In this document: positions 1 to 64,000 of the stretch, piece after piece
Numbering within the stretch: the stretch's first letter is position 1
Layout of the letters: every line of letters starts with the position of its first letter
Virus record (IMG/VR): IMGVR_UViG_3300014000_000001
Span: 168,791-232,790 of that record
Strand: one strand, 5' to 3'
Length of the DNA stretch: 64,000 bases
Source: a virus
Lineage: Duplodnaviria > Caudoviricetes
Notes under the pieces: generated by a model
The model's input: only the letters and a program-made list of their open reading frames with translations
What the model was told of the DNA's origin: nothing
Databases searched by the model: none
Made by a program: the position numbers and the translations under genes

Positions 1-63
1 ATGTAATGACTTCTAAAACTCCTCTTGCTATTCTTGTTTAATAGTTAGCTGGTCTTTAGAATT

Positions 64-94
64 AAGAAGCCTCTCCCAATGGGAGAGGCTTCTT
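64..94 (+). terminator. Intrinsic terminator-like hairpin
   Basis: 14-bp perfect stem aagaagcctctccc/gggagaggcttctt with aat loop, followed by ctttatgc. Confidence 0.75.
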
Positions 95-120
95 CTTTAT
101 GCATTAATCTCAATTTATTT

Positions 121-143
121 CAGATATATATTATCTAAGTGAA
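121..143 (+). promoter_or_regulatory. Phage early promoter-like motif, copy 1
   Basis: cagatatatattatctaagtgaa; the motif recurs 8 times in intergenic DNA, usually ahead of an (A)CAGAGG RBS. Confidence 0.75.
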
Positions 144-194
144 CTAGATCATTAATCCTAATGATCATCAATCTTTATTACAGAGGTAAATAAA

Positions 195-548
195 ATGACT
201 ACTTATGTTTCTAAAATCCAAACCCAATTTAATCTTGCAAATATCAAAGAATGTTTAGAAGATCATAATGGAAAAGGTAGAGCAATATTGCTAGATCTTA
301 TTGGTACACTCGCAGGCATTGGGTTGGCGACCAAAGAAATATCCCACAATGAGTGGGCGATAACCTATATCACCGACATAGACACTCGCTATGTCAAAAT
401 AGATTTCGAGCATGATTGCATCACCTCTTTAAATATTGATAATGATACATTCCTTTCACAATCTACTGATGTGATTTGTTCCGCTGAAAATCTATATAAA
501 CTCTGTATAGGTTTGGAGTACGGGTACACTAAAGCAAATTCTAAATAA
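195..548 (+). CDS. Hypothetical early protein (117 aa)
   Basis: ORF with ACAGAGG RBS, after the promoter motif and before a terminator. Confidence 0.8.
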   Translation: MTTYVSKIQTQFNLANIKECLEDHNGKGRAILLDLIGTLAGIGLATKEISHNEWAITYITDIDTRYVKIDFEHDCITSLNIDNDTFLSQSTDVICSAENLYKLCIGLEYGYTKANSK

Positions 549-551
549 GAT

Positions 552-580
552 AAAGCCCTTCGGGGCTTTTCTTTTTTTAT
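552..580 (+). terminator. Intrinsic terminator
   Basis: aaagccc-TTCG-gggcttt followed by a T-rich tract. Confidence 0.85.
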
Positions 581-687
581 TCTTTTACAGATTTAACTAT
601 TATTTGAATACCCCTTTCAAGGATATTAAAACAGAGAAAAGATCTATGCCATTAAAGGGGTTTCAATAATGATACTTAACCATATTT

Positions 688-710
688 TAGATATACATTA
701 TCTAATTGAA
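688..710 (+). promoter_or_regulatory. Phage early promoter-like motif, copy 2
   Basis: tagatatacattatctaattgaa, with ACAGAGG at 721. Confidence 0.7.
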
Positions 711-733
711 GATGCTCAAAACAGAGGTTTATA

Positions 734-1519
734 GTGATGAACTTAGATGATAAATTATGGAATTCAGAATACGCAGATCATCTGGTATTAGGATCAAACA
801 TTCGTACCCATAATGAGGAAATCGTTGATATTAAAGTCAATGCATATTTGAATGAAGGATTCGCTCATCTAAATTACAGTAGTACCAAAAAGGGACAACC
901 TGAATATAGCTTTAGTGGTTTACAAAGCCGTGTAGTTATCTTAGATAAGTTAAGAGCTTTTCGCGATAATGATCACACCAAAACGGAAATGCGTAGCGTT
1001 CGCGTCGATACTGCAAAGTTATCTGATTTGGATAAAGAAACACTAGAGAATATTTTTCGTCATCCAGTGTTCTTAGAAGGTTATACGGTGACGCTATCTG
1101 CAAGTAAAGCAGTTCAGGTTGAAAAGCCCGTAACTCGTGAAGACTTTAATGATTTATTTTATTCATCTAATTGCCCGAAATTAGATGAGAAAGGTGATGT
1201 CTACCTAATTCTACGTGCAGTTAAGGGTGACGAAATTAAATTCCAATCCTTCAATCTAACTGAATTGTACATTAACCGTTATGTTGAGTTAAATGACATC
1301 ATTGACCTTTTAGAGTTTCAGGTGAGTTTGGATGCGCGTAGCTCAACACGTATTGCTCCAGAAGCCTTGCACCGACATGATCCAAATTACAAAGAGCAAC
1401 TTAAACGCGCTCAGAGTAATTTAGTTGAGTTAGAAACAAATAACTTAAGAAGTTGGGTATCTGATGTAATTGATGAACAAAAGGCTGGAATTCGTGTAAT
1501 TCCAAATAGAAGGAAGTAG
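734..1519 (+). CDS. Hypothetical early protein (~260 aa)
   Basis: Long ORF with RBS; no recognised family. Confidence 0.8.
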   Translation: MMNLDDKLWNSEYADHLVLGSNIRTHNEEIVDIKVNAYLNEGFAHLNYSSTKKGQPEYSFSGLQSRVVILDKLRAFRDNDHTKTEMRSVRVDTAKLSDLDKETLENIFRHPVFLEGYTVTLSASKAVQVEKPVTREDFNDLFYSSNCPKLDEKGDVYLILRAVKGDEIKFQSFNLTELYINRYVELNDIIDLLEFQVSLDARSSTRIAPEALHRHDPNYKEQLKRAQSNLVELETNNLRSWVSDVIDEQKAGIRVIPNRRK

Positions 1520-1525
1520 AGGAGG

Positions 1526-1747
1526 ATGATTATCGCTTATGGGTTTGCGATTATATCCACAATTTGTTTCTGGTTAAGTATAGTGATGTTAGTGTTACTG
1601 GCTAGAGATAAAGACTGGTTGACTCAGTTTGTTGCAGTATCGTTGTTAATCATTTTATTACCCTTAGTAGTCTTTATAACTTATATTTTAATAACAGGGC
1701 AGTATTTTGACGTATTACAAGGTCAACTTACTAGTCTTCGATCTTAG
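1526..1747 (+). CDS. Small membrane protein, two predicted TM helices
   Basis: Two hydrophobic stretches; AGAGGAGG directly upstream. Confidence 0.7.
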   Translation: MIIAYGFAIISTICFWLSIVMLVLLARDKDWLTQFVAVSLLIILLPLVVFITYILITGQYFDVLQGQLTSLRS

Positions 1748-1758
1748 GAGAATTTATC

Positions 1759-2100
1759 ATGCTTCGTCAACGTATTGTTGATGCGGTGAACATGTATGAG
1801 CCAGAAGAGAATGATATCAGTGAAATGATTCATCATCTTTCAGTGAATTACGTGAAGACCGTAATCGACCAAATTATTGATCAGCAAGACCCCCCATTGG
1901 TAGTTGCTAATAATGCAATCTATATCAAGATGTTAGATTCTTATTCTCGTCAGTGGATAAGAGTTGCATATAAGGAAGGGAACCAAGTTAAATGGCATGG
2001 AGATATGTTTCATGATCTTCTCATTGATACAGGGTTAAGTGCGAGAGAGTTTGATCAAGCTCTTGATGACATTATTATTAAGTGGCGTCCGTTATTGTGA
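1759..2100 (+). CDS. Hypothetical protein (113 aa)
   Basis: AGGAG RBS; followed by a hairpin. Confidence 0.75.
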   Translation: MLRQRIVDAVNMYEPEENDISEMIHHLSVNYVKTVIDQIIDQQDPPLVVANNAIYIKMLDSYSRQWIRVAYKEGNQVKWHGDMFHDLLIDTGLSAREFDQALDDIIIKWRPLL

Positions 2101-2106
2101 TAATAA

Positions 2107-2130
2107 ATGAGGTGGGATTACCCACCTCAT
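2107..2130 (+). terminator. Terminator-like hairpin
   Basis: atgaggtggg-atta-cccacctcat, then ccttatgc. Confidence 0.65.
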
Positions 2131-2176
2131 CCTTATGCTGGTGTTTGAATAAGCTGCTATTAGATTGAAGTTTATT

Positions 2177-2199
2177 TGAATATACATTATCTAAATGAC
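2177..2199 (+). promoter_or_regulatory. Phage early promoter-like motif, copy 3 (upstream of the nvRNAP-subunit operon)
   Basis: tgaatatacattatctaaatgac. Confidence 0.7.
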
Positions 2200-2222
2200 G
2201 GATAACGAAAAGGTGTCGTCTA

Positions 2223-3440
2223 ATGCATCGTGGAAGAAAGCAGTTAGGGTTTAAACTTCCGAAGGAATTAGGTAGTGGTACAATCAATCCTATTCCAGTA
2301 AAGGAACATCCTAACACACTGAATAAAATAACACTCTCTTCAGCGTCAACGATAGAGTGCTATAATTATACAGGTCACGTGATTAGAACGTATGATCACA
2401 TGGGAGTATGTTTAACTCACGCCCCCATAACAACATCACCTGAAATACCAGAGTTCGTTGGATGTTTTGTTATTAAGAAGCAACTTGAAATTAATGATAA
2501 AACTCAAGCATATCAGACTTCGTGGTATCAGGAGGATTCCAAATACTTTCAAACTGGGAATCCCACGGATGAATATTCAAAAACGGTAACAGAAATTATT
2601 AATCGTTATCGTGGTTTATCACGACGAATCGCAGGACATTACTTTAAACTTTCTTATACTGAACTCAATGAAAATGAAGGCAGTATATATGTTAGAGCTG
2701 TAGATTTAGTTGTGGTAGATGATACGAATAAGAATTCGATCATTCACCCAAACTCTAAGCAGTATATGGACATTATGATTGATCGACTCTATGATGCTAA
2801 TCACACCTACACTATTGAAATCAATGACCCCAATGGATCAGGAGAACCTTATTATGTTAACTTAAATGGAAAGGTATTTGCAATTCAACCCACAATGAAT
2901 GATTATGTGGGCGATGGTGCACGTATTGTTTATAAACCACCAAATGAACCTTCACAAACAATTGCTGTTTCATCGATGGATGAAAATGAGTTAAAAAATA
3001 TTGGTATATTTAAGAATTACAGCGATGCCGATAACTATGGGAAGCAATACGATCTTAAGCTTGCAGAACTTGAAAGAGAAACTCAATTGGGTAAAGCAGA
3101 GCTTGCGAAGAACACAGTGGATAATAAAACACAGCTTGATAATTTAGAAACCACTCATAAGCTGACTAAGATCCTAGCAGATATGCAAGCGTTAAATCAG
3201 CAGGCAGAAAATGATAGAATCAAATCAGAGAATGAGAAAGCTAAACATGCGCGTGAATTAGAGAAGCTGGAAAGAGATCTTATTATTCAACAGGAAAACC
3301 ATCGTCGAGAAATCGAGAATATGCGAATGAAAGACTATTATGACCATCGATCTCATGAGAGAAAAGATAGTTCGGAAATGGTTAAATTTCTTCCAGTGTT
3401 AGTAGGTGCGGGAATTGCTGCATTTGCTTTATTGAAATAG
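2223..3440 (+). CDS. phiKZ-like conserved protein (gp122-like position) with C-terminal coiled coil and hydrophobic tail anchor
   Basis: Charged heptad-rich region, then FLPVLVGAGIAAFALLK; lies directly upstream of the gp123-like gene. Confidence 0.6.
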   Translation: MHRGRKQLGFKLPKELGSGTINPIPVKEHPNTLNKITLSSASTIECYNYTGHVIRTYDHMGVCLTHAPITTSPEIPEFVGCFVIKKQLEINDKTQAYQTSWYQEDSKYFQTGNPTDEYSKTVTEIINRYRGLSRRIAGHYFKLSYTELNENEGSIYVRAVDLVVVDDTNKNSIIHPNSKQYMDIMIDRLYDANHTYTIEINDPNGSGEPYYVNLNGKVFAIQPTMNDYVGDGARIVYKPPNEPSQTIAVSSMDENELKNIGIFKNYSDADNYGKQYDLKLAELERETQLGKAELAKNTVDNKTQLDNLETTHKLTKILADMQALNQQAENDRIKSENEKAKHARELEKLERDLIIQQENHRREIENMRMKDYYDHRSHERKDSSEMVKFLPVLVGAGIAAFALLK

Positions 3441-3451
3441 AGGTTTAAAAC

Positions 3452-5086
3452 ATGCGTAACATCGTAAACAAAATCCATGAAACAACTATCCGTTTTAATC
3501 CGAGATTTGCAGGTGGTTATGCAAAGCTTGAAATTGAAAAGGGTGTGAAGTATGTTGATAGCATTTTACAATGCGCTAACCAGTCTTTCCCTGAAGGGTT
3601 AGTCTACGAAAGTCCGAAAATCTGTACTGCGGAACAAACATTCAATGTCTTCATGGATCGTGCCAAGAAGAACGACCGTAAATTCGTTTACGATCATGCG
3701 CGAACAAATGTATTCTTGGTACAATTGAATTTCTCATATAAGGGTACCCCACTCCAGCTGTATCAGTATCTGCCTTTCACTAACGATGCAGCTATGATGA
3801 TCATTCGTGATAAAGCATTCTACATCAAACCAGTTGTGGCTGATCCACTGATTTCAGTTTCTGGGGATGGATTATTCTTACCGCTTAACCAAACCAAGAT
3901 GACAACGCGACCACGTTCCCATTATGTATATAAGGATGATATCTTAACGCAAATCAAAATTCTTGATACGACTATTCATCATTCTTTACGTGATGTGCAG
4001 CGTAAGGATAATAAAGAAGCCAAGATGCGTATCACCACTAATGCGCATTATCTTTTCTGTAAAGAAGGGTATAAGGAGACATTCTTAAAGTATTTCAATG
4101 CCACAGTACAAGCTGGGTATAAGGATACTATTAATTACAAGAACTATCCTAAGGAAGATTGGATCATCTATTCATCTATGGAGGATCGAAGATTCCTACA
4201 ATTAACAGGTGAGCCTGAATGGAAACCACATAACGTTCTATTGGCGGTTAAGCGTAAAGATGTGGATAAATCAGTTGAGTCTATTGTTGGTGCATTCTTT
4301 TATATTCTAGATTTGCTCCCAGATATTGAAGACATCAATTACCTTGATGATACTGCGTGGTGGACAGTATTGATGGGTAAAATCATTTTAGGTATTGAGG
4401 AAGATCACCGTACCTTAATGAAAAAGATGGGTATGCACTTTAGAGCAATCGATACCTATATTGATCCAATGGCGATTAACCTAATGCGTGACAATGATAT
4501 TTATATCACTGACATGTATGATTATCTTGTGTGGTTGGTTGATAACTTTGATGAATACATGAACCGTCCAGAAACAGCACCGTCGTCAATGTATGGAAAA
4601 TACTTGATGGTAAACCGTTATATCTTCCAAGGTATTCGTGAAGCGATCTTCCGTGCGGTTTACGAGCTTCGTCAGAAAAAGCCTGAGAAACTTACAGCTA
4701 AAATTATTTACACAGTATTAAGTGGTAAGCTCAAACCTGATCTTATCACTAAGATCAATAACAACTTCCCAAATGTTTCAGCAGTAATTTCATCATCTGA
4801 TTCTAAACTGCTTAAAATGGGAATCGAGATTGTCCCGCAGGATAACATGCGGCAAGCCAAACAGGAGAAACAACCTAAAATGCTGCAAAATCCAAAATGG
4901 CAATTTGATCCATCTTTTATCGATGTTGGTGGTTTCTCGTCAATGAGTAAGAACGAACCTATCGGTAAAGATATTGGTAACCCAGCAATGAATGTGGGGA
5001 TTAATGGTCAACTCCACCAGCAAGAAGAACTTAAAGAAGTTCTTGCTGAAGTTGAACGTAATACTCGACGAATTGAAAATCACTAA
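3452..5086 (+). CDS. Non-virion RNA polymerase beta subunit, N-terminal part (phiKZ gp123-like)
   Basis: 544 aa; N-terminal FNPRFAGG...YVDSILQCANQSFPEGLVY, YLPF and ITTNAHYLFC motifs, size and synteny match the family as recalled. Confidence 0.8.
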   Translation: MRNIVNKIHETTIRFNPRFAGGYAKLEIEKGVKYVDSILQCANQSFPEGLVYESPKICTAEQTFNVFMDRAKKNDRKFVYDHARTNVFLVQLNFSYKGTPLQLYQYLPFTNDAAMMIIRDKAFYIKPVVADPLISVSGDGLFLPLNQTKMTTRPRSHYVYKDDILTQIKILDTTIHHSLRDVQRKDNKEAKMRITTNAHYLFCKEGYKETFLKYFNATVQAGYKDTINYKNYPKEDWIIYSSMEDRRFLQLTGEPEWKPHNVLLAVKRKDVDKSVESIVGAFFYILDLLPDIEDINYLDDTAWWTVLMGKIILGIEEDHRTLMKKMGMHFRAIDTYIDPMAINLMRDNDIYITDMYDYLVWLVDNFDEYMNRPETAPSSMYGKYLMVNRYIFQGIREAIFRAVYELRQKKPEKLTAKIIYTVLSGKLKPDLITKINNNFPNVSAVISSSDSKLLKMGIEIVPQDNMRQAKQEKQPKMLQNPKWQFDPSFIDVGGFSSMSKNEPIGKDIGNPAMNVGINGQLHQQEELKEVLAEVERNTRRIENH

Positions 5087-5107
5087 TTAACACAGAGGTA
5101 AATAATC

Positions 5108-6808
5108 ATGGCAATGTTTTATCCAGAAGACTTCCCACCAGCTTTCGATAGAGATTATCACAATGATGTGATGTGGATCATCGATGAGCTTGATAAAGCG
5201 ATTAACGAATTGAGTCACCGCTTTGGCGATCCTTTCAGAATTATTGCCGATAATATAGACCAGCATGTGAGAACTATCACAGACACAGCTGCAGGTATCT
5301 TTGATCGAGAGGTACGAGCTCGTCGTAACCCAAATGATTTTATTGGCCCTATGGTGGATGCTATCTTTGTTGAAATTGCATCAGAGTATTGCAAACGTGA
5401 TTCACGTTTAGGTAGTCAAGCGGTCTATGATTTTCTAGATGACCAGTATCGTCGTAATTCATTTCTTGCGAACTCGTCCAATAATCCTAACCGTCGCGAT
5501 GATTATCGTCGCAATGAAAATGGTCGTCGTGATGATCGTCGTGATAGTAACCGTTATGGTGGTAATGCTCGTCCAACAAAGCAACGTCAACGGGAATATC
5601 GTCAGCGTGATGAACGTGATAACTCTCGTTATGGTAATCAACAATCTAGCGGTAATTTCCAAGGACGTCGCTTATCTGATCGTAAGGAGGCACCACCAGT
5701 GAATCGTGATGAAACACAACAACAGGAACGTAAACCTACTTTACGTGATGGAGATGTAATCACCTCAAGCAATATCTTAGATACAGGTATCACTATCGCA
5801 CCAGTGTATATTATTGGAGAGGAACAAACTGTTCTTCGTAATAACTTATTGGTTAACGAAGCATACACTGGGAGAGAAGCTGTGGATTATGATAAACATC
5901 GGGTGGACTTATTGTTCCCGAATATCTTTGGTATGTCCAATGATAAAACAGGTAGTCCAAACACCAGCATTGCAATTAGCGCTGCTGACAAAGCGATGGA
6001 TAATAAAATTCGATCGTTTGTAGCTGGTGAAGTCGAGGGGTCTTATCAATCTACACCAATATTTAAAGAGACTGGTTCGTTTAAATACGATGTGTTGGTG
6101 GAGCAAAGTCTTCCCAAGCTAGATGTTGTTGAGGTGCGTGATCAACTTATCGAACAACACGCTGGTAATTATGAGTGGTTTGTGAAAAACTCTATGATTG
6201 TGAATTTAAACCAGTATGTTGATTTAGGTAAAGACAACGATACAGCAATCGCAACGAGTGCTTTGATTACAGCAACCAACTATGAAGATATGGTTAAGCG
6301 CATGATCTCATTGAGTAATGTATTGGATTCAGCTCGTTGGCGTTGGTTCCATGATTACATCACCCATAAAGTAAATACTATTTTAGTGTTACATGCGGGT
6401 ATCAATGTTCATATCTCTTCAATCATTGCAGATTGGGCAACGCTCAATGAATACGTACACACCAAAGTGGATAAAGCTAAACTGACGTTGTTTGTTATGT
6501 GGTTCTCTGCGATCTTTAAAGATTTAAAAATCGAAAAGAAAGAAGAGAATAACTATCTGACAGTTAAACATACTTTAGTGTATTTGCCTTTAACGAGTTA
6601 TGAATGTGAATTAGCCTCAGCTTCTTTTAAATCAACTGGTGTGGCCTCCATCTCTGCTGACTCAGCTTTGTACCGTTTAGTCTCTCGTGTCTTTAACGAT
6701 GATATTTACGGTACGCTTAGTTTTGTAATGTTGGATGGTGTACGTTTTGAAGTGAATCCTAACGACACAACAGCGTCTCCAGAGTACAACATTGTATTGA
6801 CACCATAA
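5108..6808 (+). CDS. phiKZ-like protein downstream of the nvRNAP subunit, with an R/D/N/Q-rich disordered segment
   Basis: 566-aa ORF, ACAGAGG RBS, low-complexity RRDDYRR...RRDDRRD tract. Confidence 0.7.
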   Translation: MAMFYPEDFPPAFDRDYHNDVMWIIDELDKAINELSHRFGDPFRIIADNIDQHVRTITDTAAGIFDREVRARRNPNDFIGPMVDAIFVEIASEYCKRDSRLGSQAVYDFLDDQYRRNSFLANSSNNPNRRDDYRRNENGRRDDRRDSNRYGGNARPTKQRQREYRQRDERDNSRYGNQQSSGNFQGRRLSDRKEAPPVNRDETQQQERKPTLRDGDVITSSNILDTGITIAPVYIIGEEQTVLRNNLLVNEAYTGREAVDYDKHRVDLLFPNIFGMSNDKTGSPNTSIAISAADKAMDNKIRSFVAGEVEGSYQSTPIFKETGSFKYDVLVEQSLPKLDVVEVRDQLIEQHAGNYEWFVKNSMIVNLNQYVDLGKDNDTAIATSALITATNYEDMVKRMISLSNVLDSARWRWFHDYITHKVNTILVLHAGINVHISSIIADWATLNEYVHTKVDKAKLTLFVMWFSAIFKDLKIEKKEENNYLTVKHTLVYLPLTSYECELASASFKSTGVASISADSALYRLVSRVFNDDIYGTLSFVMLDGVRFEVNPNDTTASPEYNIVLTP

Positions 6809-6811
6809 ATA

Positions 6812-6841
6812 AAGATCTCCCTGCCTCGGCAGGGAGATCTT
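6812..6841. terminator. Bidirectional terminator-like hairpin between convergent genes
   Basis: aagatctccctgcc-tc-ggcagggagatctt with A/T-rich flanks. Confidence 0.8.
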
Positions 6842-6856
6842 ATTATTCTTTTTTTG

Positions 6857-9583
6857 TTAAGCGAACGGATCATCTCCGCCGCCAGCGTCATCACCTCCAC
6901 CGTCGGTTGTACCATCACCAGTACCACCATCATTAGCGAACGGATCACTACCTCCAGCATCAGTATCGGTATTATCGTCACTTGTAGTGTTTTGATCACC
7001 ACCATCTGAACTAAAGTCAGACCCACCACCACTACTAGATGAACCATCCAAGCCTTGAGCGTCTTTAACCTTCTGCACTTCATCATTGGCTTTCTGAATG
7101 ATTTGAGAAGTTAAAACATCATGCTTTTTCAATACATCAATAATAAAGGATTGGGTAGATTCGATACGTTCCATCACATTATCAACTTCTTCACGATCAC
7201 CGTTAAACAAGCTATTAATGAAACCTTCTTTAAACATGTTATTGTTTGCCATCCAATCACGCATGATAAGTGCTTTGATTTTCCGACGTAATGCTTCAAG
7301 CACAGCTTCTAGGTTTTCACCTACATCTGCACCGTCTAGCGCATCTTCACCAATAGTATATTTAAGTACCGCATCAACTAACTTTTCTTGAGCTTGAATT
7401 GCACCATCTAGTAACTCTACTTTCACCATGTCTGGTTTAGGTAAAGCGACTTCGATAGATTTAATAAACTCACGAACAATCGTAGTGGTTTTAACTCCTT
7501 TAATCTCAGGAATATCAGCACGTGCTTTATCAATTGCCTGAATCATCCATTTAAGCACTACTGGAGCGTTTAAGATGTAGTTCTTGATGAACTTACCGAT
7601 GAACTTGGTTAAGATCTTTTGGTCCGCAATTGCACGACGTGCCGCTTGTAAGTTAGATTGGAAGTAAGAAGAAGCAAACTCAACATTACGTGCCATGTCA
7701 ACAACCTCAGGTGTAGAACCCAAAGCTTGGATTAATAACGCTTCATTCTTTTCCACTACCTCAGGATCAGGTGCTGTACGTTCACGATCTAAATGTTCAA
7801 TTGCAACTTGAGTACTTGGAAATTGAGGATGTTGGTCAAACTCCCACTGATATCCTGCAGTTCCTAAGAAATCAACTTGTGTGTTAACATCGGTGTTCAT
7901 TAAACGCGAAGCATTTAAGGTACTGTATCGTGCAAGATTACCCGCAACTCCTTCAACTACTTTATTAAAGTCAATCTCATCATCATCGAAAGTCAATCGA
8001 ATCTTTTTGTAATCGATAGTATTATTCACCGCAGACAGTGTGTTTGCTAATGTTAGAATACTGTTTAGTACCCCAATGTTTTTATGTTTGATAATTAATG
8101 ACTGACCATTACCCTGGTCATCGTAATCAAAAGCAACATAAGTTAACAAAGTAGCAGGAACATAAACCATCTGAGTTTGTTTATTGGATAACAGTCGAGT
8201 AAACATAATATCCATCAGTTGGTTCTTTTTAGAAATCGTAAGGTCACGATCTTTGAAGTAACCACTGTTTAATAAACTCTTGATTTTCCTATCCATGAGT
8301 TTAGTAAATAATGCAGTCTTATCAGATAAGCGTCGTCCTGCCAAGTTATTACTTGCGTAACCTGAATAACCTAATTCAAGATTCCCTTGAGCAAAGTTAG
8401 TTTGTCCTGCCATTGCTGAATTAGTTGCGTCATTACCATAGACACCAGAATACGTTGGCATATACATACCAAGCTCATCATCGATGGAGACTGAATTCCC
8501 TGACATATCCATAACAAGGAAATAACCTTCATGCTTATCTGGACTACCTGGTTGATGAGCAACGAACATTGCTTCGTGGGCAACGTGCTTAAAAAGAGGA
8601 AGGTCATCAGATTCAACATCATCTACAGGTTCTAGTGTGATTACATCATCCATCGAATAAGCGCGAGCACGATCTAAAGATGAATCAATTAATGCATCTG
8701 TTAAACCTTCTTGTTTTAACCCTTCGATTTCTTTAGATGGATCGTATTCAGAGAAACTATCCAAACCATCTAAAGAATCATGCGCTTGTTCCATCTTGAT
8801 AAGTTTGTTACGGATTTCCCCTAAACGCACAATATTAAGATCAGAATGAATCATAATACTGGAAGTGTTTGGAAACTTCTCATCGGTGAAGTCTGATGTC
8901 TTGAATCCAATATCTTCAAGCTTGATTTGAAAATGTTCTGCTTCTACTCCACGGCTTTCGAATTTTAATCTCTTATTTGTCGATAGGTTTTCAAAGAAAG
9001 ATTCGAGTTTGACTAATTTCTCTTTATTACCTAAACGATCATCATTGCTAGAGTGATCGATATAATGTTTTATATTTCCCATTGGGACAACAAGCATGGC
9101 ATAGCTACCAACATCATATTTGGCATCACGTAAAACTGTAGGCAAGATTTCTTCAAGTTCGACATATTCATTCATCACGAATTCGATTTTTTGAAGGAGC
9201 TTAGATTTTAACGTACCCAATTTATCATATGAGCTTTTGTATTGCAGACTACTGTCCAGCGTGTTGTTAGGGGATAGCGTACCATTAACTACAATATCAA
9301 TTGCTAGTTGTGCGTTGGGATTCATCGCTAAGATATTACGAATATCTCGGCGATCACTAATGGTTTTATAAAGGTTGGCATCCAGTGCTCCTTGTTGAGG
9401 GATAGGATGACCATTGGTGGATTGTTGTCCTGAAGACATCACTTGAACAGAAGGGCGCACATAATGACGTAATAAGTCATCAAGATTACCCCCAGCGATA
9501 ACCTGAGGTCTTAGCTTCGTTGAAGCTGTGCCATCATCTCGGGTTTGCCCCTGTGTAAATGAGTTCTTAAATGCTTGCGTCAT
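6857..9583 (-). CDS. Portal protein (phiKZ gp129-like)
   Basis: 908 aa, divergent from a gp128-like gene; HQPGSPDKHEGYF, YVAFDYDDQGNGQSL and LGSTPEVVD..NVEFA motifs; acidic Gly/Asp-rich tail. Confidence 0.8.
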   Translation of the reverse strand: MTQAFKNSFTQGQTRDDGTASTKLRPQVIAGGNLDDLLRHYVRPSVQVMSSGQQSTNGHPIPQQGALDANLYKTISDRRDIRNILAMNPNAQLAIDIVVNGTLSPNNTLDSSLQYKSSYDKLGTLKSKLLQKIEFVMNEYVELEEILPTVLRDAKYDVGSYAMLVVPMGNIKHYIDHSSNDDRLGNKEKLVKLESFFENLSTNKRLKFESRGVEAEHFQIKLEDIGFKTSDFTDEKFPNTSSIMIHSDLNIVRLGEIRNKLIKMEQAHDSLDGLDSFSEYDPSKEIEGLKQEGLTDALIDSSLDRARAYSMDDVITLEPVDDVESDDLPLFKHVAHEAMFVAHQPGSPDKHEGYFLVMDMSGNSVSIDDELGMYMPTYSGVYGNDATNSAMAGQTNFAQGNLELGYSGYASNNLAGRRLSDKTALFTKLMDRKIKSLLNSGYFKDRDLTISKKNQLMDIMFTRLLSNKQTQMVYVPATLLTYVAFDYDDQGNGQSLIIKHKNIGVLNSILTLANTLSAVNNTIDYKKIRLTFDDDEIDFNKVVEGVAGNLARYSTLNASRLMNTDVNTQVDFLGTAGYQWEFDQHPQFPSTQVAIEHLDRERTAPDPEVVEKNEALLIQALGSTPEVVDMARNVEFASSYFQSNLQAARRAIADQKILTKFIGKFIKNYILNAPVVLKWMIQAIDKARADIPEIKGVKTTTIVREFIKSIEVALPKPDMVKVELLDGAIQAQEKLVDAVLKYTIGEDALDGADVGENLEAVLEALRRKIKALIMRDWMANNNMFKEGFINSLFNGDREEVDNVMERIESTQSFIIDVLKKHDVLTSQIIQKANDEVQKVKDAQGLDGSSSSGGGSDFSSDGGDQNTTSDDNTDTDAGGSDPFANDGGTGDGTTDGGGDDAGGGDDPFA

Positions 9584-9623
9584 TTATTGCTCCAATACTT
9601 TTTAACTTTGGAATTCAAAAATC

Positions 9624-12074
9624 ATGAGTGATACGTTATATAAAATATTTCGTTCTAAGTGCTTTGCTTTAGCGTACACGACCGTCATTCATAGCACCTT
9701 AGAAGCTAAAGCGCAGAATGTCTTTCTTGAACAGAAAGGATTTACAATCAATCATAATAATCCAAGCACTTGGAAGTACTATTTAAATTTAACTGGAGAG
9801 TACCACGACTACGATAAAGCATTGATTGGGGAGCTAAATGGGGATGGTCATCCTTATATGCGTATTAAGGTTGCGGGAGATAATCGTCCAATTGAAGTTA
9901 ATTTCACTAAGGAATTATTAACAGGGCAAGCGGGGGATTATTCCCTCGCAGCGGAATATAGTTATGGTTCTGATTACTATAATGAATTAGTTGCACGTTA
10001 TCCCGCTTGTGAGAGTTTGATTCTAGGGATTTTAAATCCAATTGATATTACAACTGCACTATCTGCAGGCAATGGTGATATTCTTTATTGTGGTGGTTAT
10101 TATCGTAAACGTATTTCCCACATCATGAAGGAAGTCTATGGGTTTGAAAAACGTGAAGATGTAACGATTGATGCAGAATTCTTAATTGAAGATTGGGAGC
10201 ATGAATTAATATACAGCTTACAAACGTATATCCAACTTTACTTAAAGCGTTGGGAAATTGAAGACTTCACAGCTAACCATTCTTATTACCCTGCTGCGAT
10301 TCGTATCGGGTTAATCGCTGGAATGATTCCAATGATTGAGAAAACCCGTTTAAAGTTTGTAAAGTCTTATGCCGCACATTCTTACCATGTTCGTGAATTT
10401 ATCAATGCGTATGGTTATTTGGGTGATTATGTTGATGCTTTAACCCGCGAACAAGCAATGTATCTTTACCATAACATCGATTGGTTGGTGACCAATAAAG
10501 GTAAAGAAAAAGTATTAAAAGCATTGATTGATAATCTGCTCACTCCTTCCAATATCCCTCTACTTGCGTATAACATGGGGCACGATAACTGGGATATGCA
10601 GATTCGCAATAGCATTAATCCTAGCATTGAATTTAAGAAAGAATACTTAAACCTTGATCCATTGACTAATGATGTGGGTACAGCTACTAGCGTTATTGTT
10701 GAGAAAGAAGAAACCCTTGCTCGGGATAATGGTTTATTTGTAGATGAGCAAGTTGAACACATTGAGAATTTAGCTAAGTATTCTAATTTCAATAGTTTGA
10801 AAACTAAAGTATTGGAATCCAACTATACCGAATGGGATATGAATGTCTTCTTTAACCTAGATGAGTTTCAATTCCATAACTGGATATATGCAGCCTCGCA
10901 AGGCCTGTATCAGGGTTCTATCTTTGTCACACATCCTGTAAGTGGAGGGCGATTACAACTCACCCCTAGAACTTCTTTAGTATTGTTCTTATACGCGTTT
11001 ACTAAAGGGTATTATGGTTATACCTTGGAGGAGTGTCCTGAACTTATTATCCGCAATATTCCTAAAGATAGAAACTTTAATCGTGACTATCTAGAACCTT
11101 ATCCAGATAACACTGAATTGTGGCGTAATGTTACCTCTGACCAAATAGATCAAACTAAGATCGATAGTATTGCAGCTTTCCCAATACCTGTACATCGCTA
11201 TACATCATCAACTGACTTTTATTCTAAGACATCAAATATGTTTGATATATTGGAGGAGCGAAGAGCCTTGGCTGCAGCTGAATCTGATATCTTTGCAAAT
11301 GGTGAGTTAGAGTTAGTGGTGGCGAAGTTCTACCATTTGTTTATTAAAGTTGATCCATTGATTGATGTTGGTTATCCAATATGGCTTGCTCAAATGGGAT
11401 TGGATATGGATGGACTTGATCAGTATGCTTATCAAAGACTTGCAGATGAATTATTAAATGCAGGTTTGGGTATTTCTGATTCTACCAAGAAATCATCTGC
11501 ACGAATGCATAGTGCACTCATGAACATTGTAAAATTCTTCTTAAGTTATACAGTTCAGTTGGTGAGTAAGTTCTCTAAAGCGTCATCAAGAACATACGGC
11601 TTAAAAACCATCCGCATGACTCCTTATCAGCATGATACTTCCGGACAAACATTTTTAGACATTGGGATAAGAACCATTGTTGAAGCACTGCAAGATCAGA
11701 ATAGTGAATGGTGGGCAGTTATCGGTAGTAGTTTTTTAGATGTGGGTGAGACCTACCAACAGGGAATCGCATTCTTTCCAATCATAGATGCGACAATAGA
11801 TAATGGATATGAGAAGACTGTGGAGGTCGAGTACAATCTTTTAGGATTTACCATGATGCCTCCAGACGAATCCAATCCATCCCTCCCATACGCTGATGTG
11901 GAGAGTTACACCATTGAAGGATTAGTAGGCAGCAAACTCATTGATCAACACGATGTCACTGGACTCAATATGCAGGTATTGTTGAGCGTGGATACCGTAT
12001 CATTCTTAGATACGTTTGGTTTAGATAAAGTATCTGCAGAAGACTTTAATTTCAACATTTCAATTGGATTATAA
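9624..12074 (+). CDS. Virion baseplate structural protein (phiKZ gp128-like)
   Basis: WKYYLNLTGEYH, AHSYHVREF, YLYHNIDW and KTKVLES motifs; head-to-head with the portal gene. Confidence 0.75.
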   Translation: MSDTLYKIFRSKCFALAYTTVIHSTLEAKAQNVFLEQKGFTINHNNPSTWKYYLNLTGEYHDYDKALIGELNGDGHPYMRIKVAGDNRPIEVNFTKELLTGQAGDYSLAAEYSYGSDYYNELVARYPACESLILGILNPIDITTALSAGNGDILYCGGYYRKRISHIMKEVYGFEKREDVTIDAEFLIEDWEHELIYSLQTYIQLYLKRWEIEDFTANHSYYPAAIRIGLIAGMIPMIEKTRLKFVKSYAAHSYHVREFINAYGYLGDYVDALTREQAMYLYHNIDWLVTNKGKEKVLKALIDNLLTPSNIPLLAYNMGHDNWDMQIRNSINPSIEFKKEYLNLDPLTNDVGTATSVIVEKEETLARDNGLFVDEQVEHIENLAKYSNFNSLKTKVLESNYTEWDMNVFFNLDEFQFHNWIYAASQGLYQGSIFVTHPVSGGRLQLTPRTSLVLFLYAFTKGYYGYTLEECPELIIRNIPKDRNFNRDYLEPYPDNTELWRNVTSDQIDQTKIDSIAAFPIPVHRYTSSTDFYSKTSNMFDILEERRALAAAESDIFANGELELVVAKFYHLFIKVDPLIDVGYPIWLAQMGLDMDGLDQYAYQRLADELLNAGLGISDSTKKSSARMHSALMNIVKFFLSYTVQLVSKFSKASSRTYGLKTIRMTPYQHDTSGQTFLDIGIRTIVEALQDQNSEWWAVIGSSFLDVGETYQQGIAFFPIIDATIDNGYEKTVEVEYNLLGFTMMPPDESNPSLPYADVESYTIEGLVGSKLIDQHDVTGLNMQVLLSVDTVSFLDTFGLDKVSAEDFNFNISIGL

Positions 12075-12076
12075 TT

Positions 12077-12892
12077 ATGGATATTGGTTTAAGTCATGTC
12101 ATCACTGTAAATGGTGAGATATACAATGCTTACTGGGATTTGTTTAACCCGAATCAAGCGATAGGTAATGTTCATAGCATCATGATCTTTGAAGAAGATA
12201 TTCCGCTTGATTCTTTGTTTCAAAGGCTCGATGAAGCCATAGCGACAGAGACGATTCAAGGTTCTTTTTATTTAAAAGATAAAACCCAAAGTATGTATAA
12301 GTTCGATGCTAACTATAGTGTCTTTATTGAAGCATTAGATGAAGATATTGATGTTAAGCAGTTCGTATTTGTATCTGATGGAGTTCCTTGGACGTTATGT
12401 AAGTTAGATAAACCTGTAACTGTGCGTGCTAATACTGAAGCGGTTTTTACATTTACCTCAACAGTATTGGTGAACAACAACGATAACATCGCCACTAACC
12501 TTTGGAACATTAATGTTGATAAATTCAATATTAAATATGCAGCTATGGTCCATCCTGTTGAAGAGTTCTCACGTAATGTTCTGGCTTCGTCATCAAAAGC
12601 GTTATTGGATGATCCTAGCGATGATACCATTGCTATTGCGCTTAAAAATGGAGTAGAGTTAAAACCTGATTATATTCTTGAACCTGGTAAGATTGGTATC
12701 CATATTAAGGCGAAAACTCGTAACGATGTTGTGGGGGTGAAAGCCATTTTCATTCGAATATTATGGAACCTAGGGATCATGATTTACATTGATTCAGTCA
12801 CCTACGGTGGTGTTAAAATTGATAGTTTAACTCTAGCTCGCGGGCATGAACTGACGCTGGTGTTTGGTCTTAATTTTAAAGAGGTAACCTAA
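12077..12892 (+). CDS. Hypothetical protein, probably virion/baseplate-associated
   Basis: Starts 2 nt after the gp128-like stop codon. Confidence 0.6.
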   Translation: MDIGLSHVITVNGEIYNAYWDLFNPNQAIGNVHSIMIFEEDIPLDSLFQRLDEAIATETIQGSFYLKDKTQSMYKFDANYSVFIEALDEDIDVKQFVFVSDGVPWTLCKLDKPVTVRANTEAVFTFTSTVLVNNNDNIATNLWNINVDKFNIKYAAMVHPVEEFSRNVLASSSKALLDDPSDDTIAIALKNGVELKPDYILEPGKIGIHIKAKTRNDVVGVKAIFIRILWNLGIMIYIDSVTYGGVKIDSLTLARGHELTLVFGLNFKEVT

Positions 12893-12893
12893 A

Positions 12894-13463
12894 ATGGAAT
12901 TAAGTATTGATAATGAGAACCTTAAGTTTTTGTCTCCATTAGATCAAACTTATTCTCCATTTAGTGCTTATGCGAATGGTCGTGATATTCATCAAGAATT
13001 ACATTCTTGGGAATTAAGGTTAGATAAAAACGAACTTATTTTATCTAATGAAGTTGGGGCGAGTTATAATCTCGGTGCACTCACAGAGGATAAGTTGGTA
13101 CGGGTCACTCTGACCTTTTTCCAATTTGAAACCCCTTACTTTGCGCTAGAGTATAGTAATGGAGTGACTCGATTATTTAAATATAATCTAGTTGAGCGAG
13201 AATTAACTTATTTGCTCGAACTAACCCATTATAAAAACTTAAGCTTATTTTATTCACGTGCGGTTCAGAAAGATAAAATTATGATGGCTGCAATCTTACC
13301 CGACGAAGGAGTTGTTCTAGGTGAATTTGATGTTGGGCAAGCAACATTTAAATTAGACCTTACAAAGAAGTATAGCAATACTGAGCAACTCAGGATTCAT
13401 CGGTTTGGCATTACAGTAACCAATCAATTGAAAATTGAAGTTGCTTCTTTGGATGAATCTTAA
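12894..13463 (+). CDS. Hypothetical beta-rich protein, probably virion-associated
   Basis: AGAGG RBS; same apparent operon. Confidence 0.6.
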   Translation: MELSIDNENLKFLSPLDQTYSPFSAYANGRDIHQELHSWELRLDKNELILSNEVGASYNLGALTEDKLVRVTLTFFQFETPYFALEYSNGVTRLFKYNLVERELTYLLELTHYKNLSLFYSRAVQKDKIMMAAILPDEGVVLGEFDVGQATFKLDLTKKYSNTEQLRIHRFGITVTNQLKIEVASLDES

Positions 13464-13468
13464 AAATG

Positions 13469-13497
13469 GAATGAGCATGGTTTTTCCATGCTCATTC
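13469..13497 (+). terminator. Terminator-like hairpin followed by TATG (13504-13507)
   Basis: gaatgagcatgg-ttttt-ccatgctcattc. Confidence 0.7.
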
Positions 13498-13524
13498 TTT
13501 CATTATGTTAATGTGGAGATCCAG

Positions 13525-16500
13525 ATGGATACAAAACAACGTAGACAACCCAAAGCTTTTTCGGGAAATCGCGCGACGGGACTAAGAGAGTTGTACTCGG
13601 CTACAGCCGGTGGTGTCGGTATTATTTCCATTCATGCTATTCAGAACGAAAATAAACGTTATAACACAATGGCAAATGTTCTTGCTCGTGCAGGTTCAGG
13701 AATCAAAACAGTTGATAAAGTAGACTCGGTTTTCTATAATCGTCAAACTTTAAAAGATGTATTCACTAATGCTGGTATTAAAACTCCAGAAGGATTTAAG
13801 ATTAGCGTTAAGGATGAGTTCGAACATCCAATTTCTGAACAAGATGTCCTTAAGATTTTAAACGGACAATATCGTTGTGACTTCACTGAAGATGATATCA
13901 ATGTCACTTATATCAACGGCAACTATTATTCAATCGAAGCCTTGGAACAATCATTCGGTTATATCGGTAAATCTACATTAGGTATCGGAATTGAACGTGA
14001 CGTTCCATTAGTCCCTACCGAAAATGCGTTGTTCGAATCAGAGCAAAGTACGTTAAGTAGCCTAATCCAAATCAATGGTCGAGAGTATGCGGTTACAAGT
14101 CCTAACCTTTATGCTCAAGAAAAGGTAATCTTCCACGAGTTTACCAAAAATGATCAGAGTAAACTTGCTTACTTTTTAAACTTAAATGAAATTAGTTTAA
14201 ACGCTTTGATGCCTGTGGATATCTCCTCACGCCCAGCGGGTAGTAACCTAAACGAAACGGTTCGTCCAAGCAATGGTGAATTTATCTTATCGCCATTTGT
14301 GCCTGCTTTAGTGGATAAACCTATAGAAGCTCAAGACGTTGGTGTGGAACTGCGTTTCACGTCATGGTTGACCAGTCTTGAGATGATTGATTCTGTGTTT
14401 GAAATAAAAGTGAATGGGGTAGTTACCACCTTAACACATATCAATGCGAATAGTACTGATCTTACTATTGATACCGCTAATGATGTATTGATTGTAAGCA
14501 ATAATACTTACGCACCTGTAGCTATCCAGCTCCGTGCTAAAACTATTTCTTTAGCTGCTTTAGAAGATCCTCGTTTTACTTTCATTCGCACTGAAGATCA
14601 GCCTGAGTTAGTGGACGGTTATGAGGTTTACGGTTATACCTTAGCAGCTAAGCAAAAACCTTTAGAGCTACTACGAGTTACCCCACATATACCAAATACG
14701 TCAAACTACGCGGTATTGCTTGCTCGTTTAGGTGCAGTGATTGGTGAAGAACCAGAAGTGGTTGAAGAAGGACAAGAGATTGTAGAGATTAAAACCCTCA
14801 ATCAAGACCATGACCCACAATGGATGTACGAAGAAACAATCACTGTATCTGGGTTAGATAAAGTGGTGAATGCATCTCTGATCAAAAACGGGGTGAAGTT
14901 TCTTGATGCTTTCGCAATAGATCAAGAACAGTGGGAAATTCTACAAAAGGTAGATTTAAACCAAACCACTCTTACGATAACTCGCACCAATCAAAACAAA
15001 ATTGAAAGTACCCAAGGTTATTCGGTTAACCAGTTGTTGGCTCGTGGTATTTGGGATGACGCTTTAGGGTTATTCATTTTTGCCTTCGAATGTAAAGATG
15101 ATTGGGAAGGTTCTACTAAAGTTGTTTATAATGGCAATACATTATTCCTAAACACCACAGTTGAACTTAAAACTACTCGTGACCTAACTAAAACATATTT
15201 ACCTAAATTCTCAATTGTAGATCAAGAACAATGGGAGATTTTAAAACAGGCTAAACCTGAATGGGTGACAAAGTTTGGACAGAATGCTTTTAAAGGTTCT
15301 CCTGTGTTGGTGAGTCAAGACGGATTTTCATTAACTTACGATATCACCCCAACACCTGCAGAGGTTGATTTAGGTTATGTTGAAACCGAGTTTTTAGTAG
15401 CTTTGGCATTTAGTGCGCAAATCAAACCGATCTTAGATCGTGCAATTGAGAAAGTTGAAACCAATCAATTAACTACTCCGTTAATTCGCATTGTTGCTTC
15501 AGGTCCTTATCTATCTGGTACAGTGTACAGTTTGACGCACGGTCAATACATTGCGAATGGGTTTAAAGATTATTATCTTGACGAAGCATCTGGTGATTAT
15601 ACTATTGTTGCACGTTATAAAACTCGAATCAATTTAGAACCTAATTTTGATTTAAGTAATCCTGCCAATGTAATTGATCGTATTGATAATGTAGGTACCT
15701 TTGAAGTTACTTTTGATGCAGATGGTGTGTACGGTGCGGTATTTAAAAATAATGTGGTACGCCAACATAATGTATTGAACTCACTGAGTTTTAATACTCC
15801 AGCTTTACCATCACCACACTTAATTATCGCCGATCCTTCTTTGGTCGATAATGCGGCTGTTGTAAATAAATTAAATTCCATCTTACCAGCAGGTTATACT
15901 CTTGCTAACACTACAGCTTTGAGTTTAATTACTCAAGCAACGGATAGTGACCTCAATGTAAATGTTGGTCGTGATTTAACAGGGGTATCAACTTACCATG
16001 CATACATTGTGATGGCTGAGTTAGTAGCAACTCCAGAACAAATTACACGCCTACACCATGCTAAAAATAAGGTCGTGGTAAATGGGATGGTTTTGAACGC
16101 AGATGCGTTTATCAATAGTTTACTCTTGATTAATGGAAGCTATTATTATCTATTCCCAATCGAGATCATTAATAGTAAGCAAGTTGATTTGAATATCATT
16201 ATCGATTTAGATGGCGATGGAGGTATTTATCTCAGTGGTAATACATCTATCACGATCAACATGCAGGTAATCGAACCCCCTTTATCTGTGTTTATGTTGG
16301 TTGACCAAGATGCTGATGATCAATCACAACAAGCATTATTAACACACAGCATAGCGTCAGGTTATCCTACGGTTGTTGTTCCAAATGACTCACCGTTTGA
16401 TTGCTATAAAACACCACAAATGGCAATTCACGGGTTAACTTTTAATACTGATGAAAATCATGATGTAACTATAGATGGTAGTATCAACGGTATTGATGAG

Positions 16501-19500
16501 AATACATTAGTTGCTGTTGAATTCATGCTTTATATTACTAAAGCTGAGTTGGATGCACGCGCTGACAACACTGATGTTATCGGTAAGATCACGAAAGCTA
16601 ATACCAACCATTCATTGGATATCACCAACGCATTGATTAAACGTCAAAGCTATATCAAAAATGGGAATCTATATTTCTACAGTTTGATTAAGTTAGGTGA
16701 AGCAGGTGGCTTTAATGGTGAGTATAATATCACTATTGATTGGGATGGTTTAGATAGTGATGACAGCTACATCATTGATGGCGTTGACCATAACTCATTC
16801 TACAAACAAAGTTTAGATTTTATCCTTGATGTGAATGCGGTGTTCTTACCGCGTGATTTGGTCTCACCTAAATTCACATGGGTGGCTGGTGCTAAGCAGC
16901 AGGAGTTGTACACTGATCTAGCTACTGGTTTGCTTCCAATTCCAAACATCTTACAAAATGATTTGATTGAAGTAGATTATGTTGGTTTCACTAAGGTTGG
17001 TGGGGTTGCAAGTACAACTGTGATCATTCCGCTTGAATCTGCAGGCAAGAAGACTGTTTGGTTTGCTCAGACTGATTTAGATGATGCAACCTATGCAGTA
17101 TTTAATCAAGCTAAGGTGATGTGGAACGACCCATTGGTGAATGGAGGTGCAACTTATCAGACTGACGCAGTTTACCTCAAATCACAATTGTTTAAACGCG
17201 ATGGGGTTTACTACCTTCCAATCTTATTAGATCTTGTAGATAACGTTTCAGATATCACAATTGATATCGATTTGGATGCAGGCGGTAAGAAATACAAATC
17301 TACCTCATCAACATTAAAACGCGTTATAACCACTACAGCTCAAAAACAATCTCCAACCTTTGGCTGGGCAAATAATCAAGAAGAATTGTTTACTGCATTT
17401 AAAGCAGGGCAGCTTGTATTCCCAACCGTTACTTCGAATGAAGTTGTGGATAGCGCTTACGTTACTTACACTTCGGTGACTTCGATAGATCTATCTGCAA
17501 ATGTTATTAGTCGCGATAATAACATGATGGTTGGATTTTTACAATTCCTAGGTAGTGAAGAAATATATGCTATTTTAAGCAATGATACTACATTTAAGCG
17601 TTCAATTGATGGAGTTGAGTCAACATTAACGTGGAACCAACTTAAACCTGAGTTGGTGAAATATCAAAACAAATATTATCTGTTGATGAAACACACAATA
17701 GATAAGACTCAATCTCAAGCAGAGATTAGTTTTGACGTTGATGGTGCTGGAGTTAAATTCACTCCATCTTCAACTACATTGATTGCAAGTGTTACTTGGA
17801 TTGCTCAAAAACAATCACCAAACTTCATTATCGCTCCGAATCAAAAAGAGTTATTAGTGCAAGCGCGTTTAGGATTAAACCCTAGATTGGTGGGTAATCC
17901 TGAAGACCTAGCTGATCCAAATGGAGTGACTTATGAACTCACCGATACAACATTCAAAGCAACATATCTAGCGGAAGAAGAAGGCGCTGTCCCAGTCTTC
18001 GTTAAGTTAAACGCTAGTGAGTCAGAATTTGCTAAGCTGGGCGATCAAATCAAGTTTGGACGAATCACTGAAGAAGACCCAGATTCTTTCATGGATCTTG
18101 GTTGGGAAGAGTTGAATGATTACATGTTATTCACTTATAACGGTGAGAAGTATTTGATCCTTCATTCTGGTATAGTTAGTGGTTCAATGGTTGATGGGTT
18201 CTTACTGGATGCCGATGGCGATAAGTTAGAATACTTACCGTCTAAATCTTACTTACAAGCTTCTGTAGAGTTTGTTGAATCAATTGCATCTCCAAGAATG
18301 TATTTCCAAGGTGATCAGCTTGCAATGATGGAATCCTTAGATTCTACTTGGGTGAAAGGCAATGAAGTTAAGGTAGTGGAACAAGGTGGATCAATGATCT
18401 ACCTAGATGTGACCACACAGAATCAGATCAAAGCATTACGAGTAAGTTATCTTACTGATTTCACAGATGAGTTGTTTGATGCAATTAATAGTACAACCAC
18501 ATTGGTAATTAGAAATGAACTCACCAATGAGGAAAATACATACACAGGTACTGCAATCAAAACAATGTTTACCAAAGGTGATGACGGTTATCGTGGTAAC
18601 CTAGATCTGAATAAATTAGATCATCATCTAAAAGTGAGTTTTATACTTGATATCGATGGAACAGGTCGTGTGTATAAAGCAACAACTTCTACACTTGAAG
18701 TAGTGTCTAACTGGATCGATCCTGTAATGTCGCCTGTTTATACCTTGGCCTCTAATCAACAAGATCTTTATACTCAGTTCCTAGCTGGTAACTTAAGTAT
18801 TAAGCCTGAAACGGTGAATAAACATTGGGTAAGTTTAGAGGACATTACTTACATCACGACCACCCCAACTGAGTTCTCCGTTAACGTGATCAATACTGCC
18901 GACCCAGGTGAGACTTTCATGCTCTTCACTGAAATCAATATCAGTGATGCTCAGGTTGCCGCACTTACCAATAATGCCACCCTTGATCGTGGGTATGGAG
19001 TTGAAAACTTTAAAGACTTTATTGCGCAGAATCTCTTTAAGTATAATGGTAAATGCTATTTTGTTGAGGAAATTTCTGCTGAAGAGTCTTTAACGATTGA
19101 TAAACGTACCTTTAAAGTGGATCTCGATGGTAATAATCCATATTACATTCAGTCTTCAGCTGATCATCGTATCTTGGTAAATGCTATCGCACAGAAGCAA
19201 TCACCACTGATTACCTTTGCGCCTAACCAAGCGGAAATTATTAATAAGGTACGAAGTGGGGAGATTGCTTTACCGAGCGGTAATGATAAAGATTATCTTC
19301 TCCCAAGTGAGAATATTACCTATCTTACGCTTAACGATTATGAGTTAAAGGCAACGTATATACCACAACGGATTGAATCAAACAACGAAGATATGGTCTT
19401 TAGCTTCTTCATTAAAGTAGGGCTAACTAAGGATCAATACGATGCATTAGATGATACCACAACCTTTAGTATCAAGGCTGGGGAGAATGGTGTCGTTACT

Positions 19501-20244
19501 CCGCTTCCTGGTGAGATACTTAAAGCATTTCTGTTGGTAGATGGTGAAAATTATTATATCCTTTCACGTGGTAATGTTCTTCCAAATAGCATGACCTTGG
19601 TCATGGATCTAGATGGTTCAGCGAATGTATATCTTCCCACCACAGCTTTATTACATCTAGGTGTGTCTGAGGAGATCGTTATTAGCTGTGATGATGCCCC
19701 ACGTCAAACTCAGTATGTGGCGATTGATGGGAAATTTATAATTAAGCTTGATGGAGAAGAAATTGACCCACATCAAACTCAGGTGGTGAGTTTGACTGAA
19801 GCTACTAACGCGATGAGTGTGGAGGAGATGATTCAATACTTTAATATTGATCACCCTGAACACAATATTGTGGTTGAACCATATTTAGAGATCTCTTGTG
19901 AGGGTTCTCCAAATGAGAGTCAGTGTTTGAAATTGACAGGTCTTTGGGATGTATTCATTGATGAAGTGAAGGTATTGAGTGGAGTCGAAGGTAGTGAACT
20001 TCCAACAGAACTTAATAATTTAAATGGATCTGTGGTGTTAAAACCATGTGAAGAGATTCCTCCTGAGCCAGTGATTGAACCAAACGCATTTTTAGGACAG
20101 GTTAATTTAAAGCAAGGTCGATATGCTGAAGTTCTAGTAGATGGTAAATCCATTCGTACAGATATCAGGAATTTCGCAGTACTCCAAATTGCTTTAGAAA
20201 GCCAAGGCATCTTATTCACTGAAATCAGTGATATGCTATCATAA
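13525..20244 (+). CDS. Giant repetitive virion fibre-like protein (~2240 aa)
   Basis: Start moved from 13435 to ATG 13525 (GGAG RBS, downstream of the terminator); N-terminal RYNT..AGSG..V.YNR.TL.DVF jumbo-phage virion domain; many ~150-aa SP.F..A.NQ.EL...DLDG repeats; C-terminal ISC.G modules. Confidence 0.75.
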   Translation: MDTKQRRQPKAFSGNRATGLRELYSATAGGVGIISIHAIQNENKRYNTMANVLARAGSGIKTVDKVDSVFYNRQTLKDVFTNAGIKTPEGFKISVKDEFEHPISEQDVLKILNGQYRCDFTEDDINVTYINGNYYSIEALEQSFGYIGKSTLGIGIERDVPLVPTENALFESEQSTLSSLIQINGREYAVTSPNLYAQEKVIFHEFTKNDQSKLAYFLNLNEISLNALMPVDISSRPAGSNLNETVRPSNGEFILSPFVPALVDKPIEAQDVGVELRFTSWLTSLEMIDSVFEIKVNGVVTTLTHINANSTDLTIDTANDVLIVSNNTYAPVAIQLRAKTISLAALEDPRFTFIRTEDQPELVDGYEVYGYTLAAKQKPLELLRVTPHIPNTSNYAVLLARLGAVIGEEPEVVEEGQEIVEIKTLNQDHDPQWMYEETITVSGLDKVVNASLIKNGVKFLDAFAIDQEQWEILQKVDLNQTTLTITRTNQNKIESTQGYSVNQLLARGIWDDALGLFIFAFECKDDWEGSTKVVYNGNTLFLNTTVELKTTRDLTKTYLPKFSIVDQEQWEILKQAKPEWVTKFGQNAFKGSPVLVSQDGFSLTYDITPTPAEVDLGYVETEFLVALAFSAQIKPILDRAIEKVETNQLTTPLIRIVASGPYLSGTVYSLTHGQYIANGFKDYYLDEASGDYTIVARYKTRINLEPNFDLSNPANVIDRIDNVGTFEVTFDADGVYGAVFKNNVVRQHNVLNSLSFNTPALPSPHLIIADPSLVDNAAVVNKLNSILPAGYTLANTTALSLITQATDSDLNVNVGRDLTGVSTYHAYIVMAELVATPEQITRLHHAKNKVVVNGMVLNADAFINSLLLINGSYYYLFPIEIINSKQVDLNIIIDLDGDGGIYLSGNTSITINMQVIEPPLSVFMLVDQDADDQSQQALLTHSIASGYPTVVVPNDSPFDCYKTPQMAIHGLTFNTDENHDVTIDGSINGIDENTLVAVEFMLYITKAELDARADNTDVIGKITKANTNHSLDITNALIKRQSYIKNGNLYFYSLIKLGEAGGFNGEYNITIDWDGLDSDDSYIIDGVDHNSFYKQSLDFILDVNAVFLPRDLVSPKFTWVAGAKQQELYTDLATGLLPIPNILQNDLIEVDYVGFTKVGGVASTTVIIPLESAGKKTVWFAQTDLDDATYAVFNQAKVMWNDPLVNGGATYQTDAVYLKSQLFKRDGVYYLPILLDLVDNVSDITIDIDLDAGGKKYKSTSSTLKRVITTTAQKQSPTFGWANNQEELFTAFKAGQLVFPTVTSNEVVDSAYVTYTSVTSIDLSANVISRDNNMMVGFLQFLGSEEIYAILSNDTTFKRSIDGVESTLTWNQLKPELVKYQNKYYLLMKHTIDKTQSQAEISFDVDGAGVKFTPSSTTLIASVTWIAQKQSPNFIIAPNQKELLVQARLGLNPRLVGNPEDLADPNGVTYELTDTTFKATYLAEEEGAVPVFVKLNASESEFAKLGDQIKFGRITEEDPDSFMDLGWEELNDYMLFTYNGEKYLILHSGIVSGSMVDGFLLDADGDKLEYLPSKSYLQASVEFVESIASPRMYFQGDQLAMMESLDSTWVKGNEVKVVEQGGSMIYLDVTTQNQIKALRVSYLTDFTDELFDAINSTTTLVIRNELTNEENTYTGTAIKTMFTKGDDGYRGNLDLNKLDHHLKVSFILDIDGTGRVYKATTSTLEVVSNWIDPVMSPVYTLASNQQDLYTQFLAGNLSIKPETVNKHWVSLEDITYITTTPTEFSVNVINTADPGETFMLFTEINISDAQVAALTNNATLDRGYGVENFKDFIAQNLFKYNGKCYFVEEISAEESLTIDKRTFKVDLDGNNPYYIQSSADHRILVNAIAQKQSPLITFAPNQAEIINKVRSGEIALPSGNDKDYLLPSENITYLTLNDYELKATYIPQRIESNNEDMVFSFFIKVGLTKDQYDALDDTTTFSIKAGENGVVTPLPGEILKAFLLVDGENYYILSRGNVLPNSMTLVMDLDGSANVYLPTTALLHLGVSEEIVISCDDAPRQTQYVAIDGKFIIKLDGEEIDPHQTQVVSLTEATNAMSVEEMIQYFNIDHPEHNIVVEPYLEISCEGSPNESQCLKLTGLWDVFIDEVKVLSGVEGSELPTELNNLNGSVVLKPCEEIPPEPVIEPNAFLGQVNLKQGRYAEVLVDGKSIRTDIRNFAVLQIALESQGILFTEISDMLS

Positions 20245-20249
20245 ATCAA

Positions 20250-20282
20250 ATAAGAGTGAGGGTGTATATCCCTCACTCTTAT
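20250..20282 (+). terminator. Hairpin (terminator or processing site)
   Basis: ataagagtgaggg-tgtatat-ccctcactcttat. Confidence 0.6.
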
Positions 20283-20297
20283 AACAGGATGAAACCA

Positions 20298-21548
20298 ATG
20301 ACTACATTAAAAGATGATAAGATTTTAGCCGCATTAATATCAGGAAGCAGATATCCTTATAATGGAGATCTTAGTGATGTCCTTAATGGTAACCTACATT
20401 TGTTAAATTTAGATGATAAATCTAAAGAGATTGAAATTAGATGGAAGAAAGGAGACGATGAACCCTATATCGACTATCCTGATAATTTAAATAATAGTAC
20501 GGGTAAACTAACCACTGAAGTTGTTGGAGGAATTACCTATAACGTATATAAAGTAACACTAGGTGCAAACCCGCAAGAACCGCAGTTAGATCGAATTGCT
20601 GCAGGTTATTCAGAAAGTTTAGCCACAAGCTATGGCATTGATTTAGCAGGATCTATGGATCTCGCTTATAAGCCCACATTACTAGGTAACTGGGTAGAGG
20701 GTAGAACTGATCTCAATGATTACGCGTTCGCTCAATTTGGTTTAATGGCGAGCGAAACGCGTTGGGAAAAAGATGGACGCAGAGTGAATGGGTTTTATCT
20801 CCATAACCTGTTAGATCAACCCCAAACCCTTACAGTTATCGAAATAAAAGGAACTGGACTAGATAAGGTTCCTTTAAACACCTATAAGTTAGTTAATGCG
20901 CAAGTTTACGGATCTACTGCATTATCTCAGATCACAGACAATAATGTTTCAGGTGGATACACTTATGAAATCCAGTTAGAAGCTTGTAACTACAGTACTC
21001 CAAATGGTGTGGATATCCATATTCCTAGCATCAACGAATATGTGTGGAAAGATACAAACAACGAAGATATGGTTTCTTTTGGTTTCGCTTTTAGTACCCA
21101 TGAAAATCCAGGGAAAGTATATTTTGCAGTAGTGGATAAGAAACTATCCAATATATCTTTTTCGGATATCGCTTACAATATCAGTTCAGCAATCCAAACG
21201 AATTACCCCGAAATAAACATGGATTATATCTTGGCCCCAGATATTTGGAATGGAACTTTCGTTCTAGATGGTATTCTAGAAGATATAGGATCCGAGGGAG
21301 ATAAGAGTATCAATATAAGACTATATGGGGCTAATAAATGGTCTGGTCGAATGGGGAATATCGATGATTATACATTGATTATGGTTGATCCAGAATATGA
21401 CTTTGCATTAGATCATAAGGTGATCAACATTGGTAGAAACCCTTCTTTTTTATCCGATGTGAATTATCAGGGTGAGCAGGCTATTATACATAAACCATAC
21501 CCGTTAATCACAACCGGTTTCAAACTTATTAATAGTCGAGTGGAGTAA
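20298..21548 (+). CDS. Putative fibre-associated/receptor-binding protein
   Basis: ORF track start 20256 lies inside the hairpin; ATG 20298 has an AGGA RBS; beta-rich, in the fibre cluster. Confidence 0.6.
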   Translation: MTTLKDDKILAALISGSRYPYNGDLSDVLNGNLHLLNLDDKSKEIEIRWKKGDDEPYIDYPDNLNNSTGKLTTEVVGGITYNVYKVTLGANPQEPQLDRIAAGYSESLATSYGIDLAGSMDLAYKPTLLGNWVEGRTDLNDYAFAQFGLMASETRWEKDGRRVNGFYLHNLLDQPQTLTVIEIKGTGLDKVPLNTYKLVNAQVYGSTALSQITDNNVSGGYTYEIQLEACNYSTPNGVDIHIPSINEYVWKDTNNEDMVSFGFAFSTHENPGKVYFAVVDKKLSNISFSDIAYNISSAIQTNYPEINMDYILAPDIWNGTFVLDGILEDIGSEGDKSINIRLYGANKWSGRMGNIDDYTLIMVDPEYDFALDHKVINIGRNPSFLSDVNYQGEQAIIHKPYPLITTGFKLINSRVE

Positions 21549-21554
21549 TAGTGG

Positions 21555-23744
21555 ATGATTAACCTTATAGGCAGTGCAAAAACTGTCCAACAATTGATTG
21601 ATAATCAGACAGGGGTGGAGTTTCAAAACTCCACCATGATGATTCTAAGGGTCATGGGAACCACAGCAGCTGCGCCAACCAGTTACTATTCAGGTTATAT
21701 CCAGATTAGATACTCGGATATCCAATCTTTAGGAACCCCCGAATCATTAGCTGAATCTTTCACTGAATTGTTCGAAGAGACGTTCCGCTTTGCAATAGGA
21801 TATGATGCGGCAGTGGATAAAATCACCTTTGGGATAAGCCCTGAAGGTTACTTGACTATCTCTGGGAATAATCCAGATATTAAAGTGGGCGCTTATAGTC
21901 CTGTTTTTGGAGAAGGGTCGGAGTTTATTAATCCGGGAGACATAGGTAAAATCCTAGGGTTCGAGCAAGTACCAAATAATGGGTTGTTAGATTGTTCCTA
22001 TTCTGGAGCGGGTGAACTCTGGACCTATGTGAATTTAAACATCGATGAAGAACTACATATCATTGGTCGTACCACCTCACCTACGGTAAATCCCAAAAAA
22101 TCATACGTGCGGTTTCGCAATAAAGATGGGAGTAAACATCATCGCATTGAACTTATCCCGACCAATGAAGGGACGGTTGTGTCACGAGATGGGGAAAGTT
22201 TAGAGTTCACAGAAACCAAAGAGGGTTATGGTTTTTGTTTAGCTCCTGATCTTTGTTTTGAAACAGGGGTGGAGTTATCCATTACTGTTTCTACTGCTTT
22301 TAAAACCAATGATGATGTGTCGACCATTTATGTTCGGGATAAGCGACGTAATGAACAAATTGCATCCATTCCAACTTATGGTGGGTTGACTCAAGAGCAA
22401 TTAGCTCAAGAACTTAAAACTGCACTTGAAAGTACAGGACTAACTGTAAAAACAGAAACAGTTGATGAAACCTATTTAAAGTTAGACCTTATTAATTATT
22501 CTAGCGGGAATATTACTTTAGAATTAATTTTCCCATATGGTGATTTGATTCCAGAGAATGCCATCACAGTTGAAGGTAATGCAAATACAACGGTCGGTTC
22601 AAAGAACTACATGTATGCAAATTATGCGGTTGGTTTTTGTATTGCACCATCTGAAAAACCTCAAATTGAAATTTCATGTGATGGAGCTACATCAACCACT
22701 GGTTTTGTTACTCTTGATGGTCGTTTTGATGTTTATATTGATGACATGGAAACCCCAACGCACACTAACATCTCAGCTGAAGAGCTGTATGGCATCTATA
22801 AAGATGGACATAACGGTCTACAGATTGAGACTGATGGTTCTGGAATTCCTATTGGTTGTGAGGGAGCAGCGGATTACATTATTGTTGGTCCATTAACTGA
22901 TGGTGGCTTTTATGATGTCACGGTAAATGATCAAGTTGTTCCCTCTAGCGGACGCATGTTTAGGGATGGTGGGTTCCTGTCAGCGTTAGAAGAATATGGA
23001 ATCAAGTTAACTCCATTGGATGTGAGCAACGTAGAACAATCCCCATCCGAGGGAACTACAGATCGGTACTATGACGCTGAAAGAGGCTCATTTGTAAATA
23101 CGACTGATGAATACAAACGCATCTCAATCAAAGCGACGGATGCAACATTCGTTACTAATAACTGGACACCAGATGCTAATCAATCATTCACATTTGATAA
23201 TGATTCAGCTACCGCACACTTCTGTTTAGCTCCAGCAGAAGAAATATGTATCCCGACTTCAATCAAAACCAACCTCCCAGACTTCTATACTGATCCAACC
23301 CGTGCGGTTTACTATTTAACAGCCCGTATTACCAAAGATGGGGTTGAAGAAACTAAAACCTTTAAATATAACTATGGGTTAGATACAGGTATTACTGCAC
23401 TTTACACTTCGATATTCGATAAACTGATAAAGAATGATCCAAATCTTTACTACCTAAATCCACCTGTGGGTGGGTGGGCTGATGTATATAGTGTCCTGAG
23501 TTTAGATGTGGATAATAATTATCTTAATGGTCGAAGTGACGAGCCTGATTTCATCTCTAATCCTCTTGATATTGTATTCACTAAAACTCCAGTAAAGTTA
23601 TTAGTTAGTGAGTCTGGATTCTCGGCGATTGATTTCTTTAGCTTATTAGTCGACCCTGGAACTCCCAACATAACAGAAACAAATTCAATCCACACATGTG
23701 GATATGGCTTGTATGGAAGTACAAGCGTGAAGCAACCTTCCTAG
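21555..23744 (+). CDS. Fibre-associated protein with Cys-bracketed repeats (xCxGA...FCLAP)
   Basis: Three FC[LI]AP ends plus EISCDGA and IGCEGA starts, shared with neighbouring genes. Confidence 0.7.
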   Translation: MINLIGSAKTVQQLIDNQTGVEFQNSTMMILRVMGTTAAAPTSYYSGYIQIRYSDIQSLGTPESLAESFTELFEETFRFAIGYDAAVDKITFGISPEGYLTISGNNPDIKVGAYSPVFGEGSEFINPGDIGKILGFEQVPNNGLLDCSYSGAGELWTYVNLNIDEELHIIGRTTSPTVNPKKSYVRFRNKDGSKHHRIELIPTNEGTVVSRDGESLEFTETKEGYGFCLAPDLCFETGVELSITVSTAFKTNDDVSTIYVRDKRRNEQIASIPTYGGLTQEQLAQELKTALESTGLTVKTETVDETYLKLDLINYSSGNITLELIFPYGDLIPENAITVEGNANTTVGSKNYMYANYAVGFCIAPSEKPQIEISCDGATSTTGFVTLDGRFDVYIDDMETPTHTNISAEELYGIYKDGHNGLQIETDGSGIPIGCEGAADYIIVGPLTDGGFYDVTVNDQVVPSSGRMFRDGGFLSALEEYGIKLTPLDVSNVEQSPSEGTTDRYYDAERGSFVNTTDEYKRISIKATDATFVTNNWTPDANQSFTFDNDSATAHFCLAPAEEICIPTSIKTNLPDFYTDPTRAVYYLTARITKDGVEETKTFKYNYGLDTGITALYTSIFDKLIKNDPNLYYLNPPVGGWADVYSVLSLDVDNNYLNGRSDEPDFISNPLDIVFTKTPVKLLVSESGFSAIDFFSLLVDPGTPNITETNSIHTCGYGLYGSTSVKQPS

Positions 23745-23753
23745 GGTATAATT

Positions 23754-23785
23754 TTTCCCCTCAATGAATATTCATTGAGGGGAAA
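23754..23785. repeat. 32-bp perfect palindrome (terminator-like)
   Basis: tttcccctcaatgaatattcattgaggggaaa. Confidence 0.8.
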
Positions 23786-23817
23786 TTAGTTAAAAAAATT
23801 AGTAAGGTGTTACAGTT

Positions 23818-24693
23818 ATGAAACTTAATTTTAAGAATATCGGAAATACGAATAAACGTCTTAAGATTGTACCAACTAATGGTGCTACAATAACTAAAGT
23901 TAATGTCACTAATCCGACTTTTGGATTAGATACAAATAATGTGGCTACTTTCTGTTTGACATCTAAGCCAGAAATTAGTTGTTATGGTGCTACTTTAAAT
24001 GTTTTCATTGCGGCTAAACATTTAGAATCAGAAACGGATATTCCAGATACCACAATGGCAACCGTTGAAGTTTATGATCGGGGGACGGTTGAAATTGATT
24101 TTGATAGCTCTATTACAGATATCAATAATGAATTAGCGAAAGTTGGATTGTTCGCTTATGCAATCCCTGGAGGATTGCTGGAGGTTGTGAATGATCTTCA
24201 AACTGCGGCACGAGTAATCGTTACAGCGATCAATGGCGCATCTATGAAAATAGATATAGATAATCCTAACCCAACAGCGGATTTTATTAATGAGCAATCA
24301 ATTTACTTCTGTTTAACTGAAAAACAAGAGCAAGGTAAAGTTTATGATCTAAAATTAGACGATAAAGGATTACATCCTAGCGATAATATTTATTCAGGTA
24401 CTATCACTCCACCAAATACAGATTTAAAATTAGCTTTCCAAATCCAATGGTATGATGTGCAAACTCAAGACGGTAATAACGGCAGAGTGACACTGGTAAG
24501 TGATTATATAAATATTTCCTCTGATGGTTCAACATGGTCAGTTGATGTAAATACATTACCTAGTAGTAAGAAACCTCAATTCGGGTACCCTTCAGGTTAT
24601 ATGGAAGTATCCATATCTCAAAATCATGGCCTTAACGATCCATCCTTTGTGATTAATGAAGATAAAATATTGTACCCACATACAGCTGTGTAA
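23818..24693 (+). CDS. Fibre-associated protein starting with a half Cys-repeat
   Basis: MKLNFKN...ATFCLTSKP, then EISCYGA...IYFCLTEK; AAGG RBS. Confidence 0.7.
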   Translation: MKLNFKNIGNTNKRLKIVPTNGATITKVNVTNPTFGLDTNNVATFCLTSKPEISCYGATLNVFIAAKHLESETDIPDTTMATVEVYDRGTVEIDFDSSITDINNELAKVGLFAYAIPGGLLEVVNDLQTAARVIVTAINGASMKIDIDNPNPTADFINEQSIYFCLTEKQEQGKVYDLKLDDKGLHPSDNIYSGTITPPNTDLKLAFQIQWYDVQTQDGNNGRVTLVSDYINISSDGSTWSVDVNTLPSSKKPQFGYPSGYMEVSISQNHGLNDPSFVINEDKILYPHTAV

Positions 24694-24761
24694 GTTGATA
24701 TTCTATGAATATCTACGAGATTTTCTACTTCTAACAACTTTTGCCTTCGGAGCACCTATTT

Positions 24762-25835
24762 ATGAAACCAGTTCTAAGTATTAAGGACCTCGTAACCAAC
24801 CCACAGTTTGGTGTCAATGTTGTCATTACTGCAGCGATTGCCAAAGTGGAAGATGCAGCAATTTTAGAGTACAGTTTAGACACACGCAAAACTACAATCC
24901 ATCTTATTCAGGAGCACCCAAATTATCCTGAAACGGGTATTAAAGCTATTGTTAACTTTACTCGCACAAATGCACCAGACAACAAAGCATTTTTTGCTAA
25001 GCTTGAAAACTATGAGTTCCACACTCATGGAGAAATTCAAAGTGAAGAATTTAAAGCAGCATTCTTACCACTTTATACCGCTTACTTGAAAACATCGTTA
25101 GGTTATGGTGATGATGCTGAGTTATCTTTTGTTACTGTAGGTCGTGACAATAAAGCAATTATTCAATTCACATCTACCCGTAAAAAAGATGTATATGATG
25201 CAGAAGGGAACAAAACCACTGTATCTAAACAAAGCTCCCACCGTGTAAGCTGGAAACTACTCGACCCTAAAGTAGATTACAATAACGTGATTGTATTCCC
25301 ACGTCCGTTATTCAACACAGTAGCTAAGTTCATTAAGAAAGTTGCTGAACTTATGGATATTGCTCCAGAACGCATCTACGTTAAAGAGGACCCAACTAAT
25401 CTAGGTGTAGATAGTGTTGAAGTTTATATTGGACCAAATGATCTTACTTATTCAGGTTCAATCACTGTTAGTATCCCACCTGCAGGTGAGGCTGTTCATG
25501 TGTATAATCTAACTACAGGAGATGAGGTACTTCCTGAAGAAGGTGAAGACGATGAAACTCAAACCCCACCTCCAGTTGCAACTATTACTGATGTTGAATT
25601 TGACGCTGCAACTAAAACAGTAACAGCACTGGTCACCAATGCAACTCAGGTAACCATTGAAGCTCAAGGCGTTACAGCTAAAACCGTGAATGTGGTTGAT
25701 GGTATCGTATCCTACATGTTCACAGAAACATTAGTTGAAGGTACAGCTATCGTGATTAAAGCAGGTACTGTTACAAATCAAGTAACTATCCCTGTAACAC
25801 CACCTCAAGAGGATGGTGAAGATCTTAAGGTGTAA
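24762..25835 (+). CDS. Putative virion protein with acidic/Pro linker and C-terminal Ig-like domain
   Basis: ATG 24762 with GGAG RBS, TATG at 24704; T/V-rich beta C-terminus. Confidence 0.6.
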   Translation: MKPVLSIKDLVTNPQFGVNVVITAAIAKVEDAAILEYSLDTRKTTIHLIQEHPNYPETGIKAIVNFTRTNAPDNKAFFAKLENYEFHTHGEIQSEEFKAAFLPLYTAYLKTSLGYGDDAELSFVTVGRDNKAIIQFTSTRKKDVYDAEGNKTTVSKQSSHRVSWKLLDPKVDYNNVIVFPRPLFNTVAKFIKKVAELMDIAPERIYVKEDPTNLGVDSVEVYIGPNDLTYSGSITVSIPPAGEAVHVYNLTTGDEVLPEEGEDDETQTPPPVATITDVEFDAATKTVTALVTNATQVTIEAQGVTAKTVNVVDGIVSYMFTETLVEGTAIVIKAGTVTNQVTIPVTPPQEDGEDLKV

Positions 25836-25871
25836 GCGATGAAGGTAATCAAGGCGGTTAATGTTTAAACA

Positions 25872-25905
25872 TAATTAAGGATGTTCCTAGGAACATCCTT
25901 AATTA
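25872..25905. repeat. CCTAGG-centred perfect palindrome (34 bp)
   Basis: taattaaggatgttcctaggaacatccttaatta. Confidence 0.85.
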
Positions 25906-25956
25906 ATTATGATCAAAAGTATTTTATGACATATTTATAACTGACGAGATAAGATC

Positions 25957-26877
25957 ATGCGTAACATTGTACGCTTAGCTGGAGGTTCATATTTTCAGCT
26001 CGCTAAGGCTATTGGAGCTCCAATTATCCCTCAAGCTAACTCAACATTAAATGAAGCCGTTAACAATAAAGATGTGGTACCGTTTCAGCCTGCGATTCCA
26101 ACAGCGGGAATGGAGTATGCTGCCGATTACAACTATCAAACTGATAGCGCTGGTGTAAAGTTTCAATACCTAGCAATCGGTTGTGGTGGGCACTATTCAG
26201 TCACCAACGCCACTCACGGTATTCCGACCACACAAACCAAACCCCACAAAGCGCGACACACTGGATTGTATCGTCAAATTCCATTTGTATGTAAGCCTCT
26301 TGATAATGATTTATCAATAGAAGAACGTGCAAAATATCGTTTACGTAAAGTGGTGACTATTAATGGTGTGCAGTACGCAGCTTACTTCTTGCGCTACATT
26401 GATTTATCAGCATCGACTATCGTACAGGTTACGGTGAAAAAAGATAAAGGGATTAAATCCTCAAATCCATACACACCAACCATTAATGATTTAGTTCCCC
26501 AAGATCCAGAAATTAACGGAACCAATGACGGGACATACTTACAAACCTATATCACTACAGAAATCACCTTCAATACTACAGAAGCTGCGTATCTACGCGA
26601 AGTTGCCGCACTTTGGTTTGGTGATGAGAACGCAGCGATCGTTTCAGAAATTGATATCTGTTCTGGGGTGGACAAACCAATTACGAAACGTTATCCTGCA
26701 ACAGGTAACCAAACCGCGCAGCAGGTTAATTCTTCATTAAAAGAAGCTTTAGCAGTGCAAGGTGGGATTGTTGAATCCACATTCATGGCAATGACCTTTG
26801 CCAATGGCGCGGTATCTGAGAAAATCTATATCGGTACCGAAGATCCACTATACGGTACAAACGCTACCAGTGGCTAA
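25957..26877 (+). CDS. Virion structural protein (phiKZ gp139-like)
   Basis: NSTLNE, YLAIGCGGH, H.ARHTGLY.QIPFV, AIVSEI.ICSGVD motifs; adjacent to the RuvC-like gene. Confidence 0.75.
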   Translation: MRNIVRLAGGSYFQLAKAIGAPIIPQANSTLNEAVNNKDVVPFQPAIPTAGMEYAADYNYQTDSAGVKFQYLAIGCGGHYSVTNATHGIPTTQTKPHKARHTGLYRQIPFVCKPLDNDLSIEERAKYRLRKVVTINGVQYAAYFLRYIDLSASTIVQVTVKKDKGIKSSNPYTPTINDLVPQDPEINGTNDGTYLQTYITTEITFNTTEAAYLREVAALWFGDENAAIVSEIDICSGVDKPITKRYPATGNQTAQQVNSSLKEALAVQGGIVESTFMAMTFANGAVSEKIYIGTEDPLYGTNATSG

Positions 26878-27499
26878 GAAAGTCATTGTAAGTGTTGACC
26901 CTGGGGTTAATCTAGGATTAAGTTGTTTAGAGTTAGATTTAGAAACTAAACAGACCAAAGTCCTAGATGCTCACACCTGTAGTTTAAATGATATTGCTGA
27001 AAACTATTATAGTGATAGAATTCATTGCTTAGGTTTAGCATTAACACGAATTACAGTGATTGAAGATTTGATTAAAGATTACGCTGCTTTTTGGCAACCA
27101 GATTTCTTCATCCATGAAACTGCATTCTCAGCCCATGGAAGAAAGTTCGGAGGGTCGATTGAATCATTCGCTTCTTTAAGGGAAAACATTTTAGGAATAA
27201 AATTAGCTGCTTGTCGTTACGATTCGAGTATCCCAATTATATCAATCAATCCAAATACGGTGAAGTATTGTGTCATTGGAGAGAAGAATAATGACAAAGA
27301 CCAGATGAAGGACGGTATAAAAAGTAAAACCGACCTTGATCTATCGGGAGTGAACGTGGATAAGTTGGACCAACACGGAGTCGATAGCATTGCTATTGGT
27401 TATACCTTCATTCATAAACACATTTATGGGGTGCAAGATGTTAAATGTTCTAAACGTAGCCCGAGCGTTAAAAGAAATAAAAATAAAACAACTGGATGA
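26870..27499 (+). CDS. ruvC: RuvC-like Holliday junction resolvase (phiKZ gp140-like)
   Basis: VSVDPGVNLG, IHETAF, INPNTVK and DQHGVDSIAIG catalytic-type motifs; probable GTG start at 26870. Confidence 0.85.
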   Translation: MAKKVIVSVDPGVNLGLSCLELDLETKQTKVLDAHTCSLNDIAENYYSDRIHCLGLALTRITVIEDLIKDYAAFWQPDFFIHETAFSAHGRKFGGSIESFASLRENILGIKLAACRYDSSIPIISINPNTVKYCVIGEKNNDKDQMKDGIKSKTDLDLSGVNVDKLDQHGVDSIAIGYTFIHKHIYGVQDVKCSKRSPSVKRNKNKTTG

Positions 27500-27950
27500 T
27501 GAATTTCAACAAGCAATCATTGGAGTAATCAATCCTTTATTTCCAGTAAACATCAATATTAGTAGTGAGACATCGGGAGATGAATTAATACGTTTATTGG
27601 ACAACGATGTTCCTCGGGAATTAAGAATGACAATCATTGCCGCGATAGTATTTGATAATGATGACATTCGTCGATTCTACACAGACCTCGAACGTTGTCA
27701 AAGAGATAATGTCCGCAATGTTGAGTTCGATGACAATGTTAAAGGAAACTTTATTTTGAATAACGCGTTTCTTGTAATCGTTGTCGTATCTGTGATGATG
27801 GTCATCTATTTCAAATCATCGGTAGTGCGTGGTAATTTACCACCGTCAAATAGTTTACCCGTGATTGCTCTCATTGTAAAAGCGTTATCCACAGACGTAA
27901 CAGTTGTTGAAAAACATATTGAAAAAGATTTAGGTGAAGAAACACCGTAA
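27438..27950 (+). CDS. Membrane-anchored hypothetical protein
   Basis: TM segment AFLVIVVVSVMMVIYF; probable start 27438 (GGGG RBS), overlapping the ruvC 3' end. Confidence 0.6.
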   Translation: MLNVLNVARALKEIKIKQLDDEFQQAIIGVINPLFPVNINISSETSGDELIRLLDNDVPRELRMTIIAAIVFDNDDIRRFYTDLERCQRDNVRNVEFDDNVKGNFILNNAFLVIVVVSVMMVIYFKSSVVRGNLPPSNSLPVIALIVKALSTDVTVVEKHIEKDLGEETP

Positions 27951-27978
27951 TGAGAGGATGCCTAGGCATCCTCTCATT
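27949..27978. repeat. CCTAGG-centred perfect palindrome (30 bp), terminator-like
   Basis: aatgagaggatgcctaggcatcctctcatt, then a T-rich tract. Confidence 0.85.
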
Positions 27979-28035
27979 TATTTTTATCTATTTAAATCTT
28001 ACTATGAACTAATATAGCAACAGACAGGATATCAC

Positions 28036-29589
28036 ATGTCAACCAATAACCCTGAAAATGAATTAGCTTATACCACAGTAAAAGAAACCTCCCACGGTAT
28101 TCGTGAAATTTCAGACTTCATTCATTTATTCGCTCACCAAGTGAAGATTCCAAGTGAATCAATCGGTAGCGCACGTCTATTAACGCGTAAAGAAATTAGT
28201 CAAGAGTATCCAACGTATGGGTCATACATGGATTCTCTTAGACGTTTCGCAAGTTACTTAAAAGCAACAGCAATGGATCATTCACCCGATGCATACTCAA
28301 TGCGAGCGCATAACATCGCAGCAGTTGTTCGTCTTTTAGATGTAACCTCACGCCTGCAATTCTTTAAAGCATTTGAAGAGTATGTTGATCTTTATACATC
28401 GGATAATGTGGGTTGGGGGATGTTATCCTTACATGCTACATTTAGCAATAACCAATTGGTTCAAACGGATGTTTATTTAGGAGATACAAAACTAGATCTC
28501 TCTAAACCCATTCACGTTCAATTAATTGATTGGGACGGTGAGTTGGTTGAGTTTTATAATCTCGTAGACCTTAACCAAAAATATCGCACCGAGCCTGAAT
28601 ATGTACGCGATGAAAATGACGCGTTACAGATAGATTCGACAACAGGTAAACCTAAATTGAAAAATAAGGTTTACCCTGTTAATTTGGGTTTGGTGGTGTC
28701 CGATGACTCCGTGGCGAATCAGGCATTACATGAGGAAGCTGAACGTAAGTTTGGGGCTTTAAATAAATCAGATATTCGTAAATCCATGACACGTTCTATT
28801 TTGGATTTCCCACTCATGCGAATTGTCAATCCAGAAGAAGATGAAGAACTCACGATCACCTCGTATCAAACACCAGTTTTTACTCAAATGGACTATTGTC
28901 ATGATATTGAGTTTAATGATGTGTTAGCGGTAATGGTGAAATTTAATGAATTGAAAGAGAAAGGTTATTTCAATAACTTACGTGAATTCTCTTTATTGAA
29001 TTTATTTCGTTGGGGAGTTTTATCACTAGAAGCATGGGATCGTGGGAAACAAATTTTCGATGCAGTGATGAATGCACCTAAGCTAGATGAGTACAATACC
29101 ATCATTGATCGTAAAATGGTCACTTGGGGTACGGCTTGTATTGCTGACTTACAAAAACGTAATCCACAACAAAGTAAAGACATCACAGATAACATTGTAA
29201 TCTCAGGATCAGCGTTATCAAAAATGGCTTCTATGTTTGGTCAAGGTTATTTGATCGTTCGTAGTTTGATCGTAACAGACGTTGAGCCTGATGATGTAGG
29301 TTTTCGTGAAGCTCGTTTAGCGTTGCGTTCTAAGCGTGAGCGAACTAACCGTTTCCAGTCCATTACTCGCTTAAATGCAGATGAATATAAAATTGTTGAA
29401 TTGGATAAAGACGACAATATCATTGGGGTAGTGAATGCAATTGATGTGATGGCGATCATTAACTATGATGCTGAGGTTGTGGTTATTTCATTTGAAGATA
29501 GTGACCAGCTCGATGATCAGAAGAAGAAAGATCTTTACCATGCAATTTATGAATATAAACCCACCAGTGTAGAAATGAAAAAAGCATAA
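28036..29589 (+). CDS. Hypothetical protein (517 aa)
   Basis: Long ORF, AGGA RBS, TATG at 28003. Confidence 0.75.
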   Translation: MSTNNPENELAYTTVKETSHGIREISDFIHLFAHQVKIPSESIGSARLLTRKEISQEYPTYGSYMDSLRRFASYLKATAMDHSPDAYSMRAHNIAAVVRLLDVTSRLQFFKAFEEYVDLYTSDNVGWGMLSLHATFSNNQLVQTDVYLGDTKLDLSKPIHVQLIDWDGELVEFYNLVDLNQKYRTEPEYVRDENDALQIDSTTGKPKLKNKVYPVNLGLVVSDDSVANQALHEEAERKFGALNKSDIRKSMTRSILDFPLMRIVNPEEDEELTITSYQTPVFTQMDYCHDIEFNDVLAVMVKFNELKEKGYFNNLREFSLLNLFRWGVLSLEAWDRGKQIFDAVMNAPKLDEYNTIIDRKMVTWGTACIADLQKRNPQQSKDITDNIVISGSALSKMASMFGQGYLIVRSLIVTDVEPDDVGFREARLALRSKRERTNRFQSITRLNADEYKIVELDKDDNIIGVVNAIDVMAIINYDAEVVVISFEDSDQLDDQKKKDLYHAIYEYKPTSVEMKKA

Positions 29590-29592
29590 AGA

Positions 29593-29622
29593 AATTAGAA
29601 GCTCCCTAGGGAGCTTCTAATT
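29593..29622. repeat. CCTAGG-centred perfect palindrome (30 bp) between convergent genes
   Basis: aattagaagctccctagggagcttctaatt. Confidence 0.85.
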
Positions 29623-29632
29623 ATGCAGTTGA

Positions 29633-30226
29633 TTAAATTCCAAGCATGGCTTTAACACGGTTCACTTGTTTGATACGATCATCCAAACCATTAAACCCAC
29701 CGTTAATTTTCTTGGTAATTGCATTGACGTCATCTTTAAGAGCAAGAGCTGTTAAACCTTTGTCTGTCCAATAACGACATGCAATGATTACGGAAATGTC
29801 TGCATGAGCTGCCCGAGTTGGGTCGGTGACTAAATCAATTCCGAGTTTCTTAGAATAAAGAACATAATTGGCATAACCCGTTAATTGGAATATACCACGT
29901 CCTTTAAAGCGAACCCCATAACCTGGAACTGTATTACCTAGATCAACTCGACCCTCGTAAGCTTTACCAGAAGCAATCTCTTCTAAATAAGTAAATGAAC
30001 CAGTCTCATGTACCGCTTGCCCTAAGAAGTGAGCAAGGATAAGAGGATGGTCTAAAATACCAGAATCTTTGAAGTGAACACTTGCAGCTAAACCTAGAGC
30101 TTCAGCACGTGCTTGTTTAGCACCAAGTTTCTTAAATAAGGCAGTAAGCGTACCAGAACCAATAACACCGTCTGGAGTAGTTCCCACTGCTTTTTGAAGC
30201 CTGATGATGTAGCTTTTATCCATCAT
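29633..30226 (-). CDS. Endolysin: N-terminal peptidoglycan-binding module plus glycoside hydrolase family 19 domain
   Basis: LQKAVG..PDGVIGSGT; AHFLGQAVHET, FKGRGIFQLTG..NY, ITKKINGG.NGLDDR. Confidence 0.9.
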   Translation of the reverse strand: MMDKSYIIRLQKAVGTTPDGVIGSGTLTALFKKLGAKQARAEALGLAASVHFKDSGILDHPLILAHFLGQAVHETGSFTYLEEIASGKAYEGRVDLGNTVPGYGVRFKGRGIFQLTGYANYVLYSKKLGIDLVTDPTRAAHADISVIIACRYWTDKGLTALALKDDVNAITKKINGGFNGLDDRIKQVNRVKAMLGI

Positions 30227-30314
30227 GACAATAACCTGTAAAAAAATAATAGGTCATAAAATTTACATTTTTACAGATGGAGGATAATTTATAACCAGTA
30301 TAGAGGTACCTAAT

Positions 30315-31547
30315 ATGTCAAACAAATCAAGAGCAAGAAAGAATAAACGTATTCAATTAGTATCGAAGGATGAATTACGCATTGCTCGTTATAACCATAC
30401 TCTAGAGATCGCGACCAGACGGGTAACTAAAAGTTTTGGTACATATCCCGTATTACTTATTAATCCAAGAGCGAACGGTAGGATCTATGCTCGAGGTGGA
30501 TTGAAAAAAGCTATAAGCTCAATCAAAGATGGGATAAAAGGTAGTTTATCTCATAGGGCACAATGTGTTGCTTTTGATCCAGATGATAAATGGCTGGAGG
30601 ACCTTATTTCGAAACATGGACTAAATGCATTTGTACCAACTCACTTACAACCTCAAGCGTTACGTGACTCGTTTACTAATCCTAGCTTCTCAATCGCAGC
30701 ACGCGGGATGGAGGAAGGGGATGGTTTTGAAATCATGACTTGGGATGCAGTTGAAAATAGTGAAATTTCAGACACACTTAACGCATTTAAACATTGGCAA
30801 GAAGATATGTTAGGGCAATGTGGGATAGTCCCTGAACTTTTAGAAATGAAAAATGAGGTCGGATTTGCTTCGCAATATATCGCACCAATCCCTAAAAATA
30901 CGCCTAAAGAAGAACCCCAAAGATACGCAAGTCTCATATCCCCACAAAGACAACGAGAATGCCAAACCCCACAACATATCATTGACACCTTGTATGGGAA
31001 TCGTGAAATCCCAATCGATGATAGTAAGATTACCGAACATAAAACAGCATCCCAATTAATACAAGAGCGGTTGCTACATGAGAAAGAAGAGCGGCGAACT
31101 TTAAAGAGTATTGAACAAATACAATCGTCATTAGGTTTAAGCAAACCATTTGATCATTTCTATCTAAAGGTCCCTATTACGGTTTATGAGTTCTTTGAAC
31201 ATTATTTAACAATATTACCCGATGGTAGATGGCTCCCTAAACCAGAACTTCGCGATGCACCAATTGACATGTTGAAAACACCGTATAAATCTGGTCCATT
31301 TATGTTGGCTGTTGTTACTGCCAATGAAGACACCGAATGGCGGGTTCAGCTTGAAAATTACGGATATGCAAGAATGGAAATTAATCATCAAGAGATACAG
31401 TTCGCCTCAGGTGAACCTAACTTTAAACAAGTGAAGCGCTATTTCTTAATCGTGTTAGAAAGCAAGCTTTCACATAACTGTCTTAAAGGTTTTAATATTG
31501 GACAGCCCTTCCATATTACGGATTTATTATTGGAGAATAAATCATGA
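30315..31547 (+). CDS. Hypothetical protein with degenerate prohead-protease-like and portal-like segments
   Basis: TAGAGG RBS; see findings. Confidence 0.7.
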   Translation: MSNKSRARKNKRIQLVSKDELRIARYNHTLEIATRRVTKSFGTYPVLLINPRANGRIYARGGLKKAISSIKDGIKGSLSHRAQCVAFDPDDKWLEDLISKHGLNAFVPTHLQPQALRDSFTNPSFSIAARGMEEGDGFEIMTWDAVENSEISDTLNAFKHWQEDMLGQCGIVPELLEMKNEVGFASQYIAPIPKNTPKEEPQRYASLISPQRQRECQTPQHIIDTLYGNREIPIDDSKITEHKTASQLIQERLLHEKEERRTLKSIEQIQSSLGLSKPFDHFYLKVPITVYEFFEHYLTILPDGRWLPKPELRDAPIDMLKTPYKSGPFMLAVVTANEDTEWRVQLENYGYARMEINHQEIQFASGEPNFKQVKRYFLIVLESKLSHNCLKGFNIGQPFHITDLLLENKS

Positions 31548-31762
31548 GTGATCCTAATATAAGGCAAGATGGTTATGTTGTGGAATGAGATGAGTTTGTA
31601 AGCCATACCCCATATCTGTTGCTTGATTCCGTGCCAAAATTACCACGACTCACTTTGTTAAATATAGCCTTGTCGTTGTGTGGGTTAATGTCTTCAACTC
31701 CACCTAAATCTGTTTTGATTTATACACCAACAGGAAAGCTCGTCCAACCTAATATTTTATGA
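31544..31762 (+). pseudogene. 73-codon frame interrupted by one in-frame TGA (31586-31588)
   Basis: GGAG RBS, ATGA overlap with the upstream stop; the frame continues 57 sense codons past the TGA. Confidence 0.45.
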
Positions 31763-31766
31763 TTAA

Positions 31767-32519
31767 GTGAGTGTAGGTAAAAAACAAATGGCATATGTCC
31801 TGTTAAATAAACAGGTGTTTAAAGTGGATGACGGTTACCTAGATGAACCTCTGGATAACACTTATTCACTTTACCCTTTAGGTTCTGATGAAGAAGTAGG
31901 TACCATGCGTGCTGATGTTCTTCAACAGATTGGATTTAAGATTAACCCTTGCTTTGCAGGAATCTTTGAAAAGCGAGTCTATGCTCAAGCCCTTAAAGAA
32001 TATCAAAGCATAGACATTCGCGTGGTGTTGCGATTAGTGGTGAATAATGAAAACTTCATCCATTATGTAATTGGTCCAGTACTTATGGACGATATCGCTA
32101 TCCGTGAAGGTGGGCAATATTTTGCCTTCAAAGATGATAGTGACGGTAACCCTATTCTTTTTGGTGCGGATACAGGGTTGTTACTTGGTCAATATTTAAA
32201 GAATGATATTACTGCATGTAATAACAAAGGTTTAGTGGTGCTACACGATGCATACTTTGAGGCAGCCATTGCGAAGCTCAAAGAAATTCACTTACTTCAT
32301 GATGTTTGCATCGATTCTCAATTATTCTCAATTAAGAAAGATCCAGCAACTGTCATTCCTCCAGTGGGTGAGGATGAAGCACACCATGGACCACACTGTA
32401 AATGGTGTATAGAATTAGGATTAAACGGTAATCATGATTGGAATAACGATGGCAATATCTACGATGATCCAACCCACACCACTCATTCCCATTATCAACG
32501 TTTAACAAAATGTAATTAA
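31767..32519 (+). CDS. Hypothetical protein with His/Cys-rich C-terminus
   Basis: HHGPHCKWC...HTTHSHY; the real start may be ATG 31788. Confidence 0.7.
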   Translation: MSVGKKQMAYVLLNKQVFKVDDGYLDEPLDNTYSLYPLGSDEEVGTMRADVLQQIGFKINPCFAGIFEKRVYAQALKEYQSIDIRVVLRLVVNNENFIHYVIGPVLMDDIAIREGGQYFAFKDDSDGNPILFGADTGLLLGQYLKNDITACNNKGLVVLHDAYFEAAIAKLKEIHLLHDVCIDSQLFSIKKDPATVIPPVGEDEAHHGPHCKWCIELGLNGNHDWNNDGNIYDDPTHTTHSHYQRLTKCN

Positions 32520-32533
32520 TCTAGAGGTTTGTC

Positions 32534-32734
32534 ATGGCGCGTTATTATAAACCTATTCCCGAGAGTATTTCCTTTCTTGATTTCAAAGGTGGGATTTACG
32601 AAGCTTTGGAAAATGGCCCTGTTAAAGTTTCTGTAAGGAAAGTACCAGTCTTTGTTGCAATTAAGATTAATGAATATGAAGATTTAATTCAAGAGTTAGA
32701 AGAGCTACGCGCTAAACAAACCGAAGGCGTATAA
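32534..32734 (+). CDS. Phd/YefM (StbD-like) antitoxin-fold small protein
   Basis: SISFLDFK..IYEALENGPVKVSVRKVPVFVAIKINEYEDLIQELEEL follows the Phd/YefM pattern; TAGAGG RBS. Confidence 0.6.
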   Translation: MARYYKPIPESISFLDFKGGIYEALENGPVKVSVRKVPVFVAIKINEYEDLIQELEELRAKQTEGV

Positions 32735-32736
32735 CA

Positions 32737-32766
32737 AAGGATGGATGCCCTAGGGCATCCATCCTT
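32737..32766. repeat. CCTAGG-centred perfect palindrome (30 bp)
   Basis: aaggatggatgccctagggcatccatcctt. Confidence 0.85.
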
Positions 32767-32790
32767 ATCTATGTTAAATTCAATAAATTT

Positions 32791-32813
32791 CAGATATATA
32801 TTATCTAACTGAA
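32791..32813 (+). promoter_or_regulatory. Phage early promoter-like motif, copy 4
   Basis: cagatatatattatctaactgaa. Confidence 0.75.
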
Positions 32814-32852
32814 CAATAACGTTTATTTAGAATTATTCTTAAAGAGGTTATC

Positions 32853-33074
32853 ATGATACTATTTCTATCGAAAAAAGAAATGAACTCTATTTCTCAATTT
32901 TTAACAACGAAGGGGTTAGATCCATTAGAGTATATGGATTTAGATTCTGAGAGTGGGGTATGTGGTAGATTTGATGTGGAAGTATTTAAGGGTCATGATG
33001 ACTTGATACTTGTAAATGAAGATTCTGTAAGGATAGTTGGTTTAGGTACCTTTTATCCTGAAGATGAAGATTAA
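32853..33074 (+). CDS. Small acidic early protein (73 aa), monocistronic
   Basis: Has its own promoter motif, AGAGG RBS and terminator. Confidence 0.75.
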   Translation: MILFLSKKEMNSISQFLTTKGLDPLEYMDLDSESGVCGRFDVEVFKGHDDLILVNEDSVRIVGLGTFYPEDED

Positions 33075-33106
33075 AAAAAGAAGCTCCCTAGGGAGCTTCT
33101 TTTTTT
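33073..33106. terminator. CCTAGG-centred perfect palindrome (34 bp), bidirectional terminator-like
   Basis: aaaaaaagaagctccctagggagcttcttttttt; the 22-bp core is identical to that at 29597-29618. Confidence 0.85.
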
Positions 33107-33108
33107 TT

Positions 33109-34380
33109 CTATGCTGGTTTTATAAATTCTAAAGTAAGCCATTGGTTGCGCATAGCTCGGGATAGATAAGGTGTGCTTTCAGCCACAGTAATTGGTCGAT
33201 AGCGCCAAGGAGCAGTATCCCTGATGTTCACCTTACGTTCAACATATTCAATCGGAGTAATAAAAGCATGTTTCTCATTCATGAATGGATGTTTACTTAC
33301 TCCTTGATAAAAGTATGGTGTGAAACGTCCAAATTCATCAATCATTGGACGATAGGCATACTTAGTATCGTAATAACGCCCATAGATTGAACCGTAGAGG
33401 GTAGGGGCTTTCCTAACCGCCATATAAGGTCTATCTACCACAATAGCAAATGATTGACTCATACGCAGTACAGAGAGAATAAAAGCATCTGATAAAAGAT
33501 ACTCAATCGAGATAGGATTAACCCGATAATCTCGATCAGCAAGCATGAGTTCTGGAAACTCTAAATAATGCGTAGCTAATTGAATCCGATCAATGAAATT
33601 AATCCGAGATAAGTTCAACACCACCTTACCTAGATCCTCATCCACAATTTGAATGGCATCACGAGAATAAATCAAATGCCCTGCAATAGAAAACATTAAA
33701 CTTTTATCTTTAAGATCAATACCTAAATCTAAATAACATTCTTGATAATAAGAAATATCTGAATGAGTTTTAAGTATCTCAATATCTTTAAAACTTCTTA
33801 AATCAACCCCGCCAACATTAACAAAAGATAAAACCCCAACTTGATTCATTTTTGAATGTAAGATACTTTTTGTTGCATCGGTAACTTTCACCCCTTCTTT
33901 AAATTCAGAATGTAGATGCAAGTAACCATTAATACTAAACACTACCGATTCTGCTAAAAGAGTACTATCTACCATGTCTTTAGTTAAATAAAGATCATGC
34001 AATGAACTAAGCGGATATCCTGAAATAGTTGAGGTTGGATGTACTGCTTGTTTTTTAAACCCAGCTTGATAGGCATCTGCATAACGCATAACACCAAATT
34101 CATATTCAGGCTCAGTCTTAATTGTGGGAAGAATCCTACTTCCGTTAATGCTTAACCACTGTTTAACAGTTGTGTCGAATGAGGTTAGATTTAAGTTGGT
34201 TTCTTTCATTACTTTTAAAGGAAGAAATAACTCTCCTGGAAGATCAGTATTACTTAAAACTAAATACCCATCAGAATAGGTTTTATAAAGGTTTGAAATA
34301 GATAAATCACCCACATCAACTTCATTAAATCCAGTGGGTTTTTTTGTTGCGAAAAGTACAGCGGTGACTAAACTATACAT
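33109..34380 (-). CDS. phiKZ-like virion structural protein (~420 aa)
   Basis: YADAYQAGF, FSINGYLH and LRMSQSFAIVVD motifs recalled from chimallivirus virion proteins; divergent from the fibre cluster. Confidence 0.6.
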   Translation of the reverse strand: MYSLVTAVLFATKKPTGFNEVDVGDLSISNLYKTYSDGYLVLSNTDLPGELFLPLKVMKETNLNLTSFDTTVKQWLSINGSRILPTIKTEPEYEFGVMRYADAYQAGFKKQAVHPTSTISGYPLSSLHDLYLTKDMVDSTLLAESVVFSINGYLHLHSEFKEGVKVTDATKSILHSKMNQVGVLSFVNVGGVDLRSFKDIEILKTHSDISYYQECYLDLGIDLKDKSLMFSIAGHLIYSRDAIQIVDEDLGKVVLNLSRINFIDRIQLATHYLEFPELMLADRDYRVNPISIEYLLSDAFILSVLRMSQSFAIVVDRPYMAVRKAPTLYGSIYGRYYDTKYAYRPMIDEFGRFTPYFYQGVSKHPFMNEKHAFITPIEYVERKVNIRDTAPWRYRPITVAESTPYLSRAMRNQWLTLEFIKPA

Positions 34381-34473
34381 ATATTTACACCTGCGTATGT
34401 TATGAAATGGTCATCCTAATCATATCAAATGACATAAAGAGACCGCTATTATAATTTGCTCTCGGAGAGAATC

Positions 34474-36276
34474 ATGGCTAATATTGGCTACCCTTTAGAT
34501 GAACTGGGGACAAATCCAGATAACAAAGTTTTTGAAAGACGTGTTCTTACTGCAAAAGTGATTGATGGTCGTTGTTTCATGATTCCGAAAGTCACCCCAT
34601 TCTTTGCAGACGGTTTGAGTATCACAACAGGTACAACAACACTCATCCGTGACGTTGATTATCAATTAATCCTACATTCTCCAGAAATGGTTGAGCGTTT
34701 AGATAAAGATGTTTATGCTGGTATTTTGTTTCACAAACTTACCTTGAACCAGATTGTAGATTTGAACTACCAAACTCCAGGTGGGGATTTTAACCTACCA
34801 CTTGGACATACTGCTGAAAACCTTGCTCGTTTGATGCGTAACCCACTTTATACAACTTTCTCACAAATCACTGGAACGCCAGCAGGGTTGCCAACGTTTT
34901 CACATATTGAAGACTGGAGTGCGGTGCAAGACTTTGGCGATTTAGTTAATAAGATGAACCTTATTTATCTAGCTTTGCTGGCTAAAGGTACTGGAGGTTC
35001 AGGTGGTGATGGTTCAATATTCTTACAAGCATTACAAGATCACATCAATACAACAGGGCAAGCTCACACTAAAGAACAAGTGGGTTTAGGGAATTTACAA
35101 AACTATCCAGTAGCACAATACACGGATTTCAATGGACCAACTTATCCAATAAATCGATATGTGACACCACGAACAGTGATGTATGCAATCAACTTATTTA
35201 TTGGTGATGCCATTGATAAAGTGAAAACTCAAATCTCAGATCTTGAAGCACTATCACAACAAACCCAATCTGATTGGAATCAATTACAGTTAGAGTGGAA
35301 TGATTTAAAGACTACGCTTAATGCGGTAAGTCAGAATTATCAACAAATGGTTCAGCAAGTTCAAGGATATCAACAAAATCTCGTCCAGTTAAATCAAAAC
35401 TACGCAACGGTGATTCAGAACCAACAAACTTGGACACAAAAATTACAAGAAATCAACACCACGATGTTGGAGTATTCTCAAGACTACGTTGCGGTTATCC
35501 AAGCAAAAGATCAATTGATTATTGAATTTAACGCATTGAAACAAGCTTATGATAGTTACGCTCAGTCGATTACAAATCTAACCAATGGGTTATCTAGTGC
35601 AGTTGCTCGAATTACAGGGCTTGAAAAACATGCTCTTTATCCACAAACCAAAGTGATTACTCAAGGTTCTTACAACTTTAAAATCAAAGCAGGTGAGAAG
35701 TTTGAGATTACCTTAATCGGTGCAGGTGGTGGCGTCGGTGAATATATCACGGATCCCCCTTCTCTATCTGCGATCATGAATGGTGAACATGGCGGTTCTA
35801 CAAGCTTCTGGTGCTTACAATCAGACAATGGTGAATATACCCCAAATAACAAAGCGATTGCTGTGGCTGAAGGGGGTTTCGGCGGTTGCTCTAGCTATGG
35901 TAATGTTTCAGGTACTGTCTCTTCTTGGGGCATTGGTGGTCGTGGAGGTGCGTTTGAGGTACAACAATCCTTGATTGAACCTATTGAATTATCCAACGGT
36001 GAAGGTGGGTTAAAAGGTTATGGGGATTTCAATGCAACGATCTCTACTCAAAACCAAGGCTATGAATACTTCGGAACAAAGTGGGGTAAAGGAGCATTAA
36101 CAAATAATGCGGTTGGTCAAGGTGGTGAAGGTGCAATCGCTTCATTCCGCTACGAAAACAAAACCCAAAAAGAATTAGATTTTCAGGTTGTCGTTGGTGT
36201 ACGCGGACGTTCTTATAATCCGAGCAAAAACAATGCAACTGGCGGGTTAGCCATCATTAAGAAAATCACAACATAA
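34474..36276 (+). CDS. Tail fibre: phiKZ gp145/146-like anchor, coiled-coil shaft, Gly-rich C-terminal domain
   Basis: YPLDELGTNPDN..PFF anchor; HTKEQVGLGNLQNY motif; long heptad region; LIGAGGG/GGFGG/GQGGEG; probable ATG 34474. Confidence 0.75.
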   Translation: MANIGYPLDELGTNPDNKVFERRVLTAKVIDGRCFMIPKVTPFFADGLSITTGTTTLIRDVDYQLILHSPEMVERLDKDVYAGILFHKLTLNQIVDLNYQTPGGDFNLPLGHTAENLARLMRNPLYTTFSQITGTPAGLPTFSHIEDWSAVQDFGDLVNKMNLIYLALLAKGTGGSGGDGSIFLQALQDHINTTGQAHTKEQVGLGNLQNYPVAQYTDFNGPTYPINRYVTPRTVMYAINLFIGDAIDKVKTQISDLEALSQQTQSDWNQLQLEWNDLKTTLNAVSQNYQQMVQQVQGYQQNLVQLNQNYATVIQNQQTWTQKLQEINTTMLEYSQDYVAVIQAKDQLIIEFNALKQAYDSYAQSITNLTNGLSSAVARITGLEKHALYPQTKVITQGSYNFKIKAGEKFEITLIGAGGGVGEYITDPPSLSAIMNGEHGGSTSFWCLQSDNGEYTPNNKAIAVAEGGFGGCSSYGNVSGTVSSWGIGGRGGAFEVQQSLIEPIELSNGEGGLKGYGDFNATISTQNQGYEYFGTKWGKGALTNNAVGQGGEGAIASFRYENKTQKELDFQVVVGVRGRSYNPSKNNATGGLAIIKKITT

Positions 36277-36288
36277 TTGGAGTCTTCC

Positions 36289-39200
36289 ATGACTTTTGAT
36301 CCAAGACATGAAATTGGAGAGGATTACGAGGGAGTGAGTCCTCGCCACTCCCAAGTTAACGAAGTTCGGGAATTCACCAACGACTCAAACACACGTTTGT
36401 TCATGCCCGACTGTGGACCTTTCTATAAAAACTCTTTGAGTATTAAAAACATTGCCGATGGTAAACCACTTGTTCAGGATATTGATTACCGTTGTCTGAT
36501 AATGGATGACGTAGCTACTGAAAAATCAGGAAAAGAAGTATGTGGGTTTATCGAAGTACTTGATACTAACATTTCTTCTGTGATTTATGATTATCGGTTT
36601 GTTGGTGGTGGACATAGTACAGGTTACTTTGTTTTACGCCATCTTATGCAGATGTATCCAGATGGTATCAATGCAATCACTGAATGGTCAAACATCTTAA
36701 ACCTACCTACTGAATTTGATCCATCTTATCATACTCACCATGTACGTGAGATTTTTAATACTGAACAGATGTTAATTTGGTTAGAGCGTATTCGTTGTGG
36801 TGTGATTGAGTTCTATACCGAAAACTTTAAAGCTATTTACGATGCAGCTCAAACGCGTATTGATAACCTGTATAATAAGTTAGATACAGAATATGTTAAA
36901 ATAACCAATGAAATTTTAGCGATATTTAATAAGTTAAAAATTCAGGGTGAAGAATATATTCTTACCGATAATGCGACCAATCCAGCAAGTGAGCGTGGTT
37001 ACGGTAATTGGGTTCTCGTGAAGAACACCATTCTTTACGGTGCGGCAAATACCTTTGTGGTTGGTACAGGTACTTTGATGGCGTTGGGGTCAGAACAACT
37101 GATTCGTAACACCTATATTTGGAAGAACGTAGAAAACAAAACTCAACCAAGTTATAGCCTAACCGCTGATAAGCAAGCGATCAATGAAGGGGATTCAATC
37201 ACCTTTACGATCAAGGCTTTAAATACTGGAGTGTCCAGTATGGCGTTGGATTGGGAAATCGTTGGTGCGGATGCTCTAGATATTGTGGGTGGGTTAGCGA
37301 CAGGTAAAGTAACTCTAACAGGTTCAAATGCGTCAACAGTCACAGTTACTTTTGCAAAGGATCGAAGAACTGAAGGGGATAAAACCTATTACTTCAAGAT
37401 TCGTAACGTAGCTGACTTAGATGTTGCCTTTGTCGTGAACGATACATCGGTAACTCAAACTGTAGGATTGGAATTTCGCAAAACCAATATCGGCGCAGTG
37501 AGCTCAATTCTTGAAGATGATACGGTAACTCTTGCGATTAACACAGTAGGTTTTAATGGTAAGACACTTAATCTTACTTGGAGTGGTTTAACTAATGCTG
37601 ACTTCTCACAACCACCACCTACCAGCGTTGCAATCACGAGCAATACTACATTATTAGAGCTTAAAACTGTAGGTAACCTGAAAGCAGATGGCGATCGTAT
37701 TTTGAAAGTTGAAGCGCGTGATGCTGCTGATACTTCTTACCTTGCTGCAAGTGCTCAGGTGTTGGTTAAAGATACCTCATTGAGTTTAGAAGCCTCTATT
37801 TCATTTATTGTTAATGGACTACTTACCACAACAGTCAATGAAGGGAATAATTTTAATATCCGCATCAATACTAATGGTGGTGTTGGAAGAAAGCTACGTC
37901 TTGAATACTCGAGTAATAAACAATTAACAGAGTTCTCTGGGTTACTTGAACAGGTAACCATTCAAACTGGTAATGTGGTTGAAATTACAGCTCAGCATCA
38001 CGAAAACAATGCAACTGCTTTGGTTCAAGAATACTTACGGGTTAAAGTATTTGATGTTAACACAAACATTCAATTGGATGATAAAATCCTACAGTTTAAG
38101 GATACTTCACTTACACCAAATTACGTAAGTTATTTCTCTAGTGACGCCGCAGGTACGAATGAAATAACTGAGGTGAATGAGGGGTCTAAATTCTACTTTA
38201 TCATGAAGGTAGCTAATTGGGTTCCTGGGGCTGATCTCCCTACCAATGACTTTAACTACTTATTGAATGGGGTTACTCAAACTCTTCCTAATCTTCAAGC
38301 ACGAATTACAAATGGTTTTTACAACCGTTTAATTTTCGGAGGCACCAACAATAAAACAGGCGTAACTTGGAGTGGGGGTAATCAGTTAGCGATTGAATTT
38401 ACTGCGGTTGCCGATCAAAAGGTATCTGGGGATACGGATTTCTCAGTACAGGTAAAACCAATTGCTGTAGCGAATTGGGAAATTACTCGCAGTATCCGAA
38501 TCAACGATACATCAATAGCTGCTATCACAGCCCAGTGGTCATCAGCTCAAAATACATTAGTTCCAATCTCATCAATTGATGAGATGAATAGCGTTGGAGA
38601 AAATAAAACTGCTTGGTTATGGCTTGGAACAACTGGCGATTTACGTGGTTTAGGGGACTTGCAATTAGATGTCTCTGGTAATATCCAAGAAGATGACTTT
38701 GTAACTACTTTCCCAATCACGACTAAATTTACCGCAGTTAATCAAACCTTAAAAATCCCAGTCACCGTACGTGCAGATTTCACCACAGAAGGAACTGAGT
38801 CATTTACCTTAACTGCTTCGTATCAGACCAATAAAGGTTTACGTCGTAATTTTGCAAGTGCTTATCTTACTGTGAATGATAACTCAAATGAGCTACCATT
38901 GAGCGTAGCGCTTTCTGGGACGAATAATGATGTTGCAGGTTATAGCGAGTGGAAACCCATCACTGTAACAGTAACATCTGCAGTATTGGCTTACGCGACA
39001 AATGTAACAGCTTTGATCCAGTATGAAGATGGTTCTGATGCAACTGAGCGCTTTCAACAAATTGCATTAACTGGTAGCCATCCTGCAAACAGTTCCACTA
39101 TGAATCTAACTTTGATTCCAAAGGCGAATCGTAAAACTTATAGTAAGAATAACTTTAAGATTACGACCATCCGTAACCTTAGCGATGGAACACAAATTTC

Positions 39201-41802
39201 AACAGGAAACACTACACCATTTAAACTTAAGAATGACTCCACTCCACCTAGTGTGGTGATTGAGGCTTATAGTGATAGTGGGCGTACCACTCAAGCGACT
39301 AGCTTAGATGAGGGTAAAACCTATTATGGTCGAGTGAAAATCACAAACCCGAACCCTAAAACAGTATTAGCTGTAAACAACCCATTTGCTAGTGAAACGA
39401 CGAAAACGGGAACAGAGAAATTCGTTGGGCGTGATCAAAATCTGGTGATTCATAGCACCTCTAATAAAGTTGCTAAGGTTATTAATCCAGTCAATGATTA
39501 CACTGTGGATATTTATGATTTTAGTTTCAGTTTGGTAAATGATAGAACCACGAATTCCAATCAACGTTGGTTAAGGTTGGTGGCTTTAGCAGATACGGTG
39601 AACTCTTCATTGGCACTTAATGCAGTTTATCCAAACGATGATGTTGTGGGTAATGCGGGCATTTACAGAGCTTTACTTGATTTGAAGATCAATGATATTT
39701 CTAAGACAGCAACATTAGGTTTCCAATATTTAAACAGCGGCGGTTCTTCTGTTACAACCCTCAATGAGGGAGATGTAATGAAAGTAAGAATGAATTACAC
39801 CAATGCAACTGTTGGGGATCAATATTACCTAACATTAGATTCAACGTCTGCAGTTGATCTTACTCGGTTTGAGTATCACGATTTCGAAACTCGGAAAACA
39901 GCAACTGCAACAAGTGGTACCTTAGAGTGGAGTTTTAAATTTCTAAATAACCGTTTTACTAACGGGGATAAGATTCTTAAAATTGACTGTATGAATGAAA
40001 CAGGAAATATCAAATATGATCTTCCTGATTTTACGTTAGTCGACACCTCTAAAACACCATCTATTGATATTAGTTGGGGTTATGAAAGTGCTTTAATTAC
40101 CTCAGTAAAAGAAGTTACGAATAATAGCCCCTATACCATTACGGTGGTTGTTGATAATGCCACAAGTTCAGAACAAGTCACACTACAAAACATTGGTGGT
40201 AGACCATTAACTGATTTTGCATCACATGAGTTTAATACCTCAAAAGCAACAACGTTAGTAAGTGATAATCGTTATCAAGCTGTGTTCAATTTCAAAATGA
40301 AACCGAACATGAAAGATGATACAGTTAATACGATCAATGTACGTGCGACGACTTCCAGCTCACCAACTGTGACTAAGGATTCTAGTATTACTGTTTTAGA
40401 CACCTCTAGAACCAGAAGTATCACTAAAACTGAATGGAGAAATTCAGCCAGTCCAAACGGTGGAAGTATCATTACATCGGTAAACGAAGGCCAAGCTGCT
40501 TATCTTCATGTTTACACTACAGGTGGTGAGGACATTTACGGGTTAAAACTCACTAACAATGGCGGGCGTAGCGCTTCTCGTTTAGCGCAAGGAACGTACG
40601 ATAGTATTGCCAATCGAACAGGTTCAGATACTGCGGCAGTAGTCTGGTATTTCAGTCCTGCATTAGATGGTCTTACTAACAATGGAGATGAAACTCGTTT
40701 ACGGGTTAAGGTTGAAATCGCCGATGATTCCACTAAGAACATATCTGCAGAGTTACCTATCAATGATGTATCTGTGGATACCACTGGCGTGTTCTTAACT
40801 GGGAGTGGAGACACTGTTGACGAAGGTACTGCTTACAATGTTGCTGCTCGTTTAGACCGTATGGCGGTTGGGGTCACTTTTAGAATGCGTGCGACAACAG
40901 CTCATGGGATTGACTTATCAGGTTCTAGTGCGAACTGGAAGAGTATGGGAAGCGGAGTTTATCAATATGATTTCTCAACTTCAACTTATCAAGAAACTTT
41001 TAATGTGACTAATTTACCACTTAAAATTTCTGCAGATAGTAAAATTACTCCTAGTAATGAGTTGAGTATTTTATACGAATTAATTGATGTAACTAAGAAC
41101 CGTGTACTTGCAACCCGTACGGTTACGATTAATGATACTTCTAAACCAAACCCAGAGTATAGTATTAAATTAGTTGCAACAAATAATGCGAATGCCCCAG
41201 CTATCAGTAGTATGAAAGAGGGGGAGACTGCTTATATTGTGGTCACTACAAAATACTTCACAGGTCAGTTGAATATTGCTTATAGTGGGCAAAGTAGCAC
41301 TAATGCCAACACACCATTAGTACCACCAGATATGACTGCGACTCGTTATTTTGATATCACCGAGTATAATGGTCAATCTGTAGTCTTACCGTTTAGAACT
41401 CAAAAAGATGAAAGTTGGAACAATGGCGGTAACAGTACTATCGTGTTGAAGAATTCTAGTTTTAATTCTTTGGCTTCAGTTGGTTTCACTATTGTGGAAA
41501 ACTCAATCCCTGCTTCATTTGGGTCAGTTTATTGGGCATCAGACGCAGCAGGTGTAAATGTACTCTCTAACCAAACCTGCAGTGAAGGTGATACAGTTTA
41601 TTTGATTGCTAAAACTGTCGGAATGGAACCTGGAGTTCCAATCAATGTTAGTTGGGGTGGTTCAACCACTAATGCTGATGACTTCAGTGAGGGAAGTACC
41701 GCGTCACCTGTAGCACTTTATGTAACGAACTACAACGCTAATGACTTTACTGGCATGGTGGTGTACAAGATGACGCTTAAAAATGATCTACGTTTAGGTT
41801 AA
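36289..41802 (+). CDS. Giant fibre A: baseplate anchor plus 13 Calx-beta/Ig-like repeats, last one incomplete
   Basis: Repeats of the form NEG...D..TEG...I.DTS; ends KNDLRLG*; ATG 36289 with GGAG RBS. Confidence 0.8.
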   Translation: MTFDPRHEIGEDYEGVSPRHSQVNEVREFTNDSNTRLFMPDCGPFYKNSLSIKNIADGKPLVQDIDYRCLIMDDVATEKSGKEVCGFIEVLDTNISSVIYDYRFVGGGHSTGYFVLRHLMQMYPDGINAITEWSNILNLPTEFDPSYHTHHVREIFNTEQMLIWLERIRCGVIEFYTENFKAIYDAAQTRIDNLYNKLDTEYVKITNEILAIFNKLKIQGEEYILTDNATNPASERGYGNWVLVKNTILYGAANTFVVGTGTLMALGSEQLIRNTYIWKNVENKTQPSYSLTADKQAINEGDSITFTIKALNTGVSSMALDWEIVGADALDIVGGLATGKVTLTGSNASTVTVTFAKDRRTEGDKTYYFKIRNVADLDVAFVVNDTSVTQTVGLEFRKTNIGAVSSILEDDTVTLAINTVGFNGKTLNLTWSGLTNADFSQPPPTSVAITSNTTLLELKTVGNLKADGDRILKVEARDAADTSYLAASAQVLVKDTSLSLEASISFIVNGLLTTTVNEGNNFNIRINTNGGVGRKLRLEYSSNKQLTEFSGLLEQVTIQTGNVVEITAQHHENNATALVQEYLRVKVFDVNTNIQLDDKILQFKDTSLTPNYVSYFSSDAAGTNEITEVNEGSKFYFIMKVANWVPGADLPTNDFNYLLNGVTQTLPNLQARITNGFYNRLIFGGTNNKTGVTWSGGNQLAIEFTAVADQKVSGDTDFSVQVKPIAVANWEITRSIRINDTSIAAITAQWSSAQNTLVPISSIDEMNSVGENKTAWLWLGTTGDLRGLGDLQLDVSGNIQEDDFVTTFPITTKFTAVNQTLKIPVTVRADFTTEGTESFTLTASYQTNKGLRRNFASAYLTVNDNSNELPLSVALSGTNNDVAGYSEWKPITVTVTSAVLAYATNVTALIQYEDGSDATERFQQIALTGSHPANSSTMNLTLIPKANRKTYSKNNFKITTIRNLSDGTQISTGNTTPFKLKNDSTPPSVVIEAYSDSGRTTQATSLDEGKTYYGRVKITNPNPKTVLAVNNPFASETTKTGTEKFVGRDQNLVIHSTSNKVAKVINPVNDYTVDIYDFSFSLVNDRTTNSNQRWLRLVALADTVNSSLALNAVYPNDDVVGNAGIYRALLDLKINDISKTATLGFQYLNSGGSSVTTLNEGDVMKVRMNYTNATVGDQYYLTLDSTSAVDLTRFEYHDFETRKTATATSGTLEWSFKFLNNRFTNGDKILKIDCMNETGNIKYDLPDFTLVDTSKTPSIDISWGYESALITSVKEVTNNSPYTITVVVDNATSSEQVTLQNIGGRPLTDFASHEFNTSKATTLVSDNRYQAVFNFKMKPNMKDDTVNTINVRATTSSSPTVTKDSSITVLDTSRTRSITKTEWRNSASPNGGSIITSVNEGQAAYLHVYTTGGEDIYGLKLTNNGGRSASRLAQGTYDSIANRTGSDTAAVVWYFSPALDGLTNNGDETRLRVKVEIADDSTKNISAELPINDVSVDTTGVFLTGSGDTVDEGTAYNVAARLDRMAVGVTFRMRATTAHGIDLSGSSANWKSMGSGVYQYDFSTSTYQETFNVTNLPLKISADSKITPSNELSILYELIDVTKNRVLATRTVTINDTSKPNPEYSIKLVATNNANAPAISSMKEGETAYIVVTTKYFTGQLNIAYSGQSSTNANTPLVPPDMTATRYFDITEYNGQSVVLPFRTQKDESWNNGGNSTIVLKNSSFNSLASVGFTIVENSIPASFGSVYWASDAAGVNVLSNQTCSEGDTVYLIAKTVGMEPGVPINVSWGGSTTNADDFSEGSTASPVALYVTNYNANDFTGMVVYKMTLKNDLRLG

Positions 41803-41808
41803 ATAAAG

Positions 41809-41838
41809 AATCCGAAGGAGCCTAGGCTCCTTCGGATT
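41809..41838. repeat. CCTAGG-centred perfect palindrome (30 bp), followed by TATG at 41842
   Basis: aatccgaaggagcctaggctccttcggatt. Confidence 0.85.
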
Positions 41839-41876
41839 TCCTATGAACACATCTATTTACTAATAGAGATAAGACT

Positions 41877-44800
41877 ATGCTAAACGAAAATGCAATAGAG
41901 GATTTCCAAGGAACGGATATTTCTCACTTCATTCCAAACGAAGTACGTAAAAATATTAACCTTCAAATTGAACGCGTGATTATCCCTGCTTATGGCTCGT
42001 TTTTAGTACATACTTTAAAGCCTAGGCACATCAATACTAAGTTACCTTTAACTCGCGGTAAAGACTATGAGATTTTATCTATTGATGAAAGAGCAACATT
42101 AAAAGCAGGCCGTGAAGTTGCACATGGTTTTGTGCTAATAAATGAAAACATCCCAGGGGTTGAATACGATTATCACTTTATCGGTGGTTTATATTCTAAT
42201 GGTAAGTACTTGATGGATGAAGTGAAGAAACGTTATCCAAATGGTATTACACCTAACTTCGTTTTTGATTATATTAAAGGTAAACCAGAAACCTATCCAG
42301 CAAAAGACCATATACATTCTGCTCATGACACCTATGGTTATGATGGCGTTAATAAACAGCTTGATCGGGTAATCCACGGAATCGAACGTGGGGCGGATAC
42401 TAACTTAGCAAATATCTATATCCGTGCATCAGATAAACTCGCTGAGATGGAAACCACAACCACGAACGATATTAATACAATTCGTCAGAAACTTACAGAT
42501 GCATTTGAAGCACTGAGAGTACAACAAGGTGAGTACATCTTTACTGATTCTTTGGATAATCCATCGATTCTTCGAGGGTATGGAACATGGGTGCGTGTCA
42601 CCAATACTATCTTGAAAGGCGCACAATCTGATATTATCGTGGGTGATGGTACATTGCTCTTAAAAGGGAATGAGCAACCTTTACGTAACACTTATATCTG
42701 GATGAATAAAGATAGCATTGTTGCGCCAACATATACCCTATCTATCCAAGGTGTAACTAAGACCAACAATAAATGGCCTGTGAATGAAAACACAACTTTT
42801 AAAGTTTTAATTCAAACCACAGGGATTGCAAAGAACACAAAACTTGCTTGGTTAATCACTGGTATCGATGATCAATACATTGATGCAAGTGTATCTAAGA
42901 TGACTGGAGAGTTTGTTATCAATGATCTAGGTCAAGCAACGGTTGATGTGCGATTACTTGATAACCCTAATGAGCTTGGCAATCGTGAATGTGTGTTCAT
43001 GTTGGAACATATCGCAAATACTAGCTTAAACATCTTGGTTCAAGATACCATTCGTGCTAAATGGGTGGAGATGTTCTTTAGCCATGATAACTTAGGTAAA
43101 GTTAAAGCTGTGCGCATCAATGAGGGTGAGATCGTTTATCTGCAATTGAAGTTCTACGGTTATAGCGTGGGTGAGGACATTTATTTAGATTGGTCACAAA
43201 GTACCGTATTAAGTAATGAGTTTGAAATTGTACCCCCGTCTCTTTTATCTGCAACCGCATCAACTATGACAGTGGCGTTAAAGGTAAAAGCAAATCAATT
43301 AACTGATGGCGAGCGATCTTTAATTGTTTATTCTAAGAATGCCCCTTTAGATGCTGTGAGTAGTACGGATTCCGTGGCTTATGTTTTTGTTCAGGATAGT
43401 TCAGTTTCAACCAATGTGAATATTGATTTTAAATCCACAACTGGAACCATTCTTACTAGCCTTAGTGAGGGCGATACATTTAGTATTAGCCTAACCACCT
43501 TACTCCCTAAAGATAGCGTGTTGGAATTGATTTATGAAACCAGTAAATCCTTAGATGAATTCACTGGGTTACAATCAACAGTAACAATTGATGTTAACGG
43601 TAAAGCCTCCTTTAATGTCACAAATGCAGTAGACTTCTTAACCAATGAAGGGGTGCAGCTGTTCAAAGTAACTGCCCGTTATCAAGGACAAGATGTATCG
43701 ACAAATAGTATTATTATTAAAGATACATCACAAACCCCGAAGTACACTATGACTATCACCGCACCAAATAGCACAACTCCAATTGCTAAAGTCAATGAAG
43801 GGGATGATTTCTGGGTGCGTTTAGCTGTTGCGGGTTGGGTAAATACTCCGTACCCTCCAACGATTGTATTTAACTATGGGTTAAATGATGATTATTCAGC
43901 CAATTCAAAAGTGCGTGATCGGGTAAACTCATCATTTCATGATCGACTACCTTATTCCAATGCCGCAGGAAGTTATAATGATGTTAGTTGGGTAAATGGT
44001 GCAGAGCTTATCTTAAAGATGACTGCAATTGCTGATCGTAAATTCAGTGGAAATGCAAAATTCAATGTAAGTATGAAGCAAAGTAATATGGATCAATTCC
44101 TATTACAATCATCTGTACAGATCATGGATACTTCTGTTTTAGATATTGCAACTGCTTGGTCAAGCTCAGGAGTGATTCTAAATCCAATTACCCAAGTCAA
44201 TGAAATGCAAACAGATGGTAGTAACAATACATTCTATTTGTGGATGGATGTTGATGGGGATGGGTCTTTATTTAATGACATCACTATCAACGCTACAGGT
44301 AGTGCAACTGCAAGCGACTTCGTTACAGTATTCCCATCTGTGGTAAACTTTGATACAGGTAAATCCAGAAAGATATTTGCTATTACTTTATTGTCTGACT
44401 TCTTAAATGAAGGGAATGAATCATTAACATTATATGGTACTTATGTTGATGTAAACGGTAAAGTTACAGAAGTGTTCAGAACTAGCATTACGATCATTGA
44501 TAACTCAATTCTAGTACCGCTTGACGTTAAACTCTCGACCTCGAATACCGACCCTGATGCAGCACCATCAGGTGGTAAGTTTTCTGAGTATGGCGTGATC
44601 TACGCGCATGTAACCTTTCCAGCTTATGTGATGAATACCAACATTGAATGGGATGTATGGACGCTAACAGGAACTGCAGCTAACGGGCAGGTTACTCCAG
44701 TGAACGGTGTGGTGAACGCTCCAACAGGAAGCTCAGGTGTGGTGATTCAGATCAATCCTATTGCCGATCGTTTACAAGATGGGGAATTTAAAGGTCTGAT

Positions 44801-47426
44801 TAAAGCTCGACGTCGTTTGGTTTCAGGGAATAAGATTATCGGGATGAATGAGAATATTCCATTTACCCTTTTGGATGACTCTGTACCAATGACAATTGTC
44901 ACTAAAACCTATAAGGATGCTGCTCGAACCCAAGAGAGTACAATCTTTAATGAGGGTGATATCGTTTACGGTCGCACAGTGGTAAGTAACCCAAGCGGGG
45001 ACTATTTTCTCACCAACAATATCACTACAGGTAACAACGACACCACAGATGCAACCTATACCTATTTAGGTGCAACTGGAACTGTAGTCACTTATGCTGA
45101 TCAGCAGAAAGTGAAAAAGGTATTTAGCGCAGTTGCGGGTGTGGTGAGTTACACGGATGATTTTGCAATCACTCTTAGACGTAACCGAACCACTCAAGCT
45201 AAACCACAAGTAATTAAGGTAGGTGGTATTGTTTGGAAGAATACGGGTAATTGGGTTGTTGGAAACACTTACCCATCCGTGTGGGATGATACCCAACTTA
45301 ACTCAGTGAAAACAATCACCGTAAATGACTCTTCCAAAACCCCTAGCTATGTTGTAAACGCAGGCTTAACTGAAAACTCAGCGCGAGCTGATAACTTTGA
45401 TGAAGGGTTAGCTTTTGTTGTTTCTTTGAACATTAGTGATGGTGAAATTGGAGATGTTTATACTCTAACAAAGACAGGTAACTTTGAACAAGAGCGGCTA
45501 GAGGTGAGCCAATATGGTGTTGAACAAGTAACCAACGCCTATAACCAACGCTTAAGTTGGAATTTCAAATCGTATATTGGTCGTAACACCAATACTTGGA
45601 CAACTTTAGGTTTTGATGTTTGGAATAAAACCACAGGCCTTAAGATTGGACATATTGATGTCAACATCAATGATATTTACAAAACTCCAACCTTACAAAT
45701 GCGTTGGATGATTGGTACAACTGATTACGCTGTGGATATCGATGAGGGTGATTCTCGCTATGAAGTTGTAGTTACTGGTGATCAATATTTGTTAGGTGAT
45801 GAAGCTATTAAGTTAAGCATTGTTTCTGGACGCCCACTTGCAAAATATGGCAACTCCGCTAATTTTGATAAATGGTATCCAGTAAATATTGTAAATGGTG
45901 TCCCTACAGTTCGTATCCCTGTTTATCCGTTGGCAGATAAATACACCAACCCGGCAGCGGAATTGATCGCAAACCTAAAGGCTGTTACTTCGGTTACCAA
46001 TGCTTCAGTTACTTTATCTCGTGCAATCAATGATAATTCCCAAACCCGCGCATACACTCTAGTGGGGTGGTATTATCCAGGTGGGACAACTCCAATCTCT
46101 TCAGTAAATGAAGGTGATACGGTTGAGATGCGGGTTAAGGTCACGGGAGGTACTGATATTGTTCCAGTTAAACTCACTAACAACGGTGGTAGAACCGAAT
46201 ACATCACCCACGAGTACGGTGTGACTAAATCGAGAACTTCTGATAATGCTGAATTGACTTGGACGTTCACTATCGGGAAGGATTTTAGAGATGCTACAGG
46301 TGATCAGATGCGACTACGAGTTAATCTTGAGATCACCGATACTTCGAGTACAACACGAACTGAAACCCTACCAATTAATAACACCAGCGTTGCGTCAGCG
46401 GGTGCGTGTAATTTCTACGCTAGTGGTACATCTACAGTAATTACTTCAATAAAAGAAGGAAGTAATTTTGATGCAAACTTCCAACTGAGTAAGTGGAACA
46501 CTGGTAGTAATTATCGCTGTTTAACTAAGTCCTCAAGAAACGGAACAGAGTGGAAAGTAGATTCAACCAGTATAGGTAGTAATTGGACAACCTCAGGTTC
46601 AAATAAGGTAATTAAGTTCCCATTATCTGTTAATGGAGATTCAACCACAAATACAGGTGGGGAACTTTATATCACTTCTGAACTTTGGGATATGGATGCG
46701 GGTCGTTTATTAGCGAGTAGTTCACTCACTATTATCGATATATCTCGTGAACCTTTAAGCACTAACGATATGCGAATTGCAGCAGTAGGTGGAACTGCAC
46801 AGATTTCCCAAATTAATGAAGGGAATACCGTAAGGCTCTATTTCTTACCAAGTTGTTTTGCGGGCACGGATTGGTCTGACAGTAAGCAATTTTATTGGTG
46901 GTTAGGTAATCCAGGCGGTGGAGCTAATTCCAAGTTCGCCGATGGCTATATCCCTCAATCAAGTTTAGCGGGTGATGGATCGTATAGCGTTAATGTTCCA
47001 ATTCCAGCAAATGAAAGTACCGATGGTGATCGTACAGTTAGAATTGAACTCTATGAAATGTTTGGTTCTGGTAACGGTACTTACTTTAGAGGTAACTCTG
47101 CTAATTGTGTAATTAAAGATACATCTATTACACCATCAATTGATCAGGTCTACTGGGCGTGGGACTCTGCTGGAGGTAATCCAATTTCGGTCAACGGATC
47201 AGCCAATGAAGGTGACACAGTTTATCTGATTGTACAAGGTAAAGGTCTAGCTAACAATGGTGCAGATGTGACGGTAAGTTTGAATTGGGACGGCACAGCA
47301 TCTGCAGCAGATTTTGATACAACTCTCCCATCCTCTGTTACATGTAAACAATATACCACTGGTAGCACAACTTACTATCTTGGTTCCGTTCAGGTGAAAA
47401 TCAAAGCAGATGGAGTTGAAGGTTAA
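41877..47426 (+). CDS. Giant fibre B, full-length paralogue of fibre A; last Calx-beta/Ig-like repeat incomplete
   Basis: Collinear with fibre A (e.g. NP...RGYG.WV.V.NTIL.G...SEQ/NEQ..RNTYIW); ends KIKADGVEG*. Confidence 0.8.
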   Translation: MLNENAIEDFQGTDISHFIPNEVRKNINLQIERVIIPAYGSFLVHTLKPRHINTKLPLTRGKDYEILSIDERATLKAGREVAHGFVLINENIPGVEYDYHFIGGLYSNGKYLMDEVKKRYPNGITPNFVFDYIKGKPETYPAKDHIHSAHDTYGYDGVNKQLDRVIHGIERGADTNLANIYIRASDKLAEMETTTTNDINTIRQKLTDAFEALRVQQGEYIFTDSLDNPSILRGYGTWVRVTNTILKGAQSDIIVGDGTLLLKGNEQPLRNTYIWMNKDSIVAPTYTLSIQGVTKTNNKWPVNENTTFKVLIQTTGIAKNTKLAWLITGIDDQYIDASVSKMTGEFVINDLGQATVDVRLLDNPNELGNRECVFMLEHIANTSLNILVQDTIRAKWVEMFFSHDNLGKVKAVRINEGEIVYLQLKFYGYSVGEDIYLDWSQSTVLSNEFEIVPPSLLSATASTMTVALKVKANQLTDGERSLIVYSKNAPLDAVSSTDSVAYVFVQDSSVSTNVNIDFKSTTGTILTSLSEGDTFSISLTTLLPKDSVLELIYETSKSLDEFTGLQSTVTIDVNGKASFNVTNAVDFLTNEGVQLFKVTARYQGQDVSTNSIIIKDTSQTPKYTMTITAPNSTTPIAKVNEGDDFWVRLAVAGWVNTPYPPTIVFNYGLNDDYSANSKVRDRVNSSFHDRLPYSNAAGSYNDVSWVNGAELILKMTAIADRKFSGNAKFNVSMKQSNMDQFLLQSSVQIMDTSVLDIATAWSSSGVILNPITQVNEMQTDGSNNTFYLWMDVDGDGSLFNDITINATGSATASDFVTVFPSVVNFDTGKSRKIFAITLLSDFLNEGNESLTLYGTYVDVNGKVTEVFRTSITIIDNSILVPLDVKLSTSNTDPDAAPSGGKFSEYGVIYAHVTFPAYVMNTNIEWDVWTLTGTAANGQVTPVNGVVNAPTGSSGVVIQINPIADRLQDGEFKGLIKARRRLVSGNKIIGMNENIPFTLLDDSVPMTIVTKTYKDAARTQESTIFNEGDIVYGRTVVSNPSGDYFLTNNITTGNNDTTDATYTYLGATGTVVTYADQQKVKKVFSAVAGVVSYTDDFAITLRRNRTTQAKPQVIKVGGIVWKNTGNWVVGNTYPSVWDDTQLNSVKTITVNDSSKTPSYVVNAGLTENSARADNFDEGLAFVVSLNISDGEIGDVYTLTKTGNFEQERLEVSQYGVEQVTNAYNQRLSWNFKSYIGRNTNTWTTLGFDVWNKTTGLKIGHIDVNINDIYKTPTLQMRWMIGTTDYAVDIDEGDSRYEVVVTGDQYLLGDEAIKLSIVSGRPLAKYGNSANFDKWYPVNIVNGVPTVRIPVYPLADKYTNPAAELIANLKAVTSVTNASVTLSRAINDNSQTRAYTLVGWYYPGGTTPISSVNEGDTVEMRVKVTGGTDIVPVKLTNNGGRTEYITHEYGVTKSRTSDNAELTWTFTIGKDFRDATGDQMRLRVNLEITDTSSTTRTETLPINNTSVASAGACNFYASGTSTVITSIKEGSNFDANFQLSKWNTGSNYRCLTKSSRNGTEWKVDSTSIGSNWTTSGSNKVIKFPLSVNGDSTTNTGGELYITSELWDMDAGRLLASSSLTIIDISREPLSTNDMRIAAVGGTAQISQINEGNTVRLYFLPSCFAGTDWSDSKQFYWWLGNPGGGANSKFADGYIPQSSLAGDGSYSVNVPIPANESTDGDRTVRIELYEMFGSGNGTYFRGNSANCVIKDTSITPSIDQVYWAWDSAGGNPISVNGSANEGDTVYLIVQGKGLANNGADVTVSLNWDGTASAADFDTTLPSSVTCKQYTTGSTTYYLGSVQVKIKADGVEG

Positions 47427-47429
47427 TAA

Positions 47430-47449
47430 AAGGTGGGGAAACCCACCTT
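47430..47449 (+). terminator. Short GAAA-loop hairpin
   Basis: aaggtggg-gaaa-cccacctt. Confidence 0.55.
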
Positions 47450-47468
47450 CTAATTTAGGAATCTAAAC

Positions 47469-48965
47469 ATGGCAATTAATGAAACAATTACTGCGACAGC
47501 TTCTTTAACTACTTCTGGTGGGAAGAATTTAAGTTTACGTGGAAATACCTTAACCATTAACGATACATCAAATAACGATATAGTTATTGATATTACTAAA
47601 GACTGGAAAACCTCGGCAGCATCAAGTGCTTATGGTGGTTTATACATTAAACCTACATTAAATTTATCAAACGAAGTAAAAGCTCGTTTCGGTGGGTTTG
47701 AATCAGGTAAGCGTTATATTTTTAGAATCGCGAGTGATGTGGTGCTTTTAGCAAATAGCACATCAGCTCAAGCGATAATGGATGGAGATTGGCCATCCAC
47801 GATTGAAAACCCAAGAGTGGAAAACTATGGCTTGATTATGGGGCGTGGTGGTAATAATGGTGTGGGGGGTGGTTTGAATGGACGTAATAGTTATTACACG
47901 CCTAAAATTAAACCAACGGTTGGAGGTAGTGCGATCGGTAGTATTAGCGCCCCTATATTAGTAAACAATTATGGTGGGATATGCTCGGGTGGTGGTGGTG
48001 CTGGGTCAAACACTGAGTATTCTCAATATTCTAAGATCAGTGGTAGTAATCAGGATTATTACTCCGTAATGATAGCTGCAATTGCATCAGGTGCAGGTGC
48101 TCCTTTTGGGGTCACAACGCGTGATATTAACGTCCATAATGATATTGTGATAATGAATCAGGCTATGCCTTGGTTCAGTGGGCGTTCAGCAACATTTAAT
48201 AGTAATGAGTTAGTTACTCCCTACAATGCTAACCTTAACTACGTTAAATATGTAACTATTCGAGTAAACTACCAGGATAACACACTAACGTTGACGGATA
48301 CCAAAATCAACAACACTCGAAGTTTTAATGTTCAATCTTACCCACAGTGGTGGGCTGATCGCAGAAACGCGGGTAATGGTCCAGAAATCGGCTATCTTTT
48401 CAACTATAAACAAAATAACACCAAGAATTATCGACCACCGTATAATGGGGACCCAGCAGATCAAGGTGGTTATTTGGATAGCGTTACTCCTGCAGGGTTG
48501 TTTAGGGGAGGTCGTGGAGGTAATCCAGAAGTGAATTTAATGTTTGACCTATATCTTATGCGTTTTATACCGTGTATGACTCCAGCACAGTCACAAGTTT
48601 GGCGTGATCGTTGGCGTGGCGCTAATGGTGGGGATGTTGGCAAGTCAGGTAATGCTGGAATCAATACCCCTCTTTGGACGATGAACTATCAATCTGCCAA
48701 TAGAGCCAATTATCGTTATTTAGAGGGAGCTCAAGGAACCATGTGGGGTGTGGGCGCTACCGCAGATAACTACTATTATGGAACCACTGATGGTGGGGCT
48801 GCGGCAGGCCCATTGACTATTGGTAACGTCACTATTAATAATCTAAATGGGGGTGTTACTGGAGGTGACGCTGTACTGGACAAATACGACCCTAACGGGA
48901 CGTTTGATGTTAACGCTCGAGCCGCTGCAAATAATGTAACTTTAGAATTTCCATGCATCTATTAA
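47469..48965 (+). CDS. T-even gp38-like polyglycine adhesin with an N-terminal Calx-beta F-G strand segment
   Basis: GRGGNNG, NNYGGICSGGGGAG, GAGAPFG, GGRGG, GGDVG and GGAAAG in gp38-like order; AGGA RBS. Confidence 0.75.
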   Translation: MAINETITATASLTTSGGKNLSLRGNTLTINDTSNNDIVIDITKDWKTSAASSAYGGLYIKPTLNLSNEVKARFGGFESGKRYIFRIASDVVLLANSTSAQAIMDGDWPSTIENPRVENYGLIMGRGGNNGVGGGLNGRNSYYTPKIKPTVGGSAIGSISAPILVNNYGGICSGGGGAGSNTEYSQYSKISGSNQDYYSVMIAAIASGAGAPFGVTTRDINVHNDIVIMNQAMPWFSGRSATFNSNELVTPYNANLNYVKYVTIRVNYQDNTLTLTDTKINNTRSFNVQSYPQWWADRRNAGNGPEIGYLFNYKQNNTKNYRPPYNGDPADQGGYLDSVTPAGLFRGGRGGNPEVNLMFDLYLMRFIPCMTPAQSQVWRDRWRGANGGDVGKSGNAGINTPLWTMNYQSANRANYRYLEGAQGTMWGVGATADNYYYGTTDGGAAAGPLTIGNVTINNLNGGVTGGDAVLDKYDPNGTFDVNARAAANNVTLEFPCIY

Positions 48966-48969
48966 TTTT

Positions 48970-48999
48970 AATTCAATGGAGCCTAGGCTCCATTGAATT
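48970..48999. repeat. CCTAGG-centred perfect palindrome (30 bp), followed by TATG at 49001
   Basis: aattcaatggagcctaggctccattgaatt. Confidence 0.85.
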
Positions 49000-49032
49000 T
49001 TATGACATTTTATAATTCAGAGATAAACTCTC

Positions 49033-52000
49033 ATGGCTTTAATATTCCCGTTTGACTCAACATTAAAAGGCTATGTCGAAGAAGTAGAAATTAATATCTC
49101 TAATCTCGAATATCCAATTTTCACCTTCCCTAAAGGTTCGTTCTTTGTATCTGAACTTTACGGTATTGTTAAAGGCACTAGAACTATCGTTCGCCCTGGA
49201 CTTGATTTTAAAGTACTTAGTTTAAATGAAACCATTCAATTTAATGATAGCGATACTAACTTAAATACCACTTTAAAACAAAACTATGTTCGTAACGGCA
49301 TTCTTTGGTGTGGCAGGCAAGACGTTGGTACGATTGTTTGGAAGGTACCTTATTGTGGCGGTGAAGACAGTAATAAACCTGCTCAATACAGTAACTATAT
49401 TGCCACACTTTATAACCAAGCTCGCACGCTAGGCACAATTAACCTATATGGAATTAAACAACAAGCTTGGGGTGGATTTATTCATCCTGAAAATAAACAA
49501 ATTGTATCGGGACGTGATATCTATAATAAGTATTTTGACTACTATGAGGACATCAATAACAACGGCGGTTTGGGTTGGGGTAAAGTTCATCTTTCAATGA
49601 TGGCATTAGCCGAGGTTGTTGCAAATGGTGGAGATCCAATGGAGATTCAAGCCTTTTACGACTGGCTTAGAAAATATGAAATTGAATACACCAAATACAA
49701 AGATAGCATTGTTGCTAATTTAAACCAACAAATTGAAAACCTTGATCAAAAGCGGGTAGGGTTTGAGCAGTTTGTTTATTCTAATGGGAATTACAATCAT
49801 TACAGTAAGCACAATTATAAAGAATTGAATAATGTAATACTTCGTGGTTTAGATCCTGACGAAACTGGGTTTCAATTAAACCCAATTAAAACCAACAGAA
49901 ATAATGTAGGTCATTATGCCTTAGGTGTATGGGGTAATGACTTTGATCTAAAAGCAACTCGATTATCACAACGTAAATCCATTGCAATAGATACGAGTCC
50001 GTTTAAAATATCAATCACCTATGTAAAACAAACTACCTCAGGTAGTAATCCACGTAACATTCAATATGGGGTTAAATTTGAAAATATAGAAAAAGCATCG
50101 AGCGGAGTCTATACCGCTTATATTATCTCTAAACGTTTAGGGGTGATTGCAACGTTGGATGTAAGTAGATATATCACGGGATTAAGTGGAAGCTCTACGA
50201 TTGGGACCTCAGCACAATACCCTGGAGGTAGTACTGATTATGCTGATGATATTATTTTCATTTTTGTAGCCAATGAAAATATGCAGACCGATTTCATGGC
50301 TGAGGTGGGTCGTTTGCGTTACATTAGCTATACTCGTAACTATGGTTACACGCTTAGCGTTGACACTCGTGGGTTGATTATTACTAATGGGGAGTTGATT
50401 TCTAAAAACCCTGAATTAGACTTAACGCAAGATAATGCAATTGGAACCAGTAGTGTTGAAGTAACGATCACTCGCCAGTTCTCTGATTACGTTGAGACAA
50501 ACTATTTAGCTGCGGTGGATGTAAAAGATATTGGTAGTGCAATCAACAATACAGTGAACGCAATGGCGACAATCAATTGGGCTGCAGGTGAAACCAAAAA
50601 GATTGTTAAGGTGAGTAATAGTGACGGGTTATTTACACGTGACACCACAGTTGCAATCCAACTCCATCGCACTAATCAAGTGAATGTTCCAATCGCAACA
50701 AGACAAATCCTCGCTACGGTACTTGTGGGTCAGCGTAAGAGTACTACAAATAACGTAGCTTACATTGAACTCTTAGATAGTGAAGAAAATGGTAATCCAG
50801 TTACTTTACCAAAAGACGGTACTCGTTACTATTTATCGGTGCAATACGCTAAGAACTTTAACTTTCACCGAGTAAACCCTACACTGAAAGTGGCTAACAT
50901 AGTGGGTAACCCTGGTAACGTTTTGATGGGTACTCCAAAATTCATCGATGTGGGTCATGTTATCTACCCGATTCAGTTTTTAGATTTCAAACCAACCGCA
51001 GGATTAAATTACTTTGAAACTTCGCTTGAATTGGTTGACCCAAATAGCTCTTTTAGCACCAATCGCATTAACTTATATATTGCTCACCAATCGGTAAATT
51101 TTGCAGGAGCTGGTACTTTTAATCTGGTTGAGTTTCTTACAGTGGAAGCAATAGGCGGAGTGATCACTACGTTTAGATATCGCCCAACTAATCTAGGGGT
51201 GATTCCAAACCTAACTGCGTTTAACTTGTCTTTATCGAATAATGCTACAGTGGTTAATCCTCCTATCTACCTGAATGATCAATTGGAATTTAGTTTTTTC
51301 ACCCCAGATGCATCGATAGGTAAGCCTGTTAATATTGAGGTTAGTTATGTTAATGCTTCAGGGCAAAGTGTAACCGTAGTCAATATGGTGAACACTTATA
51401 ACTTTAGAGGAGCTAGATTAGATTTTATTTCTCCTTCAAATATGGCGATTATTAACCGCCCACGACTAGGGGAGCCATTTAAGATCCGTTATCGCGGTGA
51501 GTTTAACGTAACCCCAACTAAAGTATCGGTAAGTATTGATACTACTATGAGTGATCGCAATAATGTTAATTGGAGCGGGGATGCACCTGATCTACAAAAC
51601 CCAACATTGAGTGGGGTTGTTGTGGCGAGTGATAAAACTGCTTGGGTGAATGCTGGAACACAAATTAGTGTAGCTGAAGTTATCAACACGACAACATATC
51701 AAGATTACGCTAAGGTTTATTTTAAAGTGGTGAGTGAATTCCCAGATGGTACAACTAATGTTAGCTTGGTAATGAAAGAATTCTTAATTGAATCCTTCGA
51801 TATTAAATTCTATCGATTAGGAAGCAACGAAGAAATCACCGATGGTGTGTTTGTAAGTGGTACATCAGCAATTATGTCTGTTACTTCCAAAACTATTGAT
51901 CTAAGCTCGATAAATTATGTCACAATTTATGGAAGTGGTTTTGTGTATAAAAACCTAATAGTAGATGCAACGAACAACACTGTTAAAGCGGTGTTCGACA

Positions 52001-52095
52001 TCACTACGGTATCTGATGGGCCTTTTAGTCCAAAGATTTCAATTGGAGGCTATGAGGTTTATGAGCGTAAACAATTCAGAATTGTCGCAGCTTGA
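49033..52095 (+). CDS. Fibre C: diverged anchor plus Ig-like domains (1020 aa)
   Basis: FPFD..GSFF..PGLDFKVL anchor related to fibres A/B; EQFVYS..ELNNVILRG segment; INWAAGETKKIV Calx-beta-like strand. Confidence 0.7.
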   Translation: MALIFPFDSTLKGYVEEVEINISNLEYPIFTFPKGSFFVSELYGIVKGTRTIVRPGLDFKVLSLNETIQFNDSDTNLNTTLKQNYVRNGILWCGRQDVGTIVWKVPYCGGEDSNKPAQYSNYIATLYNQARTLGTINLYGIKQQAWGGFIHPENKQIVSGRDIYNKYFDYYEDINNNGGLGWGKVHLSMMALAEVVANGGDPMEIQAFYDWLRKYEIEYTKYKDSIVANLNQQIENLDQKRVGFEQFVYSNGNYNHYSKHNYKELNNVILRGLDPDETGFQLNPIKTNRNNVGHYALGVWGNDFDLKATRLSQRKSIAIDTSPFKISITYVKQTTSGSNPRNIQYGVKFENIEKASSGVYTAYIISKRLGVIATLDVSRYITGLSGSSTIGTSAQYPGGSTDYADDIIFIFVANENMQTDFMAEVGRLRYISYTRNYGYTLSVDTRGLIITNGELISKNPELDLTQDNAIGTSSVEVTITRQFSDYVETNYLAAVDVKDIGSAINNTVNAMATINWAAGETKKIVKVSNSDGLFTRDTTVAIQLHRTNQVNVPIATRQILATVLVGQRKSTTNNVAYIELLDSEENGNPVTLPKDGTRYYLSVQYAKNFNFHRVNPTLKVANIVGNPGNVLMGTPKFIDVGHVIYPIQFLDFKPTAGLNYFETSLELVDPNSSFSTNRINLYIAHQSVNFAGAGTFNLVEFLTVEAIGGVITTFRYRPTNLGVIPNLTAFNLSLSNNATVVNPPIYLNDQLEFSFFTPDASIGKPVNIEVSYVNASGQSVTVVNMVNTYNFRGARLDFISPSNMAIINRPRLGEPFKIRYRGEFNVTPTKVSVSIDTTMSDRNNVNWSGDAPDLQNPTLSGVVVASDKTAWVNAGTQISVAEVINTTTYQDYAKVYFKVVSEFPDGTTNVSLVMKEFLIESFDIKFYRLGSNEEITDGVFVSGTSAIMSVTSKTIDLSSINYVTIYGSGFVYKNLIVDATNNTVKAVFDITTVSDGPFSPKISIGGYEVYERKQFRIVAA

Positions 52096-52107
52096 AAGGA
52101 TTGAATT

Positions 52108-52596
52108 ATGTTTAATATAAAATTTAGCCGAGAAGGGGCAATGGTGTACTCAAAACAAGCCAGTCAGATTCTCGGTAAGAATTATTGGTATTTACGAGAT
52201 GATGTGAAGGTGAGGATTGAGTTTAAATCCCTAGTTTGGAGTTTCATTATTCCTCAAGGTTATCTAACTGATGGAGCTACCGTACCTCGTCTCGCTTGGA
52301 GTATCGTTCCACTTTGGGATGAATGTACCAATGCTGTATTGTTGCATGATTATTTATGCAATTACTCAGTAACGTCAACAGACGGGGAACTCTATCCTTT
52401 AAACCGTAAAGATATTGATCTGTTATTTTTACGGACAATGGAGTTCTATGGAGTACATTGGTTTAAACGTAAATTAATGTATGGGTGTGTGCGTCTTTGG
52501 GCGAAACTCTTTAAATATGAAAAACCAATGATCTCAACCAAAAAATATGAAATGGAAGAGATGATTCGTGAAAACATTCGATTGGGGTATTACTAA
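52108..52596 (+). CDS. DUF1353 family protein
   Basis: TDGATVPR...AVLLHDYLC...RKDIDLLF...KRKLMY.CVR. Confidence 0.8.
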   Translation: MFNIKFSREGAMVYSKQASQILGKNYWYLRDDVKVRIEFKSLVWSFIIPQGYLTDGATVPRLAWSIVPLWDECTNAVLLHDYLCNYSVTSTDGELYPLNRKDIDLLFLRTMEFYGVHWFKRKLMYGCVRLWAKLFKYEKPMISTKKYEMEEMIRENIRLGYY

Positions 52597-53552
52597 TGGC
52601 TGATGAATTAGTACAAGCGAAATTATCATTTACTATGCCTATTCGTGGAACTACGGTATCTGTGAATGCACCGCCTTTGATAGTAAAAGATAAAGTTCCT
52701 ACCTTTAGTTTAGTGCCAGCCTCAACATCAGTCAATGAGGGATCAACTTTCTGGATCACTTTGTTCACGAGCAATATTCCAAGAGATGGTTCAGTTAAAG
52801 TGAGATGGTGGTTAGATTGGTTGAATGGTTCTGGTGCGAATGATGTAGTCGGTGGTGCTGGAAATCCATATGTGGTTTATTTGGCTTCGGATGGTACTCA
52901 TCGAATGGGGTGGGATATTATTGCAGATAATCTAACCGAAGGCACTGAATCATTCAATGTGCGCTGTCAGGTGTTCAGAGAGAGTGATAATTATCAATAT
53001 GCTGATCTTAGTTTGAATGGGATCTATGTGAATGATACGTCTAAAAATAGTGTCAACTACTATAATTTATCAAATATCAAAGATGATAAATCTCAGATAT
53101 TAAGATATAGTCGATACGATAGTTATCCAAGTTATCACAATGATGATGGAGGGACAATCTGGGTTGGAGGTAACGATAGCGCATATGGGTCATTGGATCC
53201 ACAAAGCGTTGTGTTGGCAGGTAATACATATACCATCGATTATATGACCATTATATCATCACTCAATAATACGGGTGAATATTATTCGTATATATCTTTA
53301 CTCCTTAAAGGGGATAACCCAGCGCAGTTGGCAAAACTAAATAAATCCACAGTTAGTATTGTGATCAATGGTATGGAAATTCCTTTATTTTGCTACATGA
53401 CTTTACAAAATGGTGACATCTATAAAGGATTTAGTAACACTGATCGCGTCGCAGTGATGGATTCTGGAGGAGCCACTGTGCCTTTCCCTAGTAATGCTTC
53501 CTGGCTTAACATCCCAGCATCTGGAAGTATGCTGTTCAAATACACAGGCTAA
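52596..53552 (+). CDS. Putative fibre tip protein: N-terminal F-G strand segment, one full Calx-beta repeat, C-terminal tip domain
   Basis: ...PLIVKDK then VNEGST...IADNLTEGTESF...VNDTS; YGSLDPQSV...TIDYM. Confidence 0.7.
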   Translation: MADELVQAKLSFTMPIRGTTVSVNAPPLIVKDKVPTFSLVPASTSVNEGSTFWITLFTSNIPRDGSVKVRWWLDWLNGSGANDVVGGAGNPYVVYLASDGTHRMGWDIIADNLTEGTESFNVRCQVFRESDNYQYADLSLNGIYVNDTSKNSVNYYNLSNIKDDKSQILRYSRYDSYPSYHNDDGGTIWVGGNDSAYGSLDPQSVVLAGNTYTIDYMTIISSLNNTGEYYSYISLLLKGDNPAQLAKLNKSTVSIVINGMEIPLFCYMTLQNGDIYKGFSNTDRVAVMDSGGATVPFPSNASWLNIPASGSMLFKYTG

Positions 53553-53563
53553 CATCATAAACG

Positions 53564-53593
53564 AGATAGAGCATCCCTAGGGATGCTCTATCT
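53564..53593. repeat. CCTAGG-centred perfect palindrome (30 bp) between convergent genes
   Basis: agatagagcatccctagggatgctctatct. Confidence 0.85.
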
Positions 53594-53604
53594 TTAATTA
53601 TGCT

Positions 53605-53627
53605 CAAATATATATTATCTAATTGAT
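53605..53627 (+). promoter_or_regulatory. Phage early promoter-like motif, copy 5, pointing antisense into the spike gene
   Basis: caaatatatattatctaattgat abutting the spike stop codon. Confidence 0.6.
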
Positions 53628-54628
53628 CAGTGTGGTGTCGAGGTATCTTTCCCATCGCCTTGTTCAGTGTGAACGTGAGTATCCCCAATATTAGTTCCAT
53701 TATGACTAAGCTCAGATACATTGAATTTAACCCCAGCGCCCGTCATGGTCATTCCACCACCTGTATTCATGGTACCTGTAGTATAATCAAAAGATAAACC
53801 ACTACCACTCCAATTAGTATTTGGATAAGTCCCCGTAAAGGTTTCTCCATTCATGGTGGTTTGGGTAGTTTCAGCAATCAAATGCTCTGTGACAATCTTC
53901 ACTTCTTCACTGGCTTGAATTAGGATCTTAGTTTTATCTATCTTAACCGTGGAGTTATCCATGTTGTATAGTTCGATTAAACTATTCATGGAGTCTAACA
54001 ATAACCCATTACCTAGCGTGTCTGAGAGTGAAAAGTTACTATCTTTGTAATTCAATTGAAGCGTGTATCCACACTTCTCCCCATCATTAGTGGGTGTCAT
54101 TAGTGTAATATGTTTATCTACTGTATTAAACTCTAAGAACACACTATTAGCTGCTGTAAGTTCAGTGGCACTTTCATCAATGGTATTAGAGAACACTAAC
54201 AACATAATATCACGACGACGTAAGTGGTTGGAGGTACCCATTAACTCCCAATAGAATTGATCGGTATCCCCTACACGCCAAATAATGACTTCCTCACCAC
54301 GGCGTACAAGTCCTGGGGTTTTAAGCCAAGGATTGCGTGATAACCACTTAGCCCGAATCGCGTTAGAAGCAGTTACCTTCTCTGAATAGTTGTTTCCATT
54401 ACCATCTACACCTGTCGTGGTGTAGTCTGAGATATTATCGGTAACCTCACCGTCTGCATAGGTTCTACTTTCTGATGGGAAAACAGATAGCTCAGTTTGT
54501 CCTACTTGTAGATTAGCTGCAGCTATACCTACTGAATACATTTGTAAAATTGATGCACTACCTTTACCTAAAGTACGTGTGCCTGCAGGATTACTCTTTT
54601 GGTAATCCTGTATATTCGTTTCATTCAT
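53627..54628 (-). CDS. Baseplate central spike / cell-puncturing protein (phiKZ gp164-like)
   Basis: YSVGIAA.N, AKWL..TPGLVRRGEEVIIWR..DTDQFYW, beta-helix repeats, C-terminal HNGTNIGDTHVH. Confidence 0.8.
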   Translation of the reverse strand: MNETNIQDYQKSNPAGTRTLGKGSASILQMYSVGIAAANLQVGQTELSVFPSESRTYADGEVTDNISDYTTTGVDGNGNNYSEKVTASNAIRAKWLSRNPWLKTPGLVRRGEEVIIWRVGDTDQFYWELMGTSNHLRRRDIMLLVFSNTIDESATELTAANSVFLEFNTVDKHITLMTPTNDGEKCGYTLQLNYKDSNFSLSDTLGNGLLLDSMNSLIELYNMDNSTVKIDKTKILIQASEEVKIVTEHLIAETTQTTMNGETFTGTYPNTNWSGSGLSFDYTTGTMNTGGGMTMTGAGVKFNVSELSHNGTNIGDTHVHTEQGDGKDTSTPH

Positions 54629-54653
54629 AATTTGTTCAACCTAGAGGTTTTTA

Positions 54654-55001
54654 ATGTTTATTATCCATACAAATTCGCAAACTGATGAGCGTCAGATTTT
54701 AACAGGCTTATTTGCTCAATATCGACGTCCATGCTTCTATGGTGGTATTGATATAGATATGTGTAAAACTTATGTAACTGATTTAATTACTCTTTACGAT
54801 TTAACGTGGGAGAAATCAGGTGCAACTCATGCAGAAGATTTTGATATTATCACTTCTGAATTATTGAGTGATATTCGTTACGAAATTAACCAAACTTGTA
54901 AGAAAGCCAATATTGAATTCGAATGGTTTAAACGCACCCTTTACAATAAAGGCTGCATAGATAAATGGGAAGCCCTATCAGCTTCCCATCTTCTATCTTA
55001 A
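54654..55001 (+). CDS. Hypothetical protein (115 aa)
   Basis: CTAGAGG RBS. Confidence 0.7.
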   Translation: MFIIHTNSQTDERQILTGLFAQYRRPCFYGGIDIDMCKTYVTDLITLYDLTWEKSGATHAEDFDIITSELLSDIRYEINQTCKKANIEFEWFKRTLYNKGCIDKWEALSASHLLS

Positions 55002-55120
55002 CTTTCAGGCGTTAGATATAATGCTTCAACTGGAAGATTGTATCGTTTTAAGAATTGTTGGTCTTCCTCTGACAATTCAATCTCTTCAACAGCTTCTTGC
55101 ACTGGTTGGTTATTTTCCAT
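54998..55120 (-). CDS. Acidic 40-aa micro-protein absent from the ORF track
   Basis: MENNQPVQEAVEEIELSEEDQQFLKRYNLPVEALYLTPES*; AGGAG RBS just upstream on the minus strand; TATG at 55233-55230. Confidence 0.6.
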   Translation of the reverse strand: MENNQPVQEAVEEIELSEEDQQFLKRYNLPVEALYLTPES

Positions 55121-55248
55121 AACCAATCTCCTTAAATAGAGAGTTAAACTAATTAGCAAGATGTTTAAGGGCATCTTACGCAGAAGGTCGAACTTAAAAT
55201 CGTTCTATTGCTGTTAGTTTAGTCGTAGTCATATATATTGGAGATATC

Positions 55249-55746
55249 GTGAATTCCTATGAAATAAAATTAAGGAAGATCATCATGCGTAAATTAAAAG
55301 AATTGATTATTCGCATCAAAGCTTTATTTGGGGTTGTTCATCCGACGAATCCATTTATCGTGGATTTAATTCGTTTATGTCGTTATGGCGAATATGTCCA
55401 AATCCATTACTTTGGTGGACCTAAACAAATGATTCAAGTTGGGGTAACACTCAATACATGTGACTGGACAATATTCTTAGGTCAATATCAAAACTTAGTC
55501 ACAGTAGTACACGGGGAAGTACTCAACTATAATCCATCGGAAGTCACGATTAGTGATGTTAAATCAAGTATGTGTTTTCATTTCTCTTTATTAGATGTTA
55601 ACTTTCATGATGTGAATGTAATTGCTAATTTTTCCCAAACTGAATGGGTGGATGATACCAATATTAAATTAGGTGGTAGCCCAACTCGAATTGATCCAGA
55701 TAAAAGTTTTCAACCCTTAGGTGATGGTTACTTCACCTTAGCATAA
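55249..55746 (+). CDS. Hypothetical protein
   Basis: ORF with GGAG RBS; a later ATG with AAGGAAG RBS is an alternative start. Confidence 0.7.
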   Translation: MNSYEIKLRKIIMRKLKELIIRIKALFGVVHPTNPFIVDLIRLCRYGEYVQIHYFGGPKQMIQVGVTLNTCDWTIFLGQYQNLVTVVHGEVLNYNPSEVTISDVKSSMCFHFSLLDVNFHDVNVIANFSQTEWVDDTNIKLGGSPTRIDPDKSFQPLGDGYFTLA

Positions 55747-55772
55747 AGGAGAGGGCTTAAGCCCTCTCCTTT
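55745..55772 (+). terminator. Perfect palindrome (28 bp, CTTAAG centre), terminator-like
   Basis: aaaggagagggcttaagccctctccttt, then T-rich. Confidence 0.8.
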
Positions 55773-55788
55773 TATTTATAATGTTTTA

Positions 55789-55811
55789 CAGATATACAAC
55801 ATCTATGTGAA
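55789..55811 (+). promoter_or_regulatory. Phage early promoter-like motif, copy 6
   Basis: cagatatacaacatctatgtgaa. Confidence 0.7.
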
Positions 55812-55853
55812 GAATGATCTTCATTAATCAATATATTACAGAGGTAATGAGTT

Positions 55854-56534
55854 ATGAATTTTTTAGATTCAGATAAAGAAATTATAGAAGATGGATTATT
55901 TACTTTTTATAATATTCTCGTTATTCCTGTTCAGGAAACTTACGCCATAGGTAAAGCACAACAAGTGATATGTGGCGCATTGGATTTCGTTAAAGGTGGC
56001 GAGGATATAACTTTTGAAGTTTCTCAAGAAAGCTTCGATATCATCGTTAAGGCTTTTGAAAATAAGCCTAAAGTCTTGAGTTATGTATTATCAGATGAGG
56101 GTTCTAAAATAACCGTTAATAAGCATCTTATTATTACACCATGTGATAATAGTGAGGGTACTTTGGTGGATATAAAACCATCTACCCCTGAACACCCTAC
56201 AATTAATCAAGATGATTATAATGTCGATGTTTTAGGTGAATTAAAACAGTTACTGATAGACTCTAACATCCACAATATGCCACATGAGGTTCTGACGGAA
56301 CTTGAAACCCATCTATGTGGAATAGGGCAGGCAGTTAGAAATTTAGCGGAGTCGAAACGTTGCCAATCCGCGGATCTAGAGAACTTGAACCATTGTTTAT
56401 CTGGACCAGCACAACGGGGACGCACGGGAGCATTTCACGCTAGTCGTTTTGGTGAAGAAAATCTCGCACGACGTCGAGAAAGTCATCGAGATAGAGATAC
56501 CCGTGGTCGTTATGATAGCCGTAGAGGAAATTAA
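55854..56534 (+). CDS. Hypothetical early protein with Arg-rich disordered tail
   Basis: ACAGAGG RBS; ends RRRESHRDRDTRGRYDSRRGN. Confidence 0.75.
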   Translation: MNFLDSDKEIIEDGLFTFYNILVIPVQETYAIGKAQQVICGALDFVKGGEDITFEVSQESFDIIVKAFENKPKVLSYVLSDEGSKITVNKHLIITPCDNSEGTLVDIKPSTPEHPTINQDDYNVDVLGELKQLLIDSNIHNMPHEVLTELETHLCGIGQAVRNLAESKRCQSADLENLNHCLSGPAQRGRTGAFHASRFGEENLARRRESHRDRDTRGRYDSRRGN

Positions 56535-56536
56535 TT

Positions 56537-56785
56537 ATGAGTTTAAACATTCCAAATAAGGAACTCTTTCACAGTAAAGTAGTTTCTAATACAAAAGCTG
56601 AAGTGGAGAAATCAATTCAGCTTATGGTGGATATTGTTCCAACTGCAGATGCTGTAAAAGCGATTGATAACTTGATAGAACAATTGAAACACTTTCGCCC
56701 CCTTCTTGCATCTGTTAATCAACAATCGCAAGAACACGCCCCTAAACGGCAACCAGATGTGCGTAAAACACGTCAACCGCTTTAA
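56537..56785 (+). CDS. Hypothetical protein (82 aa)
   Basis: TAGAGG RBS. Confidence 0.7.
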   Translation: MSLNIPNKELFHSKVVSNTKAEVEKSIQLMVDIVPTADAVKAIDNLIEQLKHFRPLLASVNQQSQEHAPKRQPDVRKTRQPL

Positions 56786-56837
56786 CTGTTACACAACTCG
56801 CTTTTAATATAGTAAATAGTCACAAGGTAAGAAACAC

Positions 56838-57095
56838 ATGGAAATTAAATCAGCAATTTCTTCAATGGTAATGGTTTTACAGAATCGTAATTCAGTATTC
56901 TCAATACCAGGGGTGAGGGAAGTAATCGACATAGATACAATTCAGCAACGAGTGAATTATAGTATTTTGTCTACTTTTGAAGAACGCTGTTACAAAACAG
57001 GGATGTTAAAAGCCAGTTGGATTTTCAACCGTGAAAAGAAACAATGGATTCTTAATCGAATCTATCGTAACAAAACTATTCGTTCTTTATTCTAA
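56838..57095 (+). CDS. Hypothetical protein (85 aa)
   Basis: AAGG RBS. Confidence 0.65.
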   Translation: MEIKSAISSMVMVLQNRNSVFSIPGVREVIDIDTIQQRVNYSILSTFEERCYKTGMLKASWIFNREKKQWILNRIYRNKTIRSLF

Positions 57096-57103
57096 ATGTG
57101 ATC

Positions 57104-57129
57104 ATCTAGGTGGGTTAACCCACCTAGAT
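57104..57129 (+). terminator. Perfect palindrome (26 bp, GTTAAC centre), terminator-like
   Basis: atctaggtgggttaacccacctagat, then T-rich. Confidence 0.8.
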
Positions 57130-57157
57130 TCTTTTTTATAACAGAGGTTAGGCAAAA

Positions 57158-58273
57158 ATGAAACATTTAGTTCTTTATCATGCGAACTGTATGGATGGTA
57201 CGGCTGCAGCTGCAGCACATCAGATGGGTGTGGATTATAAAGATGGTGATTTAAATTATCAATATGTTCCAATCAACTACGATGTGAAAACTCCAGAGTT
57301 ACTGGATACGCATTTGGCTAAATCAGAATTGACTCTTGATCAGTTTGATGTGGTTTGGATGTTGGACTTCTGTTTACTTAATCCTATTTTAGATAAACTC
57401 ACCCAAGCCAATAAAATAGTCATCATCATTGATCATCATAAAACTGCAATTGATCAATTGGCTGAATTCAAACACCCGCATCTATTTTACATCTTAAGCG
57501 CTGACAATCAGTTATCTGGTGCAGGCCTTAGCTATTTGTTCCGCCACAGTTATACTCAGTTGTTTCACTTCTTGACTGAAGTATCACCTAAAACCTTTAA
57601 AAGTCCTAAAGGTTATGAAATCATTTCCAACATCCCTACAATTGAAAGCTTCATGTCAAGTTATCACAGTATCTTATTTGAATGGATTCGTATTCGAGAT
57701 GTTTGGGATGAGTCTGACCCAACTGCTAAACATAATGCGGATATGTTCTTTTACGCAATCACTAACCGAGGTTGTTTTGAACTTCCTAAATTTAAGAAGT
57801 TCTTGGTTGAATATAATGAACATGAAACAGCGAGCAGTAGAGACATGTCACGTTACTTGTTCGATCTCATGAATGAAGGTAAATTAGTTTATTCTGTGCA
57901 TCGAAATAGTTGTGAAACAGCGATTAAAGGTGGTTATAAAGTTGTAGTTGATGGAACTCATATCAAGAACATTCAAGTACTCATCACCGCATCCCCAGTA
58001 AAACAAGATTCATTGCTTGGAGACATGTGGCGTGAAATGCATCCAGATCAACCTACTTTGATGGTGGGATTATCTTATATGCATAAAGAATGTAAAGTGG
58101 TTGCGGGTCTACGTTCTAACCATTTGATTGATTGTTTAACCTTAGCTAAGCAATTAGGTGGCGGTGGACATTTACGTGCGGCGGGATGTGACCTAAGTCC
58201 ATTCTTAGGTGCTCGTGGTGGGATTGAATACATTAATGAGTTTATCACTGACCTCATTAAAGAAATCTATTGA
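57158..58273 (+). CDS. DHH/DHHA1 family phosphoesterase (NrnB-like oligoribonuclease)
   Basis: YHANCMDG, LDF, IIIDHH, SGA, RDVW, LRS and GGGGHLRAAG motifs. Confidence 0.85.
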   Translation: MKHLVLYHANCMDGTAAAAAHQMGVDYKDGDLNYQYVPINYDVKTPELLDTHLAKSELTLDQFDVVWMLDFCLLNPILDKLTQANKIVIIIDHHKTAIDQLAEFKHPHLFYILSADNQLSGAGLSYLFRHSYTQLFHFLTEVSPKTFKSPKGYEIISNIPTIESFMSSYHSILFEWIRIRDVWDESDPTAKHNADMFFYAITNRGCFELPKFKKFLVEYNEHETASSRDMSRYLFDLMNEGKLVYSVHRNSCETAIKGGYKVVVDGTHIKNIQVLITASPVKQDSLLGDMWREMHPDQPTLMVGLSYMHKECKVVAGLRSNHLIDCLTLAKQLGGGGHLRAAGCDLSPFLGARGGIEYINEFITDLIKEIY

Positions 58274-58278
58274 TTATA

Positions 58279-58325
58279 TCCTTAGTGTAATTATGTGAAG
58301 TCATTCATGTCAATTACATTGGGGA
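58279..58325 (+). promoter_or_regulatory. RBS-sequestering hairpin with internal TATG (58292-58295) upstream of the holin-like gene
   Basis: tccttagtgtaatt pairs with aattacattgggga (14 bp, 3 G-U), covering the GGGGA RBS. Confidence 0.6.
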
Positions 58326-58331
58326 AATCTC

Positions 58332-58595
58332 ATGGTAACAGTTCCAAAGGTAAGTGCGTTAAAGAAGTATAGTGTATTGTTTCCATACATCGTGTGTGGG
58401 GTATCATTAATCACGTATATCGGTCAGCAAGCAATTGGCTTAGCGTTGATACCTGAAGAGTATCAATATATCATCACAGCGATCCTAGCGCCATTATCAG
58501 CTCATTTAGGTAAGATGATTAAACAACCTAATCTTCCTGACTCACCCTATAATCCAGCGAACCAGAGTACATCTGAAGGCGATAGTTCAAATTAA
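58332..58595 (+). CDS. Holin-like two-TM membrane protein
   Basis: Two hydrophobic helices and the GKMIKQPNL motif recalled from small gammaproteobacterial phage holins. Confidence 0.6.
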   Translation: MVTVPKVSALKKYSVLFPYIVCGVSLITYIGQQAIGLALIPEEYQYIITAILAPLSAHLGKMIKQPNLPDSPYNPANQSTSEGDSSN

Positions 58596-58623
58596 AATAA
58601 AGGAGCCTAGGCTCCTTTATTTT
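58594..58623. terminator. CCTAGG-centred perfect palindrome (30 bp), terminator-like
   Basis: aaaataaaggagcctaggctcctttatttt, then tttatgc. Confidence 0.85.
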
Positions 58624-58670
58624 TTTATGCTGTTTAATGTTCTTATAGTGTTTAACGTGTGGATTCAACC

Positions 58671-61145
58671 ATGATTAATGATCGAATTGTATTAATAGGC
58701 TATACTCGAATTAGTCAGAATTTAATAACTAAAATAGAAATTGATTTCACTAAAAATATCCAAATCATTATTGGTTCTAATGGCTCTGGTAAGTCATCAT
58801 TGAAAGAACAATTCTCCCCATTACCTCCAGATAGCGCGGACTTTATTAAAGGGGGTCGTAAAGAATGGTATGGTCGCCATAATGGTTCGAACTATGTCGC
58901 TATATCAGACTTCGGTGATCAAGCAGGACATTACTTTGAAAAAGATGGAGAGGTCTTAAATAACTGGGGAACTGCTTTAGTACAGAAAGCTTTGATTGAA
59001 CGAGAGTTTAATTTAACTCCACAAATCTTTGAAGCACTAGCAGGACTTAAGAAGTTTACAGAAATGTCACCTATTGATCGTCGTGATTGGGTGATGTTTT
59101 TATCGCGTATGGATATCTCTCCACTCATGTCTGTTTTCATGGATGCTAAAACAAAGCAACGTGATGCTAAAGGGTATTTAACCAAGATCAGTGAACGTTT
59201 AAGATTAGAAGAGAAAAATAAAATTGATGAAGCGATTGTGCTTGAACGCAATAACGAATTACTCACCTTAAAGGATGAGTTTAATTATTATTCATCTTTT
59301 AGCTCAGAAGTACACCCTTTAGCAAATAGAGTTGATCTACAAAACCAGAAACAATTATTGATTGATTTCATGGACCAAGTGCTTGAGAACATTCCAAAGG
59401 TTCCAGCATTATTTGTTCAAAAGGGAATTAAAAGTATAGAACAACTTCAACATTACATCATTGAGAATAAAGCAAAGCTTGAAGGACTTAACCAACAATA
59501 CCAAAAACTCATGAAAGATCTTGGAGAAATCAATAAGATCGCAGAAGCAAAGGCAATGCTTTCTAATCAAGGCATTGATGAGATTCAAGCTAAAATTAGT
59601 TCAATCAATGCTGAAATTAGTAACTTAGATGAAAAGTTAGCTCGTTATGATTATACGATTGAAAATCCTAAACAAGCTAAGTTAGATTTTGTTCGTACCG
59701 CATTAGAGCTAAGAAGCAAACTATTTGAATTACCTAATAATCAGGAATTGAAATTCAACAGCAATCAACTAAATGAGACGCGTATTCGTGAAGAGGGTAT
59801 GCTTCATCGCATCACTAGAGTTCGTGAAACTATTTTCAAGAAAGAACATCAGATCAAACACATCGATGAATCCCAAGAGATCATCTGTCCTGATTGTCAT
59901 TATTCATTTAAACATGGGGTAGGTAAGAATGATCGTAGTATGCTGGTTAAAGAGATTGAGAATCTTAGATTAGAAGAGACTCGTCTTGAGCAAGGGATCA
60001 AAGAGGACAAAGAATATATTCAAGAATGCAACGCATTCATGGAAGCAATTCGTGATATTTATAATACCATGAATCTTACTCCATCGAATCAGGGGTTGTG
60101 GCAAGTTATTAAAGCTCAAGAGTTCTTTAAGAATCCTACATTCTCGAGTATTGAACTCATTGATAAACATTATGATTATTTAGAGTTAGCGGTTCGTAAA
60201 GCAGATTGTTTGGAATTACTGAATAAAGAACAAGATATTTTACACAAAGCGCATGAATCATTAAACATCATTAATGAATCTAATCTAAATTCAGTATCTA
60301 AAATTGATGAAGATATCTTCGATCTTCGTAACCAAATTGACGTATTGAAGGAAGAAGTGCAATTAGCGGAATACACCCATTCAAGATTAAAGCATAGTTA
60401 TCAACAGATTGGGCAACTGCGAGAATACTTTGATGATTTTCACTTAGCTTATTTTCATAAGTTGGATGAGATGCGTGCAAGCTTCATTACTGATACCAAA
60501 TACAACATCATGAAAGAGATTAACTTCATTGAACAAGAGCTTGAACAAGCTCGAGTTAAGAATGCGATCTTTAAAGATGTTGAAGCCGAATTAGAGGGAG
60601 CTAAGCAAACTCACAAAGAATATAGTATCATTGTTGATAATCTATCGCCCAATACTGGGTTGATTGCAGATTACATGAACTCAAGTATTGAGAACTTTGT
60701 CGAGAGTTTTAATCTATTCATTCAATCTGTATGGACGTCTGAACTTAAGATTTTGCCTTGTGTGAATAAGAAGAGTGATCTAGATTGGAAGTTTCCAGTT
60801 GAAGTGGATAACGGGGTACGACGTCGAGATGTAAGTAAAACCTCTACCTCACAAACTGATATTATTAATTTTGTATTTCAATTGATTATTGCACGCCATT
60901 TAGGAGCATCTGAATACCCAATGTTCTTAGATGAGTTAGGTTCTTCTATGGATGATCAACATCGTATCAACATGATGCATGTAGTTTCTGATTTGGTGGA
61001 AACTCACCAATGTTCTCAGATGTTTATGATCTCTCACTTTGCAGCATTTCATGAACAATTCACCAACAATGAAACCTTAGTACTCGATGCTAAGAACATT
61101 ATCAATATGCCTAAAACCTATAACCAACATGTGAGAATTTCATAA
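58671..61145 (+). CDS. sbcC: SbcC/Rad50-like SMC ATPase (phiKZ gp165-like)
   Basis: Walker A GSNGSGKSS, zinc hook CPDC, signature STSQ, Walker B FLDELG, MISH; probable ATG 58671. Confidence 0.9.
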   Translation: MINDRIVLIGYTRISQNLITKIEIDFTKNIQIIIGSNGSGKSSLKEQFSPLPPDSADFIKGGRKEWYGRHNGSNYVAISDFGDQAGHYFEKDGEVLNNWGTALVQKALIEREFNLTPQIFEALAGLKKFTEMSPIDRRDWVMFLSRMDISPLMSVFMDAKTKQRDAKGYLTKISERLRLEEKNKIDEAIVLERNNELLTLKDEFNYYSSFSSEVHPLANRVDLQNQKQLLIDFMDQVLENIPKVPALFVQKGIKSIEQLQHYIIENKAKLEGLNQQYQKLMKDLGEINKIAEAKAMLSNQGIDEIQAKISSINAEISNLDEKLARYDYTIENPKQAKLDFVRTALELRSKLFELPNNQELKFNSNQLNETRIREEGMLHRITRVRETIFKKEHQIKHIDESQEIICPDCHYSFKHGVGKNDRSMLVKEIENLRLEETRLEQGIKEDKEYIQECNAFMEAIRDIYNTMNLTPSNQGLWQVIKAQEFFKNPTFSSIELIDKHYDYLELAVRKADCLELLNKEQDILHKAHESLNIINESNLNSVSKIDEDIFDLRNQIDVLKEEVQLAEYTHSRLKHSYQQIGQLREYFDDFHLAYFHKLDEMRASFITDTKYNIMKEINFIEQELEQARVKNAIFKDVEAELEGAKQTHKEYSIIVDNLSPNTGLIADYMNSSIENFVESFNLFIQSVWTSELKILPCVNKKSDLDWKFPVEVDNGVRRRDVSKTSTSQTDIINFVFQLIIARHLGASEYPMFLDELGSSMDDQHRINMMHVVSDLVETHQCSQMFMISHFAAFHEQFTNNETLVLDAKNIINMPKTYNQHVRIS

Positions 61146-61658
61146 ATGTTAGAAACAACAGCAAAAGCTTTTATACCTTTTCGTAATCAGGAAAATAAGA
61201 TTGCAAAGATTGCCCGAAACAATTCAGAATATCTTGATATTCTGAACTTTAACATCACTGAGTTAAAACCCCCTATCTGTTTCGATTGGGAACGTGAGGT
61301 GAGTATCTCACTAACTGAGGAGCAGGATAAATATATTCAAGCTCACACTGAGGGTAAAGCGGAACCACGAACAATATCCGAAGCGCGTGAAATTATTTTC
61401 CCGAGTATGATTGCTAAGTTTAAACCTCAGAGATTAGTACACCTACAACCAGAACGTATTATAGTGGTGAATAACACAGTGGGTGTAGAATGTTCATATT
61501 TGGGTTCTCTTGATGTTGATCTTTACCTCCCTAAGGATGTTGAAATTACCAATCACGCGCAACCATTGGAAATAGTTGAACAATATAAAGGGAGTGAGGA
61601 TTATCAAGTTATGATGTATGGTTCATGTATCCTTGCATTTATTGTAGATGTTTTCTGA
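61146..61658 (+). CDS. Hypothetical protein (170 aa)
   Basis: Abuts the sbcC stop codon. Confidence 0.7.
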   Translation: MLETTAKAFIPFRNQENKIAKIARNNSEYLDILNFNITELKPPICFDWEREVSISLTEEQDKYIQAHTEGKAEPRTISEAREIIFPSMIAKFKPQRLVHLQPERIIVVNNTVGVECSYLGSLDVDLYLPKDVEITNHAQPLEIVEQYKGSEDYQVMMYGSCILAFIVDVF

Positions 61659-61674
61659 TTAATAAAATTTGTTT

Positions 61675-61697
61675 TAAATATATATTATCTAACTGAA
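61675..61697 (+). promoter_or_regulatory. Phage early promoter-like motif, copy 7
   Basis: taaatatatattatctaactgaa, overlapping a 13-bp inverted repeat at 61686-61717. Confidence 0.7.
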
Positions 61698-61735
61698 GTA
61701 ATGGCTTCAGTTAGATATATTACAGAGGTAGAAAA

Positions 61736-62287
61736 ATGGTAACAACGCGTAAACAAGAAGAGATTCATAAACTCTTCACAGCAGTACAGAACTTAGGATT
61801 AAGTGTACTTCCTGATCATTTTAATAAACCTTATTTCACATTAGTTTCTGATCGTGATCGCATTTACCAGATCTCTTTGGATAGTTTATCCAGAGTTAAA
61901 GTGGTGGTTATATTTCATGAATATGCGTACAGTAATACTTTAGAAGATCGTCGTAACGCAATTAAAACCGCCAAAGATATCTTTGAATTCTATCATGATT
62001 TCCGTGCAGGTCATTTCGAGCAGATTCATGAATCTTTAAAAGATAAGAAACTTCCAACGCTTGGTTTGTATTACAAAAATGAATCAAGTGAAAAACGTGT
62101 AGTGGTAACATCTACACGTTACCATGATTATGATTATCTATTTTTCCACATGGATGAATATATTCAGAAATTCGATACTGATCTTGATCAATTGACTCAA
62201 TTGATTAAAGAAGATTTTGACGCAGGAGGTTTAACTTCTCGTTGGGAAAAAGAAGTTCAGGTAGGTAAAAGCTGGTGGAGACATTAA
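61736..62287 (+). CDS. Hypothetical early protein (183 aa)
   Basis: ACAGAGG RBS. Confidence 0.75.
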   Translation: MVTTRKQEEIHKLFTAVQNLGLSVLPDHFNKPYFTLVSDRDRIYQISLDSLSRVKVVVIFHEYAYSNTLEDRRNAIKTAKDIFEFYHDFRAGHFEQIHESLKDKKLPTLGLYYKNESSEKRVVVTSTRYHDYDYLFFHMDEYIQKFDTDLDQLTQLIKEDFDAGGLTSRWEKEVQVGKSWWRH

Positions 62288-62733
62288 TGAATACATTATT
62301 TCATGTAAATGAGTTGGGGAATATTCTAGAGCAATCTAACCCACGCACTTACAAGAGTAATAAAATCATTGACGGTAAACACAGAGTAATTCACATTGTC
62401 CCTTACTTAAGTGGGTTACGCATATATGTTCAGAAACGAGAAGTAATTATTCTTGGATCAGTTCATACCTTTGATGATCGAAATGCAAGTAATATCAAAC
62501 ACTTAACTCGTTGGGGTGAATTGAAGAAACGTATTCAAAAATACTTAGAAGAACATCATCCCAAAGCGATGGTGGATTTCACTTATGAAGTTAATCGTTA
62601 TTATGGGAAGAAAATGATCATGAAGAATAAGATCTCTTTCAATACCGATAAACTTATTTGTACCAACGAACTCAAACAAGCAGTTGAATTATTTAAAAAT
62701 GTAAATGAGTTCTCTAGACGTCAATCATTTTAA
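62275..62733 (+). CDS. Hypothetical protein (~150 aa)
   Basis: ORF; the real start is probably the ATG overlapping the upstream stop (GGAG RBS). Confidence 0.7.
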   Translation: METLMNTLFHVNELGNILEQSNPRTYKSNKIIDGKHRVIHIVPYLSGLRIYVQKREVIILGSVHTFDDRNASNIKHLTRWGELKKRIQKYLEEHHPKAMVDFTYEVNRYYGKKMIMKNKISFNTDKLICTNELKQAVELFKNVNEFSRRQSF

Positions 62734-62740
62734 TATATCT

Positions 62741-62763
62741 CAGATATATAACATCTAAGTGAA
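62741..62763 (+). promoter_or_regulatory. Phage early promoter-like motif, copy 8
   Basis: cagatatataacatctaagtgaa. Confidence 0.75.
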
Positions 62764-62814
62764 GTAATCCGTTATTTCACTTACTCAATTAATTTAATCA
62801 CAGAGGTTTTAATT

Positions 62815-64000
62815 ATGCCAAACACACAATCACTTACCATGCACATTAAGGACACGGCTATTCTCCACAATGTTGGAAGTCAGTTATTAAAAGCAGATGT
62901 TGATTCAATTCTAGGTATTGAAATATACAGTAATCACATCAACCTCATTCAAAAGGATGCAACAACATCCTTACGCCATGCATTGCAAATGTGTGGGGTA
63001 AAGATTACCTCCATTCTCAAGAACAACATATTGTTGATAGAAAATGGATTAACGGGAAGCCATAATGTATATCCGTTAGATCGTGTGTTCTCAACGACTG
63101 ATGATCTATTTGTGACTTTATCTTTATTGGAACGTATAGCTGTTGCGCGTAAGTTTATTAAACAGTATCGGTTCGGTATCAGCATTAAAGAAAATGAGTC
63201 CCCACTATCGTTGGCTGGTGTGTTCAGTACATCTTTAGCGCAAACTGAAAATAGACATCCATTCGGTGTCGTTAAAAGCATCCGATTGAATGGTAATGCT
63301 ATGTTAAACCCTGAAGATCCAGCAAAACCAACAGATGCTTTCTGGGAGAAAGACACTCCTGCGGATTCGGAACTGCGCAACAAAACATTTGATCGCAACG
63401 AAATTATGGAGTATTTGGAAACTAACCGAATTCCTAAACCTAAAGAAACTACAGGTGGAAGTTTCCCAGACCTTGAAAACGGTGATGATTTTAGTAACCG
63501 TAGTTTTGATCAAAACGTTGATGGAGATAAATCAACTCCATCTACAAATATGTTCAACAAGAAACTTCCAGTTACTGGAGGCGAGGATGAAGCAGCAGGC
63601 GATGAGACATATGCACTTGCTGTGGATTTATTACCTAAAGATGCTTTAGGACTATTGGCCGGGGTTACAAATCTACCAGTTCATGATTTTGTAATCGAAA
63701 ACGATCGTGTATGGATGTACAAGTTAGGTGTAACTACCGATCTTAAAGTCACTCGTTTAGCTTCTGGTGCTGGATTCTATGCATTTACAGGTGATCAGCT
63801 TGCAATCAATGGTTTAACTGATGAAGATCTGAAGGCGTACAGTGATATCATCAATACTCGCTATAACCACAAAACCACAACTATTGTTGAGTTAGTGAAA
63901 ATTGATGAGAAAGGTGAAACGGTATTAATGGTGAAAACTGGGAAATCAGTAAAACCTAACACCTTCCTTAGTAGTCGATTAAACTCAATCACGGAAAACC
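62815..64000 (+). CDS. Hypothetical early protein, truncated by the window end (absent from the ORF track)
   Basis: ACAGAGG RBS, ATG 62815; open frame MPNTQSLTMHIK... to the end of the window. Confidence 0.8.
   Translation, partial: MPNTQSLTMHIKDTAILHNVGSQLLKADVDSILGIEIYSNHINLIQKDATTSLRHALQMCGVKITSILKNNILLIENGLTGSHNVYPLDRVFSTTDDLFVTLSLLERIAVARKFIKQYRFGISIKENESPLSLAGVFSTSLAQTENRHPFGVVKSIRLNGNAMLNPEDPAKPTDAFWEKDTPADSELRNKTFDRNEIMEYLETNRIPKPKETTGGSFPDLENGDDFSNRSFDQNVDGDKSTPSTNMFNKKLPVTGGEDEAAGDETYALAVDLLPKDALGLLAGVTNLPVHDFVIENDRVWMYKLGVTTDLKVTRLASGAGFYAFTGDQLAINGLTDEDLKAYSDIINTRYNHKTTTIVELVKIDEKGETVLMVKTGKSVKPNTFLSSRLNSITEN

Follow-up and report, generated by a model that had tools for sequence, protein, structure and literature searches.

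The window, the whole stretch of DNA that was analysed, comprises the last 64 kb of a 232.8-kb metagenomic contig from a jumbo phage. It contains a module of fibre and tip genes with the following features (coordinates refer to the window).

36289..41802, plus strand: fibre A gene, encoding 1837 residues from the ATG at 36289 (the ORF opens at a TTG at 36277)
41506..41799, plus strand: truncated last domain of fibre A, 98 residues (IPASFG...KNDLRLG), without the last two strands
41809..41838, no strand assigned: 13-bp palindromic hairpin between fibres A and B, followed by CCTATGA
41877..47426, plus strand: fibre B gene, encoding 1849 residues; a paralogue of fibre A
47127..47423, plus strand: truncated last domain of fibre B (the 'socket'), 99 residues (ITPSID...KADGVEG), with six predicted strands
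47427..47468, plus strand: spacer of 42 nt between fibre B and tip B, in frame
47469..47570, plus strand: tip B leader (the 'plug'), 34 residues (MAINET...TINDTS), corresponding to the two strands missing from the end of fibre B's terminal domain
47469..48965, plus strand: tip B gene, encoding 498 residues; the leader and a GP38-type glycine-rich adhesin body
49033..52095, plus strand: fibre C gene, encoding 1020 residues
52108..52596, plus strand: DUF1353 gene, tail assembly chaperone-like (PF07087, E = 4.8e-19; phrog_1158 tail assembly chaperone, E = 3.4e-31)
52596..53552, plus strand: tip 2 gene, encoding 318 residues; a 33-residue leader, a complete Ig-like domain and an unrelated C-terminal domain

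Fibre A consists of an N-terminal attachment domain, of which residues 27-204 match the virion structural protein phrog_2163 (E = 1.7e-30), and about 12 Ig-like domains of ~120 residues. Gene calls in relatives place the fibre A start 12 nt past the upstream gene. In tblastn searches, fibre B gave matches only in its N-terminal 200 residues, to virion proteins of phiKZ-like, Serratia and Klebsiella jumbo phages (~25% identity). Fibre C is a different kind of protein and has no match to the HMM of the Ig-like repeat. The sequence of the 13-bp hairpin between fibres A and B is kept in all relatives. The end of the DUF1353 gene and the start of tip 2 overlap by one base. A scan of the module for sigma-70 promoters and terminators was uninformative, with 40 promoter-like sites against 38.7 expected.

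The internal domains of fibres A and B are 110-135 residues long and end in xxD[TN]S. The terminal pieces, at 98 and 99 residues, are some 30 residues short and stop at ...D..[E/L]G: fibre A has the C-terminus ...YKMTLKNDLRLG (stop codon at 41800-41802) and fibre B the C-terminus ...VQVKIKADGVEG (stop codon at 47424-47426). An HMM of 119 positions, built from 15 internal domains, aligns to the terminal domains over positions 10-58 (fibre A) and 2-82 (fibre B) only. A preliminary description of this DNA, all of whose quoted coordinates and sequences proved correct, had claimed that both fibres are cut at the same point of their last domain, and that the gene following fibre B opens with the two missing strands. 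Both claims were borne out. The tip B ORF begins at 47469 with MAINETITATASLTTSGGKNLSLRGNTLTINDTS (nt 47469-47570). When a second HMM, covering the last two strands and made solely from internal domain segments, was run against the 427 ORF N-termini of the 232.8-kb genome, tip B ranked first (13.2 bits, E = 0.0018, residues 7-34), so that the match of the leader exceeds chance. In a MAFFT alignment, the tip B leader falls on the last-two-strand columns of 26 complete domains, with the spacer appearing as an insertion. Judged from these profile scores and alignments, the terminal fibre domain is split between two genes, and the leader is homologous to the missing strands.

The signals for separate translation of tip B are as they had been described: three TAA codons at the junction (47424, 47427 and 47451), a hairpin at 47430-47449 (8 bp with a GAAA loop; minimum free energy, -16.8 kcal/mol; z = -2.95) and an AGGA ribosome-binding site at 47457-47460.

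The break point recurs in eight independent assemblies. The fibre B orthologues (P0007-P0013) share 31-96% identity over their last 470 residues, and the fibre B ends in the eight assemblies read KADGVEG, KKDRSEG, KNDQIEG, RADLADG, LEDLAEG, KNDNIEG and VEDNAEG. Asp101 and Gly105 are invariant in the socket alignment, as are E34/D36 and Asp68 of the socket and Glu5 and Asp32 of the plug. The fibre A end, K.D..[LA]G, is also found in L002, L006 and L007. In L002, L004, L005, L007 and L009, the gene order is the same as in the window, with the tip gene directly downstream of fibre B. Compared with P0018, the leader is 94% identical and the rest of the tip only 18-42%; for more distant tips, the corresponding values are 50-62% and 9-30%. 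The leader is the most conserved segment of the tip in six of seven comparisons, the exception being the tip of L007. The same leader also precedes other bodies, namely a short GP38 form in P0028 (272 residues) and DUF285 repeats in P0035 (E = 8.8e-55). As the preliminary description had anticipated, relatives thus keep the break point and have different C-terminal bodies behind a conserved leader.

The preliminary description had also named a finding that would refute it, namely relatives with fused fibre and tip genes and no conserved split. This was met in part: fused fibres do exist, but the split is conserved throughout the clade down to 31% identity. The contiguous form P0023 contains Gp10_C, a complete domain ending in EINDTS and a GP38 module, and is collinear with the tip from residue 29; a fused fibre-GP38 arrangement is likewise present in P0027, both being from other phage lineages. 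In the fused fibres of L003 (2198 and 2182 residues), a Kelch-like tip with GG repeats follows directly after the same break point, and in fused P0014 a proline-rich linker does so. We found no recognisable copy of the two strands after the break point in the fused fibres of L003 or P0014, which implies that the six-strand piece may be stable or capped in another way. The truncated domain may thus not depend strictly on the two strands. Searches for further relatives were unproductive: the tip had no match in 50,697 phage records (megablast, tblastn), scans of IMG/VR that used the tip, the fibre tail or the leader alignment as query returned no relatives, nor did one metagenome scan with the leader, and a leader-only search of a set of 5.8 billion proteins returned close orthologues only.

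The identification of tip B as a gp38-like adhesin agrees with a precomputed collection annotation, which lists PF05268 for this protein. Our own hmmscan of tip B (P0003) gave no hit, and two orthologues exceed the Pfam GP38 cut-off of 25 (L004 tip, 34.0 bits; P0018, 32.5 bits). In a phmmer search, tip B matches GP38-bearing fibres (P0023, E = 1.3e-8).

AlphaFold2 (AF2) prediction of a read-through product, in which TAA was replaced by Gln, yielded one complete β-sandwich from the last fibre B domain and the leader, as had been expected (mean pLDDT, 84; linker, about 57). The fibre contributes strands 10-17, 31-33, 37-45, 54-62, 76-84 and 87-98 (P0016), and the leader strands 125-134 and 140-151, with pLDDT values of 86-93. 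The input alignment consisted of complete paralogous domains, which biases the prediction toward the completed fold. When this model was compared with known structures using VIA-align, the matches to complete Ig-like domains covered residues 6-153, that is, both halves. A Foldseek search of the PDB was less informative than VIA-align and gave only weak, generic Ig-like matches (best E = 5e-4). Two-chain prediction of the fibre B end with the tip leader by ESMFold2 passed its controls, with a score of 0.59 compared with 0.01 for the best of three controls, although the tool grades this as 'weak support'. The runs agreed in at least 87% of contacts, with a partner pLDDT of at least 64. The mark used is passed by 58 of the 80 solved complexes and by 2 of 110 mismatched pairs; at 0.60 or below there are only 7 of the 80 solved complexes, yet both of the mismatches that pass. 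It must also be borne in mind that the two pieces of a divided domain are prone to pass such a prediction through their likeness to solved Ig folds.

The fibre domains had initially been named Calx-beta domains, a name that could not be confirmed, as there is no Pfam Calx-beta match in the whole proteins or in 27 isolated domains. PF03160 gave no match at E <= 0.1 in fibres A and B and tip 2, and none at E <= 10 in the 27 isolated domains; a profile of the fibre domains run against PDB sequences found no Calx-beta chain. There are structural similarities to Calx-beta domains (NCX1 CBD1/CBD2): both are β-sandwiches of similar size that end in an aspartate and have an acidic D...E..E motif in the loop preceding the final strands. 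The VIA-align matches include Calx-beta chains (NCX1 CBD12, Z = 7.9; CALX-CBD1, Z = 7.7; CBD1 E454K, Z = 7.7; NCX1, Z = 7.6), and the NCX1/CALX CBD matches have the highest sequence identities among the structural matches (17-23% for 106-113 aligned residues). However, BtaeB-NTD (Z = 10.2) and intimin D00-D0 (Z = 8.9) score better, and many other Ig-like domains are tied with Calx-beta. A Calx-beta identity is not supported by sequence, and the fibre domain is best described as a generic Ig-like sandwich; Ca2+ binding is untested.

We propose the following mechanism. The fibre chain would supply the first six strands of its terminal Ig-like domain and stop in the loop after the sixth (...D..EG), while the other two would be carried, as an N-terminal leader of 34 residues that ends in DTS, by the separately translated receptor-binding tip. 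As the virion is assembled, this leader is predicted to insert into the open sandwich and complete the fold, a donor-strand-like β-strand complementation in trans that would fix one tip at the distal end of one fibre chain. Being short and detachable from the body that follows, the plug would allow receptor-binding bodies (long GP38-type, short GP38-type, DUF285 repeats) to be swapped by recombination just behind the leader. There are probably two socket/plug pairs, fibre B with the GP38-type tip (M-A-I-N-E-T...) and fibre A with the tip encoded at 52596 (M-A-D-E-L...). No experiment has been done, but we consider it likely that the terminal fibre domain is split and completed in trans by the tip leader. 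The idea that tips dock by completing the terminal Ig fold, already put forward in the preliminary description, is supported by the relatives, the AF2 model and, weakly, the two-chain prediction; binding itself is only predicted. Sequence data establish that the domain is split, that the split is conserved, that the tip has translation signals of its own, that its leader is homologous to the missing strands and that the bodies are modular, whereas physical insertion, stoichiometry and the non-covalent nature of the bond are predicted only. We give about even chances to a more ambitious version, in which the 34-residue plug is portable and docks any receptor-binding module, the two pairs are orthogonal and a Ca2+-type acidic cluster shared between the two chains possibly aids docking.

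Could the split be apparent only? A broken fibre-tip gene confined to one contig, whether an artefact or a pseudogene, can be dismissed with near certainty. The sole point in its favour is that the window comes from a metagenomic contig, and it is refuted by the relatives, in which the same split recurs in eight independent assemblies from different runs and with divergent sequences. The spacers in the window and relatives measure 42, 67, 62, 64 and 59 nt, spanning frames 0, 1 and 2, and every one has a hairpin and a ribosome-binding site at normal spacing. The recurrent break point, the variable frame of the spacers and the hairpin and own ribosome-binding site in each exclude a sequencing error, the initial judgement that a sequencing frameshift is unlikely being upheld, and they also make readthrough or frameshifting very unlikely. 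Recoding would join the two ORFs into a fused chain in a fraction of the products, by readthrough, frameshifting or ribosome hopping over the hairpin. It draws some plausibility from the window and L002, where the two ORFs share a frame, 42 nt separate them and a hairpin comes right after the stop. We nonetheless hold it to be highly improbable: three TAA codons separate the ORFs, and no matching take-off and landing codons were seen. We weighed hopping of the gene 60 type over the in-frame 42-nt spacer but discarded it, since the spacers of relatives are in other frames. More serious is the possibility that an ancestral fibre-GP38 fusion was split by chance, leaving the leader as a leftover, and that the tip is held mainly via other surfaces or by a chaperone. 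The GP38 module has a conserved N-domain (DIVIDITKDW...YIKPT) that exemplifies such a surface. The fused arrangements of P0023 and P0027 and the L003 fibres without recognisable last strands are compatible with such a history, as is the fair conservation of residues 35-80 behind the leader (28-91%). We still think it unlikely, because the leader, and not another segment, is the best conserved part of nearly all tips compared and is kept in front of bodies that have no GP38 N-domain, such as the DUF285 repeats of P0035. The break point is also invariant over deep divergence, and six strands without the last two would leave the sandwich core partly open.

Completion in trans thus remains our preferred reading, but its two proposed pairs are not equally secure. 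The pairing of fibre B with the adjacent GP38-type tip is well supported. That of fibre A with tip 2 is inferred; it is plausible, but weaker. The tip 2 leader (52596-52694, MADELVQAKLSF...LIVKDK) precedes a complete Ig-like domain (HMM positions 15-119, E = 5e-31). It shows the expected pattern but is not significant against the last-two-strand HMM from internal domains; against an HMM of the tip B leader it ranks second among the 427 N-termini, in register (7.7 bits, E = 0.064). AF2 prediction of tip 2, from only four sequences, gave a pLDDT of 51.5 (leader, 43-54) and no information on the position of the leader. The leader is kept in the window, L002 and L012 with unrelated bodies, and is found together with a fibre A that ends in K.D..[LA]G. 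In L004, where fibre A ends differently, we found no tip 2 in the 25.5-kb locus, either at the syntenic position after DUF1353 or by a scan for the leader pattern. In L004, L005 and L009, fibre A stops behind a comparable partial domain (HMM positions 6-72), and we found no leader-bearing partner for it in the sequence examined. It is possible, if doubtful, that tip 2 instead belongs to fibre C or is a free decoration protein, with fibre A capped otherwise or not at all. The gene order (fibre C, DUF1353, tip 2) and the lack of significance against the internal-domain HMM are consistent with this. The distal end of fibre C also differs in L004, so that co-occurrence cannot separate fibre A from fibre C as the partner of tip 2. 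On the other hand, fibre C has no Ig-like repeat of the fibre A/B family to complete, and fibre A breaks off in the same loop as fibre B. The leader of tip 2 also aligns in register with that of tip B, and its L012 version ends in the canonical TVKDTS.

In the chaperone-usher pili (Fim, Pap, Caf1, Saf), an incomplete Ig-like subunit is completed by the N-terminal extension of the next protein, head to tail, and the pilus carries a tip adhesin. The phage fibre resembles these in having an Ig-like domain that lacks its C-terminal strands, as judged from the HMM coverage and the six strands predicted by AF2; its completion is predicted only. The differences are considerable. Two strands are missing from the phage fibre and one from pilus subunits, the phage junction is a single one at the end of a multi-domain fibre of 1850 residues and not part of a polymer, and the domain families are unrelated by sequence. 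Assembly would take place in the cytoplasm of an infected cell, and the module encodes no periplasmic PapD-like chaperone, no usher and no Sec signal peptides; its only chaperone-like gene is DUF1353/phrog_1158. We conclude that the fibre/tip system would work like chaperone-usher complementation, but is not a member of that family.

The gp37-gp38 system of phages T2 and S16 is similar in that the distal fibre gene is followed immediately by a small gene of its own for the adhesin, which has a receptor-determining, glycine-rich body of the GP38 type (PF05268). In T2 and S16, gp38 caps trimeric gp37 via its own N-terminal attachment domain. The jumbo-phage fibre, in contrast, is a string of Ig-like domains, and its adhesin begins with two strands of the last fibre domain, which implies a 1:1 junction. 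A further parallel is provided by bacterial fibres of the TasA/BsaA type. In BsaA biofilm fibres, each protein is reported to place an N-terminal segment in the β-sheet of its neighbour (PMC11580942), as is predicted for the phage. Those fibres are secreted by bacteria, whereas the phage fibre is part of a virion. Some of the bacterial secreted fibres are locked by isopeptide bonds; we dropped such a lock for the phage junction, because the socket alignment contains no conserved lysine, and there is no hint of a covalent lock.

The known junctions of phage receptor-binding proteins are trimeric adaptor domains or caps, and donor-strand complementation has so far been a hallmark of bacterial pili and matrix fibres. 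In a full-text literature search, we did not find docking of tips by a split domain described for phage fibres. The ease with which host range can be exchanged in nature depends on how receptor-binding proteins are attached to fibres. If our proposal is correct, it would add a different type of junction, one that is 1:1, probably very stable and dependent on no more than a short tag that can be transferred. It would also account for the mosaic tips found behind a constant leader. Donor-strand complementation would then extend to virions, giving pili a phage counterpart, and a portable plug with two orthogonal pairs, should these prove true, would represent a new principle of host-range modularity.

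The tail-fibre module lies in the final 64 kb of a linear IMG/VR record of 232,790 bp (approximately 86% complete, approximately 38% G+C), which is the window itself. It contains the following genes:

34456-36276, + strand, conserved gene of 600 aa, the first listed in the module
36289-41802, + strand, fibre A
41877-47426, + strand, fibre B
47469-48965, + strand, tip B, the adhesin gene following fibre B
49033-52095, + strand, fibre C
52108-52596, + strand, DUF1353/tail assembly chaperone-like gene (PF07087, E 4.8e-19; phrog_1158, E 3.4e-31)
52596-53552, + strand, tip 2, candidate partner of fibre A

Over their N-terminal 200 residues, fibres A and B show a match to phrog_2163 as well as about 25% identity to virion proteins of phiKZ-like Pseudomonas, Serratia and Klebsiella jumbo phages; beyond these N-termini, the fibres and tips had no match in 50,697 deposited phage genomes. 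The ATG of tip 2 shares one base (52596; window 52593-52599) with the stop codon of the chaperone-like gene, and this overlap suggests translational coupling of the two genes. Between fibres A and B lies a palindromic hairpin of 12-13 bp (ATCCnAAGGAGCCTAGGCTCCTTnGGAT) followed by TTTCCTATGA (41809-41838 in the window, and the A-to-B spacers of the related loci L002-L007). It is kept almost base for base in all relatives, while the adjoining genes are merely 30-60% identical, and it resembles a phage-specific terminator combined with a late-promoter-like TATG element. In L007 the same hairpin is present between fibre B and the tip as well.

Divided at the xxD[TN]S motif, which recurs along them, the fibres fall into internal units of 110-135 aa and terminal pieces of only 98 aa (fibre A) and 99 aa (fibre B). 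Fifteen internal units were used to build a profile HMM of 119 positions. Most internal units match it from about position 2-14 to 119, but the terminal units over positions 10-58 (A) and 2-82 (B) only. An HMM of the last two strands was built from internal units alone, and is therefore independent of the tips. When it was searched against the first 45 residues of every ORF of 60 aa or more in the whole genome (427 ORFs), tip B was the best match (13.2 bits, E 0.0018, residues 7-34); the runner-up (E 0.048) was not matched at an N-terminal position. The end of fibre B, the spacer and the tip leader (the first 34 aa of tip B) were also translated as one chain (47109-47603, TAA read as Q) and aligned by MAFFT with 26 complete domains: ...VQVKIKADGVEG pairs with ...IPVTVRADFT, the spacer forms a single gap, and AINETITATASL...TLTINDTS pairs with TEGTESFTLTASY...YLTVNDNS. 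Since both halves pair with complete domains, the two ORFs jointly encode one repeat copy, which, judged from sequence, is cut in the loop before the last two strands. The sequences and coordinates in the preliminary description were all correct on re-checking.

Querying 5.8 billion proteins with the C-terminal 470 aa of fibre B yielded eight more full-length relatives and one near-identical copy (26-96% identity). The break point anticipated in relatives is indeed shared: in eight different assemblies the fibre B orthologues stop at one and the same alignment residue (KADGVEG, KKDRSEG, KNDQIEG, RADLADG, LEDLAEG, KNDNIEG, VEDNAEG), with D101 and G105 invariant. The spacers to the tip gene measure 42, 42, 67, 62, 64 and 59 nt, so that all three frames are represented, and in every one a strong hairpin is present and an AGGA/GAGG-type RBS lies 6-9 nt ahead of the ATG. 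No start codon occurs in the window spacer from the last in-frame TAA to the ATG of tip B. A sequencing frameshift, previously thought unlikely, is now excluded, as is a pseudogene, by the end conserved in eight assemblies, the spacers in all frames and the tip gene's own hairpin and RBS. The fibre and tip might still be joined by recoding, that is readthrough, frameshifting or hopping, but with spacers in three frames and each tip gene having its own hairpin and RBS, this is very unlikely. It is practically certain that the split between fibre and tip exists, that it is conserved and that it is under selection.

Among 1.84 billion representatives, a full HMMER scan revealed only 19 relatives of tip B, five of them full-length orthologues with the same leader, which is their best-conserved segment. 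Tip B and its relative P0018 are 94% identical in the leader and 18-42% further on; for more distant tips the values are 50-62% and 9-30%. The L007 tip shows the opposite pattern (body 52-75% similar, leader 50%); because its body is the more similar part, the comparison suggests recombination just behind the leader. A constant leader in front of varied C-terminal bodies had been predicted, and was found: P0028 (272 aa), encoded directly 3' of a 1874-aa fibre ending VEDNAEG, has the leader and a much shorter glycine-rich body, and P0035 (287 aa) has the leader and DUF285 repeats (E 8.8e-55), with an upstream hairpin and RBS resembling those of the window. Two proteins of other phage lineages, P0023 (678 aa) and P0027 (770 aa), with Gp10_C and tail-collar fibre N-termini, contain a whole, uncut Ig-like/PKD-like domain (ending ...EINDTS in P0023), directly followed, as in the tips, by the GP38 module start VITIDKNW...YYLKPT. 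By this arrangement, the leader is homologous to the closing part of an uninterrupted domain that stands before GP38 modules in other lineages. Our own Pfam scan detected no GP38 domain in the tip B body (47571-48965); the precomputed annotation assigns PF05268.19, and orthologues at 35-40% identity exceed the GP38 cut-off. Compared with T2-type gp38, the body is roughly double in size, and long inserts separate its glycine motifs.

A 9.5-kb contig of another phage (L010:1603-8607) has two leader-bearing genes. The gene at 1603 (504 aa) starts MPINETLKFDVSW...LVDKS and is annotated as GP38 in the precomputed data, though not by our hmmscan; that at 6541 (688 aa) starts MPKRNETLSFTTSF...IVDTS. 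Three genes between them have another common N-terminus (M..STFYA[RK][IL]TP...), and a DUF1353 gene lies upstream. Alternative tips may be arranged as a cassette here.

AlphaFold2, given the read-through chain and an alignment of paralogous domains, returned a model with mean pLDDT 84.1 and pTM 0.75, in which the fibre part forms six strands, the linker is of low confidence (~57) and the leader provides two strands (residues 125-134 and 140-151, pLDDT 86-93). VIA-align against 48,161 PDB representatives aligned complete Ig-like sandwiches over model residues 6-153, i.e. both halves; the top matches were BtaeB-NTD (Z 10.2), intimin D00-D0 (Z 8.9) and a large adhesion protein repeat (Z 8.5). The predicted fold of the repeat domain is an Ig-like sandwich. 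Because the complete-domain alignment helped the prediction, the model shows compatibility rather than independent proof. In a two-chain ESMFold2 prediction, the tail of fibre B (105 aa, alignment of 8 rows) and the tip leader (48 aa, alignment of 10 rows) scored 0.59, compared to 0.01 for the best of three controls, with at least 87% contact agreement between runs and partner pLDDT of at least 64. Of 80 solved complexes, 58 attain the mark applied, as do 2 of 110 mismatched pairs; those attaining it with a score of 0.60 or less are only seven of the 80 complexes and both passing mismatches. The proposed docking check passed its controls, but earned only the verdict 'weak support', and the tool warns that split-domain halves can pass through likeness to solved folds.

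The repeats had been described as Calx-beta domains. Neither the whole proteins nor 27 single domains matched Calx-beta in Pfam, and a profile search of PDB sequences with the domains found nothing significant; the few weak Pfam matches were to Ig_3, ig, Big_7 and FlgD_ig. The likeness rests on a D...E..E/final D motif and on middling Z-scores of the NCX1/CALX CBDs (7.6-7.9, with the highest identities, 17-23%). Calx-beta membership is not shown, and we file the domain as Ig-like.

Fibre A ends in K.D..[LA]G in the window, L002, L006 and L007. Tip 2 begins MADELVQAKLSFTMPIRGTTVSVNAPPLIVKDK, and its counterpart in L012, from the L007 phage, begins MGDELIKPTLSYTWPIKKNTITTTAPTLTVKDTS before an unrelated glycine-rich body; with starts alike and bodies unrelated, a conserved leader again precedes a variable body. 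The tip 2 leader did not match the internal-domain HMM significantly. Against an HMM of tip B leaders it ranked second of 427 N-termini, in register (7.7 bits, E 0.064), and a post hoc pattern applied to ORF starts of the whole genome picks tip B and tip 2 only. The structural model of tip 2 was uninformative. In one sub-clade fibre A is shorter, at 1684-1702 aa (L004:4818-9926, L005:4906-9960, L009:1-2258), and its last domain likewise breaks off after roughly the sixth strand, without D..EG (...KVRTS in L004, ...RLKAR, ...LKLKG). No partner was found for it in the DNA examined; in L004, there is no tip 2 after the DUF1353 gene, nor did a leader pattern scan of the 25.5-kb locus reveal one. 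These observations are compatible with a pairing of fibre A and tip 2. That the two form a second orthogonal pair is an evenly balanced proposition, resting on two clades, and fibre C differs too in L004.

Some relatives are fused. In L003 (1329-14549; P0010 and the gene before it, of 2198 aa) both fibres are longer (2182 and 2198 aa) and carry a C-terminal tip in which six GG motifs (LYHGG, IMYGGR, LFYGGK, YFIGGN, VTYGGR, IFHGGA) are spaced like Kelch blades, so that it resembles a Kelch-type propeller. This tip starts immediately after the position corresponding to the break point (...KYNILEG-LTDVTKTGLIHGG...), exactly where other phages have a stop codon. P0014 has a Pro-rich linker after the sixth strand. 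No recognisable copy of the last two strands is present in the L003 fibres or P0014; possibly other tip residues fill the place of the missing strands in cis, or the six-strand piece tolerates different capping. Under either reading, the cut loop is a module boundary for covalent and split junctions alike.

We consider it likely that the tip leader completes the last fibre domain in trans and that exchangeable tips would be attached in this way. Donor-strand complementation, as in chaperone-usher pili and TasA/BsaA fibres (PMC11580942), is the mechanism proposed here for phage tips. The phage system does not belong to these families, however, as it is without PapD-like chaperone, usher and secretion, and its domain is unrelated. 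Tip B resembles T2/S16-type gp38 in adhesin body and gene order, but differs in the attachment element. Full-text searches of the literature brought up nothing relevant on donor-strand or strand complementation in phages, tail fibres or receptor-binding proteins, although most subscription journals lie outside this search and absence is not proof. The proposed junction would transfer a known principle, in a changed form, to a new setting, and small constructs would suffice to test it.

What the first reader, a model, noticed from the sequence alone, without database searches (positions are those of the whole stretch)
52596..53552. Second candidate plug-in tip, encoded about 11 kb from fibre A
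Seen: the N-terminus MADELVQAKLSFTMPIRGTTVSVNAPPLIVKDK (52596-52694) has the xE-hxhxh...hxhxD pattern of an F-G hairpin. It is followed by one complete Calx-beta repeat and an unrelated C-terminal domain. That makes two incomplete fibres and two F-G-led small proteins. Its distance from either fibre gene excludes readthrough. Inference: it is the partner of fibre A, or the tips are interchangeable and give combinatorial receptor use.
Basis: partly seen in the sequence, partly recalled or inferred. Interest (0 to 1): 0.75.

Follow-up and report, generated by a model that had tools for sequence, protein, structure and literature searches.

The report
Second plug-in tip for phage fibre
This small gene of a giant phiKZ-like phage most likely makes a swappable host-recognition tip that clips onto a long tail fibre by supplying the two beta-strands missing from the fibre's last domain, a way of joining phage fibre parts that I could not find described.

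Summary
ORF 52596-53552 (318 aa) has a 35-residue N-terminal beta-hairpin, one complete Calx-beta-like repeat (34-147) and a C-terminal domain with one known relative.

- **Sockets and anchors.** In the 232.8 kb genome only fibres A and B carry this repeat besides it. Both end inside their last repeat, at an invariant D-x-x-x-G. Only two proteins start with the matching hairpin: this one and the 498-aa protein after fibre B.
- **Conservation.** Three to four related phages keep the hairpin while the rest of the protein is replaced. Against a near-identical phage, DNA mismatches go from 0 (52412-52702) to 52% just after the hairpin.
- **Docking model.** A controlled complex prediction (0.69, best control 0.00) puts residues 4-33 into fibre A's last repeat, as strands F and G. 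This is a model, not a measurement.
- **Open points.** Fibre A against fibre B is unresolved. Two anchor classes tied to gene position favour dedicated pairs. One relative has one cut fibre and two tips, which favours sharing. The C-terminal fold and the host are unknown.

The scan already reported the fibre B/tip 1 half of this system on the same window. This is its second member.

The parts
52596..52700 (+). Anchor: residues 1-35 of P0001, a predicted two-strand beta-hairpin supplying strands F and G
   Evidence: It is 36/36 identical to P0003, while the rest of the protein is 32-52% identical. There are 0 DNA mismatches to L002 up to 52702. An anchor HMM built from relatives scores it 47.8 bits. 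It is the only part of P0001 contacting fibre A in the complex model.
52695..53039 (+). One complete Calx-beta-like repeat (residues 34-148) with its own F and G strands
   Evidence: Full-length repeat-profile match. 176 proteins in the exhaustive search match this stretch. AF2 pLDDT is 79-96 with a full set of strands. Foldseek gives NCX1/CALX CBD hits.
53040..53552 (+). Variable C-terminal domain (residues 149-318) plus stop; putative receptor-binding part, fold unknown
   Evidence: Its only relative is P0003, at 32% identity. There is no Atlas hit. AF2 confidence is low (pLDDT 47 alone; under 50 for 151-201 in the full model). It lies in a block that is 52% mismatched between near-identical phages.
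41512..41802 (+). Socket A: cut last repeat of fibre A (residues 1746-1841), ending ...KNDLRLG, plus stop
   Evidence: The repeat-profile match stops early (profile positions 9-65 of 114). The terminal D and G are invariant in 8 fibres. It holds nearly all the contact residues in the complex model (a few lie at 1709-1715 of the preceding repeat). The stop is followed by a hairpin.
36277..41802 (+). Fibre A, 1841 aa: N-terminal phrog_2163 domain, then about 13 Calx-beta-like repeats
47127..47426 (+). Socket B: cut last repeat of fibre B (residues 1751-1849), ending ...KADGVEG, plus stop; the alternative docking site
47469..47570 (+). Anchor of tip 1 (P0005 residues 1-34), the paralogous hairpin
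   Evidence: It scores 46.4 bits against the anchor HMM. It ranks first of 601 N-termini against the fibre F-G profile (17.5 bits, E 2e-4). hhalign against the tip 2 anchors gives E 4.6e-9.
52108..52596 (+). DUF1353 / phrog_1158 'tail assembly chaperone' gene, translationally coupled to P0001
   Evidence: In L007 it follows the P0008-like fibre and not a tip, so it probably serves that fibre.
53564..53593 (.). Perfect 13-bp palindromic hairpin between P0001 and the convergent baseplate gene; likely a two-way terminator

Best explanation
P0001 is a small modular tip protein of a phiKZ-like jumbo phage. Its first ~33 residues form a beta-hairpin equivalent to strands F and G of a Calx-beta-like (Ig-like) repeat.

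Fibre A (1841 aa) is a string of such repeats, and its last repeat stops at the D-x-x-x-G turn just before those two strands. After translation the hairpin inserts into that open sandwich. Strand 7-12 pairs with the fibre's C strand (1788-1793). Strand 23-28 pairs with its A' strand (1748-1753). This completes the fold and lengthens the fibre by P0001's own full repeat and its variable C-terminal domain, which would contact the host.

Shown here:
- the cut fibres;
- the two anchors;
- their conservation;
- the sharp change from conserved anchor to variable body.

Predicted: the docking geometry.

Inferred:
- presence in the virion;
- receptor binding by the C-terminal domain;
- the choice of fibre A over fibre B.
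For: 1. Sockets. Fibres A and B and six homologues all end at one alignment column with invariant D and terminal G. Repeat-profile matches for the last repeats stop at profile positions 65 and 71 of 114.
2. Anchors. An HMM built only from relatives' anchors finds exactly two proteins among 601 ORFs: P0001 (47.8 bits) and P0005 (46.4 bits). The next-best hits are F-G segments of internal repeats of fibres A and B. The two anchor classes are homologous (hhalign E 4.6e-9). 38 phmmer alignments to multi-repeat proteins run through P0001's N-terminus and align it with the end of the preceding repeat.
3. Conservation. Positional orthologues P0162 and P0163 share only the first ~32 residues and have unrelated glycine-rich bodies. 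P0003 is 36/36 identical in the anchor, 52% in the repeat and 32% in the C-domain. Window against L002 DNA shows no mismatch in 52412-52702, then 445 of 849 positions differ.
4. Complex prediction of fibre A 1623-1841 with P0001 1-150: ipSAE 0.69 (runs 0.68-0.72), best of 3 controls 0.00. That mark was reached by 58 of 80 solved complexes and 2 of 110 mismatched pairs. The runs share at least 85% of contacts and partner pLDDT is at least 76. Contacts involve only residues 4-33 of P0001, almost all with the fibre's last repeat.
5. Pairing. Tip 1 sits 42 nt after fibre B in every genome, which leaves fibre A for tip 2. Anchor class follows gene position even where bodies have crossed over: P0162 in the tip 2 slot and P0165 in the tip 1 slot are 37% identical (E 6e-50), yet each carries its slot's anchor.
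Against: - P0001's own N-terminus does not score against a profile of F-G segments from complete fibre repeats (0.9 bits). The tip 2 anchor family scores only weakly against it (E 0.014).
- An in-silico join of fibre end and tip start did not raise a generic repeat-profile score.
- The complex pass may reflect the model's memory of intact Ig-like folds. Close cousins of a true partner also pass, so it does not separate fibre A from fibre B.
- L007 has one cut fibre and two anchored tips, so one-to-one pairing is not a rule of the family.
- Socket contact positions show only a few fixed A/B differences.
- There is no virion proteomics, no host and no structure.
- The gene is 10.8 kb from fibre A and next to another fibre gene (P0008).
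Confidence: 0.55

Rival explanations
1. Same plug-in mechanism, but the tips are not dedicated. P0001 and the 498-aa tip 1 compete for the sockets of both fibres, so virions carry mixed combinations.
For: The two anchors are homologous (E 4.6e-9) and both sockets end at the same invariant D...G. L007 has one cut fibre followed by two tips whose anchors are about 60% identical, so sharing a socket occurs in this family. Few contact positions differ consistently between A and B.
Against: Two distinct anchor classes have stayed tied to gene position across three diverged genomes while bodies were exchanged. Sockets A and B are only about 26% identical over the last two repeats. Both facts fit specialised pairs.
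Confidence: 0.22
2. P0001 is a virion or baseplate-associated protein that attaches elsewhere, for example to the neighbouring 1020-aa fibre P0008 or to the convergent baseplate protein. The N-terminal hairpin would be a relic of gene fission or serve another contact.
For: P0001 is translationally coupled to the DUF1353 chaperone-like gene that follows P0008. The variable DNA block covering its body runs into the C-terminal part of the convergent baseplate gene, up to about 54226. The F-G likeness of P0001's own N-terminus is statistically weak.
Against: A relic would not stay 100% identical and be kept across relatives that replaced everything else. P0008 ends in a complete domain with no cut repeat, and no repeat of this type occurs outside A, B and P0001. 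In L007 the tips are not next to DUF1353. The complex model puts the hairpin in fibre A with controls at 0.00.
Confidence: 0.13
3. P0001 docks on fibre B only, and the 498-aa tip 1 docks on fibre A.
For: Nothing specific. The A-with-tip-2 prediction cannot exclude it, because cousins of a true partner can pass.
Against: Tip 1 lies directly after fibre B in all genomes. Between near-identical phages, socket B, the intergenic spacer and the tip 1 anchor form one conserved DNA island.
Confidence: 0.04

Closest known systems
Donor-strand complementation in chaperone-usher pili (Fim, Pap, Caf1, Saf); from established knowledge
   Same: An Ig-like fold is encoded incomplete, and an N-terminal extension of the next protein completes it in trans, giving a non-covalent but fold-level joint.
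   Different: Pilins lack one strand (G), whereas here two strands (F and G) are missing. No periplasmic chaperone or usher is involved and assembly would be cytoplasmic. It is a single terminal joint, not a polymer. The context is a phage tail fibre. None of this was tested at the bench.
T2/T6/S16-type gp38 adhesin on the gp37 long tail fibre tip (PF05268; PMC3157838, PMC12032242)
   Same: A small, separately encoded, modular and monomeric adhesin has an N-terminal attachment part and a hypervariable receptor-binding part, and it caps the distal end of a long fibre. The bodies of tip 1 and of tip 2 orthologues in related phages are glycine-rich, and one (P0164) scores 23.4 bits against GP38 (cut-off 25).
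   Different: P0001 has no GP38 match. Its attachment part is a 33-residue hairpin homologous to part of the fibre's own repeat, not a globular attachment domain on a trimeric fibre tip.
phiKZ gp131-family fibres (gp131, gp133, gp134, gp135 share an N-terminal segment; PMC13250141)
   Same: The phage group is the same: the baseplate protein is about 30% identical to that of SPN3US-like phages. Several fibre paralogues share an N-terminal baseplate-docking domain: phrog_2163 in the 606-aa protein, fibre A and fibre B.
   Different: In phiKZ the distal end is a seven-bladed propeller within the same chain. That paper describes no split terminal domain and no separate tip.
Calx-beta repeat adhesins of bacteria (PF03160)
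   Same: The repeat is the same. 176 homologues were found, mostly very large multi-repeat proteins, and several hit Calx-beta.
   Different: In those proteins the repeats are complete and in one chain. One related phage fibre, the 1076-aa protein of L008, also ends in a complete repeat.

Membership tests
Calx-beta domain (Pfam PF03160) | Match to the Pfam model above its gathering score | tested here: not met
   There is no Calx-beta hit on P0001 at E <= 0.1. Homologous repeats in P0011, P0012, P0014 and P0022 pass as whole proteins (28-44 bits, cut-off 27), matching mainly profile positions 65-102.
Calx-beta domain (Pfam PF03160) | Ig-like beta-sandwich fold resembling the NCX/CALX calcium-binding domains | tested here: met
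   The AF2 model has pLDDT 79-96 for residues 31-150. Foldseek top hits include NCX1 (E 3.4e-5), CALX1.1 CBD12 and 2dpk (TM 0.59 by target).
Donor-strand-type complementation joint | The acceptor domain is genuinely encoded without its last strand(s) | tested here: met
   Eight fibres from five or more phages end at the same column, D-x-x-x-G. The stops are real and followed by hairpins. The profile match to the last repeats is cut short.
Donor-strand-type complementation joint | The donor carries a surplus N-terminal strand or hairpin that its own fold does not need | tested here: met
   P0001's own repeat matches the repeat profile from position 1 to 113, and AF2 gives it a full set of strands after residue 36. 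Residues 1-33 are additional strands.
Donor-strand-type complementation joint | The donor strands occupy the vacant positions of the acceptor fold | tested here: inconclusive
   This is predicted only: ipSAE 0.69 against controls of 0.00, with strand 7-12 on the C strand and 23-28 on the A' strand. No experimental structure exists, and the model may lean on its memory of intact folds.
Donor-strand-type complementation joint | A dedicated chaperone caps the open fold before assembly | not testable with these tools
   The DUF1353/phrog_1158 gene lies upstream, but it tracks the P0008-like fibre in L007. No role can be assigned to it.
gp38 adhesin (Pfam PF05268) | Match to the GP38 model, or glycine-rich motif blocks | tested here: not met
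   P0001 has no hit. Only the tip 1 orthologue P0164 comes near the cut-off (23.4 of 25 bits).
Phage receptor-binding protein (functional class) | A conserved attachment module joined to a hypervariable distal module, with mosaic boundaries between close relatives | tested here: met
   Identity is 100%, 52% and 32% across the three parts. DNA mismatches go from 0 to 52% at position 52703. The body is replaced in L005 and L006.
Phage receptor-binding protein (functional class) | Present in the virion and binds a host receptor | not testable with these tools
   This is a metagenomic phage with no host and no proteomics.

The most novel reading that the evidence does not exclude
This clade of phiKZ-like phages uses a split Ig-like domain as a standard connector. 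Two orthogonal socket/anchor pairs (fibre A with tip 2, fibre B with tip 1) would let each 5.5-kb fibre take a separately encoded, independently exchangeable receptor-binding tip. That would be a natural split-domain 'plug and socket' for host-range modules, and donor-strand-type complementation outside pili, in a virus.
Probability: 0.45. Interest if true: 0.8.

Novelty: new variant of a known kind. Interest (0 to 1): 0.7.

Why it matters
How receptor-binding tips are fixed to phage fibres decides how easily host range modules can be exchanged, in nature and in phage design. The known joints are globular attachment domains (gp38 on gp37), trimeric N-terminal adaptors, or retained chaperones. 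A joint made by completing a split Ig-like domain in trans would be a new docking principle for phage fibres.

It would also explain three observations here:
- these giant fibres end in mid-domain;
- the anchor and the socket are islands of identity between hypervariable blocks;
- there is a short, portable, sequence-defined tag (about 33 residues) that marks tip proteins in unannotated jumbo-phage genomes.

It is directly testable with two small recombinant fragments.

Tried and rejected
- **Fused-repeat scoring.** I joined the fibre end and tip start in a script and scored them with a generic repeat HMM. Neither tip raised the score over 601 control N-termini. Local scoring and composition correction made the test uninformative.
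- **Generic F-G mini-profiles** from 380 bacterial repeats had no power. P0005 ranked only 7th-8th and P0001 was not in the top 8.
- **C-terminal domain.**
  - Pfam, PHROGs, tblastn against phages, PDB sequence search and the ESM Atlas gave nothing.
  - AF2 on the domain alone gave pLDDT 47, too poor for a fold search.
  - P0004 proved to be a generic repeat protein, not a relative of that domain.
- **More relatives.** Scans of viral contigs (P0001, then the socket alignment) and of metagenome contigs found none. A2 was too diverse to seed a scan. The record behind L002 is not held for genome search.
- **Readthrough or frameshift from a fibre gene:** rejected, given the double stop, the hairpins and the 10.8 kb distance.
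- **Fused ancestor of the glycine-rich tips.** P0022 has Calx-beta repeats fused to a glycine-rich domain, but its body is not detectably related to P0162.
- **Socket contact positions** compared between A and B orthologues showed too few fixed differences to assign partners.
- **Literature.** No paper in the held library joins donor-strand or strand complementation with phage fibres. The library is incomplete.

Full report
**What is there**

The window is the last 64 kb of a 232.8 kb IMG/VR virus record. Its baseplate protein at 53627-54628 (-) is about 30% identical to those of SPN3US, phiKZ-like Erwinia phages and relatives. It is therefore a distant phiKZ-like jumbo phage.

The gene order on the plus strand is as follows:

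| Gene | Coordinates | Size | Note |
|---|---|---|---|
| 606-aa protein | 34456-36276 | 606 aa | phrog_2163 N-terminus |
| Fibre A (P0006) | 36277-41802 | 1841 aa | phrog_2163 N-terminus |
| Fibre B (P0007) | 41877-47426 | 1849 aa | phrog_2163 N-terminus |
| Tip 1 (P0005) | 47469-48965 | 498 aa | glycine-rich |
| P0008 | 49033-52095 | 1020 aa | no family hit |
| DUF1353 / phrog_1158 | 52108-52596 | 162 aa | 'tail assembly chaperone' |
| Target P0001 | 52596-53552 | 318 aa | this finding |

The shared phrog_2163 N-terminus recalls the phiKZ gp131 family, whose paralogues share an N-terminal segment at the fibre base (PMC13250141).

**The observation**

- Residues 34-147 are one complete copy of the repeat that builds fibres A and B. 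That copy includes its own D..TEG turn and its own F and G strands.
- An exhaustive phmmer search found 176 proteins, nearly all matching residues ~33-125 several times over. Some of them hit Pfam Calx-beta.
- P0001 itself does not hit Pfam Calx-beta, but its AF2 model lies next to NCX1/CALX calcium-binding domains. 'Calx-beta-like' is right at fold level.
- Residues 149-318 have one relative only, P0003, and no confident fold.

**The cut fibres**

Fibre A ends ...KNDLRLG and fibre B ends ...KADGVEG. That is the turn which, in every internal repeat, comes just before strand F. An alignment of eight fibres shows them all ending at the same column, with D and the terminal G invariant. The eight are A and B of this phage, A and B of two syntenic relatives (L005, L006), and two distant fibres (P0160, P0161).

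The stops are genuine. Fibre A has TAA followed by a GC-rich hairpin. Fibre B has TAA TAA, a hairpin and further stops. In the whole genome only A, B and P0001 carry the repeat. A related fibre on L008 ends with a complete repeat, so the cut form is a distinct state.

**The anchors**

I built an HMM from six anchors of other phages only and ran it over all 601 ORFs of the genome.
- It finds P0001 (47.8 bits, E 3e-14) and P0005 (46.4 bits), and nothing else.
- Over whole proteins, the next hits are F-G segments of internal repeats of fibres A and B.
- The two anchor classes are homologous (hhalign probability 96%, E 4.6e-9).

Tip 1's anchor matches a profile of F-G segments from complete fibre repeats. 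It ranks first of 601 N-termini at 17.5 bits, and hhalign gives E 4.7e-4.

P0001's own anchor does not match that profile (0.9 bits), and its class matches only weakly (E 0.014). For this protein the F-G identity therefore rests on three things:
- homology to tip 1's anchor;
- 38 phmmer alignments that run through its N-terminus onto the end of a preceding repeat;
- the structure prediction.

**Comparative evidence**

The positional orthologues share only the first ~32 residues with P0001 and then continue as unrelated glycine-rich bodies. They are P0162 (L005) and P0163 (L006), both lying after the DUF1353 gene.

P0162 sits in the tip 2 slot and P0165 in the tip 1 slot of another phage. They are homologous along their bodies (37% identity, E 6e-50), yet each carries the anchor class of its slot. 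Bodies move; anchors stay with the position.

Phage L002 is 99-100% identical in DNA over most of this region, with these exceptions:

| Region | Result |
|---|---|
| 52412-52702 (ends one base past codon 35) | no mismatch |
| 52704-53552 | 445 of 849 positions differ |
| Anchor (protein) | 36/36 identical |
| Repeat (protein) | 52% identical |
| C-terminal domain (protein) | 32% identical |

The same pattern surrounds fibre B. Its distal repeats and the tip 1 body diverge, while socket B, the spacer and the tip 1 anchor form a conserved island.

A third variant, L012, combines a P0001-like tip 2 (99% identical) with a different fibre B (87% identical). This is the signature of host-range modules joined by a conserved connector.

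**Docking**

One controlled complex job was available. I folded fibre A 1623-1841 (8-row alignment) with P0001 1-150 (58 rows).
- The score was ipSAE 0.69 (runs 0.68, 0.69, 0.72) against 0.00 for the best of three controls.
- That mark was reached by 58 of 80 solved complexes and 2 of 110 mismatched pairs. These counts hold only roughly, because my own alignments were used.
- The runs share at least 85% of contacts, and partner pLDDT is at least 76.
- Only residues 4-33 of P0001 touch the fibre, and nearly all contacts fall in its last repeat.
- Residues 7-12 lie against fibre residues 1788-1793 (strand C). Residues 23-28 lie against 1748-1753 (strand A'). The alternate residues of the last fibre strand (1828-1836) face them.
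- This is the pairing expected of strands F and G in an Ig-like sandwich.

The tool supports binding but does not show it. The pass may draw on memory of intact folds, and close cousins of a true partner also pass.

**Which fibre**

For dedicated pairs:
- tip 1 directly follows fibre B in all genomes;
- the genome has two sockets and two anchors;
- the anchor classes stay tied to gene position across diverged genomes.

For sharing:
- L007 has one cut fibre and two tips with about 60% identical anchors;
- few socket contact positions differ consistently between A and B.

I put about 0.55 on fibre A as the partner and about 0.22 on shared use.

**Known or new**

Small separately encoded adhesins on fibre tips are known (gp38 on gp37; PMC3157838, PMC12032242). 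Donor-strand complementation is known in pili. I found no paper joining the two for phage fibres, though the library is incomplete.

The scan has already reported the fibre B/tip 1 half of this system on this same window (earlier findings e1-5466895 and e1-5466887). The present gene is the second tip. It adds the distal location, the sharp mosaic boundary, the body swap between slots, and the A-with-tip-2 prediction.

Noticed in passing
window 53627-54226 (-): The block that differs between the window and the otherwise 99-100% identical phage L002 does not stop at the end of P0001. It runs through the intergenic hairpin into the C-terminal ~200 residues of the convergent 333-aa baseplate protein (phrog_3216), at 59-77% DNA identity, and identity returns to 99-100% at about 54230. 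The two convergent gene ends may be exchanged as one cassette, or that baseplate protein may also carry a variable, host-facing end.
   Followed up: partly
window 45596-47150 (+): The distal repeats of fibre B are strongly diverged between the window and L002 (45-73% DNA identity). The last repeat (the socket), the spacer and the first 25 codons of tip 1 are almost identical.
   Followed up: partly
L007:10001-18884: A more distant phage (ENA, 140 kb contig) has one cut fibre (P0160, ends ...ADLVPG). It is followed by a 396-aa glycine-rich protein without an anchor, then two proteins (431 and 576 aa) with short anchors about 60% identical to each other. That makes one socket for two tips.
   Followed up: partly
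L008:60-3290 and 3302-7075: Two adjacent fibre genes differ in state. The first (1076 aa) ends in a complete repeat with its F and G strands. The second (P0161) is cut at ...ADNKDG. The contig ends before any tip gene.
   Followed up: no
L005:15163-16335 and L006:10001-11200: P0162 (tip 2 slot) and P0165 (tip 1 slot) have homologous glycine-rich bodies (37% identity, E 6e-50) behind different anchor classes. Tip bodies have moved between the two slots.
   Followed up: yes
window 49033-52095 (+): P0008 (1020 aa) has no Pfam or PHROG hit. Its residues 17-66 weakly resemble the N-terminus of fibre B (35% over 51 residues, E 0.007). It is followed by the DUF1353 gene in all four genome types, so it may be a fourth gp131-like fibre paralogue with its own chaperone.
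   Followed up: partly
window 52329-52411 (+): A small patch of 16 mismatches to L002 lies inside the otherwise identical DUF1353 gene. It looks like a short recombination tract.
   Followed up: no
window 47427-47468: Tip 1 starts in the same reading frame as fibre B, 42 nt downstream. The gap holds five stops and a hairpin, so the shared frame looks like chance.
   Followed up: yes
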